Of a DNA stretch of 38,305 nucleotides, positions 1-38,305 are shown one piece after another (positions within the stretch are counted from its first letter, which is position 1; every line of letters starts with the position of its first letter). The notes beneath the pieces are model-generated. The model worked only from the letters and a program-made list of their open reading frames with translations. It was not told where the DNA came from and searched no databases. This DNA is from Candidatus Flemingiibacterium sp. (GTDB lineage Bacteria > Bacillota > Clostridia > Oscillospirales > CAG-272). The stretch covers positions 1 through 38,305 of the forward strand of contig JAZRAB010000183.1 of the NCBI GenBank assembly GCA_045634345.1, written 5' to 3'. The translations under genes and the position numbers were made by a program.

Positions 1-119
1 CTACTGATGATGTTGAGGATCGCAAGTGGAACAACGGTGAGGTTATCAATACTCTTCGCAAGTTCACCGATGAAGAGAAGGCTTACGACGTTCACTACGA
101 TCTTCAGCTTAAGAGATAA
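1..119 (+). CDS. 3' end of an upstream gene (last 38 codons, ...TDDVEDRKWNNGEVINTLRKFTDEEKAYDVHYDLQLKR*); function not assignable
   Basis: An open frame enters from the window edge (phase of position 3) and ends at TAA 117-119, just upstream of the RBS (aaggggg) of the next gene. It is too short for the ORF track. Confidence 0.4.
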   Translation, partial: TDDVEDRKWNNGEVINTLRKFTDEEKAYDVHYDLQLKR

Positions 120-131
120 GGGGGTACACAA

Positions 132-1016
132 ATGAAATCCGGTTATGTACCTGCGCTCGGCACGCCGCTAGATAAGGACGGCAATCTTGTTGCGGAAAGC
201 TTTAAAAAGCATATAGACGATCAGATAAACGCCGGTGCTGTTGGACTTCTCTGCATGGGAAGCATGGGTAAGGAAGCGTTTATCCGTGACGACGTTTACC
301 CCGAGGTCGCAAAAGCTGCGGTAGAGGCAAATAAAGGTCGCGTTCCGCTTTTTGTCGGAGCCATGGATACTTCGATAGCAAGAGTCAAGAGAAAAATCGC
401 TCCTCTTGAGGACCTTGATATAGACGGGTTTGTGTTTACAGCACCGTTTTATAGTGCTCCAAAGAGACACCAAATGATGAATTTCTTCCGCGGAGTAGCA
501 GCTCTTACAAAGCACAAGATACTGCTTTATGACCTGCCTTCTGTAACACAGGTTAAGATTACATACGATATGGTAATTGAACTTCTTGAAACTGTTCCGA
601 ACTTCGGTGGAATCAAGTCTGCTGATACGGTTATGTTCAGAAAGCTCAAGCTGAATCCGAATGTACCGAAGGACTTTGTTACTGTATATTCAGGACTCGA
701 CATGTGCGACGTTGCGTACAAGTGGGGAATTAACAACTGCCTTGACGGTATGTTCTCCTGTACTCCTTATAATAGCGGTAAGATGGTTCGTGCTATGGAA
801 GCCGGCGACTATATAACTGCTGCGGCTTGTCTTGACAATATTACAGGACTTCGTGATTGCTTTATTGCTAACGATTTGCTGCCCTCATTTACTGCAGCCA
901 TGAATATGCTCGGCTGCGAAGGTAACTTTGAACAGGACTATGACAATCCCCCAACAGAGACAGCAATCAAAAATGTACGTGCAGAGATGATTCGTATCGG
1001 CGAGATTAAAGCTTAA
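132..1016 (+). CDS. DapA/NanA-family class I (Schiff-base) aldolase/lyase
   Basis: 294 aa. It shows the family layout: GTPLDKDG..., GLLCMGSMGKEAF (equivalent to the GTTGE region), LYDLPSVTQ, and the GGIKSAD lysine motif. RBS aaggggg lies 8 nt upstream of the ATG. Confidence 0.8.
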   Translation: MKSGYVPALGTPLDKDGNLVAESFKKHIDDQINAGAVGLLCMGSMGKEAFIRDDVYPEVAKAAVEANKGRVPLFVGAMDTSIARVKRKIAPLEDLDIDGFVFTAPFYSAPKRHQMMNFFRGVAALTKHKILLYDLPSVTQVKITYDMVIELLETVPNFGGIKSADTVMFRKLKLNPNVPKDFVTVYSGLDMCDVAYKWGINNCLDGMFSCTPYNSGKMVRAMEAGDYITAAACLDNITGLRDCFIANDLLPSFTAAMNMLGCEGNFEQDYDNPPTETAIKNVRAEMIRIGEIKA

Positions 1017-1112
1017 AAGGATTGTAAGGTTATATTTCTAAAACCGAAAGAAAGAATTGAAAAGAAAAGTCTATATAGTATGTCTCCCCGAGGAGTCATG
1101 CAAATGGAGTGC

Positions 1113-1145
1113 CTCGCGGCAGTATGGGATTTTTACTGCCGCGAG
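1113..1145 (+). other. Perfect 12-bp GC-rich hairpin in the 222-nt gap between the aldolase and the kinase
   Basis: ctcgcggcagta (1113-1124) pairs with tactgccgcgag (1134-1145) around a 9-nt loop. An outer ggag/ctcc pairing extends it. No U-tract follows. Confidence 0.5.
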
Positions 1146-1238
1146 TCGCCTCCCTACTTGTTTATAAATTGAAGCTTGGATCACCGTTTATTTTTAGTGG
1201 TGATACGGAGCATTTACGTGTGAAAAGAGGTAACAACT

Positions 1239-2690
1239 GTGTCGATTTATCTGGCAATCGATTTAGGCACAACGGGCTGCCGCAGTATTTTGTTTGATGA
1301 TAAGCTGTGTCAGCTGGCTGCCTCATATGAGGAGTATGGGCTTATAACGCCCAGAGAAAAATGGACAGAACAGGATGCAGAGCTTTGGTGGGAGCTGACT
1401 CTGCGTACCTCTGAAAAAGCTATTTCCAAAGCGGGGATATCCGCTAAAGAAATAAAGAGTATTTCGATAAGCTCCCAGGGCATCACGGTCGTGCCTGTTG
1501 ATCGTGACCTGAAACCGCTTTGCAATGCGATGAACTGGCTTGACGTCAGAGCCGAGGAAGAAACGGCACAGATCGAAAAGGATTTTGGCGGAGAGAAAAT
1601 ATTTACACATACAGGCAAAAAAAATTCTCCGGGTTATACTCTGCCAAAGCTTCTTTGGTGGAAAAAACATGAGCCGGAAATGTTCAAAAGCGCATGGAAA
1701 TTCCTTATGCCGATGGATTTCCTTGTGGCAAGATTTACCGGCAACTGCATAACCGATCACAGTATGGCGTCGGGAACGCTGATGTATGACCTCAAGAATC
1801 TCGCTTGGAGTCGTGAGATACTCGATTTTTACGGTATTGACGAAGAAAAACTCCCGAGTCTTGCTTTTGCCGGAGAATCGGCAGGGGGCGTTCTTCCGGA
1901 GGTTGCCGAGAGACTTGGGCTCAGCAAGGACTGTGTTGTCGGAGTTGGTGCGCAGGATCAGAAGTGCGCGGCTTACGGTGTCGGACTGAGCGATGGAGTT
2001 ATGACTATTTCTCTCGGTACGGCGGCGGCTATCACGAAGCTGTGGAGAGAGGCAAATACCGAAACAAATACCAGCGTCGGCTGGTGCGGATATGTTGAGC
2101 CGAACTCTTTCGTCACCGAGGGCACGATCGGCACAGCAGGTACTTGCCTGCGTTTTACGCGCGATTTAATGTTTAAAGATGAAGATTACATTACCATAGA
2201 CCGGGAGGCAGAAGAAGCACGTGATCGCGGAAGCTCACTTATCTTTCTTCCGTATATGACAGGAACCTCCGAAACAGAGGATTCTCTTTCGGAGCAGGGC
2301 TGCTTTTACGGTGTAAACCTCGCCACGACAAGAGGCGATTTTGCGCTGGCGGTGATGGAGGGCATTGCTTTTCAGATGCGTGCCATTCTTGAAACGATGG
2401 AGGCTTATGGTAATATACATACATTGATACTTCTCGGTGGAGGAGCAAAGAGTAAGCTTTGGTCGCAGATAATTGCCGATGTCACCGGCATGCAGCTTAA
2501 GGTGCCAACGGTTATTGAGGCAGCAGGCGCCGGAGCCGCGAGACTTGCGGCAAAGGCTGTTGGTGATGATATACCGCCGCTTGAAACGGCAGGTGTTTAT
2601 ACACCGTCTGAACTGACCGAAGCATATGAGAGAAAATACAGAAAATTCAGAAATATCAAAGCGAAGCTTTGGGGGAATGAGGGAAAATGA
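1239..2690 (+). CDS. FGGY-family carbohydrate kinase (xylulokinase/glycerol-kinase-like)
   Basis: 483 aa with a GTG start preceded by aagagg. N-terminal YLAIDLGTTGCR phosphate-1 motif, and a C-terminal GGGAKSKLWSQIIADV motif typical of FGGY kinases. Confidence 0.85.
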   Translation: MSIYLAIDLGTTGCRSILFDDKLCQLAASYEEYGLITPREKWTEQDAELWWELTLRTSEKAISKAGISAKEIKSISISSQGITVVPVDRDLKPLCNAMNWLDVRAEEETAQIEKDFGGEKIFTHTGKKNSPGYTLPKLLWWKKHEPEMFKSAWKFLMPMDFLVARFTGNCITDHSMASGTLMYDLKNLAWSREILDFYGIDEEKLPSLAFAGESAGGVLPEVAERLGLSKDCVVGVGAQDQKCAAYGVGLSDGVMTISLGTAAAITKLWREANTETNTSVGWCGYVEPNSFVTEGTIGTAGTCLRFTRDLMFKDEDYITIDREAEEARDRGSSLIFLPYMTGTSETEDSLSEQGCFYGVNLATTRGDFALAVMEGIAFQMRAILETMEAYGNIHTLILLGGGAKSKLWSQIIADVTGMQLKVPTVIEAAGAGAARLAAKAVGDDIPPLETAGVYTPSELTEAYERKYRKFRNIKAKLWGNEGK

Positions 2691-3841
2691 TGACGGCAAT
2701 AAAAAATGCTCGTGTTGTACTTGAGCATGAAGTCATAGAAAACGGCGTTGTGCTGATAGAGAATGACCGCATCGCGGCAGTTGGTGCTGCCAACGAGGTT
2801 AAGATTCCCGAATCCGCAGACGTTTATGATGCCAATGGACTCTATGTAGGTCCGGGATTCGTTGATATCCACGTGCATGGTGGAAACGGACACCTCTTCT
2901 ATGAGAATCCGATTGCCGCGGCAGAGCACTTTTTGGCTCACGGAGAGACTACTGTTCTGGCAACGCTGTATTATGATCTCACCAAGGAGGAGTTCATTGA
3001 TTCCATTGAGCGCGTTAAAGCGGCGATGGGGCAGGGGATGGCAGGCAATGCTATAGGCGGCTTCTATATGGAAGGACCGTATATGAACCCCAAGTACGGT
3101 GCTCAAATTGAAAAAAACAAGTGGAGAGGCGAGATCAAGGCAGAGGATTACACCGATGTCGTTGAGGCGGCGGGCGAGCACGCCAAGGTCTGGGCAATAG
3201 CTCCTGAACGCGAGGGACTTGAACCGTTCCTCACAAAAGCAAAGCTTGTAAATCCGGGCGCAGTATTCGCGGTCGGACACAGTGAGGCAACGCCGGCACA
3301 GGTACAGGCTCTCAAAAAGTACGGGATCGGTCTGCAGACACACTGTATGAACGCAACCGGTCGCCGAACACCGACGAGCGGCGGCACACGAAGCTGTGGC
3401 CCTGATGAGGCATGTCTTATGGATAACGATATCTACTGTGAGATGATCTGCGATTCGCAGGGCATCCACGTTGCGGCAGATATGCAGCAGTTTATAATTT
3501 CAGTCAAGGGAATTGACAAGGTCGTGCTTATCTCCGACAGCTATGTCAGCGATGAGCCGACACCGCCGCAGTTTGCGCATATCACCGATCTGCAATTTGA
3601 CGCAACCGGCGGACTTTGCGGAAGCAAGCTTACGCTTGACAAGGCGTGCGCTAATGTTATGAAGCATATCGGATGCAGTATATGTGATGCGTTTCTTATG
3701 GCATCCCGCAATCCTGCGAGAGCTGTCGGAATGGGCAGCGAGCTTGGAAGCATCACAGTTGGCAAGAGAGCGGATATAGTTATTGTCGATGACGGATTTA
3801 ATGTTGAAAATGTTATGCTGAAAGGCAAACTTTTAAAATAA
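2687..3841 (+). CDS. NagA-like amidohydrolase (N-acetyl-amino-sugar-6-phosphate deacetylase family)
   Basis: 384 aa. GFVDIHVHGGNGH metal-binding motif near residue 60, and overall length and layout as in NagA. The ATGA overlap with the kinase stop indicates translational coupling. Confidence 0.75.
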   Translation: MMTAIKNARVVLEHEVIENGVVLIENDRIAAVGAANEVKIPESADVYDANGLYVGPGFVDIHVHGGNGHLFYENPIAAAEHFLAHGETTVLATLYYDLTKEEFIDSIERVKAAMGQGMAGNAIGGFYMEGPYMNPKYGAQIEKNKWRGEIKAEDYTDVVEAAGEHAKVWAIAPEREGLEPFLTKAKLVNPGAVFAVGHSEATPAQVQALKKYGIGLQTHCMNATGRRTPTSGGTRSCGPDEACLMDNDIYCEMICDSQGIHVAADMQQFIISVKGIDKVVLISDSYVSDEPTPPQFAHITDLQFDATGGLCGSKLTLDKACANVMKHIGCSICDAFLMASRNPARAVGMGSELGSITVGKRADIVIVDDGFNVENVMLKGKLLK

Positions 3842-3865
3842 TTCTAAAAAAGGAAGGTAATTATT

Positions 3866-5200
3866 ATGTTAAAAGCTGGAATGACAAGAGTTGATATCAC
3901 ACCTGAGCAGGGCATAGAGCTTGAAGGTTATCCTCACTATCCAAGATACAATACCGGTGCACACGATCCGCTGTATGCGGCTTGTATGTATCTTAATAAC
4001 GGCAAAGAAGAGATCGCAATGGTTACTCTTGACCTCTTGTTCTTCTCGAAGATATATGTTGCGGAAGTGCGCCGTAAAGTAGAAGAAAAGTGTGGTCTCA
4101 AGGGTGCTAACATCATGTTCAGTTGCTCACATACACACTCCGGTCCTGCGGCATCCGGCTTCATCGATGTTGAGGATCTTGAAAAGGGAAGAGAGCAGCC
4201 GATGGATTACATCAACAGTCTTATTGCAAAGCTTGTTGATATTATCGTTGAAGCAAAAACAAATGCATTTGACGGATATTTTGCTTACGGTACTGCTATC
4301 TGCGGTGCTGAATCGGGCGTTGGCGGAAATCGCCGTATGCCGGGCGGACCGCATGATCCGCTGGTAAGCGTTATGGCGGTAAAGGACACAAATGATGTCG
4401 TTCGCGGCGCACTTGTAAACTACACTCTCCATCCGACGTTTATTCACGAATGGAGCACTGTCTGTACAGCTGACTATCCTGCTTACCTCAAAATGCAGAT
4501 TGAAGAAGTATATCCGAATGCTCTTACCGGCTTCTCGCAGGGATGCTCTGGCAATCAGTCGAGCCGTTACTATCGTCAGGGCGAAAGCTATGATGAGGCA
4601 GAGCGCGTAGGACGCGCTATCGGTAAAGCGGCTAATACCGTTATCGCAAAGGCAAATTGGATGAACGACTTCGAGATTAAGACTGCGTCCAAGGAGATTG
4701 AGATCGATACTCGCAACTTCGGCACAGAGGAAGAGCTTGTTGCGCAGGTTGAAAGAGATACCGCAATTTATAAGGAGCTTTACGCAAAGTACGGTCAGTC
4801 CACTAACCGCGACGAATACTATCTCTGGCAGAATGCTAACCTCAAGTGCCTCGGCTCGGAAAATCAGCTCGGTTATGTACGTATTCAGAACAAGGGCATT
4901 AAGATCGAGATGCTCGAGGATGAAAATCCTGCTGAAATTCAGGTGTTCAACATTGGCGGAGTCGCTGTTGTCGGATTCCCGGGTGAGGCGTTCGTTGAGT
5001 ACGGCCTCTACATAAAGGCAATGGCAGGCTTCGGTATGGTCGTTGTAAACGAGCTTACCAACGGTGACCTTCCGGGCTATATGTACACACCAGAGTCTAT
5101 TGTTACCGGCGGTTACGAGACAGATACTTCCATGCTTGCCCCCGGATTCGGACGCAAGGTTGTTGATACTGTTCTTGAGGTCGCTGAGCTTGTAAAATAA
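3866..5200 (+). CDS. Hydrolase resembling the neutral/alkaline (non-lysosomal) ceramidase N-terminal domain family, paralogue 1
   Basis: 444 aa. Motifs seen: ITP..G..L.GYP, GAHDPLYA, CSHTHSGP and GGNRR.PGGPHDP. It is collinear with the next gene. The family call is from memory of PF04734-like proteins and is unverified. Confidence 0.55.
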   Translation: MLKAGMTRVDITPEQGIELEGYPHYPRYNTGAHDPLYAACMYLNNGKEEIAMVTLDLLFFSKIYVAEVRRKVEEKCGLKGANIMFSCSHTHSGPAASGFIDVEDLEKGREQPMDYINSLIAKLVDIIVEAKTNAFDGYFAYGTAICGAESGVGGNRRMPGGPHDPLVSVMAVKDTNDVVRGALVNYTLHPTFIHEWSTVCTADYPAYLKMQIEEVYPNALTGFSQGCSGNQSSRYYRQGESYDEAERVGRAIGKAANTVIAKANWMNDFEIKTASKEIEIDTRNFGTEEELVAQVERDTAIYKELYAKYGQSTNRDEYYLWQNANLKCLGSENQLGYVRIQNKGIKIEMLEDENPAEIQVFNIGGVAVVGFPGEAFVEYGLYIKAMAGFGMVVVNELTNGDLPGYMYTPESIVTGGYETDTSMLAPGFGRKVVDTVLEVAELVK

Positions 5201-5225
5201 ATTTAGTTAAAGAAAGGAAAACATT

Positions 5226-6560
5226 ATGCTTAAGACCGGATTTGCAAGAACAGATATAACACCTCCCCGGGGACTTTCGCTGATGGGATATCCGCACTAT
5301 GACAGATTTAATACCGGTGCACACGATCCGCTTTATGCGGCTTGTATGTATCTCGACAACGGTGAAAACGCCGTTGCTATGGTAACGCTTGACCTCCTTT
5401 ATTTCTCAAAGCCGTATGTAATGAAGGTTCGCAAGCTCGCCGAGGAAAAATGCGGTATCAACGGTGAAAATATTATGATCACCTGCACGCATACACATTC
5501 CGGTCCACGTGCATATAAAATGGTCGCTGACGATGATCCTGCAACTGCTGACCCGAAGCGTGATGCATATGTTGAGGATATTATCGTTAAGATAGCTGAC
5601 CTTGTTGCAGAGGCGAAGAATACCGCATTTGACGGAGAATTTGCGTACAATGTGGCACTTTGCGGCGCAGAGCAGGGTGTTGGCGGCAACCGCCGTGTAC
5701 CCGGTGGACCACACGATCCGCTTGTTTCCGTAATGGCTGTAAAGGACATGAAGGGCGATCTTCGCGGCGTGCTCGTGAACTATTCGCTTCATCCGACATT
5801 TATTCATGAGTGGGTAAACGAATGTACCGCGGACTATCCTGCGTATGTTAAGATGCAGGTTGAGGAAACTTATCCCACTGCACTTTCCGGATTCGGTCAG
5901 GGTGCATCGGGCAATCAGTCGAGTCGTTATTACCGTAAGGGTGAGAGCTTCGACGAGGCAGAGCGCGTAGGACGCGCTATCGGTAAGGCTGCCTGTGAAG
6001 CTATCGCAAAGATGAAGTGGCTCTCTGACATCGAAATCAAGACAGTATCCACCACAATGGAGATGGAGCTTCGTGATTTTGGTCCGATTGAGGAACTCGA
6101 AAAGCAGGTTGAGCATGATACTGCCGTGTACAAGGAGCTTTATGCAAAGTACGGCAAGTCGGAAAAGCGCGAGGAATACCTGCTTTGGCAAAATGCAAAC
6201 CTTAAGTGCCTCGGCTCGGAGAACAAACTTGCGTATGCACTGAAGATAAAGAACGGCGAAAAGCTTGACCGTCTTCAGGACGAAAGCCCGGTTGAGCTTC
6301 AAGCGTTCAATCTCGGCGGACTCTGCGTGATCGGCGTTCCCGGCGAGATGTTCGTGGAATATGCGCTTTATGTTAAAGCAATGGCAGGCTTTGGTATGGT
6401 TATTTTCAATGAAACAACTAACGGCTGCTTGCCCGGATATGTACATACTCCGGAGGCGCTTACTTTTGGTGGATATGAGACAGATACCTCTGTAATTGGG
6501 GAGAAATTCGGTCAGCATATAGTTAAAAAAATACTCGATACAGTCGAAAAAATAAAATAA
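5226..6560 (+). CDS. Ceramidase-like hydrolase, paralogue 2 (tandem duplicate of 3866-5200)
   Basis: 444 aa, gap-free alignment by eye with the preceding protein at roughly two-thirds identity. Same motifs (CTHTHSGP, GGNRRVPGGPHDP). Confidence 0.55.
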   Translation: MLKTGFARTDITPPRGLSLMGYPHYDRFNTGAHDPLYAACMYLDNGENAVAMVTLDLLYFSKPYVMKVRKLAEEKCGINGENIMITCTHTHSGPRAYKMVADDDPATADPKRDAYVEDIIVKIADLVAEAKNTAFDGEFAYNVALCGAEQGVGGNRRVPGGPHDPLVSVMAVKDMKGDLRGVLVNYSLHPTFIHEWVNECTADYPAYVKMQVEETYPTALSGFGQGASGNQSSRYYRKGESFDEAERVGRAIGKAACEAIAKMKWLSDIEIKTVSTTMEMELRDFGPIEELEKQVEHDTAVYKELYAKYGKSEKREEYLLWQNANLKCLGSENKLAYALKIKNGEKLDRLQDESPVELQAFNLGGLCVIGVPGEMFVEYALYVKAMAGFGMVIFNETTNGCLPGYVHTPEALTFGGYETDTSVIGEKFGQHIVKKILDTVEKIK

Positions 6561-6578
6561 TTTAGGAGGATCATCACA

Positions 6579-7541
6579 ATGATTAACGGACCAGACAACT
6601 TCACATTTAAACCAGCAGATTTTTATCCTTTCAGGGATACTGAGGATATTGCTCGTGTTCGTGCAATTACCAAGGAAGACATTATCGCAATGAACGGCAA
6701 GCATCCCACTTCTCCTACAATGCAGATTCATCTGCCCCGTCCCGAGGAAATGGCGATCATAATGGTTGCCGATATTGTACAGCGTATCGTCGATTCGGAC
6801 AGATATGACAAGAAGTGTGTCATGATTATGCCGAACCCCAATACCGGTTATATTCAGGCGGCACACATTCTCAAAAAGCTGAAGGTGAATTGCCGCAATG
6901 TCAAGTTCTATATGATGGACGAGTGGGCAGACGAGGACGGCAATATAGCACCTCTCTCCTATAAGCAGGGCTTCGGTAATGCTTTCTACCGTTTCATGGT
7001 ATCGGAGATTCTCGAGCTCGGTTTCAAGGAAGAAAACTTTATCTATCACAGCAATAAGATTACCCCCGACTATTCGAAGATGCTCGAAGCTGACGGTGAG
7101 GCTGATATTGTTTACTCCGGTCCCGGATGGCCCGGTCATCTCGCATTTATTGATCCTGTTGAGGATTGGTATAAGCCTACCATGGAAGAGTATCTCGCGC
7201 AGGGCGCAAAGGTTGCAAGTCTCCATCCGCTTACTATCGCACAGAACTCCCTCCACGGCTCATTTGGTTGCTCCGGCGATATCGCAAAGGTTCCGCCGAA
7301 GGGGGCAATGATGGGTCCGAGAGACGCTATGAAGGCAAAAGAGGTTTACGACTTCCACGGAATCACTACCGCAGGTACCCATGTTACTTGGCAGAGACTG
7401 ACTTCTCGCCTCTGCATTTTCGGCAAGCCGAGCCAGGAAGTTCCCGCATCCATACTCCAACTCCGCGATAAGCCTACTCATGTATTCATGAGCGAGCAGA
7501 ATGCGGCTACAATTGAACCTGATTACTTCTTCCAGTATTGA
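6579..7541 (+). CDS. NagB/6-phosphogluconolactonase-superfamily sugar-phosphate isomerase/deaminase-like protein
   Basis: 320 aa. Segments align by eye to E. coli NagB: MMDEW (NMDEY), SGPGWPGHLAFIDP (GGVGNDGHIAFNEP) and PPKGAMMG (PKYALTVG). It carries a long N-terminal extension. Confidence 0.6.
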   Translation: MINGPDNFTFKPADFYPFRDTEDIARVRAITKEDIIAMNGKHPTSPTMQIHLPRPEEMAIIMVADIVQRIVDSDRYDKKCVMIMPNPNTGYIQAAHILKKLKVNCRNVKFYMMDEWADEDGNIAPLSYKQGFGNAFYRFMVSEILELGFKEENFIYHSNKITPDYSKMLEADGEADIVYSGPGWPGHLAFIDPVEDWYKPTMEEYLAQGAKVASLHPLTIAQNSLHGSFGCSGDIAKVPPKGAMMGPRDAMKAKEVYDFHGITTAGTHVTWQRLTSRLCIFGKPSQEVPASILQLRDKPTHVFMSEQNAATIEPDYFFQY

Positions 7542-7564
7542 TTTTGTGGAGAAAGGTTGCATAT

Positions 7565-8497
7565 ATGATTTCATGTACGGAATTTATACCTGCTTATAGC
7601 GAGCTTTTTACTTACCTTGAGGACAATTACGGCAGAGCCGAGGTTGATCGCTTCTGGAAGTATCTTTTTGAGCCGACGGGCAACGGGATTCCACTTATCA
7701 ATTTCGTGAAAAAGGAAGGTATCCGAGGCTGCTTCTCATATTGGTCAGGAACCCTCACCGAGGAAGCCTCGGACTGCACTATTTATCTTAACGAAAAAGC
7801 CGGCTGGTTCATGAATGTTATGTATAAATGTCCCTCGAAGGGAAGACTCCTTAAATTGAAAGATGAGATCGGAATTGAACCGTATCACGACTACTGTCTG
7901 CACTGTGACTGCTATCGCGCGGCAATAGAACAGGTAGGACTTAAGTACATGTACAATTTCCAAGGCGTCGATCATGCTGCTTGCTCACTCATTATATACG
8001 ATCCAAAGGTTTTCGACGGACGCATAATAATCGATGAGAATACGGAAAAGCTCGAGGTGCGTGCTTCGGAGAACGAGTACTTCCACCGCGATTTCCACAG
8101 CAGCATGAATATGGGTATTCATTACCTCGGTGAAAATTACGGTCTTACGGTGGTTGAGGATTATCTTGCACGCTATACCAAAAACGTGTACAGAAAAGAG
8201 ATTGCGGATATCGAAAAGGGCGGCATTGATGCTATTGCGGATAAGATATGCGATACCTACGAAAAAGAAAAATCTCCCGACGCAGTAGAGCTTGTGCGTG
8301 ACGGTGCAAGGCTTACCGTCAATGTGAAGTATTGCCCGGCAGTAAAGCATCTGAAAGCAACCGGACGAGTTGTTTCGCCGTGGTATCGTTATACTACAGA
8401 AGTTGTGATGGAAACTCTCGCAAAAGCGGCGGGGGCAAGCTTTAAAATGCTGTCTTACGACGAAGAGAACGGTGCGGCTTGCTACACTTTTGAGTGA
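7565..8497 (+). CDS. Uncharacterised Cys-motif protein, paralogue 1 (two-module; possible ATC-hydrolase/V4R-like fold)
   Basis: 310 aa counted from ATG 7565. An aaagg RBS-like element precedes it and the start context is identical to that of its paralogue, so the track's upstream start at 7538 is rejected. Conserved KCPSKG...YC.HCD...AAC signature in the N-terminal half, and YCP...AACYTFE in the C-terminal half. Confidence 0.6.
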   Translation: MISCTEFIPAYSELFTYLEDNYGRAEVDRFWKYLFEPTGNGIPLINFVKKEGIRGCFSYWSGTLTEEASDCTIYLNEKAGWFMNVMYKCPSKGRLLKLKDEIGIEPYHDYCLHCDCYRAAIEQVGLKYMYNFQGVDHAACSLIIYDPKVFDGRIIIDENTEKLEVRASENEYFHRDFHSSMNMGIHYLGENYGLTVVEDYLARYTKNVYRKEIADIEKGGIDAIADKICDTYEKEKSPDAVELVRDGARLTVNVKYCPAVKHLKATGRVVSPWYRYTTEVVMETLAKAAGASFKMLSYDEENGAACYTFE

Positions 8498-8553
8498 GCG
8501 ATTTTGTAATGTTATTATTTGTAAAAGTGATTTGTTGAAAAGAGGTTGTATAT

Positions 8554-9486
8554 ATGATTTCATGTACGGAATATATTCCTGCATACAGTGAGTTTTTTAC
8601 CTATCTTGATGAAACCTACGGTAAAGAGGAGTTAGACCGTTTCTGGGAGTATCACTTTGCACCTACGGGTAAGGGTATACGTCTCATCAATTTCCTTAAG
8701 GCAGAGGGGCTAAAGGGCTGTTATACTTACTGGTCTGCCGCACTCAAAGAGGAGGCTGCGGACGTTACCATCTATTTGAACGAAAAAGCAGGATGGTTTA
8801 TGACTGATATGCACAAATGCCCTTCAAAAGGTAAATTGCTTAAGTTGAAGGATGAGTTTGGTTTTGTGCCTTATCACAGTTACTGTATGCACTGCGACGG
8901 CTATCGCGCCGCTGTGGAGCAGGTCGGACTTAAATATATGTACGATTTTGTCGGCTGTGACCGCGCAGCATGCCGTCTTATCATTTACGACCCTAAGGTG
9001 TTCAATGAACGGGTAATCGTTGACGAAAACACAAAGATACTCGACATCCGAGCCTCCGAGAACGAATACTATCATCTTGATTTTCACCGCAGCATGAACA
9101 GCGTAATCAATTATGTCGGCGAAAATCACGGTATTTCGGCGGTCGAGGATTATCTCGGACGTTACACAAGAAATGTTTGTTTGAAACAGATGACCGATAT
9201 CGAAACTCGCGGTATCGATGCGATTGCCGACAAGATACGTGATACATATGAGAAGGAAAAATCTCCCGACGCAGTAGAGCTTGTGCGCGATGGCGGAAAG
9301 CTTACCGTCAATGTGAAGTATTGCCCGGGTGTTAAGTATCTTAAGGATACGGGACGTATTGTTTCACCGTGGTATCGCTATACTACAGAAGTTGTGATGA
9401 AGGCTCTTTCTGAAAAAGCCGGTGTAAGCTTTAAAATGCTGTCTTACGACGAGGAAACAGGTGCGGCTTGCTACACTTTCGAATAA
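8554..9486 (+). CDS. Uncharacterised Cys-motif protein, paralogue 2 (tandem duplicate of 7565-8497)
   Basis: 310 aa, collinear with the previous protein at roughly 70 percent identity by eye. It shares the MISCTE start and the Cys pattern. Confidence 0.6.
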   Translation: MISCTEYIPAYSEFFTYLDETYGKEELDRFWEYHFAPTGKGIRLINFLKAEGLKGCYTYWSAALKEEAADVTIYLNEKAGWFMTDMHKCPSKGKLLKLKDEFGFVPYHSYCMHCDGYRAAVEQVGLKYMYDFVGCDRAACRLIIYDPKVFNERVIVDENTKILDIRASENEYYHLDFHRSMNSVINYVGENHGISAVEDYLGRYTRNVCLKQMTDIETRGIDAIADKIRDTYEKEKSPDAVELVRDGGKLTVNVKYCPGVKYLKDTGRIVSPWYRYTTEVVMKALSEKAGVSFKMLSYDEETGAACYTFE

Positions 9487-9501
9487 TTTGAGTACATAAT
9501 A

Positions 9502-9540
9502 AAAAACGCTTCGGATTTAAGTGCTGAAGCGTTTTTGTTT
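9502..9540 (+). terminator. Rho-independent terminator closing the 1239-9486 operon
   Basis: aacgcttc ... gaagcgtt stem followed by tttttgttt. Confidence 0.7.
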
Positions 9541-9588
9541 GTACGAATCTGAAAAATCGCAAAATAAAAAATTTTTATCAAAAACCCC

Positions 9589-9617
9589 TTTACAAATGGG
9601 AGAAAGTGTAGTATAAT
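9589..9617 (+). promoter_or_regulatory. Sigma-70-type promoter for the ABC transporter operon
   Basis: TTTACA (9589-9594), 17-nt spacer, TATAAT (9612-9617). Confidence 0.6.
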
Positions 9618-9677
9618 ACATTTGTCAAGATAACACTTTACCAAATTACAAAAGTAAAAAAGAAGGAGACTAACATC

Positions 9678-10508
9678 ATGAAACGCATTTTAACACTTGT
9701 ACTTGCATTTGCACTTATTCTCACATTGGCTGCCGGATTTACTTCGTGCGGCGAAGAAACAAGCGATTGGGCAACTATCGAGGAGCGCGGATATTTTGTC
9801 TGCGGTATCACCGTTTATGCGCCTATGAACTATTTTGATGATGACGGAAATCTCGTTGGTTTTGATACCGAATTTGCGCAGGCACTCGCAGCAGAGCTTG
9901 GACTTGATGCAAAATTCCAGGTTATCAGCTGGCCTAACAAGTATCTGGAGCTTAACTCCGGTGCTATTGACCTCATCTGGAACGGCTTCACATACGGTAT
10001 GGAGAGCGATGGCGTTTCACGTACCGAGTATGTTGACTTTACATATTCCTACCTCGAAAACCGTCAGTGCCTTATCACCAAGGCTGACCGCGTTGACGAG
10101 CTTAATTCGGCTGAATCCCTTGCAGGCCTGAAGGCTGTTGCAGAGGGCGGTTCTTCCGGCGAGGGTGTTGCAATCGAGCTTTGCGGTGATGAAAATAATG
10201 TTACCACATTCACTTCTCAGGCAGCCGCTCTTATGGAGCTTTCCGCAGGTAATGCAGACTTTGCTGTTATTGACTACCAGATGGCAAAAGCAATGGTTGG
10301 CGTTGGTGACTACACCGATCTTGCTATTAACGAGGCAGTACAGCCCGAGTCCGAGGTTTATGCTATCGGCGCACGCAAGGGCAGTGACTTTACCGCAAAG
10401 GTGAACGAAGCAATCAAGGCTCTTTCCGAAAACGGAAAGCTCGCTGAGCTTGCTGAGAAGTACGGCCTTACCAACGATCTTATCGCTGATATCGGAAGCG
10501 AGTCTTAA
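9678..10508 (+). CDS. Polar amino-acid ABC transporter substrate-binding lipoprotein
   Basis: 276 aa. Signal peptide with lipobox (AAGFTSCG) and family 3 SBP features (DLIWNGFTY, AVIDYQMAK). RBS aaggag. Confidence 0.8.
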   Translation: MKRILTLVLAFALILTLAAGFTSCGEETSDWATIEERGYFVCGITVYAPMNYFDDDGNLVGFDTEFAQALAAELGLDAKFQVISWPNKYLELNSGAIDLIWNGFTYGMESDGVSRTEYVDFTYSYLENRQCLITKADRVDELNSAESLAGLKAVAEGGSSGEGVAIELCGDENNVTTFTSQAAALMELSAGNADFAVIDYQMAKAMVGVGDYTDLAINEAVQPESEVYAIGARKGSDFTAKVNEAIKALSENGKLAELAEKYGLTNDLIADIGSES

Positions 10509-11167
10509 TGGATCTTTTAACTGTTACCAAAACGCTGTTCGAGGGGTTTGGCGTTACTTGCCTGCTGTTTATTTTAACACTCGTTTTCTCGCTCCCCCTC
10601 GGACTTGTGATCTCGTTTGGCTCAATGGCTAAATTTAAGCCGCTTGCATGGCTGACACGCACATTTGTGTGGATTATACGCGGAACACCGCTTATGCTGC
10701 AGCTATGCGCCATATTCTATGTTCCCGGAATAGTTTTCAACGTACAGCTTTTCGGCGGTGATAACGGACGCTTCACGGCAGCACTTGTGGCGTTTGTAAT
10801 AAACTACGCCTGCTATTTTTCCGAGATATACCGCGGCGGTATTGAGGGTATTCCGAGAGGGCAGTACGAGGCGGCACAGGTGCTTGGTATGACTGCAAAG
10901 GAGACTTTTTTCACGGTTATTCTCATGCAGGTCGTCAAGCGTATTCTTGCGCCGATAAGCAATGAGGTCATTACACTCGTCAAGGATACCTCTCTCGCGC
11001 GTGTTATTGCGGTGGCAGAGATATTCTACATAAACGATATGTCATTTCTGCAACGCGGACTCGTATGGCCGATGTTCTACATCGCAGTATTCTTCCTCAT
11101 CTTCGTCGGAGTGCTTACGATCTTCTTCGGATGGTGCGAGAAGAAGCTGGACTATTATAAGGTGTGA
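10508..11167 (+). CDS. Amino-acid ABC transporter permease (His/Glu/Gln/Arg/opine family)
   Basis: 219 aa, multi-TM, with the EAA-like loop (YEAAQVLGMT). Its start overlaps the SBP stop. Confidence 0.8.
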   Translation: MDLLTVTKTLFEGFGVTCLLFILTLVFSLPLGLVISFGSMAKFKPLAWLTRTFVWIIRGTPLMLQLCAIFYVPGIVFNVQLFGGDNGRFTAALVAFVINYACYFSEIYRGGIEGIPRGQYEAAQVLGMTAKETFFTVILMQVVKRILAPISNEVITLVKDTSLARVIAVAEIFYINDMSFLQRGLVWPMFYIAVFFLIFVGVLTIFFGWCEKKLDYYKV

Positions 11168-11176
11168 GGTGGCGAC

Positions 11177-11983
11177 ATGGCTTTTCTTGAAGTACGAAAC
11201 TTAAAAAAGCATTTCGGAAACACTTCCGTCCTTCACGGTATCGACTTTTCAATGGAAAAAGGCGAGGTCGTGGCAATAATCGGCTCATCGGGCGGTGGAA
11301 AAACTACATTCCTTCGCTGTCTCAATTTTCTTGAAATGGCAAACGAAGGCACAATCGATATTGATGGCGGCTTTCATTTCGATGCCAATGCCGCATACAG
11401 TAATGCCGAGATTCGTGCAATGCGCTTGAAGATGGGATTGGTATTTCAGTCGTTCAATCTTTTTCCGCAGTATACGGCGCTTGAGAATGTTTATCTGCCG
11501 CTTCAACTGCGTACCAAAGAGAAGATACGCGGTGAACTTCCATTCGGACGAGCAAGACGCAATGCGTATATCGAAGCTCAGAAGGAAAATCAAGATATTG
11601 CCAAGAGTATTCTCACAGAGGTGGGGCTTGGCGATAAAATGGGCAACTATCCTTGTCAGCTTTCTGGTGGACAACAGCAGAGAGTTGCTATTGCACGCGC
11701 GCTTGCACAAGAGCCGGCGATACTTTGCTTCGACGAGCCGACCAGTGCGCTTGACCCCGAGCTTACGGACGAGGTTTTGCGTGTCATCAAAGAGCTTAAG
11801 GACCGCGGACGCACCATGCTCGTGGTTACTCATGAGATGGAGTTTGCGCGAAATGTTGCCGATAGAGTAGTCTTTTTTGCAGACGGACTTATCGAGGAAG
11901 AGGGCGCACCCGCCGATATCTTCACAAATCCGAAATCCGAAAAGACTGCGGCATTCCTGCATCACGGCGCAGGGAATATATAA
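11177..11983 (+). CDS. Amino-acid ABC transporter ATP-binding protein
   Basis: 268 aa. Walker [10 protein letters not shown], signature [15 protein letters not shown], Walker [13 protein letters not shown] and H-loop VVTHEM. It has an extra segment of about 18 aa between the Q-loop region and the signature motif, relative to E. coli GlnQ as I recall it. Confidence 0.85.
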
Positions 11984-12014
11984 TTGCATATTACCTTCTA
12001 ACAGGATTCCAACG

Positions 12015-12049
12015 AAAAAACGCACTCATTTTTTATGAGCGCGTTTTTT
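12015..12049 (+). terminator. Rho-independent terminator of the ABC operon
   Basis: aaaaaacgcactcat / atgagcgcgtttttt hairpin with flanking A and T runs. Confidence 0.7.
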
Positions 12050-12055
12050 CGTGTA

Positions 12056-12369
12056 TAAATTATTGTTTATCGGGGAGTTTTATGCTTCGATTATTGCAGC
12101 TCCCAAGCGACGCTATGCGCCGCCTACCGTATTGCTCGCGGCGGCAATGCCACCGCTCGGGAGGGGGAGCCACTGCTCTCAAACGCCGATGCGTGCTCCC
12201 CCTCCACCCCCTCAAGCCTCGGCTTAGCCGAGTCAAGGAAGGGAGTGCAGAGGGGAACCTATGGATCGGCGTTTGAGAGCAATTGGTTCCCCTCTGCATA
12301 TCGGCAGGCGGTGCAGCGCACCGCAAGGAGCATCGTTGTTCGGAGCGCCCCCTATAAACTCAAATTTAC
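12056..12369. repeat. GC-rich nested-palindromic mosaic repeat, copy 1 (arm A - core - arm B')
   Basis: The left arm (12056-12130) matches the reverse complement of the right arm of copy 2 and of copy 3. The right arm (12299-12369) matches the reverse complement of the left arm of copy 2. The core (12131-12298) is nearly identical to the copy 2 core in direct orientation. Confidence 0.85.
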
Positions 12370-12418
12370 AATTAACTTCACAAGCTTCCGATATTTCGCT
12401 GAAAATATCGAAAACATA

Positions 12419-12447
12419 TTGCCTCATGAATAAAAAGATGCTATAAT
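12419..12447 (+). promoter_or_regulatory. Promoter for the MFS/GDPD genes
   Basis: TTGCCT (12419-12424), 17-nt spacer, TGcTATAAT (extended -10; TATAAT at 12442-12447). Confidence 0.55.
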
Positions 12448-12486
12448 ATTGTAAACTATGTAAAACACAAAGGATGGTATCTTGCA

Positions 12487-13869
12487 ATGAAACTGAATTA
12501 TAAACGCACTGTTCTTGTCGGCTTTGCATTTTTCCTTATCTGCACTTTCTGGCAGGCGTATGACACCGTGATCCCGAAAATTCTTACCGATAAATTTGGT
12601 ATGTCGCAGAGTCTTTCGGGTGCGGTTATGGCACTTGATAATGTTCTCGCAGTTATACTTCTGCCTATCTTTGGCGCAATATCCGACAGACACAATGGAA
12701 AGCGCGGAAGACGCACGCCATTTGTCCTTGTCGGTACCGTTCTTGCCGCTATAGCATTTGTCGGACTCTCATTTGTGGATAACGTGCAGCTTGCCGCTAT
12801 TGAGAAGGGGGTTGCCGAAATCGGTCTTGAGGCGACTGAAGCGCGTCTTGCGTATGCTTGGGAGATGACATGCAGTAATCCCGTGATCCTTATATTTTTT
12901 ATGTTGATGCTTCTAGTTGTGCTTCTCTCAATGGCGATATTCCGTTCTCCGGCGGTTGCGCTTATGCCTGACGTTACACCTAAACCGCTTCGCTCAAAGG
13001 GCAATGCTGTAATCAACCTGATGGGCGCTGTGGGCGGAATCCTTGTGCTTGCCCTCGGTATCATCTTTGGCACGGGCAAGCCGGAAAATACATTTATGAG
13101 CTATACGCCATTCTTCGCGGTTATTGCGGCGGTGATGCTTGGTGCGCTTGCTATATTCTCGCTTACGGTCAAAGAAAAGAAATGGGCGGCGGAGGCTGAT
13201 GCTGTAAATGATAAGATGGATGACTCCGAAGACATACGCAGTGTAACCCAAGAAAAACGCTCGCTTACTAAGGGGGAGCTTAAATCCCTGCTTTTCATTT
13301 TGGCATCTGTGGTGCTTTGGTATATGGGCTATAACGCGGTTTCAAGTAAATACTCGGTCTATGCGGGAGAGGTGTTAAAGCTTGATTATAATCTCACTCT
13401 TATGGTGGCTCAGGCAGCGGCAATCGTATCGTATATTCCCGTTGGTATCATTTCGCAGAAATTTGGGCGTCGTAAAACTATTTTGGCTGGTGTTGCCATG
13501 CTTGGCATTGCTTTCGGTTGTGCGTACTTCATGGGCGAGGGAAGCAATATCTGGGTGATGAACGCACTGTTTGCTCTTGCAGGAATCGGTTGGGCGACGA
13601 TCAATGTGAATAGTTATCCCATGGCCGTTGAACTTGCAAGCTCGGGCGATACCGGCAAATATACGGGATACTACTACACTGCATCTATGGCGGCACAAAC
13701 CGTTACGCCGATACTTTCGGGATTCTTCATGGACATAAATCTTAAAACTCTTTTCCCGTATGCAACTATATTTGTAGCACTTGCGTTTGTGACTATGCTT
13801 TTTGTTCGCCATGGCGATATTAAAACAGATTCCAAAAAGGATCTGCTCGAGCATTTTGATGTGGAGTAA
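12487..13869 (+). CDS. MFS transporter (GPH/SLC45-like)
   Basis: 460 aa with about 12 predicted TM segments. SDRHNGKRGRRTPF loop motif after TM2 and a long charged central loop. Confidence 0.75.
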   Translation: MKLNYKRTVLVGFAFFLICTFWQAYDTVIPKILTDKFGMSQSLSGAVMALDNVLAVILLPIFGAISDRHNGKRGRRTPFVLVGTVLAAIAFVGLSFVDNVQLAAIEKGVAEIGLEATEARLAYAWEMTCSNPVILIFFMLMLLVVLLSMAIFRSPAVALMPDVTPKPLRSKGNAVINLMGAVGGILVLALGIIFGTGKPENTFMSYTPFFAVIAAVMLGALAIFSLTVKEKKWAAEADAVNDKMDDSEDIRSVTQEKRSLTKGELKSLLFILASVVLWYMGYNAVSSKYSVYAGEVLKLDYNLTLMVAQAAAIVSYIPVGIISQKFGRRKTILAGVAMLGIAFGCAYFMGEGSNIWVMNALFALAGIGWATINVNSYPMAVELASSGDTGKYTGYYYTASMAAQTVTPILSGFFMDINLKTLFPYATIFVALAFVTMLFVRHGDIKTDSKKDLLEHFDVE

Positions 13870-13873
13870 TAAA

Positions 13874-14677
13874 ATGGCGATTATAATAATATCTATTGTA
13901 CTGCTTGCAGGACTCTATATGTTTGTGTTGATACGTCCGAGATTACATGCTCGCCATGATAAACAGCTCGACACCGACTATGCGCATCGGGGACTCCACC
14001 GCAGAGGAGTGCCGGAAAATTCACTTGCGGCATTTGAGCGTGCTGTGGTACACGGCTATGGAATTGAGCTTGATGTTCAGCTTTCACGCGACGGAGAGGT
14101 CATGGTATTTCATGATTATACTCTTGAGAGAATGACCGGCAGGGAAGGACGGCTCTGCGATTTTTGCGCGGATGAGCTTTCATCAATGCGCCTTGCCGAT
14201 ACAGATGAAACCATACCGCAGCTTCGTGATGTGCTAGGACTTGTAAATGGGCGTGTTCCACTTCTTATTGAATTGAAAGGCGAAAGCGCCGATGTTTCGC
14301 TTTGTGAGCCGCTTTCTCGTCTGCTTGGGGAATATGATGGAGCTTTTTGCATAGAATCCTTCAATCCGATACTGCTTGGAGAGATGGCGAAGTGTATGCC
14401 GCAGGTCTATCGCGGCATACTGTATACCAACCTTTGCCGCGATAAAAAGAAATATTCGCTTCTCAATATCGCGCTTACCGGTATGGTTACCAATATTATT
14501 GCACGCCCTGATTTTATTGCATATAATGAAAAATACCGGGGCTCTATGTTGTTATGGCTTATTACGCATTTGTACCGTCCAAACAAATATTGCTGGACAG
14601 TAAAAAGCAAAGCGGATTACGATATTGCAAAGAGAAATGAGGAATTTGTTATTTTTGAGAATTTCAAACCCGAATAG
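13874..14677 (+). CDS. Membrane-anchored glycerophosphodiester phosphodiesterase family protein
   Basis: Start moved to ATG 13874 (ggag RBS 7 nt upstream), which avoids overlap with the MFS gene. N-terminal TM helix, then the GDPD motifs AHRGL..PENSL.AF and GIELDVQLSRDGEVMVFHD. Confidence 0.75.
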   Translation: MAIIIISIVLLAGLYMFVLIRPRLHARHDKQLDTDYAHRGLHRRGVPENSLAAFERAVVHGYGIELDVQLSRDGEVMVFHDYTLERMTGREGRLCDFCADELSSMRLADTDETIPQLRDVLGLVNGRVPLLIELKGESADVSLCEPLSRLLGEYDGAFCIESFNPILLGEMAKCMPQVYRGILYTNLCRDKKKYSLLNIALTGMVTNIIARPDFIAYNEKYRGSMLLWLITHLYRPNKYCWTVKSKADYDIAKRNEEFVIFENFKPE

Positions 14678-14855
14678 TATTGTTCAAGGTTATGAGCACG
14701 GTAAAAATGAGAAAGCATTGTCGTATTCAACAAACTTTGAGCGAGCTTTTTGTGGAGTTTGCCTGAGGGCGAAAGCGATTTGTGAAAATGCAATGAAATG
14801 TGCTATTAAATACGGTTTTGAGGAGCATTTGCTTGTATACTTTTAAGGCGAATTT

Positions 14856-14864
14856 TGCTATAAT
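14856..14864 (+). promoter_or_regulatory. Extended -10 element (TGcTATAAT) upstream of the surface protein gene
   Basis: tgctataat at 14856-14864. No good -35 at 17 nt, so this is an extended -10 type only. Confidence 0.4.
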
Positions 14865-14878
14865 TACAATGTAATGAA

Positions 14879-14908
14879 GGGAATATTCTGCGGCCGCAGA
14901 ATATTTCC
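14879..14908 (+). other. 5'-leader hairpin centred on GCGGCCGC
   Basis: 24-nt perfect palindrome aatattctgcggccgcagaatatt (14882-14905), plus two flanking G-C pairs and one G-T wobble. Confidence 0.5.
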
Positions 14909-14973
14909 TAATATCAGATTCGAGCGTATTCGTTCGAACTCTAATAAAATTTTTTTCGAAAGGACGAAAAATT

Positions 14974-16119
14974 ATGAAGAAATTTCTTGCATTCGCTATT
15001 GCGGCATTAATGATGGTTTCCTGCTTCGCAGTAACCACTGTTGCTGCAGATGGTGCTCTTAAGATGGGTACCGCAACAGTTGACGGTATTCTCGACGATG
15101 TCTACACCGGTTCCGTTATGATCAAGGAGGCAGGTAAGGATGCTTCTCAGAACCAGCTTCCCTCCGAGTGGAACGGTTCCTGCTACGCAGATATTTATCT
15201 CATGTATGACAACGAGTATCTTTACATTTTTGCACATGTAACAGACGATGATGTTCTTTCAAGAGGAAGAGCATATGCTATCGGCACCGTAAACCCTAAC
15301 GACAATGATGTAATTGAGTTCAGACTCGTTTTCAACGGCGTTGATGACGACCAGTTCAAGGTATCTGTTGATGCTTTCGGTTATCAGCTTTTCGGTCTTC
15401 CGTGGCACTATGACATCATAGACTACAGCACCTTCGAATATGCAGTAAAGACTGATGATGTTGCAGGTACATATGATGTTGAGGTTGCGATCCCCTGTAC
15501 CAAGGGTACTCTTGACCTTATAAAGTACGGTACACTTGGCTTTGCATTCCAGATCAACGATATAGACTACAACGGCAGAACCACTCAGTTCTCGCTCTAC
15601 AGCTCCAATGCGGCTAACGTATGGACCAGTGCTAAGTACAGCCTTTCCGGTGAAAAAGCTGTTGCCGGTTCCGGTAGCACAGTAAGCGCAGGTCCTATCG
15701 AAGGTACCCTCGCAGCTCCCGAGACCACCGCAGCTCCTGAAACTTCTGCAGCTCCCGAGACTACTGTAGCACCCGAGACCACCGCGGCTCCTGAAACTAC
15801 TGCGGCTCCCGACACCACTGCTGAGGTTGAAGATACTACTGCAGAGGCAGAGGATACCCCTGCTGAGGTTGAAGACACCACTGCAGAGGCAGAGGATACC
15901 ACTGCTGACGTTGAAGACACCACTGCAGAAGCAGAGGATACCACTGTAGAGGACGACAAAGACACCGACGCTGATACAACTGAAGCTCCGAACACTACCG
16001 CAGCTACAGGCACTGACGATGAGGGTGGAATCAATCCTATCGCAATCGTTGGAATCGCAGCAGCAGTTATTGTAATTGCAGCAGTTGCAGTTATCCTTGC
16101 AAAGAAAAAGAAGAACTAA
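14974..16119 (+). CDS. Secreted, membrane-anchored surface protein with a CBM9/DOMON-like domain and a Thr/Glu/Ala/Pro-rich repeat stalk
   Basis: 381 aa. It has a signal peptide, a DGILDDVY...YLMYDNEYLYIFAHVTDDDV...FAFQINDID pattern typical of CBM9-like domains, tandem repeats, and a C-terminal TM helix plus KKKKN stop-transfer. Confidence 0.65.
   Translation: MKKFLAFAIAALMMVSCFAVTTVAADGALKMGTATVDGILDDVYTGSVMIKEAGKDASQNQLPSEWNGSCYADIYLMYDNEYLYIFAHVTDDDVLSRGRAYAIGTVNPNDNDVIEFRLVFNGVDDDQFKVSVDAFGYQLFGLPWHYDIIDYSTFEYAVKTDDVAGTYDVEVAIPCTKGTLDLIKYGTLGFAFQINDIDYNGRTTQFSLYSSNAANVWTSAKYSLSGEKAVAGSGSTVSAGPIEGTLAAPETTAAPETSAAPETTVAPETTAAPETTAAPDTTAEVEDTTAEAEDTPAEVEDTTAEAEDTTADVEDTTAEAEDTTVEDDKDTDADTTEAPNTTAATGTDDEGGINPIAIVGIAAAVIVIAAVAVILAKKKKN
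15712..15945 (+). repeat. In-frame tandem repeats: 6 x 18 nt (AAPETT) followed by 6 x 21 nt (AE[VA]EDTT)
   Basis: Read directly: 15712-15819 encodes AAPETT-like units and 15820-15945 encodes AEVEDTT/AEAEDTT-like units. Confidence 0.9.
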
Positions 16120-16131
16120 TCTTCTGTAAAT

Positions 16132-16163
16132 AAAAAAGTGCTTGCGGCCGCAAGCACTTTTTT
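16132..16163 (+). terminator. Rho-independent terminator of the surface protein gene
   Basis: aaaaaagtgcttgcggccgcaagcactttttt is a perfect palindrome with A and T runs, so it is bidirectional in form. Confidence 0.8.
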
Positions 16164-16194
16164 ATGGCGCTAGCCATTGGAATGGCACGTGCTA

Positions 16195-16637
16195 TAAATT
16201 TGAGTTTATATAGGAGTTTGCGCTTCGAGCGTTGGTGCTCCTTGCGGTGCGTTGCACCGCCTGCCGTACTGCTCGCGGCGGCTTTGCCCCCTCTCGGGAG
16301 GGGGGCCACTGCTCTCAAACGCCGATGCGTGCTCCCCCTCCACCCCCACAAGCCTCGGCTGCTCGACAACCTGAAATTATAGATATAACCTATATTTTAG
16401 AAGCCGAGTTAGCCGAGCCAAGGAGGGGAGTGCAGAGGGGAACCTATGGATCGGTGTTAGCAGGTCACGACGTGACCTGCGTGTAAGTTCGGCAAAGTCC
16501 AACTTTATAGCAAGTCGGCGAAGCCGTCTTGCTTGAGAGACAATTGGTTCCCCTCTGCAAATACGGCAGGCGGCGAAAACGCCGCTTGGGAGTTACGACA
16601 ATCGAAACATTAAACTCCCCTACAAACAATAATTTAC
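16195..16637. repeat. GC-rich nested-palindromic mosaic repeat, copy 2 (arm B - core with two insertions - arm A')
   Basis: Arms are swapped relative to copy 1 while the core is in the same orientation. There are two extra segments (about 16351-16402 and about 16466-16531) that are absent from copy 1. Confidence 0.85.
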
Positions 16638-16666
16638 AAAAAGCAAAGCAGATAACGGCAATACTG

Positions 16667-17551
16667 TTATCTGCTTTGCTTTCTAAATTGATTAGGCGTG
16701 ATTCCTACATGCTTTAAGAACATGGACTCAAACCCTTGTCTTGTCTCATATCCGCATTGATCGGCGATCTCGTCAATTGACATGTCGCTTAATTGCAGAT
16801 ACTGCTTTGCGGCACTTATGCGTATTTCACGCAGCTTTTCGGTGAATGTCATGGCAAAACACTTGTCGAGTATGCGGCGCATTTGCGTGCGGCTGTATGA
16901 AAAATATTCGGCAAGGGAATTGAGGGTTATCTGCTGTGAATAATTAAGATAAAAATAGCTTTCAATCTTAGCGTATAGGTTGATTTTTGGAATTTCTTCG
17001 GGAATCTGTCGGCTGTCTAATACATTGATGCGTTCGAGAATGTAGCTGATTATGATTCCGAACTGTGCCTTAATACGGTATTTCTCAAGGCGTGACGGGG
17101 CAGTATGCTGGAAATTACGCAGACTTTCAATAAGATGGAATATCATTGACTTTTCCTCATCATTGAGCGCGTAATGCATGTATGGGGGAAGAGACTCTGT
17201 TAAATCCTTGTCCTCTGCTGCCATATTGAATCGCATGCCAAATCTTCGTATGTCGCTTGAGTACGAGAGGAGACGATGCTTTGTATGCGGCTTTATTAGA
17301 AGAACCTCGCCTGATTTGACGGTACAGCTTTCATTGCCGATAAGTACTTCGAATGATCCGTCTTCGACTATCAAAATTTCATTTGCGGCATGATCGTGAT
17401 ATGTGAGGGAGGGGGTAAGATGAGTTTGCGTTTGATCTATCTCATAGTCTATCAGTATGTCTACGGTTACATCTTCACAGACAACGGTGACGGAGGTAGG
17501 GATTTCCAATGTATCTATGTAGTCTTTTTCAATTGATTTTGTATGCGGCAT
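16667..17551 (-). CDS. AraC-family transcriptional regulator (N-terminal cupin sensor, C-terminal HTH)
   Basis: 294 aa. C-terminal region (LNSLAEYFSYSRTQMRRILDK...IDEIADQCGYETRQGFESMFLKHVGITPNQFR) is a typical AraC double HTH. The N-terminal half is cupin-like. A hairpin at 16643-16680 overlaps the stop codon. Confidence 0.85.
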   Translation of the reverse strand: MPHTKSIEKDYIDTLEIPTSVTVVCEDVTVDILIDYEIDQTQTHLTPSLTYHDHAANEILIVEDGSFEVLIGNESCTVKSGEVLLIKPHTKHRLLSYSSDIRRFGMRFNMAAEDKDLTESLPPYMHYALNDEEKSMIFHLIESLRNFQHTAPSRLEKYRIKAQFGIIISYILERINVLDSRQIPEEIPKINLYAKIESYFYLNYSQQITLNSLAEYFSYSRTQMRRILDKCFAMTFTEKLREIRISAAKQYLQLSDMSIDEIADQCGYETRQGFESMFLKHVGITPNQFRKQSR

Positions 17552-17674
17552 AGTATCCCTCCATCATGAAGTAATAAATACATAATACCATAACAATGTT
17601 ACGGATTGGTTAACAAAAGAACAGGAAAAAGTGAATTAGTTGATTATGCAAATATATTATTTTTCTGTTTAGGA

Positions 17675-17703
17675 TTGACAAATTAGCAACTGTATGGTAT
17701 AAT
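17675..17703 (+). promoter_or_regulatory. Strong sigma-70-type promoter for gene 17802-19139
   Basis: TTGACA (17675-17680), 17-nt spacer, TGgTATAAT (TATAAT at 17698-17703). Confidence 0.65.
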
Positions 17704-17801
17704 TATAAATAAGTATATATAATTGTGCGTAGAGTTGGCTTTTTTAGTGCTTTTAATACGACTACATATTATTTTCTACACAAACCGAGGAGAACATAAT
17801 C

Positions 17802-19139
17802 ATGAAAAAGTTCAAGTTAGCCAAGGGTGTACCCGCGGTATTAATAACACTTTTGGTTGTTGCTTCACTGCTGGTGCTCTCGATATTTGCCGGAAATGCA
17901 TTCATAGGCTTCCGTAGTAACACGGGCGCTGCAACCGGCGATGATACTGACGCTGTTACTCCGTACATTCCGGAAAAACGTACATACGAGCGTCCGGAAG
18001 AAACGTACGAGGGCGTGCAGGGCATAGTCCTTCGTTCAGCTGCATCTGCGGTTGATACATCCATACTTGCAGGCACGCAGGTTACCGACTACATGATAAT
18101 AGCAGACAGCACCGACCCATCCTCGGCAATCAGCGCACTTACTAATGTCGGCATCAGCGCATGGATGTCTGTCGGACTCACTGATATAAACGACGAAATG
18201 CTTGTTACGATAGAAGATGTTATTTCCGCTAATGACATCTACGGTATCGAAATCGACTTCTGCGGTATGCCGTGCATCCCGGGCGAGCCGAATTCCGATC
18301 TTGATGATATCAATGCTTTTGTCGCCGATGTGTCTGAGCTTGTTGAAGTGTATGAAGAGTACCATGAGCATGATATCAAGCTTTCTGCAAAGGTTTATTC
18401 TGATATCGATACCTGCTATGGATACGGCTTGGACGTTTCCAACTGGGTGGCAAACAAGCTTGTCGATATGATAAGCCCCTCATCAGGCTCTGAATATGCA
18501 AATACCGATTTGTTTTTGAGAATGTGGGCATCGCTTGTTGATCCAAACGGAGTCGTGCTTGCTCCCTATATTGGCGGACAGATTAAGAACTATGAGTCCT
18601 CAACTGCAGTTACCGCTCAAACTGCCGCTACACTTGCAGGTGAAGCAGCCGTTGCCATTACGCATGGCGCGGATAAGGTATGCCTTGTTGATTATATCAA
18701 TAAGGACTTGCTTAATGTTTTAGGCTCGTATGACACTGTTATGGCAGCTGACCGTATACATCGTCTTACCTATAATTCAGCGAGACAGCCATGGACTCCT
18801 GCCTATAATCACCTGCCTAAGAGTTTTAAGTCGGGATCAAGTATGGCGATTCGTATCCCGATCGGAAATATCCTTGATGGCGCTACTGTCAAGGTTCGTA
18901 TAGTATATGATCAAAAATATAACTTCTTAGCACTTCCGTCGGCCAATGTATATTTGAATTCTAATGCGTGTGCTAACGCAAAAACGGTTGGCGGTAGCTG
19001 GACTTCCGATTATGATACATTTGAATACGATGCGCCTGCAGCAGTATACGATGATGGATATATCGTATTTGAGCTTTTCCCGATGTCATCAAGCGCAACC
19101 TATACGCTTAAGGACATTCAGGTTATAGTAACACCGTAA
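17802..19139 (+). CDS. Secreted or membrane-anchored hypothetical protein (possible TIM-barrel glycoside-hydrolase-like core plus C-terminal beta-sandwich)
   Basis: 445 aa. N-terminal signal anchor (VPAVLITLLVVASLLVLSIFAG) and RBS gaggag. No motif that I can assign with confidence. Confidence 0.45.
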   Translation: MKKFKLAKGVPAVLITLLVVASLLVLSIFAGNAFIGFRSNTGAATGDDTDAVTPYIPEKRTYERPEETYEGVQGIVLRSAASAVDTSILAGTQVTDYMIIADSTDPSSAISALTNVGISAWMSVGLTDINDEMLVTIEDVISANDIYGIEIDFCGMPCIPGEPNSDLDDINAFVADVSELVEVYEEYHEHDIKLSAKVYSDIDTCYGYGLDVSNWVANKLVDMISPSSGSEYANTDLFLRMWASLVDPNGVVLAPYIGGQIKNYESSTAVTAQTAATLAGEAAVAITHGADKVCLVDYINKDLLNVLGSYDTVMAADRIHRLTYNSARQPWTPAYNHLPKSFKSGSSMAIRIPIGNILDGATVKVRIVYDQKYNFLALPSANVYLNSNACANAKTVGGSWTSDYDTFEYDAPAAVYDDGYIVFELFPMSSSATYTLKDIQVIVTP

Positions 19140-19154
19140 TAAAAATACAGATAA

Positions 19155-19186
19155 AGATACCGTCCCGAATAGGACGGTATCTTTTC
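19155..19186 (+). terminator. Rho-independent terminator of 17802-19139
   Basis: agataccgtcc / ggacggtatct 11-bp stem, 6-nt loop, then tttt. Confidence 0.8.
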
Positions 19187-19203
19187 TATATATGGCAAAA
19201 ATA

Positions 19204-19229
19204 AATGTGCCGCGCATGCGCGGCACATT
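19204..19229 (-). terminator. Rho-independent terminator of the CofE-like gene
   Basis: Perfect palindrome aatgtgccgcgcatgcgcggcacatt, followed on the minus strand by tttattttt. Confidence 0.75.
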
Positions 19230-19242
19230 GTCAGTGCTGATT

Positions 19243-20436
19243 TTATTCAGCTGTATAATTATCAAAATAGCCCTGAATGAATACGATCGGTGTGCCCTTG
19301 TCGCCGGAACCGGAGGTAAGGTCGCAGAGCGAACCGATGAGGTCTGTAAGCCTGCGAGGTGTAGTTCCCTCGGAAATCATCTTACCAACGAGATCGCCAT
19401 CCTTTTCGGATATCTTGGTCTTGATTGCTTCCTTGAGTGCATCACCCGAAAGATCAGCAAAATCGTTGTCTGCTAGGTACTTTAACTTAAGCTCGTTAGG
19501 CGTGCCTTCAAGTCCCTTGGTGTAAGCAGGAGCAACAACCGGATCGGCAAGCTCCCATATCTTTCCTACGGGGTCCTTAAACGCGCCGTCGCCGTAGACC
19601 ATAACTTCGATAGTCTTGCCGGTTGCATCGTAGAGCTTCTTCTGTATAGCATCAACGACCGGCTGACAGTCGCGGGGGAAGAGCTTGACTTGATCCTCGG
19701 TTGCCTTGTTTGAGCCGAGCAGACCGTAATCTTTATTGTAGCCACTGCCGTTTACGGGCGTGGTGAGAATATCGTCGAGACCGAGCACGATCTCGCCGCC
19801 TGCTGCCTTGAGCAGACGCTTGGTGCGCGCTCTTGTATGAATGTCGCAGCAGAGGACATTTTTTGTATAGTCGAGGATAGCCTTGGGATTATTAGCGAAG
19901 ATGATCTCACAGTCTGCACCGCAGCCGCGAATGAGTTCTTCATAATATGCTACGTAATCAACGCCGGTGAAACGATGCTTTTCATATCCAAACAGCTCAC
20001 GGTATTTTTCGAGAGTGAGGACATCCTTGTAGGGATCAACGCCCTTTTCGTCAAGCGCATCTATGCTGATAAGATGATTGCCTACCTCATCGGAGGGATA
20101 GGAGAGCATAAGTACGATTTTCTTTGCGCCCTTTGCAATACCGCGCAGACAAATCGAGAAACGGTTACGGCTGAGAATAGGAAGAATGACGCCGACCGTA
20201 CCGCCGCCGAACTTTGCTTTTATATCTGCTGCAATGTCATCAACAGTTGCATAGTTACCCTGTGCTCTTGCAACGACAGCCTCGGTCATAGCGACGATGT
20301 CACGATCGTGAAAAGTGAATCCGTCATCCTTCTGTGCATCAAGGATGGAAGAAACAACGATTTCAACGATGTCATCACCGTTTCTGATAATAGGTGCTCT
20401 GACTCCGCGTGATACTGTGCCAATCATACGACTCAT
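19243..20436 (-). CDS. CofE-like (F420-0:gamma-glutamyl ligase domain family) protein
   Basis: 397 aa. The N-terminus (GTVSRGVRAPIIRNGDDIVEIV...DRDIVAMTEAVVARAQG) resembles PF01996-type proteins as I recall them. RBS aaggag. Confidence 0.5.
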   Translation of the reverse strand: MSRMIGTVSRGVRAPIIRNGDDIVEIVVSSILDAQKDDGFTFHDRDIVAMTEAVVARAQGNYATVDDIAADIKAKFGGGTVGVILPILSRNRFSICLRGIAKGAKKIVLMLSYPSDEVGNHLISIDALDEKGVDPYKDVLTLEKYRELFGYEKHRFTGVDYVAYYEELIRGCGADCEIIFANNPKAILDYTKNVLCCDIHTRARTKRLLKAAGGEIVLGLDDILTTPVNGSGYNKDYGLLGSNKATEDQVKLFPRDCQPVVDAIQKKLYDATGKTIEVMVYGDGAFKDPVGKIWELADPVVAPAYTKGLEGTPNELKLKYLADNDFADLSGDALKEAIKTKISEKDGDLVGKMISEGTTPRRLTDLIGSLCDLTSGSGDKGTPIVFIQGYFDNYTAE

Positions 20437-20506
20437 AATTTTTAATACTCCTTTAGCATGATTTATAAGCTTGATGATTGATTCATCTAAATCATACCAA
20501 TTATAT

Positions 20507-20535
20507 ATTATACCACACTATATTGTTTTTTTCAA
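20507..20535 (-). promoter_or_regulatory. Promoter of the CofE-like gene
   Basis: Minus strand: TTGAAA (20530-20535), 17-nt spacer, TGgTATAAT (TATAAT at 20507-20512). Confidence 0.6.
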
Positions 20536-20735
20536 TATTTTTTAAGAAATTTTTCGATAAAGATATTATAAAAATTTTGTCTGCATGCAAAGCTGTTTTG
20601 GGTATTTTGTGCGAGCGTAAAATTGTATAGATGTCGGAGTTGTTATATTGTCGATATCCGGGGATTGCGGTGCGGTATTTTTTTGATAAATCTGCAAAAA
20701 AATGTCAGTTATGAGTGGAAAATCGAAAATTACTA

Positions 20736-20764
20736 TTGAAATTTAGATTAAAACATGATATAAT
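20736..20764 (+). promoter_or_regulatory. Promoter of purC
   Basis: TTGAAA (20736-20741), 17-nt spacer, TGaTATAAT (TATAAT at 20759-20764). Confidence 0.65.
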
Positions 20765-20816
20765 GATATTTGTGATAATAGTCACTAAAGTGATAATATA
20801 TAAGGAGTGCAAATCA

Positions 20817-21515
20817 ATGAAAAAGACTTATTCCGGAAAGACCAAGGACGTATATGCTCTTGACAATGGTAATGTAATGCTTAAATTCAAGGACGACTGT
20901 ACCGGCAAGGACGGCGTTTTCGATCCCGGTGAAAATACTGTCGGACTTACCATTGAGGGTATCGGAAAGGCTAATCTTCAGACCTCTGTTTATTATTTTG
21001 AGCTTTTGAAGAAGGCTGGTATTAAGACTCACTACGTTTCTGCAAATATCGACGAGGCTACTATGGAAGTTCTTCCTGCAGAGTGCTTCGGTAAAGATCT
21101 TGGCGGTAACGGACTTGAAGTTATCTGTCGTCTGGTTGCAACCGGCAGCTTTATCCGCAGATACGGCGAGTACATCAAGGACGGCACTCCTCTTGAGGGC
21201 GGTTATGTTGAGTGTACATTCAAGAATGATGAAAAGGGTGATCCGCTGGTAACGGGCGAGGGACTTGCGGCACTTAAGGTTATGACTCCCGCTATGTTCG
21301 AGTCGATGAAAGAGCAGACACTCAAAATTACCAAGATCGTTGCTGATGACCTTAAGACTATCGGTCTTGATCTTTGGGATATAAAGTTTGAGTTCGGTTA
21401 CAACAACGGTGAAGTTATCCTCATTGACGAGATTGCATCCGGTAACATGAGAGTTTACAAGGATGGTAAGATCGTTGATCCCGTTGAGCTTACCAAGATG
21501 ATAAATAACAGATAA
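20817..21515 (+). CDS. purC: Phosphoribosylaminoimidazole-succinocarboxamide (SAICAR) synthase
   Basis: Start set at ATG 20817 (taaggag RBS upstream), not the track's 20715. The protein begins [18 protein letters not shown] and contains [13 protein letters not shown], typical of short clostridial-type PurC. Confidence 0.85.
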
Positions 21516-21528
21516 TTGATATATTTAT

Positions 21529-21561
21529 GCCCCTACCATTTTTTGAATGGCAGGGGTTTTT
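21529..21561 (+). terminator. Rho-independent terminator of purC
   Basis: gcccctaccatt / aatggcagggg stem with one mismatch, followed by ttttt. Confidence 0.65.
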
Positions 21562-21648
21562 AATTTTGCATGTAAAATGCAAAATGAGCTTAATAGCCAA
21601 TGTTGTACAAATGAATTGAGAATATTATATTTTTTAGAGCAATAGGGG

Positions 21649-21677
21649 TTGTTTTTTTGTATGTTATGTGGTACAAT
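21649..21677 (+). promoter_or_regulatory. Promoter of the SGNH hydrolase gene
   Basis: TTGTTT, 17-nt spacer, TGgTACAAT (TACAAT at 21672-21677). Confidence 0.5.
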
Positions 21678-21709
21678 GAGTTAAATAAATTTTTGGGAGG
21701 AACATCAAT

Positions 21710-22378
21710 ATGAAATTAGATGGATTAAAGATAAATTTTTTGGGAGACAGCATTACAGAAGGTGTGGGTACCAGCAGTAAAGATACCGTATATCACGCTG
21801 TTCTGAAAAGAGAGGCAAATCTTGCCGTGGCACGAAATTACGGTATAAGTGGCACAAGATTTGCACTGCAAAAGGGAACGCCTGAAAGACCGAAAAACAA
21901 AACCTATGATGAAAAATCGTATTCGGAGCGCTTTGAGCGGATGGACGATGATGCAGATGTAGTAGTCGTGTTCGGCGGAACAAACGATTACGGACATGGA
22001 GATGCCGAAATCGGCTGTTTCTCCGATAGAACACCGGATACGTTCTATGGTGCCTGCCATTACCTATTCAGCGGTCTTATAAAGAAATACATAGGCAAAC
22101 AGATTATCATCATGACGCCGCTTCACCGCACCGGTGAAACAACTGTGCCGGAAATCAAGGGTGCAGGAAACCATGCGATATTGAAGACATATGTTGACGC
22201 AATCAGAGAGGTTGCCGAGTACTATTCGCTTCCCGTGCTTGATTTGTATGCAATGAGCGGAATGCAACCGGAGATTGAGGAAATTAAAGAAAACTACATT
22301 CCTGACGGATTACATCCCAACGATAACGGTAATGCTATAATTGCACGTAAACTTAAAAAGTTTTTGGAGGCACTTTGA
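21710..22378 (+). CDS. SGNH/GDSL-family hydrolase (esterase/lipase)
   Basis: 222 aa. Block I FLGDSITEG, block III GTND and block V DGLHPN. Confidence 0.85.
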   Translation: MKLDGLKINFLGDSITEGVGTSSKDTVYHAVLKREANLAVARNYGISGTRFALQKGTPERPKNKTYDEKSYSERFERMDDDADVVVVFGGTNDYGHGDAEIGCFSDRTPDTFYGACHYLFSGLIKKYIGKQIIIMTPLHRTGETTVPEIKGAGNHAILKTYVDAIREVAEYYSLPVLDLYAMSGMQPEIEEIKENYIPDGLHPNDNGNAIIARKLKKFLEAL

Positions 22379-22464
22379 TATCAGCAATAAATGTGTTATA
22401 ATAAATTCAATTATAAATTAAATGATTCACACTAGATTCTGTTTTGATATATTAATGAGGTAAT

Positions 22465-24195
22465 ATGAAATCAGCGAGATTTTGTGAACTTGAAACGCCG
22501 TTTGAAGATATAGATGGAGCGTGGGCACGTGAATATCCGCGCCCTCAGTTAGTTCGTGATTCATATTTTCCGCTCGGTGAAGGCTGGGAGCTTGCGATCA
22601 AGGCGAGAGATGCTGTAACGGTGCTCGGCAATGTGAAAATTCCCTTTGTTCCCGAATCGCGCTTGTCCGGTATAAAGAGAACTCTGAAACCCGATGAAAA
22701 GTGGGTGTACACCTGTCACTTTATACTTCCTGACGGCTTTAATTGCGGTCGGATACTGCTGCATTTCGGTGCAGTAGATCAGATAACGTACGTGTTTGTA
22801 AACGGAAGTGCTGTTGGAGCGCACATAGGCGGTTATCTACCGTTTGAATATGATATAACCGATTATATCTGTGAGGGTGAAAATACGCTTACAGTTGAAG
22901 TGACAGACTCGCTCAATACCGACATCCCTTACGGAAAGCAGTCTCGACGCCGCGGTGGAATGTGGTATACGCCGATAAGCGGCATCTGGCAGACGGTGTG
23001 GCTTGAAAGCGTTGTCGAAAATTATATTTCCTCGCTTCGCATAACACCGTCACTTGATTCCGTAACAATAAAAACGGTTGGCGGTGAGGTTCGGAAAACT
23101 ATATCCGTTGAGTTGCCGGACGGTACACTTGAGTGTACCTACGATGGTGACTCGGTGACGCTTAAAATTGATTCTCCGCGACTTTGGTCTCCAGAGGATC
23201 CATACCTATATTACTTCACACTGACGGACGGCAATGACATACTGCGCTCTTATTTTGCCCTTAGAACGATCAGCATCAAAAGATACGGTAAGCGCAAATA
23301 TATTTGTCTTAACGAAAAACCGTATTTCTTCCATGGGTTACTTGACCAAGGATATTACAGCGACGGAATCTATTTGCCGTCCTCGCCTGAAGGGTATCTC
23401 TGGGATATCAAAACAATGAAATCGCTCGGATTCAACACCTTGCGTAAACATATCAAGATAGAGCCGGATGTTTTTTACCATTACTGCGACAAGTATGGTA
23501 TGATCGTATTTCAGGATATGGTCAACAGCGGAAAATACAGCTTTATGCTTGATACCGCGCTCCCGACCCTCGGATTGAAGCGCGGAATATGGCATAGTGC
23601 TTTGGAGCACCGCCGTGAAATATTCGAGCAATCCTGCGAGGAAACGGTGGATATGCTGTATAATCATCCGTGCGTGTGCTATTATACTATTTTCAACGAG
23701 GGATGGGGACAGTATGATTCTACACGTATCTATAAAAAACTAAAGTCCCGTGATGATTCGCGTGTATGGGATGCCACGTCGGGATGGTTTTTTGGGGGGA
23801 AGAGCGATGTTCGAAGCGAGCACGTGTATTTTAAGAAGATTAACGTAAAAGAATCCAAAAGACCGCTTGTCCTATCAGAGTTCGGCGGATACTCATGTAA
23901 GATTGATGGGCATGCTTTTAATCTTAACAAAGCTTACGGTTACCGTACAATGGCAGATGTCGGTGAGCTTAATCAATCACTGCGCTCGCTCTATCTTGAT
24001 GAAGTGCTGCCGATGATATCACGCGGGCTCTGCGCTTCGATACTGACACAGGTTTCCGATGTTGAGGATGAAATAAACGGACTTGTTACATATGACAGAC
24101 AAGTTATAAAGGCTGATTTCGATATGATGAATGAAATACGAATGGCTGTTGACAAGGCGTTTTTAAATGAGACCCCAAAAGGCGATATGCAATAA
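22465..24195 (+). CDS. Glycoside hydrolase family 2 protein
   Basis: 576 aa. It has an N-terminal sugar-binding domain pattern, a TIM-barrel region containing FNEGWGQYD, and LRKHIKIEP. RBS gaggt. Confidence 0.75.
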   Translation: MKSARFCELETPFEDIDGAWAREYPRPQLVRDSYFPLGEGWELAIKARDAVTVLGNVKIPFVPESRLSGIKRTLKPDEKWVYTCHFILPDGFNCGRILLHFGAVDQITYVFVNGSAVGAHIGGYLPFEYDITDYICEGENTLTVEVTDSLNTDIPYGKQSRRRGGMWYTPISGIWQTVWLESVVENYISSLRITPSLDSVTIKTVGGEVRKTISVELPDGTLECTYDGDSVTLKIDSPRLWSPEDPYLYYFTLTDGNDILRSYFALRTISIKRYGKRKYICLNEKPYFFHGLLDQGYYSDGIYLPSSPEGYLWDIKTMKSLGFNTLRKHIKIEPDVFYHYCDKYGMIVFQDMVNSGKYSFMLDTALPTLGLKRGIWHSALEHRREIFEQSCEETVDMLYNHPCVCYYTIFNEGWGQYDSTRIYKKLKSRDDSRVWDATSGWFFGGKSDVRSEHVYFKKINVKESKRPLVLSEFGGYSCKIDGHAFNLNKAYGYRTMADVGELNQSLRSLYLDEVLPMISRGLCASILTQVSDVEDEINGLVTYDRQVIKADFDMMNEIRMAVDKAFLNETPKGDMQ

Positions 24196-24282
24196 AAAAC
24201 GTGCACGGACAAAAATGATTTTCGAATAAAAAGGGCGACCCAATGGCCGCCTTTAAAAATATCTATGTTGAGGTATACTTCA

Positions 24283-24858
24283 ATGATAAAAGAGCTTCTC
24301 TACAATACCCGTACCTGCCGCACATTTGACGAGTGCCGTTATATTACCGAAGAAGAGCTTCGTGACATGGTTGACTGCGCACGTGTTACACCGTCAAGCG
24401 CCAACATTCAGCCCTTGTCATATAGACTCGTATATGATAAAGCCGAGGTTGATGCACTTATGCCATATACGAAATGGGCAGGCGCGCTTCCTGAGCTTGA
24501 ATTGCCGCCAAAGGGACACTGTCCTGCGGCGTTTATTGTCATTTGCCAAGACACGGAGAAATTCGGAGATGCCTCAAAATTCAAATGTGATGTCGGCATT
24601 GCCGCACTTGCGATATACCTGCGCGCCGCGGAGTTGGGGATTGCAGGATGCATGATCGGTTCATTTGACAAAGCGGGGGCGTCAGAGCTGTTATCGCTTC
24701 CAAGTACGGTGGAGCCTCTGCTGGTCATTGCGCTCGGAAAAGAGGATGAGACCCGTCGCATTGTTCCCGTGCATGACGGGCGGACAAAGTATTACCGTGA
24801 GAACGGGGTGCACTGTGTTCCAAAACGGGAGCTCGATGACGTCATCATAAAAAATTAA
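24283..24858 (+). CDS. Nitroreductase-family protein
   Basis: Start set at ATG 24283 (gaggt RBS 8 nt upstream). TRTCRTFDE motif, and PSSANIQP, typical of FMN nitroreductases. Confidence 0.8.
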   Translation: MIKELLYNTRTCRTFDECRYITEEELRDMVDCARVTPSSANIQPLSYRLVYDKAEVDALMPYTKWAGALPELELPPKGHCPAAFIVICQDTEKFGDASKFKCDVGIAALAIYLRAAELGIAGCMIGSFDKAGASELLSLPSTVEPLLVIALGKEDETRRIVPVHDGRTKYYRENGVHCVPKRELDDVIIKN

Positions 24859-25381
24859 ATTCTATCTGTATATCCTCGGGCGGCTCGTCACACAAATTGA
24901 TCAGCTTGCGCCCAAGCTTTCGCGCATAGTTGACCGTGTAAAGCGTACCGCCGCCATGCTCGGATTTATCATTATCTTTTTCCCAATAACAGATACAGTA
25001 TCCGCTTGCATCTACCATAGCGCGGTTGCGCATATGCATGACACCGCCATGATAGTGGTCGGAAAGTATCTGCACGCTGTCGGCGCGTGCGCGTATATTG
25101 TTATAGATATCTATATCACGCTTGCTCCAGCCTCTGCATTGGTCGGTGCAGGGAAGTATTAGATGCAGCTTTACAGCGCTTTGGAATTGCTTGTATTTAA
25201 GCACAGAAAGGGCGGCAATGGTGTCGAAACCGACCGCGCCTCCTGCATAAAAATCTTCCACGCCATGTTCCGCGAGATAGCTTATTTCAAAATTAAGCTT
25301 TTCAACAATTGAGGGGATCTTGTCAGGGGATATTTTCCGATGTCCCGAAAAACAGCAGGAATTTGAAATTTGTGGTGTCAT
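24845..25381 (-). CDS. SLOG-family (DUF1273/YpsA-like) protein
   Basis: 178 aa. CCFSGHRKI start motif and AGGAVGFDT glycine-rich motif. RBS ggagg. Its 3' end overlaps the nitroreductase 3' end by 14 nt (convergent). Confidence 0.65.
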   Translation of the reverse strand: MTPQISNSCCFSGHRKISPDKIPSIVEKLNFEISYLAEHGVEDFYAGGAVGFDTIAALSVLKYKQFQSAVKLHLILPCTDQCRGWSKRDIDIYNNIRARADSVQILSDHYHGGVMHMRNRAMVDASGYCICYWEKDNDKSEHGGGTLYTVNYARKLGRKLINLCDEPPEDIQIEFNFL

Positions 25382-25409
25382 AAAGCCTCCAAACGGATGT
25401 TCTTTAAAT

Positions 25410-25438
25410 ATTATATCACAAAAAAATATGTTTGTAAA
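25410..25438 (-). promoter_or_regulatory. Promoter of the SLOG gene
   Basis: Minus strand: TTTACA (25433-25438), 17-nt spacer, TGaTATAAT (TATAAT at 25410-25415). Confidence 0.65.
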
Positions 25439-25457
25439 TAGGTTTTATGAAAAAATT

Positions 25458-25504
25458 GTAAAAAATCAGGGGGAGATTCATCAATTGAATCTGCCGCTGA
25501 TTTT
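25458..25504 (-). terminator. Terminator after the lipoprotein gene
   Basis: On the minus strand directly after the stop: aaaaatcagcggcagattca attga tgaatctccccctgatttttt (imperfect stem, then a T run). Confidence 0.6.
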
Positions 25505-26947
25505 TTATTCGGTTTTTAACAATACTATTGTGAGAGAATCAGTGCTTGCCCGCAAATTTTCATTTAGGTAAAACATAACATCACCGGCCGGATATTCAAT
25601 CTCTGCAAGGATTTCCGAGAAATCATTTGAGATTACGCTAAGACGGGTTTTGCCGTCTGTAGTATTTACATCAAGCCATACGCCATTCTCAAAGAAGTAT
25701 GGAAATGAATCGCCGAGAGCATATCCCGTTTGATTTTCTGAAGTGCCGCTTTGTGATGCTATCAAAATACGCTCACCGCTTTTATCAGCCAGCCACAGAG
25801 ATTCTCCGGCAGTACCATCACCGTACGGAACACGTTTTTCTACTATGATTTTATTATCATATATTCCGTGCGCGATGAAATCGCCATTCTGATAAAATAC
25901 TGTTTTGCCGATTTCAAGATCATATATACCGTATCCTCGGTGATGTTCCCATCCGCCTACGTTATATACGAAAGCAGTATCATCAATAAACCCGACAAGC
26001 GCATAATGCGCAACGTCGCTGATACCGGCAAATCGTCCGTTTTGCTGACGGTCGTCTAAAGCTATATCTGTTAGAACACGCTTCACAGTACCGTCGTTCA
26101 TAAGTACATCAATTCCGCCATGGCCTTTACCGTCATCTGTTGTTTTATATGCAGTATATTTACCGTCTGAGCTGATATGGCGTGTATCGTGCACCGGATA
26201 AACTTCGCTCTCAATTGGAGAAATTGCGAATGTGCCGTTGGTTTCGCTAATGGTGAATGCATAATTAAGCATTTCCGTGTTTTGGTCGGTGACCGTGAAA
26301 TGCGTGATTGTTACATATCCGTCATTGTAACTTATAGACATGGGAAGTGAATCGGCAGGAGCATCGGAGAAAAGTGTTTCTGCGTGCACAATTGTTCCCT
26401 CATACATATCAACTATCTGTACGTCAAGGGAAGTTCCTCGAATAAAGTACATTTGATATTGGTCATTATAAGGGAAAACACGGCAGCGTACATTTGCTGA
26501 CTCAATCTGAACTGTGTTAATATCAAGACCGCCATTGTTTTGTATTACAGTCACTTCATTGTCTGATTTTTCGCTGGGCGGAGCAACTGTCCAACCGAGC
26601 GAGGAAAGCTCCTCAAGAACACCCGAGTCTATATCGTTTCGCTCGCCGTCAGCCAATTTCTCAACCTCGTACACGGTTGTTTTGCCGGGATACGAGTAAA
26701 GTATAAGTGAGTTTTTTATACGAATCATGTCACCGTCCGTAAGAGCGTCAAAGCTTACCGAGCTGTCGTGGGCGGTCATTATGCACGGACTGTGATTGTC
26801 TATAATTATCAAATGCTGACCGCCCTCGGAGAGAAGATATAACCCCTCGGTGTGACTTTGAACATTTATTATTTCGTCGTCATTCTCATTGCACCCTACA
26901 AGTATGAAAGAAAGCGAGAGCAGTAGAAAGGTAATCAGTTTTTTCAT
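25505..26947 (-). CDS. Lipoprotein of unknown function (small N-terminal DUF3221-like domain plus possible beta-propeller-like region)
   Basis: 480 aa with lipobox LVGC. The N-terminal ~100 aa ends ...GDMIRIKNSLILYSYPGKTTVYEVEKL. It contains a SSDGKYTAY-type motif. RBS ggagga, and the gene starts 20 nt after the serpin stop. Confidence 0.5.
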   Translation of the reverse strand: MKKLITFLLLSLSFILVGCNENDDEIINVQSHTEGLYLLSEGGQHLIIIDNHSPCIMTAHDSSVSFDALTDGDMIRIKNSLILYSYPGKTTVYEVEKLADGERNDIDSGVLEELSSLGWTVAPPSEKSDNEVTVIQNNGGLDINTVQIESANVRCRVFPYNDQYQMYFIRGTSLDVQIVDMYEGTIVHAETLFSDAPADSLPMSISYNDGYVTITHFTVTDQNTEMLNYAFTISETNGTFAISPIESEVYPVHDTRHISSDGKYTAYKTTDDGKGHGGIDVLMNDGTVKRVLTDIALDDRQQNGRFAGISDVAHYALVGFIDDTAFVYNVGGWEHHRGYGIYDLEIGKTVFYQNGDFIAHGIYDNKIIVEKRVPYGDGTAGESLWLADKSGERILIASQSGTSENQTGYALGDSFPYFFENGVWLDVNTTDGKTRLSVISNDFSEILAEIEYPAGDVMFYLNENLRASTDSLTIVLLKTE

Positions 26948-26967
26948 AAAATCCTCCGCATATATTG

Positions 26968-28197
26968 TTATTTAATATCCATCACAGTGCCGATAAAGAA
27001 GGGAAGCGCGGTTTCGGTATCAATGAGCATGAATACAAACGGACGGTCGAGGATTACCGTTTTGGTATCGGGGGACTCCATAGATGCGCCATCCTTCATT
27101 TCGATAACGGTTGCGGCACCTGCTTTTGTTCCGCGCTCGCCTACTGAAATGTAGGTCTTGTGGAGCACACGGCTGATGAAGATATTTCCGGCAGCAGAGC
27201 TTCCGAGAGATGAAAAATCAGCAAGCTCTGGATTAAAGGCATCCGTCATTCCCATACTTGCAAGCACCCCTGCAAGCTCTGTATCAAATTCAAACTCGAA
27301 TTTGGGAATACCTGCGTTTACAGGTGCATTTGTAGGATTTTCGAGCATTGAGTGGAGCGATTCACCGCTGAGAGATACAATGTAGTCCCCAACGCTTGTG
27401 CCCTCATTCGGCAGAAGAGCTGCAAAGGCATATTTTCTGTCTTTATAATATTTGATAAAACCGGATGCATTTTCATCTCCGATGTATTCATATTCATCGG
27501 AATACATCATTTTTACATTGCGTTCGTTTCCGCCTTCTGTCGTAAAGATGGTGTCATGTACCTGATTCTTTTTGTATATACTTTGCCATTCCGCTTCAAA
27601 GGCAAGCGCATTTACAAGATACATCACTGCATCTGATGGAATATTATCGAGAATTTGTGGGATCATCCCGTCGGTTTTTTCTTTAACCCAACTGTTGATT
27701 CTGTTTTTTGTGATTGGATTAAACGGCGTTTTGAATATATCCGCGCCGTAGTAATCGGCGTTTGTCTGGAGAAAATCATCGTTTACGGTGAAGCGCTCAT
27801 CGTCTGTAAACCAAATAGAGTTTGCAAGATTAAGCTTGTATTTTTCATCTTTCGGCAGCACATCTGTATAAGCCTTTAAGCAAGAATTGAGTGAGTCCAC
27901 ATCGAGTCCGAACATTGCTTCCATTTGAGCGAGTGTGTCTCCCTCGGCGCCGTTGACAACCATGGCAAGTGCGGAGAGTACGGACAACGGAGAGATAAGA
28001 GTGTTTTTGCCGTCAGTGTACGATTCTGTGAGCAAACGCACACCGAAATCGGTAATCTCATTACCGACATCTTTTATATCAGTAGTTATAATATTGTCGC
28101 TTGGCGTGATACCCGATGAAATATTGGCAGTACTTACTGTGCCGCATGAAGTAAGAATAAGTGAGACAAGAATGAATAGGGAAGCGATTCGTTTCAT
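26968..28197 (-). CDS. Serpin-family protease inhibitor, lipoprotein
   Basis: Start set at MKRIASLF (28197), with aaaggag RBS 7 nt upstream. Lipobox LTSCG, SPLSVLSALAMVVNGAEGDT serpin N-terminal motif, and hinge/RCL ERGTKAGAATVIEMKDGASM followed by LDRPFVFMLID. Confidence 0.85.
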   Translation of the reverse strand: MKRIASLFILVSLILTSCGTVSTANISSGITPSDNIITTDIKDVGNEITDFGVRLLTESYTDGKNTLISPLSVLSALAMVVNGAEGDTLAQMEAMFGLDVDSLNSCLKAYTDVLPKDEKYKLNLANSIWFTDDERFTVNDDFLQTNADYYGADIFKTPFNPITKNRINSWVKEKTDGMIPQILDNIPSDAVMYLVNALAFEAEWQSIYKKNQVHDTIFTTEGGNERNVKMMYSDEYEYIGDENASGFIKYYKDRKYAFAALLPNEGTSVGDYIVSLSGESLHSMLENPTNAPVNAGIPKFEFEFDTELAGVLASMGMTDAFNPELADFSSLGSSAAGNIFISRVLHKTYISVGERGTKAGAATVIEMKDGASMESPDTKTVILDRPFVFMLIDTETALPFFIGTVMDIK

Positions 28198-28271
28198 AAG
28201 CGTTCTCCTTTTAGCGTAGAAAATCTTCTGCATATTTGACGTAATAAATTAAAAAAAGTTCCCTGACATGC

Positions 28272-28309
28272 AAAAAATCCTATCCTTGAAATCGAAGATA
28301 GGATTTTTG
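28272..28309 (-). terminator. Terminator after fakA (bidirectional in form)
   Basis: aaaaaatcctatc ... gataggattttt hairpin with a 12-nt loop. Confidence 0.7.
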
Positions 28310-28317
28310 TTTTAATA

Positions 28318-30033
28318 TTATTCAACCACAAATATAAACGGGTAAACATCCTGACCGCCGTCGGCAGTGTAGAACTCAACATCCGGGTATTTAAATGAAA
28401 CCCATTCTTCAAGTGCCGCAACATCCTCATCGGATGCATCCTTGCCTATAAAGGCAGTGACGAGGTACGCTTCTTCGCTTAACATTTTGTCAAGCAGCGA
28501 TGTCGCAGCCTCGATCATGTCCTTGCAGGAGACCTTCATCTCCTTGCCGACAAAGCCGATGTAGTCACCACTTTCAATGTGAACACCGTCAAGGTCCGCA
28601 TTGCGTATTGCAGGTGAGATAAGACCGGTTGAGACCATCGACATAGCCTCGTTAAAGGTTGCCGAGATCTTTTCGGGATCGCCGGATTGGAAGTTCATTG
28701 CGGATATCGCCGCATATCCCATGCCGAGGTCTTTACTCTCGATTACGTGAATTTCTCCGCCCGTATAAAGCTGTGCCGCCTGTTTTGCCGCCATAATAAT
28801 GTTTCCGTTGTTGGGGAAAACGAAAGTATGAGCGGCTCCGACCTCCTCAAATGCTTCGAGGAAATCCTGCGCAGATGGGTTTTGTGTCTGTCCGCCATGG
28901 ACCACACAGTCAACGCCAAGCTCACGGAACAAGCTTTCAATACCGTCGCCCAAAGCAACGGCAACAGTGCCGAATCCTTTGTTTGAACGCGGCTTTTTAG
29001 ACTCATGTTCATCCGAGAGATTAGAGTGCTGTACACTCATGTTCTCGATTTTAACAGTCAGAAATTCGCCGTACTGACGGCAAAATTCGAGCACACGCTC
29101 GGGGGTTTTGGTGTGAACGTGGATTTTAATTATACTGCCGGTCTTAAATGCAACGATTGAATCGCCTATACCGCCGAGAAAATCCTTGACAATACTTTCA
29201 TCGAAGGCTTCAATATCGCATTTTGCGTTTTGAAGCTGAAGGAGTAACTCGGTGCAGTAGCCGTAAGTCATTTCGCTGTCGGGACCGAATGCAGAAAAAT
29301 CAATTGTCGCCGCTTTCGGTGCCGGAAGTTCAATATCGGTGTCAATATCCTCACCGATCAGTATTTTATAGCAGCCCTGCATGATATAGAATAGTCCCGC
29401 TCCGCCGCTGTCAACGACGCTGGCTTCCTTAAGCTGTGCTAACAGCTCGGGGGTGCGCTGGAGGGAAGAGTACATCTCCTTTATAAGATCGGAAAAAATC
29501 CCTTCAACCGTGCTACTTTCACCGACGCGCGAGGTTGCGTATTCAACCGATTCACGGGCAACAGTAAGGATGGTTCCTTCTGTTGGCTTCATTACGGAAG
29601 CATACGCCTGCTTAACACCGGTTTTGAGAGCTTCGGCTACTATAGCACAGTCCGCATCCTTGTGATCGGCAAAGCCTTTCGCCATGCCATCAAAGAATTG
29701 GGAAAGTATAACACCTGAATTGCCTCTTGCACCGAGAAGCATTCCTTGAGAAAGCTTCGCCGATACAAAAGCGAGGTCATCGCTGTCAATTCCTGCTATA
29801 GCGGCTACACCGCCTTCTATGGTCATGCTCATATTATCGCCCGTATCACCGTCGGGAACGGGGAATACATTGAGGTTATTTACCTCCTCGGCGTTTGCAC
29901 GAAGCTGTGCCGCTCCGCCTCTGACCATGTTTGCGAAGACTTTGCCGTCAAGCGATTTGCCGTTGACAGCTTCGTTTTCGGTGGTGAGATCGGTAAGCAT
30001 CTGCTTGGTTTCATTAATCATAGTAATATCCAT
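28318..30033 (-). CDS. fakA: DAK2-domain fatty acid kinase subunit A (YloV/FakA-type)
   Basis: 571 aa. N-terminal LNVFPVPDGDTGDNM motif, a Dak2 domain, and a C-terminal DegV-like/FakA_C region. It lies directly downstream of a DegV gene. Confidence 0.8.
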   Translation of the reverse strand: MDITMINETKQMLTDLTTENEAVNGKSLDGKVFANMVRGGAAQLRANAEEVNNLNVFPVPDGDTGDNMSMTIEGGVAAIAGIDSDDLAFVSAKLSQGMLLGARGNSGVILSQFFDGMAKGFADHKDADCAIVAEALKTGVKQAYASVMKPTEGTILTVARESVEYATSRVGESSTVEGIFSDLIKEMYSSLQRTPELLAQLKEASVVDSGGAGLFYIMQGCYKILIGEDIDTDIELPAPKAATIDFSAFGPDSEMTYGYCTELLLQLQNAKCDIEAFDESIVKDFLGGIGDSIVAFKTGSIIKIHVHTKTPERVLEFCRQYGEFLTVKIENMSVQHSNLSDEHESKKPRSNKGFGTVAVALGDGIESLFRELGVDCVVHGGQTQNPSAQDFLEAFEEVGAAHTFVFPNNGNIIMAAKQAAQLYTGGEIHVIESKDLGMGYAAISAMNFQSGDPEKISATFNEAMSMVSTGLISPAIRNADLDGVHIESGDYIGFVGKEMKVSCKDMIEAATSLLDKMLSEEAYLVTAFIGKDASDEDVAALEEWVSFKYPDVEFYTADGGQDVYPFIFVVE

Positions 30034-30074
30034 ACCTTTGAAAGTACAAAGGCTCCCTTATTGTAGATAAATGA

Positions 30075-30962
30075 TCAGTCGTTACGTGCGTCGCCCCAGA
30101 AGAAGAGGGCGACAGTGCCGGGACCTGTGTGACTGCCGATAGTAGTACCAATGCTGTTAATAAGCACCTTGCCATTGAGATTCGGGAAAGCGGACTCGAC
30201 CAGATCAGCTACTGCACGGGCATCTTCGATGCATGCAGAGTGACAAATATAGCATTTGCCGTTGTAATCAAGACGGTCGTCTGCATACTGCTTCATCATT
30301 TCGACAATACGATTGATGACGCGCTTCTTCGGACGGATTTTTTCACGGGGAATGAGCCGTCCGTTGATGTCAACATTAAGAAGCGGGCAGATGCCGAGAA
30401 TACCGCCGATGGCGCCGGCTGTTTTTGAAACTCGCCCACCTTTAACATAGAATGTAAGGTCAGAGGAGAAGAACCAATGATGGAGACGCAGGCGATTAGC
30501 CTCAGCCCAGTCAGCAAGTGCGTCAAGTTCCATACCCTCATCACGGAGATCGGCAAGCTTATCCATGAAAAGACCGTAACCCGAAGCCGCTGCAAGAGAG
30601 TCAACAACGTGGATCTTGCGCTCGGGGTATTTTTCCATGCATGCCTTTGCCGCATTTCTCGCGGACTGAACAGTGCCGGAAAGTCCCGAGGAGAGGGAAA
30701 CGTGAAGGATGTCCTTACCTTGTTCGAGGAATTTTTCAAAATAAGTTGTATATTCGCCGACGCTGATCTGGGATGTCTTAGTATCAGCACCGTTTACCAT
30801 AGCAGCGTAAAACTCATCAAACGGCATAGAACGACCGAGGTCATCAGGGTATTCTATTCCATCCATGAAATAGTGAAAGCATATATAAGAAATGTCACGC
30901 GAGACCAAATGCTCATGTGAAAGGTCTGCTGTAGAGCAGCAGCTCAAAACATAATTCTGCAT
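30075..30962 (-). CDS. DegV-family fatty-acid-binding protein (FakB-type)
   Basis: Start set at ATG 30962 (aaagga RBS 8 nt upstream; MQNYVLSCCSTADL). TKTSQISVGEY, SLSSGLSGTVQSA and VVDSLAAASG motifs typical of DegV. Confidence 0.8.
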   Translation of the reverse strand: MQNYVLSCCSTADLSHEHLVSRDISYICFHYFMDGIEYPDDLGRSMPFDEFYAAMVNGADTKTSQISVGEYTTYFEKFLEQGKDILHVSLSSGLSGTVQSARNAAKACMEKYPERKIHVVDSLAAASGYGLFMDKLADLRDEGMELDALADWAEANRLRLHHWFFSSDLTFYVKGGRVSKTAGAIGGILGICPLLNVDINGRLIPREKIRPKKRVINRIVEMMKQYADDRLDYNGKCYICHSACIEDARAVADLVESAFPNLNGKVLINSIGTTIGSHTGPGTVALFFWGDARND

Positions 30963-31029
30963 AATCATTATCCTTTCATCGTGTGTGCAGCTTTCCAAAA
31001 GGCATGCTGCACATAATAATACATATATT

Positions 31030-31058
31030 ATTGTACCACATTTTCTATCACAAATCAA
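31030..31058 (-). promoter_or_regulatory. Promoter of the degV-fakA operon
   Basis: Minus strand: TTGATT (31053-31058), 17-nt spacer, TGgTACAAT (TACAAT at 31030-31035). Confidence 0.5.
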
Positions 31059-31129
31059 CCCCAATATACGAATTTTGGTAAATTAGTCAAAGAAATATTT
31101 AGTGTGCTGTAGTTTATGTAAAATAGTAT

Positions 31130-31164
31130 GCACCGCAGATGAAAGCTCGTCGCTCCTGCGGTGC
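31130..31164 (-). terminator. Hairpin downstream of mntP (probable terminator)
   Basis: gcaccgcag / ctgcggtgc 9-bp stem with a 17-nt loop. There are U-rich flanks on both strands. Confidence 0.5.
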
Positions 31165-31179
31165 TGTAATTTTTATTAT

Positions 31180-31767
31180 TCAGAAAAATACGCCTGTTAC
31201 AAAAATTTCAATACCAATGAAAATAAGTATCACGCCTCCGAGTATACCGGCTTTACCGGCAAAAACAGTGCCGAACTTGCGTCCGAGAAAAAGACCGACG
31301 GTACATACAGCAAAGGTCACGACAGCGATAGTTATCACAGACACTATTGCCTCACCAAGCTCATATTCTGCAATCGTAAATCCGACGGACAGTGCATCAA
31401 TTGACGTAGCCACACCCTGCACGAGCAGGGCGGTAAGTGTAAGCTTGGCACACGGTCCATCCTCGCAAGGACAGCGTATACCGTCAAGAAGCATTTTACC
31501 GCCTATATATAAAAGAAGCACGAGCGCGATCCAAGGGATGAATTTTTCAAAGGATTTAAAATGCTGCACAACCGTGTGTACGCAGACCCAACCTATCATT
31601 GGCATTGCCGCTTGAAAAAAGGCGAACACAGCCGCTATTCCGAAGAGCTTTGGAAGACGCATTTTCGGCTCGTTGAGTCCGTTGGCAAGAGAAACTGAAA
31701 AGGCATCCATTGCAAGACCGATACCCAGCATAATACTCATCATGATGAGTGATAACGATATTTCCAT
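31180..31767 (-). CDS. mntP: Manganese efflux pump MntP family protein
   Basis: Start set at MEISLSL (31767; ttggag RBS). GIGLAMDAFSVSLANG and ATSIDALSVGF repeated half-motifs characteristic of MntP/YebN. Confidence 0.8.
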   Translation of the reverse strand: MEISLSLIMMSIMLGIGLAMDAFSVSLANGLNEPKMRLPKLFGIAAVFAFFQAAMPMIGWVCVHTVVQHFKSFEKFIPWIALVLLLYIGGKMLLDGIRCPCEDGPCAKLTLTALLVQGVATSIDALSVGFTIAEYELGEAIVSVITIAVVTFAVCTVGLFLGRKFGTVFAGKAGILGGVILIFIGIEIFVTGVFF

Positions 31768-31882
31768 AATAAACTCCAATCGAATCAAAGCCATATGAAT
31801 TGCACTAAAAATCCTGTAATATACGTATGCGCAAATATTAATAAAATTGACCGATAATTATAAAATATGCTTCATGCAATAA

Positions 31883-31908
31883 CGGTAAGCTTCAATTGAA
31901 GCTTACCG
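31883..31908 (-). terminator. Hairpin immediately 3' of tRNA-Arg
   Basis: Perfect 26-nt palindrome cggtaagcttcaattgaagcttaccg, with a weak U tract (ttatt) on the minus strand. Confidence 0.45.
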
Positions 31909-31912
31909 CTGT

Positions 31913-31989
31913 TGGCGTCCCCGGCGCGATTCGAACGCGCGACCTTCCGCTTAGGAGGCGGATGCTCTATCCTGCTGAGCTACGGGAAC
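31913..31989 (-). tRNA. tRNA-Arg (anticodon CCU), CCA encoded
   Basis: The minus strand reads GTTCCCG-TA-GCTC-AGCAGGATA-GAGC-A-TCCGC-CTCCTAA-GCGGA-AGGTC-GCGCG-TTCGAAT-CGCGC-CGGGGAC-G-CCA. This gives a full cloverleaf with a 7-nt anticodon loop centred on CCT. Confidence 0.9.
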
Positions 31990-32000
31990 ATCACTACAAT

Positions 32001-32029
32001 ATAATACCACAGCACGCGGATTTTGTCAA
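32001..32029 (-). promoter_or_regulatory. Promoter of tRNA-Arg
   Basis: Minus strand: TTGACA (32024-32029), 17-nt spacer, TGgTATTAT (32001-32006). The predicted start is a few nt before the tRNA 5' end. Confidence 0.6.
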
Positions 32030-32061
32030 GAGAAATTCACGTGCTGAGGTATTAGTTCGTT

Positions 32062-33465
32062 TTATCTTCTATGAAGTATCTTCATAACGCCGCCGAGAAT
32101 CGGTTTTGCGTTGATGGCAAATATTGAGGCAATGCCGATGATTTGCACCGGTATCCACAGGGACAGCTCGCATATCATAAACACTGTCTGCGCACCTATA
32201 ATGAGTGTATTTGCGACGAGCTTGTGGGTGTGAAGATTAAAGCGTATAAATTTACGTGTGTTCACTGCGCGGATGATAAATACAATGAAATATGAGAGGA
32301 ATGTTGCGAGTGCCGCGCCGTTTGCACCGAGTGCTGTTGGAATGAGAAGCAGGTTGAAGACAATATTGATAAGCGCGCCAATCATTGATGTCACGAATGA
32401 GTGAACACTCTTTTTATCAACAAGATAAACGCTTCCCATGAATGTAACGAGACTTGAAAACACCGTTGCGGTAATAAGAAGCGGCATATACTGCCATGCT
32501 GTGTAGTAGCTTTCTGCAAAAAGCACCTTGGCGAAAATTTTGGAAAAAGCAATGAGCCCAGCAGCTGAAATATAAAGCATACCCTGAAAACTGTCGAACA
32601 CTGTTCCGAAAAATATCTCGTGATTCTTGCGTGATTCGGTATCACGCTCGGTCACGGCAGAAAATTGCCATGCTTCGATGAATATACCTGAAAGGAGAAT
32701 GAGCATGGTCGGGATTTTGAACGCTGCGGCGTAAAGACCGTTTATATCATCTCCGATGAACCCCTTTATCATGTATCTGTCCGACACATTGGTTATCCAC
32801 CAAAAAACAGTGGTCGGGATAAGCGGAATACTAAACTTCAGCATCAACTTTGCAATTGCTTTGTCAACACGTCTGATGCTGAGCGAAAACTCTTTTCTTA
32901 CAACGAAGATAATTATAAGCGAGACCGCCGCATCCGCAACAACAACGCTGAGCACATATCCGAGAAGACCAATATCGAGAACGACTAAAAACAGAATATT
33001 GAGTGCGATCGTAATAGCAGTCGAGGAAATGCCTTGTATTGCGAAAAATGCCGTCATTCCGCACGCACGCACGTACTGTGCAAGCAGTGAGTGAACATTT
33101 GCTATAAAGGCATACAGTATGATGAGCCACACATAACCGTCGAAATATTCTATTTTATTAAGGAGTGGAAATAACGCCGCAAAAACGAGAAAACCGGCGA
33201 ATATAACGTAGAGACCGGTTGTGAGCACACGCTTTCGGTCAATATCGCGGTCAAGCGTGAAGCGGAATACCGCATCACAGATCCCGAGCGACAATATGGG
33301 CATAAGCAAATTCGCACTTTGTGTTATAATGTCTGCGGTGCTGTATTCGGCGGTCGAGAGATACGCCGTGTATAAAGGGAGTAAAAGGAATACCAGCAGC
33401 TTCGAGCCGAAGGTGCCAATGCCGAGTATCGCTGTGTTGGATAACAGTTTTTTATACTTGTCCAT
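32062..33465 (-). CDS. MOP-superfamily oligosaccharide/polysaccharide flippase (Wzx-like)
   Basis: 467 aa with about 12-14 TM helices. N-terminus LLSNTAILGIGTFGSKLLVFLLLPLYT is typical of the family. RBS gaggaaaa. It starts 16 nt after the cls stop. Confidence 0.7.
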   Translation of the reverse strand: MDKYKKLLSNTAILGIGTFGSKLLVFLLLPLYTAYLSTAEYSTADIITQSANLLMPILSLGICDAVFRFTLDRDIDRKRVLTTGLYVIFAGFLVFAALFPLLNKIEYFDGYVWLIILYAFIANVHSLLAQYVRACGMTAFFAIQGISSTAITIALNILFLVVLDIGLLGYVLSVVVADAAVSLIIIFVVRKEFSLSIRRVDKAIAKLMLKFSIPLIPTTVFWWITNVSDRYMIKGFIGDDINGLYAAAFKIPTMLILLSGIFIEAWQFSAVTERDTESRKNHEIFFGTVFDSFQGMLYISAAGLIAFSKIFAKVLFAESYYTAWQYMPLLITATVFSSLVTFMGSVYLVDKKSVHSFVTSMIGALINIVFNLLLIPTALGANGAALATFLSYFIVFIIRAVNTRKFIRFNLHTHKLVANTLIIGAQTVFMICELSLWIPVQIIGIASIFAINAKPILGGVMKILHRR

Positions 33466-33481
33466 TTTTCCTCACAATCAA

Positions 33482-35032
33482 TTAGAGCAGCGGCGCAACA
33501 AGTCGGAGCAAGCTCATGAGAAGCCCGTGGCGACCGCGTATTTTTTTATAGATTTCGGGGGTGATCTCCTCAGATACCTTGAGCGTTTCAAGGAAATCCT
33601 TTTTTACATCAAATACAGCAGGATTATCATATATTAGCGCCGCGCACTCAAAGTGCAGGTAGAGACTACGGTAGTCGAAGTTGATTGATCCTACTGCGGC
33701 GATATGGTCATCGCTTACCACAGTTTTTGAATGAATGAAGCCCGGGGTGTATTCGTATATTCTGACTCCAGATTCCAGAAGCTGACCGTAGAATGAGCGC
33801 GTCACCTCAAAAACATACCACTTGTCCGGTATATGCGGTGTGATTATACGCACATCTATACCGCTTTTGGCGGCAAAGCAAAGTGCGGTGAGAAGCTCAT
33901 TGTCGGGGATGAGGTAGGGCGTCATGATATAGATGTAATCTTTGGCTTTATTGATGAGATTAAAATATACCAGCTCGCCCACACATTCACCGTCAAGCGG
34001 GGTGTCAGCGTATGGCTGTACATAGCCCTGCGAGCGTTCTGTTTGAATGATAAATTCATTTTTTGAAGGTCGGTAGAAAAAATCAGCTATTTCGCGGTCA
34101 GTTGGATGTGACATATACCAATTACCGAGAAACATCAGGGTAAAGCTCTTTACGGCGTCACCGCGGAGCATCACTGCCGCGTCCTTCCAATGACCGAAGC
34201 GGTCATATGCGTTTATATACTCGTCAGCAAGATTGATGCCGCCTGTAAACGCCGTGTGACCGTCTATGACAACGATTTTTCGATGATCGCGGTTGTTCTG
34301 TATGACGGTTGCAATCGGCACAAAAGGATTAAAAATCATGACCTTTATGCCAAGCTCGCCGAGAATTTTATCATACTTCTTGGGGAGCGTGCTCATACAG
34401 CCCATACCATCCCATATGAGGCGTACTTCAACGCCCTCTTTGACTTTTTCGATGAGAATTTTCAGAATAGAATCCCACATCAGACCTTCCTGAATGATGA
34501 AATATTCAAGGAAAATGAATTTTTTTGCCTTGCGAAGCTCAGTCATGAGACATTCAAACTTTGCCTCGCCCGACGGGAGATAGTATACCTCGGTGTTTTT
34601 GTATACGGGAAATGAAGCTTGATTTGCAAGGTATGAAGCGTGAGCCGCAGTGGTACGGCTGTTTTTTCGGATCTCATCGGTTATATTAGGGTCTTGCAAA
34701 AGATACGGTTCTACAAGAGCGCTTGCCTTAGCTGCCTTTTTCTTAAAAAGGAATGTTGATGTTTGAAGCGATGCGGCGAGATACATGAGTCCGCCAAAGA
34801 GCGGAAATATCAGTATTGTAACTGCCCATGTAAGCTTGTAGGACGGGTTTTTATCGCCGTTTACGATATATATCACAGCTATAATGCTTATTATCGTTAG
34901 TACAACCGATATTGCAATGGAATATGTGCTCAGTGTGACGAGCATTGCGATATAAAGGATGATTTGCAGTATTGCGAAAAAGGCTGTTGTAATCAGCCTG
35001 CCGGTAAAGTTTTTGAGATATTTTTTATGCAA
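33482..35032 (-). CDS. cls: Cardiolipin synthase (PLD superfamily, two HKD motifs)
   Basis: HKD motifs HRKIVVIDG and HSKTVVSDD, plus N-terminal TM helices. The track's GTG at 35050 has no RBS. A TTG at 35032 lies 8 nt after a perfect aaggag, so I prefer 35032. The end-points are otherwise as in the track. Confidence 0.8.
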   Translation of the reverse strand: MHKKYLKNFTGRLITTAFFAILQIILYIAMLVTLSTYSIAISVVLTIISIIAVIYIVNGDKNPSYKLTWAVTILIFPLFGGLMYLAASLQTSTFLFKKKAAKASALVEPYLLQDPNITDEIRKNSRTTAAHASYLANQASFPVYKNTEVYYLPSGEAKFECLMTELRKAKKFIFLEYFIIQEGLMWDSILKILIEKVKEGVEVRLIWDGMGCMSTLPKKYDKILGELGIKVMIFNPFVPIATVIQNNRDHRKIVVIDGHTAFTGGINLADEYINAYDRFGHWKDAAVMLRGDAVKSFTLMFLGNWYMSHPTDREIADFFYRPSKNEFIIQTERSQGYVQPYADTPLDGECVGELVYFNLINKAKDYIYIMTPYLIPDNELLTALCFAAKSGIDVRIITPHIPDKWYVFEVTRSFYGQLLESGVRIYEYTPGFIHSKTVVSDDHIAAVGSINFDYRSLYLHFECAALIYDNPAVFDVKKDFLETLKVSEEITPEIYKKIRGRHGLLMSLLRLVAPLL

Positions 35033-35072
35033 CGCCGTCGCTCCTTTCACACGATTTTATATATAATACAAT

Positions 35073-35101
35073 ATTATACCACAATTTACTGATTATTTCA
35101 A
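35073..35101 (-). promoter_or_regulatory. Promoter of the cls-flippase operon
   Basis: Minus strand: TTGAAA (35096-35101), 17-nt spacer, TGgTATAAT (TATAAT at 35073-35078). Confidence 0.65.
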
Positions 35102-35134
35102 GATATATAAAGCAACGATTGGCAAAAATATTTC

Positions 35135-35278
35135 GGATTTAAGTTTGTCGGGGAGTTTGCGCTCCGAGCTTTGATGCTCCTTGCGGTGCCTCCCCTTGCA
35201 ACCCGGCAGGCGGCGCAACGCGCCGCTTTGGAGCTGCAATAATCGAAGCGATAAACTTCACGATAAATAATAATTTAC
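35135..35278. repeat. Minimal copy (arm B-like - 13-nt spacer - arm A') of the mosaic repeat family, lacking the core
   Basis: The right part (35203-35278) matches arm A' of copy 2 and the reverse complement of arm A of copy 1. The left part contains gcgctccgag...gatgctccttgcggtgc, as in arm B. It ends 4 nt from the stop codon of gene 35283-36074. Confidence 0.8.
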
Positions 35279-35282
35279 TATT

Positions 35283-36074
35283 CTAAAACGAAGCTTTTTT
35301 ATAAATATAAGCCTTGTTTACCGTATCCGTATGCTCGATAACGCCAAGCGTTATGAGCGTTTGCAGTGCGTAACCGGCGGTGCGGCGTGTCATTTTTGCG
35401 GCTTTTGCAAATTCAGCGGCGGTGAACTCGTCATCAAGTGCGGGAGGAACAAGCACGGTAAAATCTGACGGCTTTTCAAGTGTTATGATATCTACAAGCT
35501 CTGTTGGGATTCGCTCATACCGTGATGCGCCAAAATGCTTTTTATCACGGCTGCGTCCCGTGAGAAGACGAAACTCATCCATGTTGCAGAATATCAATGT
35601 GAAGCATACACCTTCAAGCGGCATTATCGGACGAAGCGCGTACAGCTCGTACAGAATATCCCACGGCTTCCCCTGCTTTGGCGATTTGCGCCGCTCAGTT
35701 ACTTCGCCGCTTTCGGGATTTATCCACGAAATATGCTTCTCAGCGGCAATGGGGTAGACGACATTTACGCGGTATTCAGGCGTATATTCAGTCAGCTTTT
35801 TTGAGAGAGCGGAGAAGTGGCGTGTTTGTATTTCCGTAATCTCGCCGTCTTTGCATATATCCGCGACAAAGCGCCCGAGCTTTTGTTCATGATATGTCGT
35901 ATCAGGCTCGATGAAGTTTTTTACGATAGCGTGGAGCGTCTTTTCCCCGAGCGTACCGATTCCGAGACGTTTCATGCCGCCAATGAGCATTGCACGGCAG
36001 CAATTTGCAAAAAAATATTTGTCGGTTTCACTTGCCGATATAGAGTCAGATATTAATTCCTTGCCGTTTTCCAT
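35283..36074 (-). CDS. Hypothetical protein; possible PD-(D/E)xK-like nuclease core with C-terminal winged-helix domain
   Basis: 263 aa. GEKTLHAIVKNFIE ... FVADICKDGEITEIQTR resembles an E...D...ExQ/K nuclease signature. The C-terminus (FTAAEFAKAAKMTRRTAGYALQTLITLGVIEH) is HTH-like. RBS aagggag. Confidence 0.4.
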   Translation of the reverse strand: MENGKELISDSISASETDKYFFANCCRAMLIGGMKRLGIGTLGEKTLHAIVKNFIEPDTTYHEQKLGRFVADICKDGEITEIQTRHFSALSKKLTEYTPEYRVNVVYPIAAEKHISWINPESGEVTERRKSPKQGKPWDILYELYALRPIMPLEGVCFTLIFCNMDEFRLLTGRSRDKKHFGASRYERIPTELVDIITLEKPSDFTVLVPPALDDEFTAAEFAKAAKMTRRTAGYALQTLITLGVIEHTDTVNKAYIYKKASF

Positions 36075-36107
36075 CCGGATTCTCCCTTAAAAAGATAATA
36101 TAACTAT

Positions 36108-36136
36108 ATTTTACTATAAAAATTCGGATAAGTCAA
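36108..36136 (-). promoter_or_regulatory. Promoter of gene 35283-36074
   Basis: Minus strand: TTGACT (36131-36136), 17-nt spacer, TAAAAT (36108-36113). Confidence 0.5.
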
Positions 36137-36214
36137 CCGCTTGCTCGTTTGATATATAATAGTCAGTGAAAATATTAACAATATGTAAAAACGTCTGAAC
36201 AGCCCAAAAAATAC

Positions 36215-36243
36215 TTGCAATTGCCAAATTAATAATGTATAAT
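36215..36243 (+). promoter_or_regulatory. Promoter of the PEP carboxykinase gene
   Basis: TTGCAA (36215-36220), 17-nt spacer, TATAAT (36238-36243). Confidence 0.65.
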
Positions 36244-36316
36244 ATAAAATGGCGGAGAAATGGTATCTGCCTGAAAAAACGACAAAAAATCATAAATTAT
36301 AGATAGGAGAACCAAA

Positions 36317-38098
36317 ATGGCACTTACTACAAACAAGTACGTCAACGAGTGGATCGATGAGATGGCGGCAATGACAAAGCCAGACAAAATTGTTCTTATC
36401 GATGGATCACAGGAGCAGATTGATGCGCTTCGAGACGAGGCTTGCTCGACCGGAGAGATGATAAAGCTCAATCAGGAGCTTCTCCCCGATTGTTACCTTC
36501 ACAGAACTGCAGTTAATGACGTTGCACGTGTTGAAGGCAGAACCTTCATCTGTACATCCAAGAAAGAGGATGCAGGCAATATCAATAACTGGATGGATCC
36601 CAAGGAATGCTATGCAAAGCTGACTAAGCTTTACACCGGCGCCATGAAGGGCAGAACAATGTACGTTATCCCGTACTCAATGTCCGCTGTAGGCTCTCCG
36701 TTTGCAAAATACGGTATCGAGCTTACCGACTCTATCTACGTTGTACTTAACATGGTAATCATGACTCGCGTAGGTCTTGATGTGCTTAAGGCTCTTGGCG
36801 ATGACGCAGGCTTTATCAAGGGACTTCACGCAAAGGCTAACCTTGACGAAGAAAACCGCTATATCGTACATTTCCCCGAGGACAACACCATCTGGTCGGT
36901 CAACTCCGGCTACGGCGGAAACGTACTTCTCGGCAAGAAGTGCTTCGCGCTTCGTATCGCTTCCTACCTCGGACGCAAAGAGGGATGGATGGCAGAGCAT
37001 ATGCTTATTCTCGGTATCGAAGCACCTAACGGTGAGGTTAAGTATGTGACCGGTGCATTCCCGTCTGCATGCGGTAAGACCAACCTCGCAATGCTCATTC
37101 CGCCGGAAATCTACAAGAAGAAGGGGTACAAGGCTTGGTGCGTCGGCGATGATATCGCATGGCTTCGCGTCGGTGATGACGGCAGACTTTGGGCAGTCAA
37201 CCCCGAGAACGGCTTCTTCGGCGTTGCACCGGGTACAAATGAGCAGTCTAATCCTAATGCCCTCCATACCTGCATGAAGAACACCATCTTCACAAACGTA
37301 GTCCACAATCTTGACAACAACACCGTTTGGTGGGAAGGTCTCGACAAGAATCCTCCTGCAAATGCTATGGACTGGAGGGGCAACAAGTGGGATTATACCA
37401 AGTATGACAAGAAGGATAAGTCCACCTGCGGTGCTCATCCCAACTCACGTTTTACTGCTTCTGCGGCTAACTGTCCTTGTCTCTCCTCTGAGTTCAACAA
37501 TCCGGCAGGCGTTCCGATCTCTGCTATCATCTTCGGTGGCAGACGCGCAAAAACCGCTCCGCTGGTATACCAGGCAAGAAATTGGCAGCATGGCGTATTC
37601 GTAGGCTCTATCATGGCTTCCGAGACAACCGCTGCAGCTACCGGCGCAGTCGGTGTCGTAAGACGTGACCCGATGGCAATGCGTCCGTTCACCGGTTATG
37701 ATATGGGTGACTACTTCGGTCACTGGCTCGCAATGGGCAAGAAGATCTCGAATCCTCCGATGATCTTTAATGTAAACTGGTTCAGAACCGATGACGAAGG
37801 TCACTTCATCTGGCCCGGATTCGGCGACAATATGCGCGTTGTTATGTGGATCCTTGCACGCTGCGCAGGCGAGGTTGACGCTGTTGAAACTCCTATCGGA
37901 TTTGTTCCGAAGGCAGAGGATATCGAGATCGACGGTCTCGACATCACTGTTGACACTGTACGTGAACTGCTTGATGTTGACGCGGCTCTCTGGAAAGAGG
38001 AGCTTGCAGGCATTGAAGAGTTCTACAAGCAGATCGGTGATCGTGTTCCGAAGGAGCTTTACGACGAGCCCGGCGCTCTTAAAGCAAGACTCGGTTAA
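36317..38098 (+). CDS. pckG: Phosphoenolpyruvate carboxykinase (GTP)
   Basis: 593 aa. Kinase-1a motif FPSACGKTNLAML, WVGDDIAWLR, and the GTP-PEPCK-specific NWFR motif. RBS taggag. Confidence 0.9.
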   Translation: MALTTNKYVNEWIDEMAAMTKPDKIVLIDGSQEQIDALRDEACSTGEMIKLNQELLPDCYLHRTAVNDVARVEGRTFICTSKKEDAGNINNWMDPKECYAKLTKLYTGAMKGRTMYVIPYSMSAVGSPFAKYGIELTDSIYVVLNMVIMTRVGLDVLKALGDDAGFIKGLHAKANLDEENRYIVHFPEDNTIWSVNSGYGGNVLLGKKCFALRIASYLGRKEGWMAEHMLILGIEAPNGEVKYVTGAFPSACGKTNLAMLIPPEIYKKKGYKAWCVGDDIAWLRVGDDGRLWAVNPENGFFGVAPGTNEQSNPNALHTCMKNTIFTNVVHNLDNNTVWWEGLDKNPPANAMDWRGNKWDYTKYDKKDKSTCGAHPNSRFTASAANCPCLSSEFNNPAGVPISAIIFGGRRAKTAPLVYQARNWQHGVFVGSIMASETTAAATGAVGVVRRDPMAMRPFTGYDMGDYFGHWLAMGKKISNPPMIFNVNWFRTDDEGHFIWPGFGDNMRVVMWILARCAGEVDAVETPIGFVPKAEDIEIDGLDITVDTVRELLDVDAALWKEELAGIEEFYKQIGDRVPKELYDEPGALKARLG

Positions 38099-38120
38099 TT
38101 AAATAATTAAATAATTAAGC

Positions 38121-38156
38121 AAACCCCTCTCTTTTCTGAAAGGAGTGGGGTTTTTG
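38121..38156. terminator. Bidirectional terminator between pckG and a convergent gene
   Basis: aaacccctctc ... gagtggggttttt hairpin with one mismatch. T runs are present on both strands. Confidence 0.65.
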
Positions 38157-38305
38157 TTATCTGAAATCAAACCGCTCACCGAGCACCTGGGGAACGATAC
38201 TTCCTGCGAACATTTCCGCGAGCTTGGCCGAAAATTCAGCGTATTTTGTTGCCTTGATTGCAAGGCGAAGTGTTACACTGCCGCCGAAATCGCTTGCATC
38301 GACGA
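38157..38305 (-). CDS. 3' end of a convergent gene (...VDASDFGGSVTLRLAIKATKYAEFSAKLAEMFAGSIVPQVLGERFDFR*); function not assignable
   Basis: A minus-strand frame is open from the window edge to TAA (38157-38159). It is too short for the ORF track. Confidence 0.4.
   Translation of the reverse strand, partial: VDASDFGGSVTLRLAIKATKYAEFSAKLAEMFAGSIVPQVLGERFDFR

Follow-up and report, generated by a model that had tools for sequence, protein, structure and literature searches.

What does the nine-gene array at the start of this Candidatus Flemingiibacterium contig break down, and is it a variant of sialic acid and GlcNAc catabolism built around two tandem paralogue pairs, as an earlier note on this DNA proposed? 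Our best reading is that the substrate is an N-acylated amino sugar derived from acidic glycans of host or bacterial origin, and we give about even odds (roughly 0.5) to the locus being the downstream portion of a modular operon for catabolism in gut Clostridia, serving an N-acylated amino sugar that arrives with an acidic sugar. The features on which we draw are listed here, with positions in the window (the whole stretch of 38,305 nt that was analysed).

3..119, + strand: YjbQ/UPF0047-like gene, 3' end; ninth member and first in the array, cut by the window edge
132..1016, + strand: DHDPS-family class I (Schiff-base) aldolase (PF00701, 111 bits)
1017..1238, + strand: structured intergenic region with a 12-bp hairpin at 1113-1145
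1239..2690, + strand: FGGY-family sugar kinase, xylulokinase-like (FGGY_N and FGGY_C; GTG start; 4-nt overlap with the next gene)
2687..3841, + strand: NagA-like metal amidohydrolase, read as N-acetyl-aminosugar-phosphate deacetylase type
3866..5200, + strand: ceramidase-fold Zn amidase, copy a (catalytic domain only, 444 aa; apparently cytoplasmic)
5226..6560, + strand: ceramidase-fold Zn amidase, copy b (paralogue restricted to one clade)
6579..7541, + strand: NagB-fold protein, deaminase/isomerase-like, 320 aa (most conserved protein of the cassette)
7565..8497, + strand: 310-aa cysteine-rich protein (U310), copy a, modelled as tandem V4R/Bet3/ATC-hydrolase-like domains
8554..9486, + strand: 310-aa protein, copy b (recent, faster-evolving duplicate)
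9502..9545, + strand: intrinsic terminator (13-bp stem, then a U run; -21.3 kcal/mol, z = -4.43)
9589..9617, + strand: promoter-like site of the next transcription unit (TTTACA-17-TATAAT, 11/12 sigma-70-like matches)

Layout and boundaries of the locus

Nine genes occupy the + strand between positions 1 and 9486, counting the first, which is cut by the window edge, and they are separated in gene order by 12, 222, -4, 24, 25, 18, 23 and 56 nt, with a GGAGG-like ribosome-binding site before every start. Reading frames, ribosome-binding sites and the stem and U run at 9502-9545 all bear out the same-strand genes, gap sizes and terminator after 9486 described in the earlier note, as does the share of the two paralogue pairs (49% of 132-9486) its estimate that they make up half of the coding capacity. 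The first gene, whose stop lies 12 nt ahead of the next ATG, is the cut 3' end of a YjbQ-like gene, its product being 92% identical to the C-terminus of a 206-aa homologue in a close relative (L001) that matches PF01894/TIGR00149; consequently, the operon starts outside the window and the gene array goes on upstream of it. Close relatives carry TIM, YjbQ, divergent SIS and DeoR genes and an Opp-type ABC transporter upstream of the array, which, for these relatives, answers in the affirmative the question of whether a transporter lies there. At the other end the terminator closes the operon, and the promoter-like site at 9589..9617 is the locus boundary; the next unit (9678-11983) encodes an amino-acid ABC transporter (SBP_bac_3, permease and ATPase).

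The stretch from 1017 to 1238, at 222 nt hardly a tiny gap, is conserved and strongly structured, and possibly acts as an internal point of regulation or of processing. Its minimum free energy is -66.6 kcal/mol (z = -3.78), it aligns with the corresponding regions of L001, L009 and L011, where base changes in the two arms of the hairpin compensate each other, and it has no match in Rfam. In more distant relatives a DUF386 gene occupies this position.

The encoded proteins

HMM searches recovered the DHDPS, FGGY, NagA-like and ceramidase-like families, and the scores against the NagA, NagB, XylB, NanA and DapA models all lie below the curated equivalog cut-offs. The kinase scores best as XylB (TIGR01312, 347.6 against a cut-off of 380; gntK_FGGY, TIGR01314, 209.5 bits against 648.55), and among PDB entries it is closest to E. 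coli XylB (E = 7e-60). That the kinase is FGGY rather than ROK was correctly given as a departure from canonical nan/nag logic, and the Pfam scan turned up neither NanE nor a ROK kinase in the window ORFs that it covered. The NagA-like enzyme (TIGR00221, 192.8 against 225.65) has only NagA proteins as its best PDB matches (E = 5e-30), and keeps the HxH, EGP, GH, TH..NA and D motifs, together with an Arg that we take to be a putative phosphate clamp. Indeed, sequence alignment shows the putative catalytic and metal-binding motif residues to be retained in all three hydrolase/deaminase-type enzymes.

The two ceramidase-like copies align gap-free over 444 aa, at 64% identity. Copy a matches PF04734 at 38.8 bits over residues 4-97 only, and scores 20 against a cut-off of 1200 for the NCBIfam neutral ceramidase; when it is aligned to the Pseudomonas aeruginosa neutral ceramidase (2zws), the motifs HTHSGP, LHPT, PGE and GY.YT are conserved, presumably at the positions of the Zn-binding His/His/Glu/Tyr. 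By eye, no N-terminal hydrophobic signal is evident, and the proteins are therefore apparently cytoplasmic. Given this, and the conservation of the positions aligned to the Zn motifs, removal of a non-acetyl acyl group by these amidases is plausible. Copy a has 939 close homologues, and short ceramidase homologues form a very large family (11,357 clusters at 50% identity). A distantly related protein, P0429, carries a fused SCP2 lipid-transfer domain.

The protein at 6579..7541 belongs to no Pfam family, and its match to the nagB model (TIGR00502) is weak and far below threshold (E = 7e-7; 28.9 against 236.9 bits), yet the NagB-like call of the earlier note holds by fold comparison, on which this predicted assignment rests. 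Foldseek places GlcN6P deaminases on top (E = 1e-8) for its AF2 model (pLDDT 74) and 6-phosphogluconolactonases next, and the protein, which has 2546 homologues at 76-96% identity, could instead be a lactonase. Its MDEW, PGH and VPxK segments align with NagB motifs that we take to be those of Asp72, His143 and Lys208.

The four duplicated genes had been described as having no established role in any amino-sugar pathway. For the 310-aa pair it is true that copy a matches no Pfam family and no PDB sequence, but these genes are not simply blank, as the modelled structure (pLDDT 89) suggests a tandem V4R/ATC-hydrolase-like, cysteine-rich fold. Foldseek matches are partial and weak, to MopR/PoxR sensor domains and Bet3 only (E of 0.01 or more), and 10 of 34 family members match PF14196 weakly (Pfam E of 0.005 or more). 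Copy a has 1301 homologues; the copies are 74% identical over 310 aa, and C4, C56, C89, C111, H113, C114, C140 and C257 are invariant in the family.

The aldolase at 132..1016 was ruled out as DapA or NanA, since it scores far below both cut-offs (104 against 206 and 73 against 281, respectively). It keeps the Schiff-base Lys (GGIKSAD) and two Tyr residues, with Val in place of the DapA Arg138 and GSMGK where GSTGE or GTTGE is expected.

A conserved core and its accessory modules

We took a census starting from close homologues of the ceramidase-like protein (59% identity or higher); the sample is biased, as most of it comes from ruminant and human gut MAGs. An FGGY kinase gene and one NagA-like, one ceramidase-like and one NagB-like gene together form a four-gene core, which was present in 85 non-redundant loci distributed over Lachnospiraceae, Oscillospiraceae, Christensenellaceae and other Clostridia, with Anaerosacchariphilus hominis NSJ-68 among the carriers. 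Recurrence on this scale shows that the arrangement is not due to chance and that the core is inherited as a unit across Clostridia. In 69 of 74 loci (93%) the ceramidase-like gene is immediately followed by the NagB-like gene, and just upstream of the former stand a NagA-like gene in 52 of 68 and an FGGY gene in 54 of 68. Flanks of 8 kb or more to each side are available for 31 loci, of which 30 have a NagB-like gene, 29 an FGGY gene, 29 a NagA-like gene, 23 U310 and 13 DHDPS. The tightest pairs are the kinase with the NagA-like gene, which overlap in the window, and the amidase with the NagB-like gene; a ceramidase-like::FGGY fusion protein also exists (P0406). The gene set persists in two very divergent variants, L007 (whose ceramidase-like protein is only 24% identical) and L125, both without any FGGY kinase, and phosphorylation may consequently not be obligatory. 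The genes of unassigned role thus accompany the NagA-like and NagB-like genes well beyond this genome, and a literature search found no paper on this gene set and no characterised pathway matching it; for the earlier note, a known pathway or missing co-conservation would have counted against its reading.

The tandem duplications, by contrast, are lineage-specific rather than a defining feature, as most relatives are single-copy, and the description of the operon as built around them does not stand. The clade uniting ceramidase-like copies a and b holds 8 of 92 sequences, with copy b orthologues only in L001, L011 and L014, and that uniting the U310 copies holds 4 of 35, with L001 and L009 single-copy; the second U310 copy is specific to the immediate lineage of the window. 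Other lineages duplicate the NagB-like or the NagA-like gene instead. The duplicates of the window are recent lineage-specific expansions, and probably broaden the acyl or substrate range.

The aldolase is an accessory and belongs to a separable module with DUF386 and the 310-aa protein, U310 genes travelling mainly with DHDPS and DUF386; DUF386 has been lost in the lineage of the window. This trio also occurs alone, beside GH78, a PfkB kinase and a mannitol-dehydrogenase-family reductase, which is an acid-sugar context. Further accessory genes vary between genomes (TIM, KpsF-like SIS and YjbQ genes, SDR and AKR reductases, an AgaR-like DeoR repressor), and transporters are interchangeable among relatives (Opp-type, RbsB-type, GntP, sugar ABC and MFS). 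The clusters of relatives include AgaR-like DeoR, KpsF-like SIS and TIM genes, and their glycan context comprises GH20, GH88 and NanE, together with BNR_2 sialidase-like proteins, DUF386/NanQ-like proteins and a NanA-like second DHDPS (217-222 against 281 bits). The proposed analogy with sialic acid catabolism is therefore only partly upheld: its recognisable families are present, whereas the aldolase that motivated it is dispensable and far from NanA.

Candidate pathways and comparison with known systems

Under our preferred reading, the FGGY kinase would phosphorylate the sugar, or its keto or acid form, and the NagA-like enzyme would take the N-acetyl group off the phosphorylated intermediate. 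The ceramidase-fold amidase would cleave a second or different amide-linked group, possibly a non-acetyl acyl group on nitrogen, another N-acetyl group or a substituent attached through an amide bond, and the NagB-fold enzyme would convert the freed 2-amino sugar phosphate to a keto-sugar phosphate and ammonia. Where present, the accessory aldolase module would cleave a sialic-acid-like or uronate-derived 2-keto-3-deoxy acid sugar to give pyruvate and an aldehyde, and TIM, the KpsF-like SIS isomerase and YjbQ, whose genes lie immediately upstream of the window, would hand the products to central metabolism; for U310, YjbQ and DUF386 the roles given here are guesses. The FGGY kinases that have been characterised use ketoses, polyols or aldonates and are not known to act on N-acetylhexosamines, so the order of steps could differ, with deacylation and deamination preceding phosphorylation of a ketose.

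Several alternative hypotheses may explain the same genes. A sialic acid route independent of NanE, in which a lyase yields ManNAc, the FGGY kinase ManNAc-6-P, the NagA-like enzyme deacetylates this directly, the NagB-like enzyme converts ManN-6-P to Fru-6-P and the ceramidase-like enzyme takes N-glycolyl or other acyl variants, would account for the absence of NanE and ROK NanK, for diverged NagA-like and NagB-like enzymes, and for the DUF386/NanQ-like, BNR_2, NanA-like DHDPS2 and SBP_bac_5 ABC transporter genes of some relatives. We consider it unlikely, however, as the DHDPS protein of the window is accessory and far from NanA, NanE adjoins the core in one relative, we know of no FGGY ManNAc kinase, and the universal ceramidase-like partner is left unexplained. 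Catabolism of di-N-acylated bacterial sugars (pseudaminic and legionaminic acids, diacetamido-trideoxyhexoses) would give two unrelated amidases, always found together, two N-acyl groups to strip; repeated ceramidase-like duplication fits variable acyl groups, aldolase, DUF386 and BNR_2 genes occur in relatives, and TIM and AKR/SDR genes suit the end of a route in which the 6-deoxy skeleton yields triose phosphate and a C3 aldehyde. Yet this proposal is inferential throughout, the core often lacks any aldolase, and neither a class II aldolase nor, in the literature search, such a pathway was found, which places it slightly lower in our estimation. Doubtful as well, and a little more so, is an Entner-Doudoroff-like route for N-acetyl-amino sugar acids such as N-acetylglucosaminate, with an aldonate-type FGGY kinase, NagA-like deacetylase, deaminase and DHDPS-family 2-keto-3-deoxy acid aldolase yielding pyruvate and glyceraldehyde-3-P, the latter handled by TIM. 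GntP permease in one relative, SDR, AKR and an Amidohydro_2 lactonase-like gene in many, the co-occurrence of DHDPS and TIM, the inclusion of gluconokinases in the FGGY family (TIGR01314) and the precedent of the ong pathway (PMC9537276) all fit; the kinase nevertheless scores best as XylB rather than GntK, the ong families are entirely different, the aldolase is accessory and the ceramidase-like enzyme again has no explanation.

The remaining explanations are considerably less probable. An ordinary nan/nag or aga (GalNAc) operon, odd only in appearance, would fit the aldolase, kinase, NagA-like and NagB-like families and the AgaR-like regulator of relatives, but is very improbable: every equivalog cut-off is missed, NanE, ROK kinase, AgaS and tagatose-bisphosphate aldolase were not found, the linked ceramidase-like, 320-aa NagB-fold and U310 proteins have no role in those pathways, and no paper was found in the literature search. 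Slimmer still are the chances that the ceramidase-like proteins are true lipid amidases (for ceramide or N-acyl-amides), with the FGGY kinase acting on a released glycerol- or sphingoid-like moiety. While the PF04734 match, the positions aligned to Zn-binding motifs and the SCP2 fusion are consistent with this, the C-terminal ceramidase domain and a visible signal sequence are lacking, the neutral ceramidase score is minimal, and the genes have NagA-like and NagB-like neighbours as constant partners, in a setting of glycoside hydrolases and sugar transporters. We rate equally low the recycling of peptidoglycan or spore cortex (MurNAc-peptides, muramic delta-lactam), in which the Zn amidase would open the lactam or cut the MurNAc-L-Ala bond: the hosts are all Clostridia, close relatives have Opp-type transporters, SIS, NagA-like and NagB-like genes are present, and one relative has an alanine racemase and a D-aminoacylase-like gene next door, yet the SIS protein is KpsF/GutQ-like rather than MurQ-like, and DHDPS, DUF386, BNR_2, GH88 and GH78 contexts do not fit.

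Compared with the NanA-NanK-NanE-NagA-NagB systems of E. coli and many Firmicutes, the locus likewise unites a DHDPS-family class I pyruvate aldolase, a sugar kinase, a NagA-family deacetylase and a NagB-fold enzyme in one operon, to which its relatives add DUF386 (NanQ-like), BNR_2 and SBP_bac_5 transporters. It differs in its FGGY (XylB-like) rather than ROK kinase, the lack of NanE, an aldolase and NagA-like and NagB-like enzymes that all fall under equivalog cut-offs, the dispensability of the aldolase in over half of the full-flank loci, and the obligatory additional ceramidase-fold amidase and, in most loci, 310-aa V4R-like protein. With the GalNAc/GalN (aga) pathway it shares a NagA-family deacetylase, a deaminase/isomerase step and a triose-phosphate end (TIM in the cluster), and the DeoR regulator of relatives scores best as AgaR (198 against 260 bits); however, AgaS, tagatose-6-P kinase, tagatose-bisphosphate aldolase and PTS are absent, and the SIS protein is KpsF/GutQ-like. 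Neutral/alkaline ceramidases (PaCD 2zws, human ASAH2) have the N-terminal catalytic fold and Zn-site-aligned motifs in common with the locus protein, which is in contrast a catalytic domain of 444 aa without the C-terminal domain, apparently cytoplasmic, with sugar enzymes as genomic partners.

HNOB, V4R and ATC-hydrolase are described as similar domains, with a three-Cys cluster conserved in V4R and ATC-hydrolase (PMC5847659). U310 resembles this superfamily (MopR/PoxR phenol sensors, AtcB) in its two modelled alpha/beta domains and invariant Cys cluster, although every match is below significance, and neither its tandem domain architecture, nor the absence of a DNA-binding or kinase output domain, nor its place in an operon of enzymes is described for the superfamily. 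The ong pathway for oxidised chitin (GlcNAc1A) in Pseudoalteromonas combines a deacetylase, a deaminase, a kinase and a 2-keto-3-deoxy acid aldolase, and its families (D-aminoacylase OngB, PLP-dependent OngC, RidA OngD and PfkB KdgK) and hosts, marine Gammaproteobacteria, are described in PMC9537276. Its protein families differ entirely from those of the locus, yet this recently discovered route shows that non-canonical variants of amino-sugar catabolism exist.

Organisation of the gene array

Between positions 1 and 9486 the window carries nine genes, all on the plus strand, with intergenic spacings of, in order, 12, 222, -4, 24, 25, 18, 23 and 56 nt and a GGAGG-like ribosome-binding site before all starts of the array, which ends at a hairpin followed by a U run. 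The nine same-strand genes, short gaps and terminator after 9486 described in an earlier note, which was made from the sequence alone, are all borne out by the ORF map and by folding. The first gene of the array is truncated, with just the end of a YjbQ-like gene inside the window, so the start of the operon lies outside it.

Features of the array and its downstream flank
..119, plus strand, truncated 3' end of YjbQ-like gene, 92% identical to the homologue in the related locus L001
132-1016, plus strand, DHDPS-family aldolase gene, 294 aa
1017-1238, plus strand, structured intergenic region of 222 nt between the aldolase and kinase genes
1239-2690, plus strand, FGGY kinase gene, 483 aa, GTG start
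2687-3841, plus strand, NagA-like gene, 384 aa
3866-5200, plus strand, ceramidase-like copy a, 444 aa
5226-6560, plus strand, ceramidase-like copy b, 444 aa
6579-7541, plus strand, NagB-like gene, 320 aa
7565-8497, plus strand, copy a of U310 (a Cys-rich protein family), 310 aa
8554-9486, plus strand, U310 copy b, 310 aa
9502-9545, plus strand, terminator, 13-bp hairpin then U run, -21.3 kcal/mol, z = -4.4
9589-9617, plus strand, promoter-like site, 11/12 match, where a separate amino-acid ABC transporter operon begins

The tiny gaps that the note described from 1239 onward are confirmed. The 222 nt between the aldolase and kinase genes (1017-1238), however, are no neutral spacer. This region folds much more stably than shuffles (z = -3.8), contains a recurring AACCGGAAGAAAGAATT-like motif, and is shared with the closest relatives (the three homologous loci L001, L009 and L011), among which compensatory substitutions are seen in a hairpin of 12 bp at 1113-1145. 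An Rfam scan of 1-12500, this region included, gave no credible match, and in more distant relatives its place is occupied by a DUF386 gene.

Several further features of the window deserve mention. A 616-aa ORF on the minus strand (5406-7256), opposite ceramidase-like copy b and the NagB-like gene, is most likely non-coding, and similar long antisense ORFs in relatives mislead a longest-ORF gene caller. Further downstream lie a CBM9-like protein of 381 aa (14974-16119, a few kb beyond the cassette), an F420-0:gamma-glutamyl ligase (CofE)-family protein of 397 aa (19243-20436, minus strand) in what is a gut Clostridia genome, and a full-length serpin (26968-28233, minus strand; PF00079, 287 bits) in a Clostridia contig, adjoined by a 480-aa ORF (25505-26947) with no Pfam family. 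ORFs at 17802-19139 (445 aa) and 35283-36074 (263 aa) likewise have no Pfam family; the former was considered as a third ceramidase-like copy, and comparison showed it to be unrelated.

A conserved four-gene core with exchangeable neighbours

Close homologues of the cassette proteins are numerous (939 for the ceramidase-like protein, 1301 for U310 and 2546 for the NagB-like protein), with some found on up to 54 contigs. Homologous loci were gathered from genome contigs, metagenome contigs and look-ups of encoding contigs, and were counted by tblastn, given that clustering of longest ORFs was distorted by long antisense ORFs. The resulting census, for which the ceramidase-like gene served as anchor, comprises 85 non-redundant loci. 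In 69 of the 74 loci with room for it, a NagB-like gene lies directly 3' of the anchor, the NagA-like gene lies directly 5' in 52/68, and an FGGY kinase gene occurs no more than 3 kb upstream in 54/68. The four core genes (kinase, NagA-like, ceramidase-like and NagB-like) behave as one inherited unit, within which kinase and NagA-like gene, and amidase and NagB-like gene, form tight pairs.

Presence of gene families at the 31 loci flanked on each side by 8 kb or more
NagB-like, 30/31
FGGY, 29/31
NagA-like, 29/31
U310, 23/31
DeoR, 18/31
SIS, 14/31
DHDPS, 13/31
YjbQ, 13/31
Opp-type ATPase, 13/31
SDR, 12/31
TIM, 12/31
AKR, 9/31
DUF386, 8/31

Host genomes include MAGs of Lachnospiraceae, Oscillospiraceae, Acutalibacteraceae, Christensenellaceae and Erysipelotrichaceae, together with the isolate Anaerosacchariphilus hominis NSJ-68, the closest genome being a Candidatus Flemingiibacterium MAG at 90% identity. 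Two very divergent loci, L007 and L125, keep the ceramidase-like (24% identical in L007, E = 4e-23), NagA-like, NagB-like, U310 and DHDPS genes and are without FGGY. Within the L007 cluster, a CBM9_2 protein (13435-14064) is encoded between the NagA-like and NagB-like genes.

The neighbourhoods of the core are glycan- or sugar-related. In the closest relatives, the window's genes are preceded, in order, by an Opp-type ABC transporter, divergent DeoR (AgaR-like) and SIS isomerase (KpsF/GutQ-like) genes, and TIM (archaeal-type) and YjbQ genes; in two of them, L001 and L009, an SDR gene comes after the cassette, a point that the contig of L011 does not reach. A trio of DHDPS, DUF386 (YhcH/NanQ-like) and U310 genes directly precedes the core in L005, L096 and L109, and occurs without it in L105, where its neighbours are a GH78 rhamnosidase, an FG-GAP protein, a CE4 deacetylase, a PfkB kinase and a reductase of the mannitol dehydrogenase family, which is an acid-sugar context. 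Elsewhere the core adjoins GH20, GH88, NanE, Gfo/Idh/MocA and AP_endonuc_2 genes (L003), or BNR_2 sialidase-like proteins, an HpcH aldolase and a second DHDPS that is far more NanA-like, at 217-222 vs 281 bits (L089, L015 and L017). L057 and L092 carry RbsB-type ABC transporters and a divergently transcribed U310 gene, loci of the L007/L025 type encode an SBP_bac_5 binding protein, and overall the transporters swap between loci (Opp-type, RbsB-type, GntP, sugar ABC and MFS).

In L092, L093 and L094 (approximately 10980-11910 and 13670-14030), BNR_2 and DUF386 genes beside an intact core are split into ORFs of 74-191 aa, which suggests decay of an accessory module in this lineage. A 441-aa protein is encoded beside the divergent U310 gene in A. 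hominis NSJ-68 (L057, 1165-2490, minus strand) and at three similar loci, and bears a distant likeness to the sulfoquinovose isomerase SftI and L-arabinose isomerase (106 bits, cut-off 700).

The earlier note had presented the locus as built around two paralogue pairs. These pairs are real, with gap-free identities of 64% and 74%, and jointly make up 49% of the region. However, the emphasis belongs on the core of four genes and on the accessory modules that accompany it. Orthologues of ceramidase-like copy b were found only in L001 and L011 (91-92%) and L014 (76%), and 8 of 92 sequences fall in the clade that unites copy b with copy a. For U310, L001 and L009 have one gene each, orthologous to copy a. 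No orthologue of copy b occurs among the 35 sequences compared, 4 of which make up the clade joining the two copies. Independent duplications have affected the ceramidase-like gene in L018 and L041/L073 (with three copies in L014), the NagB-like gene in L001, L009, L014, L018, L052 and L061, the NagA-like gene in L014, and U310 in L007 (two copies), L115 (three) and several distant pairs. Since different genes have been duplicated independently across lineages, tandem expansion is a recurrent habit of the cassette and not its architecture.

The constituent protein families

Profile searches place the aldolase (132-1016) among the Schiff-base enzymes of the DHDPS family (PF00701), below every equivalog cut-off applied. 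Its scores fall far short of those for NanA (73.3 bits against 281 for NF003164, and 53.5 against 382 for TIGR00683). Its Schiff-base Lys (GGIKSAD) and Tyr (LYDLP) are kept, and GSMGK replaces the carboxylate-binding motif GSTGE/GTTGE; the Schiff-base Lys, catalytic Tyr and GSTGE are residues characteristic of NanA. DapA was rejected both on score (TIGR00674, 104 bits, cut-off 206) and on the absence of DapA Arg138, which binds aspartate semialdehyde, the position aligned to this Arg in 7loy being occupied by Val.

The kinase belongs to the FGGY family (FGGY_N 220 bits, FGGY_C 79 bits), and xylulokinase is its closest type: it matches E. coli XylB in the PDB at E = 7e-60 and comes near, yet below, the TIGR01312 XylB cut-off (347.6 vs 380.25 bits). 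The NagA-like protein also falls below its equivalog threshold (TIGR00221, 192.8 bits, cut-off 225.65), while its motifs HxH, EGP, GH, TH.NA, D..H and D, plus one Arg, all align with NagA of M. smegmatis (6fv3). The roles of these residues, including that of the Arg as an inter-subunit phosphate clamp, are assumed from NagA structures; if the conserved Arg is such a clamp, the substrate is more likely to be phosphorylated or otherwise anionic.

In the ceramidase-like proteins (444 aa), the match to PF04734 is limited to the first ~100 residues (4-97, 38.8 bits), the C-terminal ceramidase domain is absent, and the score against NF041649 is 20 bits for a cut-off of 1200. The motifs HTHSGP, LHPT, PGE and GY.YT are invariant in the family and align with the P. 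aeruginosa ceramidase (2zws), in which they presumably form the His/His/Glu/Tyr Zn site of PaCD. Judged by eye, there is no obvious N-terminal signal sequence. Two representative-library proteins contain distant relatives within fusions, P0406 (885 aa) joining a ceramidase-like domain and an FGGY kinase in a single polypeptide and P0429 (952 aa) carrying an SCP2 lipid-transfer domain.

The NagB-like protein has no Pfam match, Glucosamine_iso included, and scores 28.9 bits (E = 7e-7) against TIGR00502, for which the cut-off is 236.9. Its AlphaFold model reaches a moderate pLDDT of 74, and in Foldseek searches GlcN6P deaminases rank first (E = 1e-8) and 6-phosphogluconolactonases second, the top 23 matches being NagB-family chains, KP1_5497 (6nbg) among them, with TM of 0.5-0.6. 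As modelled, the protein has a NagB/Pgl fold with an Asp/His motif: its MDEW and PGH align with the xDEx and DGH motifs of NagB, which we assume to hold the catalytic Asp and His. The hydrolase- and deaminase-type enzymes retain the residues at the aligned active-site motif positions.

U310 is matched neither in Pfam nor by PDB sequence searches, where the hits, mainly tyrosine phosphatases at E > 0.1, were dismissed as noise. Its confident model (pLDDT 89) predicts a tandem pair of alpha/beta domains. No Foldseek neighbour reached E <= 0.001, the best being the sub-significant (E = 0.04-0.1) phenol-sensor (V4R) domains of MopR/PoxR and Bet3, and a weak match to PF14196 (ATC_hydrolase) occurs in 10 of 34 family members (best E = 0.005). 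C89, C111, H113, C114 and C140 are invariant, as are C4, C56 and C257. HNOB, V4R and ATC-hydrolase are similar domains, with a conserved 3-Cys cluster common to the latter two (PMC5847659). Membership of U310 in a V4R/ATC-hydrolase superfamily is a lead, as opposed to a result. The possibility that the 320-aa NagB-like protein and U310 are themselves paralogues, making three, was discarded after comparison showed no relation. U310 repeatedly occurs in two or three tandem copies (L115, 6696-7631 and neighbours; L007, 9046-10936; L134, L140, L142 and L146), those of distant lineages being only 31-51% identical to the window protein, which hints at heteromeric use or repeated subfunctionalisation.

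A possible pathway and its relation to known routes

Under the general model that we favour, with a probability of about one half, the FGGY kinase would phosphorylate an N-acylated amino sugar, the NagA-like enzyme would deacetylate it, the ceramidase-fold amidase would remove a further or alternative amide-linked group, and the NagB-fold enzyme would yield a keto-sugar phosphate and ammonia. The earlier note's proposal of a pathway for an N-acylated amino sugar or sugar acid, with the ceramidase-like amidases taking off a non-acetyl acyl group, is a reasonable hypothesis. Alternatively, deacylation and deamination to a ketose may come before phosphorylation, an order that fits the usual preference of FGGY kinases for ketoses or polyols. 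Beside the core, the probable task of the DHDPS/DUF386/U310 module is to release pyruvate from a 2-keto-3-deoxy acid sugar that is either sialic-acid-like or derived from a uronate, and TIM, SIS and YjbQ may pass products to central metabolism.

Any specific substrate assignment is much less probable than the general model. More speculatively, and rather unlikely as a whole, the core could be an undescribed route for amino sugars that are doubly N-acylated or carry an N-acyl group other than acetyl. In such a route the ceramidase-fold enzyme would be a sugar N-deacylase of the cytoplasm, its action coupled to that of a new NagB-fold deaminase, and U310 would serve the breakdown of acid sugars, either as a new enzyme or in ligand handling. 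Candidate substrates would then be bacterial nonulosonic acids (pseudaminic or legionaminic acid derivatives) or other diacylated sugars that stem from microbial and host glycans. Were this true, three enzyme functions would be new, and many uncultured gut Clostridia would share a nutrient niche.

Many abundant gut Clostridia of humans and ruminants, most of them uncultured, carry the cassette, and three of its protein families lack functional annotation. A known substrate would supply a missing nutrient-use pathway for gut metabolic models, and would give a first function both to U310, a family without a Pfam model, and to the short ceramidase-like family (~11,000 clusters at 50% identity). 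The core is present in a cultured strain, A. hominis NSJ-68, which opens the question to direct experiment.

The locus is real and under strong conservation, and it represents a variant of amino-sugar catabolism that has apparently not been characterised. Searches of the open-access literature for the gene set or its member families found no description of the set, which does not in itself prove novelty. Non-canonical amino-sugar routes do exist, as illustrated by the ong pathway for oxidised chitin, whose enzymes are unrelated to those of the cassette (PMC9537276); identity with this GlcNAc1A pathway was rejected because the protein families differ. Sialic-acid logic had been proposed for the locus, and the overall resemblance to nan/nag stands, as does the presence of an FGGY in place of a ROK kinase and the lack of NanE: the Pfam scan of window ORFs gave no match to NanE (PF04131) or to a ROK kinase. 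A closer equation with sialic-acid catabolism is unlikely, with every equivalog cut-off missed and DHDPS confined to 13/31 loci. While the logic of the locus is similar to that of nan/nag and aga, it misses all of their equivalog thresholds, is without AgaS as well as NanE and a ROK kinase, and has three obligatory families that are foreign to those pathways.

Follow-up and report, generated by a model that had tools for sequence, protein, structure and literature searches.

Tandem two-module cysteine proteins in a conserved amino-sugar-type operon: predicted relatives of the V4R/Bet3/ATC-hydrolase fold with a possible catalytic role

What two adjacent and closely similar cysteine proteins contribute to the operon that encodes them is the question raised by this locus, which lies in a window (the whole stretch of DNA that was analysed) of 38,305 nucleotides from Candidatus Flemingiibacterium sp., contig JAZRAB010000183.1. 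A preliminary description, made from the sequence alone, had reported tandem paralogues of 310 amino acids with eight shared cysteines, an internal two-module architecture and no assigned function. The paralogues and their shared cysteines were confirmed from the open reading frames and their alignment, and the family could not be named from sequence matches in Pfam, NCBIfam or the PDB, NCBIfam having returned no family for these proteins. Both reading frames are present on the forward strand:

7565 to 8497, forward strand: copy 1, open reading frame from ATG 7565 to stop 8497, 310 amino acids; N-module residues 1-155 (7565-8029), C-module residues 161-310 (8045-8494)
8554 to 9486, forward strand: copy 2, open reading frame from ATG 8554 to stop 9486, 310 amino acids; N-module 8554-9018, C-module 9034-9483
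7548 to 7583, forward strand: ribosome-binding-site-like GGAGAAAGG and duplicated 23-nt start region of copy 1; counterpart of copy 2 at 8541-8572

The two proteins are 74% identical and 86% similar in a gap-free alignment, with a nucleotide identity of 74% between the genes, and copy 1 retains every residue that is invariant in the family. The 23 identical nucleotides that had been noted at both gene starts (ATATATGATTTCATGTACGGAAT) were found at positions 7561-7583 and 8550-8572. The ATG at 7565 was assigned as the start of copy 1 because all homologues begin at MISCTEF; a TTG at position 7538 was ruled out as a start on the same evidence.

Profile comparison indicates that both chains consist of a duplicated module of approximately 150 amino acids. 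The N- and C-module profiles were aligned with an hhalign probability of 97.8% (E = 7e-13), which bears out the two-module architecture proposed earlier; the alignment pairs C89 with C257, as well as the two ...AAC... segments, and C140 and C306 share one column when aligned to a sister family designated A4. An AF2 model of copy 2 was obtained with a pLDDT of 88.7 and a pTM of 0.81, and a model of its N-module alone with a pLDDT of 89.1. The order of secondary structure elements given by DSSP was H-H-H-H-E-E-H-H-E-E in both modules, corresponding to the N-terminal helices, beta-hairpin, two helices and beta-hairpin that define the two-layer V4R/Bet3 (H-NOX-like) fold. Foldseek matched copy 2 to Bet3, PoxR, MopR and H-NOX, while 34 of the first 35 PDB matches to the N-module were PoxR, MopR, DmpR, TRAPPC/Bet3 or BcsD (best match PoxR 5fru, E 3.5e-3, probability 1.00; TM 0.4-0.5 across matches), with E-values that are modest throughout (1e-3 to 1e-1). 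Going by the models, both modules have the V4R/Bet3/ATC-hydrolase (H-NOX-like) fold and, by analogy, the chain can be described as a single-chain version of the dimer usual for V4R/Bet3 proteins. A relationship among HNOB, V4R and ATC hydrolase domains is described by Galperin et al. 2018 (PMC5847659), who also note a three-cysteine cluster common to V4R and ATC hydrolase.

At the sequence level, Pfam scans at E-values up to 1 gave no match to PF02830 (V4R), PF04051 (TRAPP) or PF07700 (HNOB), and the PDB gave nothing significant when searched by sequence and by profile with the full protein or with the profile of either module. The hints seen in the PDB searches were to TRAPP (E about 1) and to CxHC look-alikes in protein disulfide isomerase. 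Both proteins are probably cytosolic, since no signal peptide or membrane segment was evident in either sequence.

The preliminary description had pointed to a resemblance to the family ATC_hydrolase (PF14196), and this was found to be the sole recurrent Pfam match for both modules. Copy 2 scored 15.2 bits (E 0.039) against a gathering score of 28.1 bits and copy 1 gave no match; neither paralogue reached the gathering threshold and their isolated modules did not match. Matches were obtained for 8 of 43 C-modules (E no better than 0.0064) and 3 of 17 N-modules (E no better than 0.019), E-values which place these scores below 28.1 bits. Family A4, whose members are of about 145 amino acids, provides the connection: it was aligned with the C-module profile at an hhalign probability of 99.6% (E 2e-24) and with the N-module profile at 97.9% (E 4e-13), while 17 of 25 A4 members match PF14196 (best E 2e-7) and some had already been annotated as such. 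C89, C111, C114 and C140 of the N-module align with the invariant C86, C104, C107 and C131 of A4, in a shared CP…CxxC…C cluster. The resemblance stands as homology through A4 but not as membership, and the profile evidence indicates that the modules are remote homologues of a family bordering PF14196, within one superfamily.

The cysteines common to both paralogues are at positions 4, 56, 89, 111, 114, 140, 257 and 306, and all of these except C306 are invariant among 39 close homologues. In the wider family C4, C89, C111 and C114 were present in 34/34 sequences and C140 and H113 in 33/34, with lower values for C56 (25/34) and C257 (62/70) and no conservation of C306; the eight-cysteine pattern thus holds for the two paralogues but not family-wide. 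Six of the shared cysteines, five of them family-invariant, are in the N-module, where four had been counted previously. The C-module has no CxxC and keeps only the first cysteine of the cluster, along with the fourth in the two paralogues. Its conserved polar residues are H174, H178 and E235 (96-99%) and D176 (60/70), with Y172 also in the invariant set; invariant polar residues outside the predicted zinc site further include C4, E6, Y11 and E13. The predicted metal sites are as follows:

7829 to 7984, forward strand: predicted Zn(Cys)4 site of copy 1, residues 89-140 (CPSKG…YCxHCD…AAC) with H113, from residue invariance, the A4 alignment and homologous zinc sites
8818 to 8973, forward strand: predicted Cys4 site of copy 2, residues 89-140, on the same grounds

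In the models strand 2 ends at C89, helix D starts around C111 and C114, and strand 4 contains C140, positions compatible with the zinc site known from this fold; the spacing is C-x21-C-x2-C-x25-C. No Fe-S motif (e.g. CxxCxxC…CP) and no match to an Fe-S family in Pfam or NCBIfam was found, and a classical Fe-S site is unlikely from the cysteine spacing and the homologous zinc sites. In relatives of the same fold, zinc sites tether the sheet to helix D, dimerisation occurs through N-terminal helices and ligand cavities are present (PMC10933270, PMC7264223). By homology, the N-module cluster most likely binds structural zinc as Zn(Cys)4, and would hold the sheet against helix D and give a ligand cavity its shape. 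The N-module site appears to be ancestral, its CxxC having been lost from the C-module.

The genes surrounding the pair are given below:

132 to 1016, forward strand: DHDPS/NanA-family lyase, first gene of the operon (NCBIfam DapA and NanA matches below cut-off)
1239 to 2690, forward strand: FGGY-family sugar kinase (family search), a conserved neighbour
2687 to 3841, forward strand: NagA-like N-acetylhexosamine-6-P deacetylase (TIGR00221, E 8e-57, below cut-off), a conserved neighbour
3866 to 5200 and 5226 to 6560, forward strand: two ceramidase-like zinc amidase genes in tandem, 64% identical (PF04734 and PDB neutral ceramidase)
6579 to 7541, forward strand: NagB-like protein of 320 amino acids, a distant relative of glucosamine-6-P deaminase (TIGR00502, E 7e-7, and PDB matches)
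9502 to 9541, forward strand: terminator-like hairpin with T-run, directly 3' of copy 2 (13-bp stem, 9-nt loop, -18.4 kcal/mol, z = -5.0 against shuffles)
9589 to 9617, forward strand: promoter-like site, 11/12 positions matching
9678 to 10508, 10508 to 11167 and 11177 to 11983, forward strand: binding protein, permease and ATPase of a polar amino-acid-type ABC transporter (SBP_bac_3 match; permease and ATPase roles read from the translations)

The terminator-like hairpin would mark the end of the operon; it was missed by a simple terminator scan because its loop is of 9 nt, and surfaced on reading and folding. No RNA element was found in or near the genes with Rfam. Pathway genes were present at 40 of the 43 loci with long flanks, the conserved operon partners of the module pair being the DHDPS-type lyase, DUF386, the FGGY kinase and the NagA-like, ceramidase-like and NagB-like proteins. 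The lyase is the most widely conserved of these, adjoining the module pair in 43 of 82 loci and also in minimal clusters composed of the lyase gene and adjoining C and N genes alone, and the NagB-like gene lies directly upstream of the cysteine protein gene in 15 loci. Genes for SDR, AKR and GFO_IDH_MocA proteins are frequent neighbours, and the type of transporter differs among loci (polar amino-acid ABC, Opp-type, CUT2 sugar ABC or SSF). A 440-aa protein encoded upstream of the homologue at locus L018 was considered as a diverged ceramidase-like protein and rejected; it is also unrelated to the 445-aa ORF at 17802-19139. Gene context indicates that an operon for the catabolism of amino sugars or amino-sugar acids has the pair of N- and C-modules as a fixed part.

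The family comprises at least 881 clusters at 90% identity and 535 representatives at 50%, and the operon is common in Clostridia of the animal gut (Oscillospiraceae, Faecousia, Christensenellaceae and Lachnospiraceae). The N- and C-modules were always found together, either fused in the order N-C, fused in the order C-N (P0253) or encoded by separate C-then-N genes beside the lyase gene, whose stop and start codons overlap and which would be translationally coupled. Such split-gene relatives also occur beside similar operons on metagenomic contigs of very different composition and gene content, which suggests an origin of these contigs in other phyla. In addition, a ceramidase-like protein fused to a C-module is followed by a stand-alone N-module (P0267), and fusions of the N-module to DUF386 exist. 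It is the N- and C-modules, and not the paralogues, that are obligate partners. No DNA-binding or signalling output domain was found in the architectures of the 535 representatives, and a role as a transcription factor was rejected on the lack of a DNA-binding domain among them.

The tandem pair itself is a lineage-specific duplication under purifying selection (dN/dS between paralogues approximately 0.05-0.11). A single copy is present at 72 of 82 related loci, while two or three full-length copies occur at others (L010, L017, L032, L054, L058 and L062), with two in divergent orientation at L079, and copy number loosely follows the duplications of the ceramidase-like and NagB-like genes. The pair parallels the duplication of the ceramidase-like gene and has probably widened the substrate range. 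Perfectly identical runs of 29-32 nt had been described in the 3' third of the two genes and attributed to gene conversion. These were found as described, at 32 nt (8267-8298 and 9256-9287) and 29 nt (8311-8339 and 9300-9328), along with further runs of 27, 21 and 20 nt, every long run being inside the 3' third. When codon columns were shuffled, the longest run had a P value of 0.011, and as many runs of 20 nt or more as observed were seen in 0 of 5000 shuffles. The identity of copy 1 to its orthologue P0003 is 96% over residues 1-105 and 86% over residues 106-217, but only 74% over residues 218-310, where copies 1 and 2 are 83% identical to each other, and pS between the paralogues is 0.51 in codons 218-310 compared to 0.85 upstream. 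Homogenisation of the 3' third by gene conversion is supported by these shuffling tests, identities and pS values, over the following tracts:

8216 to 8494, forward strand: conversion tract, copy 1 codons 218-310, homogenised with copy 2 (orthologue identities, pS)
9205 to 9483, forward strand: partner tract, copy 2 codons 218-310 (identical runs, pS)

The reading favoured here, at a probability of approximately 0.4, is that the N:C pair acts by analogy as an ATC-hydrolase-like catalytic or substrate-handling subunit of the pathway. The pair would bind a nitrogen-containing intermediate arising around the N-deacylation and lyase steps, a candidate being a deacylated keto-amino sugar acid in its cyclic imine or hemiaminal form, whose chemistry would resemble that of the thiazoline-carboxylate ring opened by AtcB, and would either open this intermediate or hand it to the neighbouring enzymes. 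The site would be a composite one, formed from the pseudo-symmetric N-terminal segments, with C4-x-E6-F7 from the N-module and H174-x-D176-F177-H178 together with E235 from the C-module. Fold topology would place C4, H174, D176, H178 and E235 close to each other, and likewise the four cysteines of the predicted metal site. As H174 and H178 are not conserved in A4, the composite site would be specific to this branch, a point which also tells against catalysis, as does the fact that the structurally characterised members of the fold (V4R sensors, Bet3, H-NOX and BcsD) are all binders or scaffolds. A bolder form of the proposal, which is considered rather unlikely, is that the pair is an unrecognised type of enzyme on a sensor and scaffold fold, with an active site across the pseudo-dimer interface (C4 with H174, D176, H178 and E235, e.g. 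a Cys-His-Asp-type hydrolase or ring-opening lyase), which would catalyse a missing step in a widespread but undescribed pathway, present in gut Clostridia and in other phyla, for breaking down N-acylated amino-sugar acids of sialic-acid-like or nonulosonic type, in complex with the ceramidase-like N-deacylase and the DHDPS-type lyase.

Nearly as likely as the catalytic reading is a non-catalytic role, in which the N:C pseudo-heterodimer takes up a metabolite of the pathway, or does no more than dimerise, and gathers the ceramidase-like amidase with DUF386 or the DHDPS-type lyase into one complex for channelling or allostery. Bet3-family subunits that scaffold TRAPP and V4R domains that sense phenols are precedents, all solved relatives are binders or scaffolds (PMC10933270), and fusion of the C-module to the ceramidase-like protein and of the N-module to DUF386, in modules that always co-occur, has the look of a heterodimerising adaptor. 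The invariant polar residues away from the zinc site (C4, E6, Y11, E13, Y172, H174, D176, H178 and E235) are, however, more than a hydrophobic-pocket binder usually needs, the minimal clusters contain no more than the lyase and the two modules, and the nearest sequence family is named for an enzyme. The preliminary description had suggested a heterodimer of the tandem pair; that the paralogues function only as such an obligatory heterodimer is distinctly unlikely. V4R and TRAPPC3 proteins do dimerise, tandem copies recur and homogenisation of the 3' third could keep a common interface intact, but an N:C pair is already contained within each chain and copy number tracks the neighbouring duplications only loosely; as a requirement the heterodimer was rejected, since a paralogous partner is not needed where 72 of 82 loci have one copy.

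A redox or iron protein would have Fe(Cys)4 or an Fe-S cluster in its N-module, or would use C4 and C56 as a redox switch in the manner of the MsvR V4R domain; in these strict anaerobes it would carry electrons or sense redox state for the SDR, AKR or oxidoreductase steps. Five invariant cysteines and a histidine within approximately 140 residues, a weak match of one N-module to the PknG rubredoxin domain and the frequency of SDR, AKR and GFO_IDH_MocA genes nearby would suit such a protein, and DNA binding by the V4R-containing regulator MsvR is reported to be cysteine-dependent and redox-sensitive (PMC3729527). It is nonetheless very unlikely, given that the spacing of the cysteines fits the zinc site of the same fold and not CxxCxxC, that the homologous sites in solved structures contain zinc, that the C-module has lost its site while the protein was retained, and that no conserved partner flavoprotein or ferredoxin is encoded nearby. 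Least probable is a metallochaperone delivering zinc to the NagA-like and ceramidase-like metallo-amidases, an idea suggested by a predicted cysteine-rich metal site beside two zinc amidases and by the fusion with one of these enzymes. Against it, the partner most tightly and most anciently associated with the pair is the DHDPS-type lyase, which is not a metalloenzyme, a buried Cys4 is typical of structural and not of exchangeable zinc, and the proteins have neither GTPase features nor those of a known chaperone.

The family has no Pfam, NCBIfam or PDB name and is fixed in a conserved and uncharacterised operon of amino-sugar type; searches of the literature on AtcB, the gene cluster, nonulosonic-acid catabolism and the cyclisation of neuraminic acid returned nothing on this family or operon. 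Placement in the superfamily provides testable residues, a predicted structural zinc site and predicted partners (the ceramidase-like amidase, DUF386 and the DHDPS-type lyase). If the pair is an enzyme, a fold otherwise known for sensing and scaffolding would gain only its second known enzymatic activity, and the family could help to identify the nutrient which the operon allows gut bacteria to use.

Among named systems, PF14196 shares with these proteins the CP…CxHCD…C cluster and a D/E-F motif at the start of helix 1. Its founding member, AtcB, is the L-2-amino-thiazoline-4-carboxylate hydrolase of Pseudomonas, a hydrolase (PMC5847659) that belongs to the atcABC cysteine pathway, whereas the proteins described here have an amino-sugar catabolic context; no atcA- or atcC-type neighbours were found at any locus inspected. 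They further differ from PF14196 in having two modules in place of one, a C-module without CxxC and an additional invariant C4 in the N-module. MetOD1, the output domain of methanogen response regulators, is an unnamed branch of the HNOB/V4R/ATC-hydrolase group with a three-cysteine cluster, for which an enzymatic role has been suggested (Galperin et al. 2018, PMC5847659). By description it is set apart from the present family, as it is archaeal and fused to receiver domains, while the latter is bacterial and fused to or paired with catabolic enzymes.

The V4R domains of PoxR, MopR and DmpR, which are phenol-responsive activators of the NtrC type, come closest to the N-module in structure (5fru). 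They dimerise through N-terminal segments and have an enclosed ligand cavity, and their zinc site joins the sheet to helix D with a similar spacing (C151, E172, C177 and C185 in DmpR; PMC7264223). Unlike these sensors, the cysteine proteins have no AAA+ or DNA-binding output domain and no Pfam V4R match, are predicted to use Cys4 in place of Cys3Glu, form a covalent N:C pseudo-dimer, have invariant residues that are polar and not aromatic, and belong to a catabolic operon, with fusions to enzymes. TRAPPC3 (Bet3), TRAPPC6 and the archaeal homodimer Thor-TRAPPC3 have the same two-layer alpha/beta fold as that predicted for the modules, although TRAPPC3 and TRAPPC6 are palmitate-binding scaffold subunits of a Rab-GEF, whereas the cysteine proteins are bacterial, belong to a metabolic operon and have no TRAPP partners. 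TRAPPC3 and TRAPPC6 are likewise diverged paralogous modules paired as a heterodimer, and the loss of the four-cysteine zinc site in mouse TRAPPC3, compared to its retention in Thor-TRAPPC3 (PMC10933270), mirrors the difference between the C- and N-modules.

Two adjacent plus-strand ORFs (copy 1 and copy 2) were found to encode 310-aa cysteine-containing proteins sharing 74% identity and 86% similarity in a gap-free alignment, with 74% nucleotide identity between the genes. They are the last genes of a tightly packed plus-strand operon, the features of which, with those that follow it, are:

132-1016 (+): DHDPS/NanA-family lyase
1239-2690 (+): FGGY kinase
2687-3841 (+): NagA-like deacetylase
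3866-5200 and 5226-6560 (+): two tandem ceramidase-like amidases, 444 aa each, 64% identical
6579-7541 (+): NagB-like protein, 320 aa (TIGR00502, E 7e-7; PDB, E about 0.01)
7561-7583 and 8550-8572 (+): 23-nt stretch over the start codon, identical on comparison of the two copies
7565-8497 (+): copy 1, 310 aa
8554-9486 (+): copy 2, 310 aa
9502-9541 (+): terminator-like hairpin and T-run directly after copy 2 (-18.4 kcal/mol, z = -5)
9589-9617 (+): sigma-70-like promoter (11/12 match) before the transporter
9678-11983 (+): polar amino-acid-type ABC transporter, downstream of the promoter-like site

An RBS-like purine run precedes the identical 23-nt stretch at each gene. The order of hairpin and promoter-like site indicates that the Cys-protein genes close one transcription unit and that the transporter opens another. 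The ceramidase-like paralogues match the N-terminal part of PF04734 and carry a THTHSGP/SHTHSGP motif, but these zinc amidases have no counterpart of the C-terminal domain found in true neutral ceramidases. The NagB-like protein had no Pfam match and is only distantly similar to glucosamine-6-P deaminase NagB; its gene is a conserved neighbour, present in two or three copies in some related loci (L006, L008, L040 and L080). On the strand opposite the ceramidase-like and NagB-like genes, a 616-aa ORF (5406-7256, -) is almost certainly spurious, a shadow of these well-supported plus-strand genes.

Elsewhere in the window, a carbohydrate-related stretch (12487-24195) encodes an MFS transporter, a GDPD phosphodiesterase, a CBM9-like protein, a GDSL esterase and a GH2 glycosidase. 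Beside an AraC-type regulator (16667-17551, -) lies a 445-aa ORF without Pfam match (17802-19139, +); the ORF was compared with the 440-aa protein encoded upstream of the homologue in locus L018 and found to be unrelated. The 397-aa protein at 19243-20436 (-) strongly matches F420-0:gamma-glutamyl ligase (CofE, PF01996, E 7e-59), which is unusual in an apparent gut Clostridia genome. The sole Rfam match of the window is a tRNA gene (31916-31989, -).

At least 881 relatives of the Cys protein were identified among 90%-identity clusters, all unnamed or annotated as 'hypothetical protein' and none with a precomputed Pfam domain, while 535 were found by profile search among 50%-identity representatives. 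Searches with the window proteins returned no NCBIfam family, and PDB sequence and profile searches gave nothing significant. All 80 retrieved genome loci come from metagenome-assembled Clostridia genomes of animal guts and similar habitats, among them Oscillospiraceae, Faecousia, Flemingiibacterium, Christensenellaceae, Lachnospiraceae and Acutalibacteraceae, and metagenome contigs show identical gene order. Neighbours were counted within 10 kb in 82 independent related loci, many of them incomplete: DHDPS was present in 43 of the 82, NagA-like in 39, ceramidase-like and SDR in 37 each, FGGY in 33, NagB-like in 31, DUF386 in 26 and AKR in 23. At least one of these genes occurred in 40 of the 43 loci with long flanks on both sides.

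The two-module architecture proposed in the preliminary description was borne out. In the AF2 model (pLDDT 88.7, pTM 0.81) four helices, a beta-hairpin, two helices and a beta-hairpin occur in this order twice, and hhalign matched the profile of the N-module (residues 1-155) to that of the C-module (residues 161-310) with 97.8% probability (E 7e-13), pairing C89-P90 with C257-P258 as well as both ...AAC... segments, which shows the protein to be internally duplicated. Many proteins consist of an N-module only (~145 aa) or a C-module only (~155 aa). Foldseek with the whole model retrieved Bet3/TRAPPC subunits, V4R sensory domains (PoxR, MopR, DmpR), H-NOX and BcsD, and a search with only the N-module (pLDDT 89.1) placed 34 matches of the same fold group among the first 35, the best being PoxR 5fru (E 3.5e-3, probability 1.00, TM about 0.5, 17% identity). 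These model-based scores are modest, yet very consistent.

A likeness to the Pfam family ATC_hydrolase (PF14196), previously suggested, held as remote homology but not as membership: copy 2 matched below threshold, with 15.2 bits (E 0.039) where the gathering score is 28.1, and copy 1 gave nothing relevant, so that by Pfam's own criterion the sequences fall outside the family. ATC_hydrolase was the only Pfam family matched repeatedly by isolated modules (8/43 C-modules and 3/17 N-modules, best E 0.0064). A sister family of ~145 aa (A4) was reached through P0253, a representative with C-N module order; 17 of its 25 members matched PF14196 (best E 2e-7) and several were already so annotated. Against the A4 profile, the C-module scored 99.6% probability (E 2e-24) and the N-module 97.9% (E 4e-13), and C140 and C306 fell in one column when the modules were aligned to A4. 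The HNOB, V4R and ATC hydrolase domains are related, with a three-Cys cluster common to V4R and ATC hydrolase (Galperin et al. 2018, PMC5847659). Taken together, these results make the window proteins divergent relatives of ATC_hydrolase in a V4R/H-NOX-like superfamily.

Both copies share the eight cysteines noted earlier (positions 4, 56, 89, 111, 114, 140, 257 and 306), but C306 is not conserved in the family and C56 was present in only 25 of 34 diverse N-modules. C4, C89, C111 and C114 were found in all 34, and H113 and C140 in 33. C89, C111, C114 and C140 each have a counterpart among the four invariant cysteines of A4 (C86, C104, C107 and C131, respectively); in the AF2 model C89 lies where strand 2 ends, C111 and C114 where helix D begins, and C140 on strand 4. 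In Thor-TRAPPC3, of the same fold, zinc is held by four cysteines, and PoxR is said to be similar (PMC10933270); the DmpR site comprises Cys151, Glu172, Cys177 and Cys185 (PMC7264223). The zinc site in this fold ties the sheet to helix D and contributes to the ligand cavity (PMC10933270, PMC7264223). Cysteine placement and these homologous sites suggest that the N-module has a structural Zn(Cys)4 site. The C-module has Y/T in place of the CxxC and retains C257 in 62 of 70 sequences, paralleling mouse TRAPPC3, where the zinc site is lost (PMC10933270). Near-invariant in the C-module are Y172, H174, F177, H178, E235 and P258, with D176 in 60 of 70. N-module C4-x-E6-F7 aligns with C-module H174-x-D176-F177 and A4 A3-P-D5-F6; as N-terminal segments form the dimer interface of this fold, with cavity entrances nearby (PMC10933270), the two polar segments may meet in one composite site.

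Gene conversion had been suggested by perfectly identical runs between the copies, and those of 32 nt (8267-8298/9256-9287) and 29 nt (8311-8339/9300-9328) are accompanied by further runs of 27, 21 and 20 nt, likewise in the 3' third. Same-amino-acid codons were identical in 66% of cases in codons 218-310 compared to 48% upstream (Fisher P = 0.012), and the proportion of synonymous differences (pS) was 0.51 compared to 0.85 (saturated) in codons 1-217. On codon-column shuffling the longest identical run was significant (P = 0.011), and none of 5000 shuffles reached the observed number of runs of at least 20 nt. The most telling line is the comparison of copy 1 with P0003, the closest homologue in the database: the two are 96%, 86% and 74% identical over residues 1-105, 106-217 and 218-310, while over the last segment copy 1 is 83% identical to copy 2. 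The agreement of these lines indicates that the 3' third was homogenised between the paralogues. Paralogue dN/dS was about 0.05 overall (0.11 in the conversion tract) and both copies keep all residues invariant in 39 homologues, indicating purifying selection on both.

A single copy was present in 72 of the 82 loci, and a heterodimer of the two paralogues is thus not a requirement. Two or three full-length tandem copies occur in L010, L017, L032, L054, L058, L062 and the window, where the ceramidase-like gene is also duplicated, and a divergent pair occurs in L079; the paralogues therefore reflect an expansion that is specific to lineages and has recurred.

Fusions and split forms were also found. 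In P0267 (600 aa) and similar proteins a C-module is fused to a full-length ceramidase-like domain, which over its whole length shares 25% identity with the protein encoded next to the Cys genes in the window (E 2e-30). In the P0267 locus the next gene encodes a stand-alone N-module (E 2e-56) and is followed by a DegT aminotransferase, PIG-L deacetylase, DHDPS and AKR. The variant cluster of L086 (8001-17803), which contains such a fusion and these genes, also has a 323-aa protein and an amino-acid permease, with URO-D-like, HpcH aldolase, GFO_IDH_MocA and SDR genes transcribed divergently from it, and may help in guessing the substrate class. In P0228 and P0232 the C-module follows a long N-terminal region without Pfam match, while in P0148, P0192 and P0163 the N-module is fused with DUF386/YhcH (E about 1e-22); such a gene lies downstream of a C-module gene in L089. 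L090 has DHDPS, C-module and N-module genes in this order, the stop of the C-module gene overlapping the start of the N-module gene, and a divergent ceramidase-like gene. The A4-type systems lie on contigs whose coding sequence is very different and apparently G+C-rich. Their ATC_hydrolase-like gene overlaps one of 325 aa that starts with an N-module (MLGCQDF…, E 3e-31), and the pair adjoins DHDPS, two DegT aminotransferases, GFO_IDH_MocA oxidoreductases, HpcH aldolase, SDR and an SSF transporter. In L092 (7435-8412) and L095 (7438-8424) the N-module partner is extended at its C terminus by ~180 aa without family match, and P0253 is the fused C-N form with the same extension. These fusions and split pairs point to an ancient, obligate N:C pairing, and the interchangeable order (N-C, C-N or split) is as expected for the halves of a dimer.

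The genes linked to the N:C pair encode de-N-acylases, enzymes that remove amines and a pyruvate-type lyase, a set that fits a pathway for the catabolism of amino sugars or amino-sugar acids. On general chemical grounds, a 2-keto-amino sugar acid that has been de-N-acylated tends to form a five- or six-membered cyclic imine carboxylate, exactly what DHDPS-family enzymes handle, and AtcB opens a five-membered C=N ring carrying a carboxylate. We tentatively favour (probability about 0.4) an ATC-hydrolase-like catalytic or substrate-handling subunit; the compound on which it would act is a nitrogen-containing intermediate that arises around deacylation and the lyase reaction. The main rival, a non-catalytic binder or scaffold coupling the partner enzymes, agrees with every solved relative and is only somewhat less probable. 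A redox or iron role is improbable and service as a metallochaperone very improbable. The Cys protein is also predicted to have a ligand cavity and to associate physically with its ceramidase-like, DUF386 and DHDPS partners.

For experiments, the family offers specific residues to target and predictions of a metal site and of partners, in an operon that is uncharacterised but widespread in gut bacteria. A specialist would find nothing startling here, and the element is not of a categorically new kind; this sizeable unnamed family adds a two-module branch to a superfamily that is already known, and could supply a second enzymatic activity in a sensing and scaffolding fold.

Follow-up and report, generated by a model that had tools for sequence, protein, structure and literature searches.

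Three related hairpin-forming intergenic repeats in a Clostridia contig, and their candidate origin as a MITE-type mobile element

Genes of the window and position of the repeats

The window analysed here, 38,305 bp long, is an entire contig of a metagenome-assembled genome from NCBI. Its closest proteins are annotated as Clostridia, Ruminococcaceae or Oscillospiraceae, and the related contigs with which it was compared apparently come from ruminant digestive-tract metagenome sets, judging by their names alone. The genes of the window are ordinary chromosomal ones: they encode a sugar kinase, an amidohydrolase, ceramidase-like paralogues, an amino-acid ABC transporter, an MFS transporter, a GDPD, a CBM9 surface protein, an AraC regulator, an F420-ligase-like protein, SAICAR synthase, GH2, a serpin, FakA/DegV, cardiolipin synthase and PEPCK, together with one tRNA-Arg. 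No transposase, recombinase or Y1 protein (Y1_Tnp domain) is encoded among the window's proteins, which agrees with the original prediction that the enzyme mobilising the repeats described below lies elsewhere.

Several features of these genes deserve mention in their own right. Tandem paralogues occupy 3866-6560 and 6579-9486, and the copy number of both sets varies among three of the related loci, L013-L015. Between the two ceramidase-like genes, DNA identity is about 71%; among three adjacent genes of about 310-320 aa, the second and third are 72% identical over 300 nt, and the first and third have no match in Pfam. The GDPD ORF (13802-14677) starts at a TTG and has a 68-nt overlap with the MFS gene; in relatives, the annotated start of the GDPD (267-272 aa) is close to the end of the MFS gene, the extremes being L013, in which it immediately follows the stop codon, and L016, in which it is 11 nt inside, so that the real start in the window is probably further downstream than the TTG. 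In the gene of the CBM9-domain protein (14974-16119), tandem repeats of 18, 21 and 42 nt occupy 15696-16018 and, read from the DNA, specify an apparent Thr/Ala/Pro/Glu-rich linker followed by a seemingly hydrophobic C-terminal segment. The serpin gene (26968-28233, minus strand; Pfam Serpin, E 2.5e-85) is full-length; serpins are uncommon in bacteria. Finally, an AT-rich motif, ATATTATACCACA, occurs three times (20505-20549, 25408-25452 and 35071-35115). On the opposite strand it reads TGTGGTATAATAT, an extended -10 promoter; the copy upstream of the cardiolipin synthase gene is conserved in L026.

Three GC-rich, hairpin-forming repeats lie between these genes: el1 (12056-12369, 314 nt), el2 (16195-16637, 443 nt) and el3 (35135-35278, 144 nt). 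Repeat finding in the window links the three by direct and inverted repeats, each element being bounded by two arms of about 55-75 nt. When the window was searched with a profile of the arms (nhmmer), exactly six matches were obtained, which are the six arms (E 9e-13 to 8.5e-22), the next-best match having an E-value of about 0.9. The three elements with inverted arms that had been proposed at these positions are thereby recovered in full. Their GC content (0.576, 0.537 and 0.521 for el1, el2 and el3) stands against 0.457 for the window and 0.21-0.45 for the surrounding intergenic DNA.

The elements are non-coding. The ORFs that can be drawn inside them have no homologues among 5.8 billion clustered proteins or 1.84 billion cluster representatives; the sole match of an 88-aa ORF in the latter set is an unrelated tandem-repeat protein, and a chimeric six-frame query gave no protein match at E <= 1e-3. 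These ORFs are therefore artefacts, as had been supposed from their palindromic sequence.

All three elements adjoin gene ends. el1 starts 6 nt past the T-run of the intrinsic terminator of the amino-acid ABC transporter operon (12016-12049, plus strand), and is located upstream of the MFS promoter (TTGCCT-17-TGnTATAAT). el2 is lodged between two convergent terminators: the perfect palindromic bidirectional one that follows the CBM9 gene (16130-16165), at 30 nt, and the hairpin of the AraC-family gene (16640-16682, minus strand), at 3 nt; the latter has a stem of 17 bp that overlaps the gene's stop codon. Only 4 nt separate el3 from the stop codon of the minus-strand gene at 35283-36074, and el3 is located upstream of the cardiolipin-synthase promoter; there is no other terminator after that stop codon, and on the gene's strand el3 is followed after 11 nt by a T-run. 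The original prediction placed all copies just beyond terminators or stop codons, and these distances bear it out. The arm designated A below adjoins the nearest gene end in all three elements, one case being ambiguous, which is not significant.

Anatomy of the arms and of the core

All arms are built on the same plan: an AT-rich terminus of about 17 nt is followed by a composite hairpin (hairpin 1, GGGAG...CTCCC), then by a GC hairpin of 6-7 bp (hairpin 2) and by a box, CCGCCTGCCG. With at most one mismatch, this box occurs nine times in the window, for 1.5 occurrences expected, and five of the nine are inside arms. The arms fall into two types, with consensus TAAATTATTGTTTATCGGGGAGTTT.ATGCTTCGATTATTGCAGCTCCCAAGCGGCGC-nnn-GCGCCGCCTGCCG for type A and TAAATTTGAGTTTATAGGGGAGTTTGCGCTCCGAGCnTTGATGCTCCTTGCGGTGC-GYT-GCACCGCCTGCCG for type B. 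Arms of the same type are 78-87% identical, A and B arms 47-73%, and the differences between the types are fixed. The two arms of each copy are one of type A and one of type B, inverted with respect to each other and alignable over about 70 nt starting at the extreme termini, in keeping with the imperfect inverted repeats of that length described initially. An ancestor with two different ends, common to all the copies, would be expected to leave one arm of each type in every element, as observed. The terminal sequence TA+AATT... is found at five of the six element ends. It is compatible with insertion at a TA target, although, TA being self-complementary, a terminal TA cannot be separated from the inverted repeat as a signal of target duplication.

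el1 is organized as A arm, core and reverse-complemented B arm. Arm A1 (12056-12129, plus strand; nhmmer E 2.3e-21) begins with the AT-rich terminus TAAATTATTGTTTATC, continues with hairpin 1 and has an imperfect hairpin 2, GCGACGC-TAT-GCGCCGC, with one A-C mismatch in the stem, followed by a variant box, CCGCCTACCG. Arm B1 (12302-12369, minus strand; E 8.7e-17) has the hairpin 2 GCGGTGC-GCT-GCACCGC and the box CCGCCTGCCG, and is devoid of the AGTTT block after GGGG. Between them, the core (12130-12301, plus strand) is an asymmetric nested palindrome consisting of a hairpin block present on the left only, a long stem (12161-12190 with 12265-12294) and an apex hairpin, CTCGGC-TTA-GCCGAG.

el2 has the order B arm, core, reverse-complemented A arm, with two extra internal blocks that are not in el1. 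Arm B2 (16195-16266, plus strand; E 2.4e-19) forms two local hairpins (z -2.9), and arm A2 (16564-16637, minus strand; E 2.6e-19, z -3.9) has the hairpin 2 GCGGCG-TTTT-CGCCGC. The first extra block (16361-16408, plus strand), AT-rich and about 48 nt long, is inside the apex hairpin of the core. The second (16459-16533, plus strand; 75 nt) comprises three small hairpins and interrupts the right strand of the core stem, between ATCGGTGTT and TGAGAG; it has no partner in the left half, no duplication of the flanking bases and no second copy in the window.

el3 consists of a truncated B arm, a remnant of the right end of the core and a reverse-complemented A arm. Arm A3 (35204-35278, minus strand; E 8.5e-22) has the hairpin 2 GCGGCGC-GTT-GCGCCGC and the box CCGCCTGCCG. 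The terminus of arm B3 (35135-35189, plus strand; E 9.4e-13) is degenerate, with GGATTTAAG in place of TAAATTTGAG, and the arm is cut after GCGGTGC. A GC hairpin followed by a box had been attributed to every arm. This is true of most of them, but not of A1, in which both are altered, nor of B3, which has lost the box. Since B3 ends after the 5' half of hairpin 2 and is there joined to the 14-15 nt retained from the right end of the core (CTCCCCTTGCAACC, to be compared with TTCCCCTCTGCAAATA in el2), el3 is an internal-deletion derivative of an el2-type copy rather than the minimal unit that its 144 nt had suggested. Size variants with common ends, here of 144, 314 and 443 nt, are typical of decaying MITE families.

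The cores of el1 and el2, about 170 nt long, align in the same orientation with 161 matches, 10 mismatches and 6 gap columns. The arms are exchanged around them: el1 reads A-core-B' and el2 reads B-core-A', the orientation of the core being unchanged. Two isomers of the element therefore exist, as inversion of the core through recombination, or through template switching, between the two inverted arms would lead one to expect. The cores are also more alike (about 94% identity over aligned bases) than the arms (about 86%), which could reflect gene conversion between el1 and el2, 4 kb apart, or a constraint on the core.

Whole elements fold as long imperfect hairpins (el1, -170 kcal/mol, z -10.1; el3, z -4.65). 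The original prediction read the maintenance of hairpin stems as a mark of selection on structure, a reading that the comparison of arms weakens. The sole clear compensated pair, in hairpin 2, is C-G for type A but T-A for type B; all copies share this distinction between the end types, which makes it one event. This change keeps hairpin 2 while introducing mismatches into the long stem, so that the local hairpin seems to outweigh the arm-to-arm stem; it mildly favours the possibility that the local hairpin is what is recognized. As for the long stem, the duplex energies of arms from the same element (-38.9, -40.3 and -34.3 kcal/mol) are no better than those of arms from different elements (-33.1 to -47.6 kcal/mol), and thus provide no evidence for ongoing selection on it.

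Related loci and public collections

Syntenic loci were fetched via homologues of the MFS, ABC ATPase, F420-ligase-like and cardiolipin synthase proteins, at 80-97% protein identity. Searched with the arm profile and the core sequences, these loci (212.6 kb, partly redundant) contain zero copies of the element, and four of them were found to have no comparable long inverted repeat. The further copies that the original prediction looked for in relatives, and whose absence it had named as a refutation, are thus missing from these loci, so that the family either spread within the lineage of the window or is limited to it.

The sites themselves can be compared. At the position of el1, no element is present in L013, L017 or L018. 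In L013 and L018, the ABC-operon terminator and the MFS promoter are kept, and 41-43 nt of unrelated sequence stand where the window has el1 plus 25 nt; the gap in L017 is shorter. At the el2 site, neither L013 nor L014 has a comparable element: L013 keeps the CBM9 terminator and then has a different neighbour, and L014 runs directly into the F420-ligase-like gene. At the el3 site, L026 is without an element and has a 94-nt gap with a conserved cls promoter. Being absent from the comparable sites of relatives, the elements behave as insertions or deletions. The polymorphism is seen between species, and the element-free sites of L013, L018 and L026 are too diverged for base-by-base alignment. 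L013, L014 and L015 have the same ABC-MFS-GDPD-CBM9 order with no element, which indicates that the MFS-GDPD-CBM9 arrangement is ancestral here and that the elements came later.

The el2 site also coincides with a synteny break, examined by comparing 16638-19200 of the window with 13880-13982 of L014 and 13687-13746 of L013. The AraC-family gene (16667-17551, minus strand) is missing there in L014, and likewise a 445-aa gene with no Pfam match (17802-19139). In L019-L023, an AraC gene and a 473-aa gene are present, and MFS and GDPD are missing. The sole near-conspecific contig found, L016 (Logan, SRR28221512; MFS protein 97% identical), has only 70 nt ahead of the MFS start and would need about 48 nt more to reach the expected end of el1. 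This could be an assembly break at the repeat, or chance.

Wider searches yielded no relative of the elements. The arm pattern CTCCN{2,3}GCGGYGCNNNGCRCCGCCTGCCG, which fits three of the six window arms (A3, B1 and B2), gave six matches in 185,579 species-representative genomes and six in 241 million JGI metagenome records. These matches are in DNA of 63-74% GC and are alike over the pattern only, which identifies them as due to chance; the same three-arm pattern gave 0 matches in the IMG/VR viral contigs. BLAST against plasmids and phages returned nothing beyond chance matches of 25-33 nt, and in 5,426 complete E. coli genomes blastn found nothing similar to el1 at E <= 0.01. In Rfam, only one tRNA of the window passes the gathering threshold; at permissive settings over 11950-16750, all matches are far below gathering thresholds and none is credible, so that no Rfam family matches the elements. 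Searches of the literature on MITE or REPIN in Ruminococcaceae, Firmicutes and Clostridia found nothing relevant.

Origin of the elements

The explanation that I favour, at about even chances, is that el1, el2 and el3 are copies of the same MITE-type mobile element, which would be non-autonomous and restricted to its lineage. The element is a non-coding DNA of about 0.15-0.45 kb, with imperfect terminal inverted repeats of about 75 nt, A and B, around an asymmetric palindromic core. Its copies would have arisen from a common ancestor by transposition, the transposase being supplied in trans from elsewhere in the genome; an enzyme of the DDE type acting on the terminal inverted repeats, with TA as a possible insertion target, would be the favoured candidate. 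They would have landed in the short non-essential stretch just past terminators or stop codons, where they may or may not affect transcription, and later decayed by point mutation, by internal deletion (el3) and by gain or loss of internal blocks (el2), recombination or template switching between the inverted arms accounting for the flipped core of el1 relative to el2.

The copies have several of the features that characterize MITEs: they are short (below about 600 bp) and non-coding, all three have terminal inverted repeats, and they are present or absent at orthologous sites between species (L013, L014, L017, L018 and L026). They share much with the Correia/NEMIS elements of Neisseria and the RUP elements of Streptococcus pneumoniae, which are likewise small, non-coding, intergenic MITEs with terminal inverted repeats and a hairpin fold, possibly flanked by TA, with internal-deletion size variants and a variable presence among relatives; these too are often near gene ends, from where they can affect transcripts. 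On the other hand, the Correia arms measure about 26 nt, whereas those described here reach about 75 nt and contain two local hairpins each, and the large asymmetric palindromic core found in both orientations, the lack of similarity to any searched collection and the lack of a known parent insertion sequence also set the present elements apart from Correia/NEMIS and RUP. For a MITE of the DDE type, 75-nt terminal inverted repeats that contain hairpins are long. Only three copies, all within these 38 kb, were moreover available for comparison, with zero in the 213 kb from relatives or, for the pattern fitting three of the six arms, in public collections, and no parent insertion sequence or transposase was seen in the window or in plasmid, phage and viral collections.

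The main rival to the MITE reading is a REPIN-like element moved as single-stranded DNA by an HUH/Y1 transposase (RAYT or a TnpA of the IS200/IS605 type), which would read the GC hairpin and the box, the two arms standing for two REPs. IS200/IS605 elements are common in Clostridia. Like the REP, REPIN and BIME sequences of E. coli and Pseudomonas, the elements are extragenic mosaics of modules at the 3' ends of transcription units, all copies adjoining terminator hairpins or gene ends, in which two inverted units, each with a 6-7-bp GC hairpin beside a conserved box, are contained in a larger hairpin, as the two inverted REPs of a REPIN are. The double change that leaves hairpin 2 perfectly paired at the expense of the long stem also goes in this direction, but it represents a single event. 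A REP is a palindrome of 20-40 nt preceded by GTAG, whereas the 75-nt arms are two to three times longer and have no conserved GTAG (it is found in A2 only) or other fixed tetranucleotide 5' of hairpin 2. The similarity between arms reaches the extreme termini, making them true terminal inverted repeats, which are usually missing from HUH-mobilised elements. The PATEs, derived from IS200/IS605 insertion sequences, of which the host class here carries many, are similarly non-autonomous, with subterminal hairpins that a Y1 transposase could read, but their ends are not inverted repeats of each other, while here the ends align over about 70 nt. Neither a RAYT nor any other Y1_Tnp protein is in view in the window, the loci of relatives and the public collections that were searched yielded no copies, the Y/Z REPs and linker motifs that define an E. 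coli BIME have no counterpart by blastn of el1, and the host belongs to the Clostridia rather than to the Proteobacteria. Of the family proposed initially, of REPIN/BIME or MITE kind, the nested-palindromic, non-coding repeat family thus stands and the membership of REP, BIME or REPIN is not supported, and mobilisation of the REPIN kind seems unlikely. A bolder version, in which uncultured Clostridia would possess a hairpin-recognising single-strand DNA transposition system comparable to REPIN-RAYT, with long two-hairpin arms, insertion directed beside terminator hairpins, a core flipping between isomers and the acceptance of further hairpin modules, is a long shot; if true, the element would be a modular, self-nesting structured-DNA parasite or symbiont and not a plain DDE-type MITE.

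The elements could also be structures selected by the host, as RNA or as cruciform DNA, serving as insulators, terminators or mRNA-stabilising hairpins and spread or maintained by recombination. Their extremely stable folds, the situation of every copy between a 3' end and the next promoter, that of el3 directly after a stop codon with no other terminator and with a T-run 11 nt beyond the element, and the better conservation of the el1 and el2 cores relative to the arms are all in line with such a role. Canonical terminators nevertheless precede el1 and el2; that of the ABC operon is conserved in L013 and L018, both without el1, and that of the CBM9 gene in L013, which means that el1 and el2 are not needed for termination. 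Relatives of the same gene order lack the elements, no Rfam family matches, the long stem has no element-specific compensation and large internal deletions and insertions are tolerated, all of which makes host selection quite improbable. It might also be imagined that a composite mobile unit or island carrying MFS, GDPD and CBM9 (12056-16637) is bounded by el1 and el2, or that site-specific recombination uses the elements as sites or left them as scars: in the el1-el2 block, the two outermost arms are both of type A, inverted and 84% complementary over 57 nt, and el2 is at the synteny break, where the AraC and 445-aa genes are absent in L014 and the neighbour is different in L013. However, the ABC-MFS-GDPD-CBM9 order without any element in L013, L014 and L015, the isolated position of el3 and the lack of a recombinase nearby render this very improbable, and a composite transposon with MFS-GDPD-CBM9 was rejected for the first of these reasons. 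As to chance similarity or an assembly artefact, the contig does come from a metagenome-assembled genome, in which chimeric joins can create palindromes; yet the arm E-values go down to 1e-21, the copies have diverged from one another by 13-22% and so are not collapsed reads, and both flanks of each copy are collinear with the independent assemblies of relatives. This last explanation is extremely unlikely.

Some other known systems were considered and set aside. The termini GTTTATC and TATAAAC have pyrimidines where an integron attC site (RYYYAAC...GTTRRRY) needs purines; besides, the neighbours are multi-gene housekeeping operons and the window has no integrase. A Tn3-type 38-bp inverted repeat starting from GGGG does not fit an arm similarity that runs 16 nt further out. 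There is no intron RNA match for a class C group II intron inserted after terminators, and a retron, a CRISPR or a tRNA-derived element has nothing in Rfam and no associated genes to recommend it.

To return to the MITE reading, the most likely nature of the elements is that of small parasitic mobile DNA, ordinary in kind but belonging to a previously undescribed family. They open no long-standing question, a specialist of mobile DNA would not be surprised by them, and their interest is modest unless the full genome shows an unusual mobilising enzyme. In practical terms, such repeats break assemblies and yield spurious ORFs, mark recent lineage-specific change and can be used as strain markers. 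The placement beside terminators and the existence of two core isomers make them a small test case of how long palindromes are tolerated, flipped and trimmed in chromosomes. If confirmed genome-wide, they would constitute a new family of palindromic repeats from a lineage of uncultured ruminant-gut Clostridia, organisms in which such repeats have hardly been catalogued.

Follow-up and report, generated by a model that had tools for sequence, protein, structure and literature searches.

Dispersed palindromic repeats are well studied in Proteobacteria (REP, BIME and REPIN) and in streptococci (BOX and RUP), and to our knowledge they have hardly been studied in the uncultured gut Clostridia that are dominant in animal microbiomes. 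Here we analyse a stretch of 38,305 nucleotides of DNA from Candidatus Flemingiibacterium sp. (hereafter 'the window'), in which three related intergenic loci are found: copy 1 (12056-12369), copy 2 (16195-16637) and a core-less locus (35137-35277). Copy 2, the locus of main interest, is a member of a multi-copy, non-coding and mobile family of mosaic nested hairpins from Ca. Flemingiibacterium-like gut Clostridia. The family is previously undescribed: a literature search yielded no account of it, nor of repeats in Ca. Flemingiibacterium.

Among the described systems with which the family can be compared, the BIMEs of E. coli are mosaics of REP types, with the atypical BIMEs being chimeras of REP types and linkers, and TnpA_REP acts on single-stranded BIMEs, which it cleaves at iREP and linker sites, exchanging strands between these sites (PMC3333891). 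The present family resembles REP/BIME in that it (i) comprises high-copy, extragenic imperfect palindromes of several types, occurring singly or as inverted pairs with variable linkers, (ii) exhibits chimeric module combinations and stems which differ between types yet stay complementary, and (iii) resides between genes and after terminators, with a copy content that varies between strains (PMC3333891). However, its units are about 75 nt long, compared with about 35 nt for REP, and are characterized by an invariant 17-nt loop and a CTCGGCT tail, whereas REP is characterized by a 5' GTAG and a stem mismatch; a conserved GTAG at the foot of the hairpin is absent from the unit alignment. Moreover, the family adds 72-nt arms with MITE-like termini, and its host belongs to a Clostridia lineage. 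As in REPINs, an inverted doublet whose spacer is less conserved forms one long hairpin, with compensatory changes being common; the doublet is apparently what replicates, and it is polymorphic for excision or absence (PMC3116915). In contrast to REPINs, P and Q, the two halves, belong to distinct subtypes and are not near-identical copies, and the doublet is nested in an outer pair of arms and has loop-internal modules. The family is a BIME/REPIN-like mosaic and not a demonstrable member of REP, BIME or REPIN.

The BOX elements of Streptococcus pneumoniae (boxA-boxB(n)-boxC) are likewise modular Firmicute repeats of tens to hundreds of nucleotides, with terminal modules serving as inverted ends, variable internal modules, strong secondary structure and nested repeats (PMC3049150). 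Yet the internal modules of BOX are tandem and direct while the units described here form inverted pairs, and neither an invariant loop motif nor module inversion is described for BOX. The likeness, judged by description, is architectural only. With MITEs such as Correia of Neisseria and Nezha, the family shares shortness, non-coding character, terminal inverted repeats, extensive base pairing and presence polymorphism (PMC3049150); it differs in being GC-rich and not AT-rich, in having no detected target-site duplication, and in an interior that is a mosaic of independently occurring modules. Finally, the family shares with invertons a segment that is enclosed by inverted repeats and occurs either way round between its flanks, in a gut anaerobe and next to a surface-protein gene. 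In inverton studies with PhaseFinder, at least 5 reads per orientation are required in practice, and the cognate invertase often lies within about 5 kb (PMC11892184). Unlike invertons, the family has no invertase nearby and no convincing promoter, its two states were seen on different arm haplotypes and not within one clone, and it is dispersed in many copies, with copy 2 situated between convergent terminators; flanking inverted repeats are the inverton feature that it clearly shows.

Modules of copy 2 and its relatives

Copy 2 is a 443-base spacer between two genes, and copy 1 is its sister copy 4 kb away. The site adjoins a gene for a CBM9 cell-surface protein on one side and an AraC gene on the other, with convergent terminators. 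The features of the three loci, in window coordinates, are as follows.

16130..16165, plus strand: terminator of the CBM9 surface-protein gene, a perfect 18-bp inverted repeat
16195..16266, plus strand: arm B of copy 2, with terminal motif TAAATTTGAGTTTAT, outer hairpin GGAG..CTCC, inner hairpin GCGGTGCGTTGCACCGC and box CCGCCTGCCG (nhmmer arm profile, E=5e-19; 97% to the reverse complement of 12302-12332)
16270..16360, plus strand: P-type unit of copy 2, with upstream hairpin 16270-16295, stem 16296-16309 / 16327-16341, invariant loop TGCTCTCAAACGCCGAT 16310-16326 and tail ACCCCC..CTCGGCT 16342-16360 (nhmmer unit profile, E=1.6e-14; 92% in direct orientation to 12120-12224)
16361..16401, unstranded: insertion 1, an AT-rich linker between the tails of both units, absent from copy 1
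16402..16417, minus strand: duplicated tail of the Q unit (CTCGGCT AA CTCGGCT on the minus strand)
16411..16559, minus strand: Q-type unit of copy 2, in reverse complement, its 17-nt loop split by insertion 2; loop halves 16450-16458 and 16534-16543, stem 16431-16449 / 16544-16559 (nhmmer partial match, 16411-16458; 96% and 94% in direct orientation to copy 1)
16459..16533, unstranded: insertion 2, a 75-nt three-hairpin module with inverted ends AGCAGG/CTTGCT, within the Q loop
16564..16636, minus strand: arm A' of copy 2, with box CGGCAGGCGG at 16564-16573 and terminal motif ..CAAACAATAATTTA (nhmmer arm profile, E=6e-19; 83% to the reverse complement of 12056-12133)
16640-16682: AraC terminator, which together with the CBM9 terminator (16130..16165) brackets the copy 2 site
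12056..12369, plus strand: copy 1, consisting of arm A 12056-12129, P 12133-12224, Q 12226-12298 (minus strand) and arm B' 12302-12369
35137..35277, plus strand: locus 3, without units, consisting of truncated arm B 35137-35189, a 14-nt filler and arm A' 35204-35277

The basic unit of ~75 nt consists of a G-rich/C-rich hairpin whose inner 5-6 bp vary from copy to copy, the invariant 17-nt loop, and a tail of the form ACCCC..CTCGGCT. P is a forward unit with an extra upstream hairpin, and Q is another subtype in reverse orientation, joined to P tail to tail; it is because of this reversal that the P and Q loops are complementary. The core, which the first-pass annotation had treated as one module, thus turns out to be two inverted copies of a smaller unit that is also found alone in MAG loci (L003, L004, L007, L009-L011 and L013). 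Elsewhere the units form tail-to-tail pairs with linkers of 28-135 nt (L001, L006 and L008) or occur singly within elements of ~190 nt bounded by TAAATTATCGTTTATCG and its complement (L002 and L005, and L067 at its left end only).

Arms A and B are diverged forms of a 72-nt two-hairpin module with ends TAAATTAT.GTTTAT, and they enclose the P-Q pair. Terminal motif, outer hairpin and box are common to both, as is the inner hairpin, in which a C-G/T-A difference is compensatory; since A and B also align over their whole length, they represent two subtypes of one module. Terminal inverted repeats of the form TAAATTAT(C/T)GTTTATCG and complement mark the ends of the window copies as well as of L002, L005 and L067 (left end only). 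Exactly four units and six arms are held by the window according to nhmmer profile searches, two of these arms forming the B-A' doublet without a core at 35137-35277, the third locus. The GC content of the elements is 54-58%, compared with about 46% for the window.

A BLAST comparison of 16150-16700 with the window matches the core in three blocks, all in direct orientation: 16257-16360 with 12120-12224 (92%), 16409-16454 with 12224-12269 (96%), and 16541-16573 with 12280-12311 (94%). The arms, on the other hand, match inverted, namely 16236-16266 with 12332-12302 (97%) and 16560-16636 with 12133-12056 (83%); the E-values reach 1e-34, which rules out a chance match of the two copies. Global alignment agrees with BLAST. 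When the two extra segments of copy 2 are left aside, the cores are 92.4% identical in direct and 62.8% in reversed orientation, the left arm of copy 2 resembles B (79.7% identity) more than A (69.7%), and its right arm resembles A' (80.3%) more than B' (62.2%). The initial observations that the core has the same plus-strand orientation in both copies while the arms are exchanged, and that the core is therefore flipped relative to the arm frame, are both borne out by these values. The flip is equivalent to an exchange of which unit subtype adjoins which arm subtype, and the register between core and arms changes in copy 2 at the 10-nt inverted boxes, CCGCCTGCCG at 16257-16266 and CGGCAGGCGG at 16564-16573, with those of copy 1 located at 12120-12129 and 12302-12311.

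A looser loop pattern retrieved 13 loci, from Ca. Flemingiibacterium MAGs and one roe-deer Clostridia MAG, and the exact 26-nt core motif had no match in 185k species genomes. A search with the 17-nt loop alone gave 93 loci in metagenome contigs, L067 being the single true family member among them, and 4 matches among viral contigs, which are attributable to chance. No match was found for a box-N(18-45)-loop junction pattern in JGI metagenomes, for copy 1 in plasmid and phage collections (blastn), or for the proteins of four flanking genes among exact-protein records. The genes adjoining the units are functionally unrelated, encoding OTCase, Obg, a histidine-biosynthesis enzyme, argininosuccinate lyase, DnaX, GAPDH and others.

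Stem covariation and the RNA reading

The hairpins are conserved as base-paired structures. Among 19 units, 7 of the 11 pairs of the unit stem show double (compensatory) changes, with some pairs occurring as four base-pair types; 90.1% of the cells are paired, compared with 76.1% in shuffles (0/500 shuffles reach the observed value), and the covariation score is 0.405, compared with 0.169 in shuffles and at most 0.22 in slid registers. The composites also fold much better than shuffled sequences, with z = -6.75 and -8.61; the former value belongs to copy 1, the DNA fold of which has -83.5 kcal/mol.

Such strong covariation around an invariant loop could in principle arise if the units or composites were RNA genes or cis-regulatory parts. 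The variable hairpin inserts at a fixed loop position, described below, would then be expansion segments, which they resemble, and several single units do lie 30-80 nt upstream of start codons. However, the mismatches in the stems comprise 12 G.T and 12 A.C, that is, they exhibit no strand asymmetry, and the units occur in both orientations and in inverted pairs, all of which favours a palindrome at the level of DNA over an RNA made from one strand. In Rfam 15, only a tRNA in the window passes the gathering threshold, and nothing credible appears across 11950-16750 even at E<=10. The functionally unrelated neighbour genes likewise speak against an RNA function, and the presence/absence polymorphism between close strains fits mobile DNA. 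Taken as a whole, a structured RNA appears decidedly unlikely. The more specific proposal of a riboswitch or leader was rejected in view of the unrelated neighbour genes and the missing strand asymmetry in the stems.

Copy number, mobility and insertions

Contigs from wildlife and gut metagenome runs containing related strains served to estimate sequencing depths. In run X3 the depth is about 6.6 for the flanking genes, 50-77 for arm A, about 200 for arm B, 115-180 for the P unit and 590-735 for the Q unit, these being upper bounds per genome because everything at least 85-90% similar in the sample is pooled. The family is multi-copy, at 10-100x flank depth.

Empty sites are found for all three loci. 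For copy 1, a contig of run X5 joins 12052 to 12391, and a contig of run X9 departs from the window sequence at 12052. For locus 3, contigs of X4 and X6 join 35104 to 35297 with 55 other letters in between, which match roughly 51 nt of non-repeat spacer. For copy 2, the syntenic loci L114 and L115 of two related species lead from AraC to a convergent anchored surface-protein gene across about 86 nt that hold only two terminators and no repeat, compared with a spacer of 547 nt in the window. The repeat elements are mobile and modular. No target-site duplication was seen when the flanks of five complete elements, a limited sample, were inspected by eye, and none of the loci examined yielded a full-length parent IS whose ends match. 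Pfam scans of 30 window proteins revealed no gene for a transposase, a RAYT-like protein, an invertase or another recombinase in the 38-kb window.

The two segments by which copy 2 exceeds copy 1 differ in character. Insertion 1 does exist as an extra AT-rich segment (29% GC), but its borders, initially placed at about 16351-16402, are 16361-16401 (41 nt), or 16361-16409 when the extra AGCCGAG copy is counted. The expectation that it is an independent repeat fails, its depth being 0 in runs X3, X1, X6 and X4; contigs of X1 skip it, passing directly from 16360 to 16411. At the same point, other copies carry unrelated linkers of 40 nt (X3), 61 nt (X4) or 28-135 nt (L001, L006 and L008), so that insertion 1 may reflect linker turnover and not insertion into a hairpin loop; the most fitting description is that of a lineage-private sequence in the variable linker between two units. 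The stretch ATTATAGA of insertion 1 resembles the linkers of L001 and L006 at 13/17 positions, which is too weak to be of use. The gccgag tta gccgag duplication next to it is indeed present, at 16403-16417. It is, however, not a footprint of insertion 1 but a tail variant of the family, because it recurs in units from other species: CTCGGCT-NN-CTCGGCT is also found in L008 (same Q subtype) and L011, and an overlapping form in L013 and L067.

Insertion 2, in contrast, is a genuine repeat. It was correctly recognized within the Q loop, although with 75 nt (16459-16533) it is longer than the about 65 nt first assigned; it sits exactly between ATCGGTGTT and TGAGAG and contains the hairpin CAGGTCACGACGTGACCTG at 16462-16480. 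Its depth is that of a multi-copy sequence, 58-173 in X3 with flanks at 6.6 and 11-14 in X1 with flanks at 4.6 (3-25x), and units whose stems differ have it at this loop position too: contigs of X6, X4, X3 and X1 have it after ..ATCGGC, with stems unlike that of the window Q, e.g., GCAGAGGGGGCGGATTGCTG and GGCGGGGGAAAGAACT. A variant has a different first hairpin, CAGGTCGTAAGACCTG, and a shorter related insert, CGTGTCGAGTTCGCGTGCGAACTCG.., occupies the same loop position. Most units are without a loop insert, with contigs joining 16458 to 16541, and insertion 2 is present at the same loop point in about one unit in five to ten. The loop is a recurrent site of a small three-hairpin module with AGCAGG/CTTGCT ends. 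This recurrence may reflect site-specific insertion that took place repeatedly, or a single old event after which the stems diverged. The layering in copy 2, originally read as repeated insertion into hairpin loops, has support in the case of insertion 2, a repeated module within a loop; insertion 1 may be linker turnover.

Discordance of arms and core

Two explanations had been offered for the flipped core, namely inversion by recombination across the boxes and insertion of a core module into an arm doublet in either orientation. We favour the former and regard the latter as its rival. The best explanation appears to be a mosaic mobile family with in-place exchange of the core at the boxes, a reading we consider, on balance, probable. 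The discordance of arms and core would arise by exchange at the 10-12-nt inverted boxes CCGCCTGCCG / CGGCAGGCGG, which amounts to an inversion of the P-Q doublet in place. Such exchange might proceed by template switching at hairpins or short homologies, or else be carried out by a trans-acting single-strand DNA enzyme similar to those which cut REP/BIME modules and exchange their strands; the invariant loop and the tail would then be putative determinants of recognition or cleavage by the enzyme, with the stems left free to covary. Inversion would take place over evolutionary time and not as a programmed switch.

All four arm-unit junctions (A+P, B+Q, B+P and A+Q) are represented among several contigs from X3 and X1. 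Both arm/core arrangements are frequent in the related metagenomes, with the copy 1-type junctions being roughly twice as common as the copy 2-type. At what seems to be the copy 1 locus itself, an X3 contig of 616 nt contains the unique left flank (about 97.6% identity over 250 nt) and arm A with the distinctive inner hairpin GCGACGCTATGCGCCGCCTACCG of copy 1. After ..CCGTAT it continues into GCAGAGGGGAACCAA, the start of a Q unit, where the window has the P unit; it is a k-mer assembly of a repeat and reaches only 15 nt past the junction, so that a chimeric path is possible. A second, window-like X3 haplotype (63 nt, 12084-12145) runs into P. A different unit beside the same copy 1 arm in close relatives is what exchange at the boxes predicts. 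For this exchange the same-locus support consists of the one 616-nt short-read contig. The two orientations in X3 lie on different arm haplotypes and could come from two strains or two paralogues. Boxes of 10-12 nt are short for spontaneous recombination, the window holds no transposase, RAYT-like or invertase gene, and neither a target-site duplication nor a defined cleavage site was found.

Independent modular assembly, in which a P-Q doublet or a unit inserts into arm doublets either way and no inversion takes place, copies 1 and 2 going back to separate insertions, would explain the same discordance. It would be in line with units or doublets without arms in L001, L003, L004, L006-L011 and L013, with single units in the TIR-bounded elements L002, L005 and L067, and with the core-less arm doublet in the window. 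Nesting of small repeats is documented for BOX, RUP and SPRITE (PMC3049150), and the loop-specific recurrence of insertion 2 demonstrates that modules land within other modules. However, the core-less doublet, the only one seen, is defective: half of the inner hairpin of arm B and one box are missing, and it therefore looks like a deletion derivative and not like a virgin target. In the metagenomes the arms are nearly always followed by a unit (in essentially all contigs of X3 and X1), and no joint of an intact empty doublet was observed in these two runs; since, in addition, the one doublet devoid of a core is truncated, the composite seems to travel as a whole. Two different units beside the same copy 1 arm would moreover require loss and re-insertion at one site, and there is no target duplication at the core boundaries. 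Modular assembly of this type is thus possible, though rather unlikely.

A further alternative is a programmed inverton, that is, a site-specific invertase which flips the core at the boxes, perhaps together with a promoter-like site near the surface gene. The segment is flanked by inverted repeats, both junction orientations of copy 1 are present in one metagenome sample (X3), and copy 2 lies beside the CBM9 surface gene, with invertons being enriched near surface genes (PMC11892184). On the minus strand, a TTGGCT-16-TAAAAT site is found at 16421-16394, composed of the Q tail and insertion 1. Yet the two X3 orientations, seen as assembled contigs, are on different arm haplotypes (12087, 12095), which points to two strains or paralogues and not to switching within one clone. 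Promoter-like matches number 7, compared with 7.2 in shuffles, and since the element lies between convergent terminators, an internal promoter would drive only antisense RNA. The family also has tens of copies in unrelated contexts, the 38 kb contain no invertase or recombinase gene, and an X1 strain with about 7% divergence has the same right junction of copy 2 (Q stem, A' and AraC flank); no contigs bridging the left junction of copy 2, or its right junction in X3-X6, were obtained. A programmed inverton is accordingly very unlikely. For box exchange, the combination of no recombinase in the window, different haplotypes and a stable right junction favours an evolutionary over a programmed process. 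A promoter within insertion 1 did not rise above chance.

One may also ask if a short-read assembler simply took a wrong path through near-identical modules. The window lineage is known only from metagenomes, identical runs longer than 40 nt are common to the P and Q units of different copies, and contigs from public runs break at the repeats. The junction of Q, A' and the AraC flank in copy 2 is nevertheless reproduced in an independent X1 contig, the A+P junction of copy 1 in X3, and B+P and A+Q recur in several runs. Furthermore, the flanking genes are syntenic with those of L114 and L115, so that two compensating path switches would be needed. Hence, an assembly artefact seems extremely unlikely.

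It is tempting to speculate that the 17-nt loop is the recognition site of a single-strand-DNA (or RNA-guided) recombination system of Clostridia, which would be responsible for both the flips of the doublet and the insertions into the loop, even if we consider this proposal quite unlikely. If true, it would constitute a self-nesting, hairpin-targeting mobile system without a REP-type GTAG or RAYT, and possibly a reversible switch at some loci.

Apart from this, the grammar of the family is unusually clear, with its invariant loop, covarying stems, inverted pairs, outer arms and loop-internal modules. Together with the evidence for in-place re-sorting of modules, the family provides a good system for studying how mosaic repeats are built, and it is suited to asking if a single-strand DNA enzyme drives mosaic assembly. 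Finally, the repeats are of practical concern: they break short-read assemblies of the genus and would give false inverton calls. Two spurious ORFs, 16091-16369 and 16232-16486, are also generated by the repeats.

Hairpins and promoter-like sites of the repeat family

The hairpin lying 5' of the P-type units, the unit type with this extra upstream hairpin, was compared between the window (12133-12158) and the loci L013 (1470-1497), L011 and L003 from metagenome-assembled genomes. The CAAT-like loop is kept, and in the stem at least three pairs are exchanged from C-G to G-C across species, yielding the variants GCGGCGG..CCACCGC vs GCCGCCG..CGGCGGC. Together, the stem swaps are striking compensatory changes of the transversion type.

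At two places a TTGGCT hexamer comes from a unit tail, namely in the window (16394-16421, minus strand) and in the metagenome member L067 (958-1000). Each forms a promoter-like site with AT-rich sequence lying 16-17 nt downstream: in the former this is TAAAAT of the AT-rich linker between two unit tails of copy 2; in the latter it is TATAAA, itself followed by an RBS and ATG. Unit tails might be occasional donors of a -35 box; a scan of the window showed promoter-like sites of this type not to exceed chance level.

Two mechanically called ORFs lie wholly inside the repeat:
16091-16369, minus strand, 92 aa
16232-16486, plus strand, 84 aa
Both are almost certainly spurious, and are at risk of being wrongly annotated as hypothetical proteins.

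A separate AT-rich motif, ATATTATACCACA, recurs in the window (20505-20549, 25408-25452 and 35071-35115) and is present too in spacers of L005 and of the related species L115. Read as its reverse complement, the motif gives TGTGGTATAATAT, which for genes on the minus strand matches the extended -10 promoter element perfectly; these sites are therefore probably ordinary strong promoters.

The AraC neighbourhood in relatives

In one related lineage (L111-L113) the AraC orthologue adjoins an integrase/excisionase pair of the Tn916 type, together with a transposase of the rve family (about 4100-7500 in L111). The neighbourhood therefore holds an integrative element there; the window is without that element.

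Other genes of the window

3866-5200 / 5226-6560, tandem paralogues, 444 aa each, ~71% nucleotide identity
7538-8497 / 8554-9486, tandem paralogues, ~72% identity
14974-16119, CBM9-domain surface protein gene, repeats at 15696-15973
26968-28233, minus strand, gene for a full-length bacterial serpin (Pfam Serpin match at E=2.5e-85)
31916-31989, minus strand, single tRNA gene (Rfam, gathering threshold)

The first paralogous pair shows a weak N-terminal match to ceramidase, and Pfam gives no match for the second. In the CBM9 gene, in-frame tandem repeats of 18 nt and 21 nt encode a linker rich in Thr/Pro/Glu/Asp, and the protein's C-terminus is a membrane anchor ending in KKKKN. Because a contig from X1, a metagenome run with strains related to the window's lineage, has a 'goes back 45' joint over these repeats, their number likely varies from strain to strain. 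The tRNA is the sole Rfam match passing the gathering threshold in the whole window. Serpins are uncommon among bacteria, and one in a gut anaerobe is notable.
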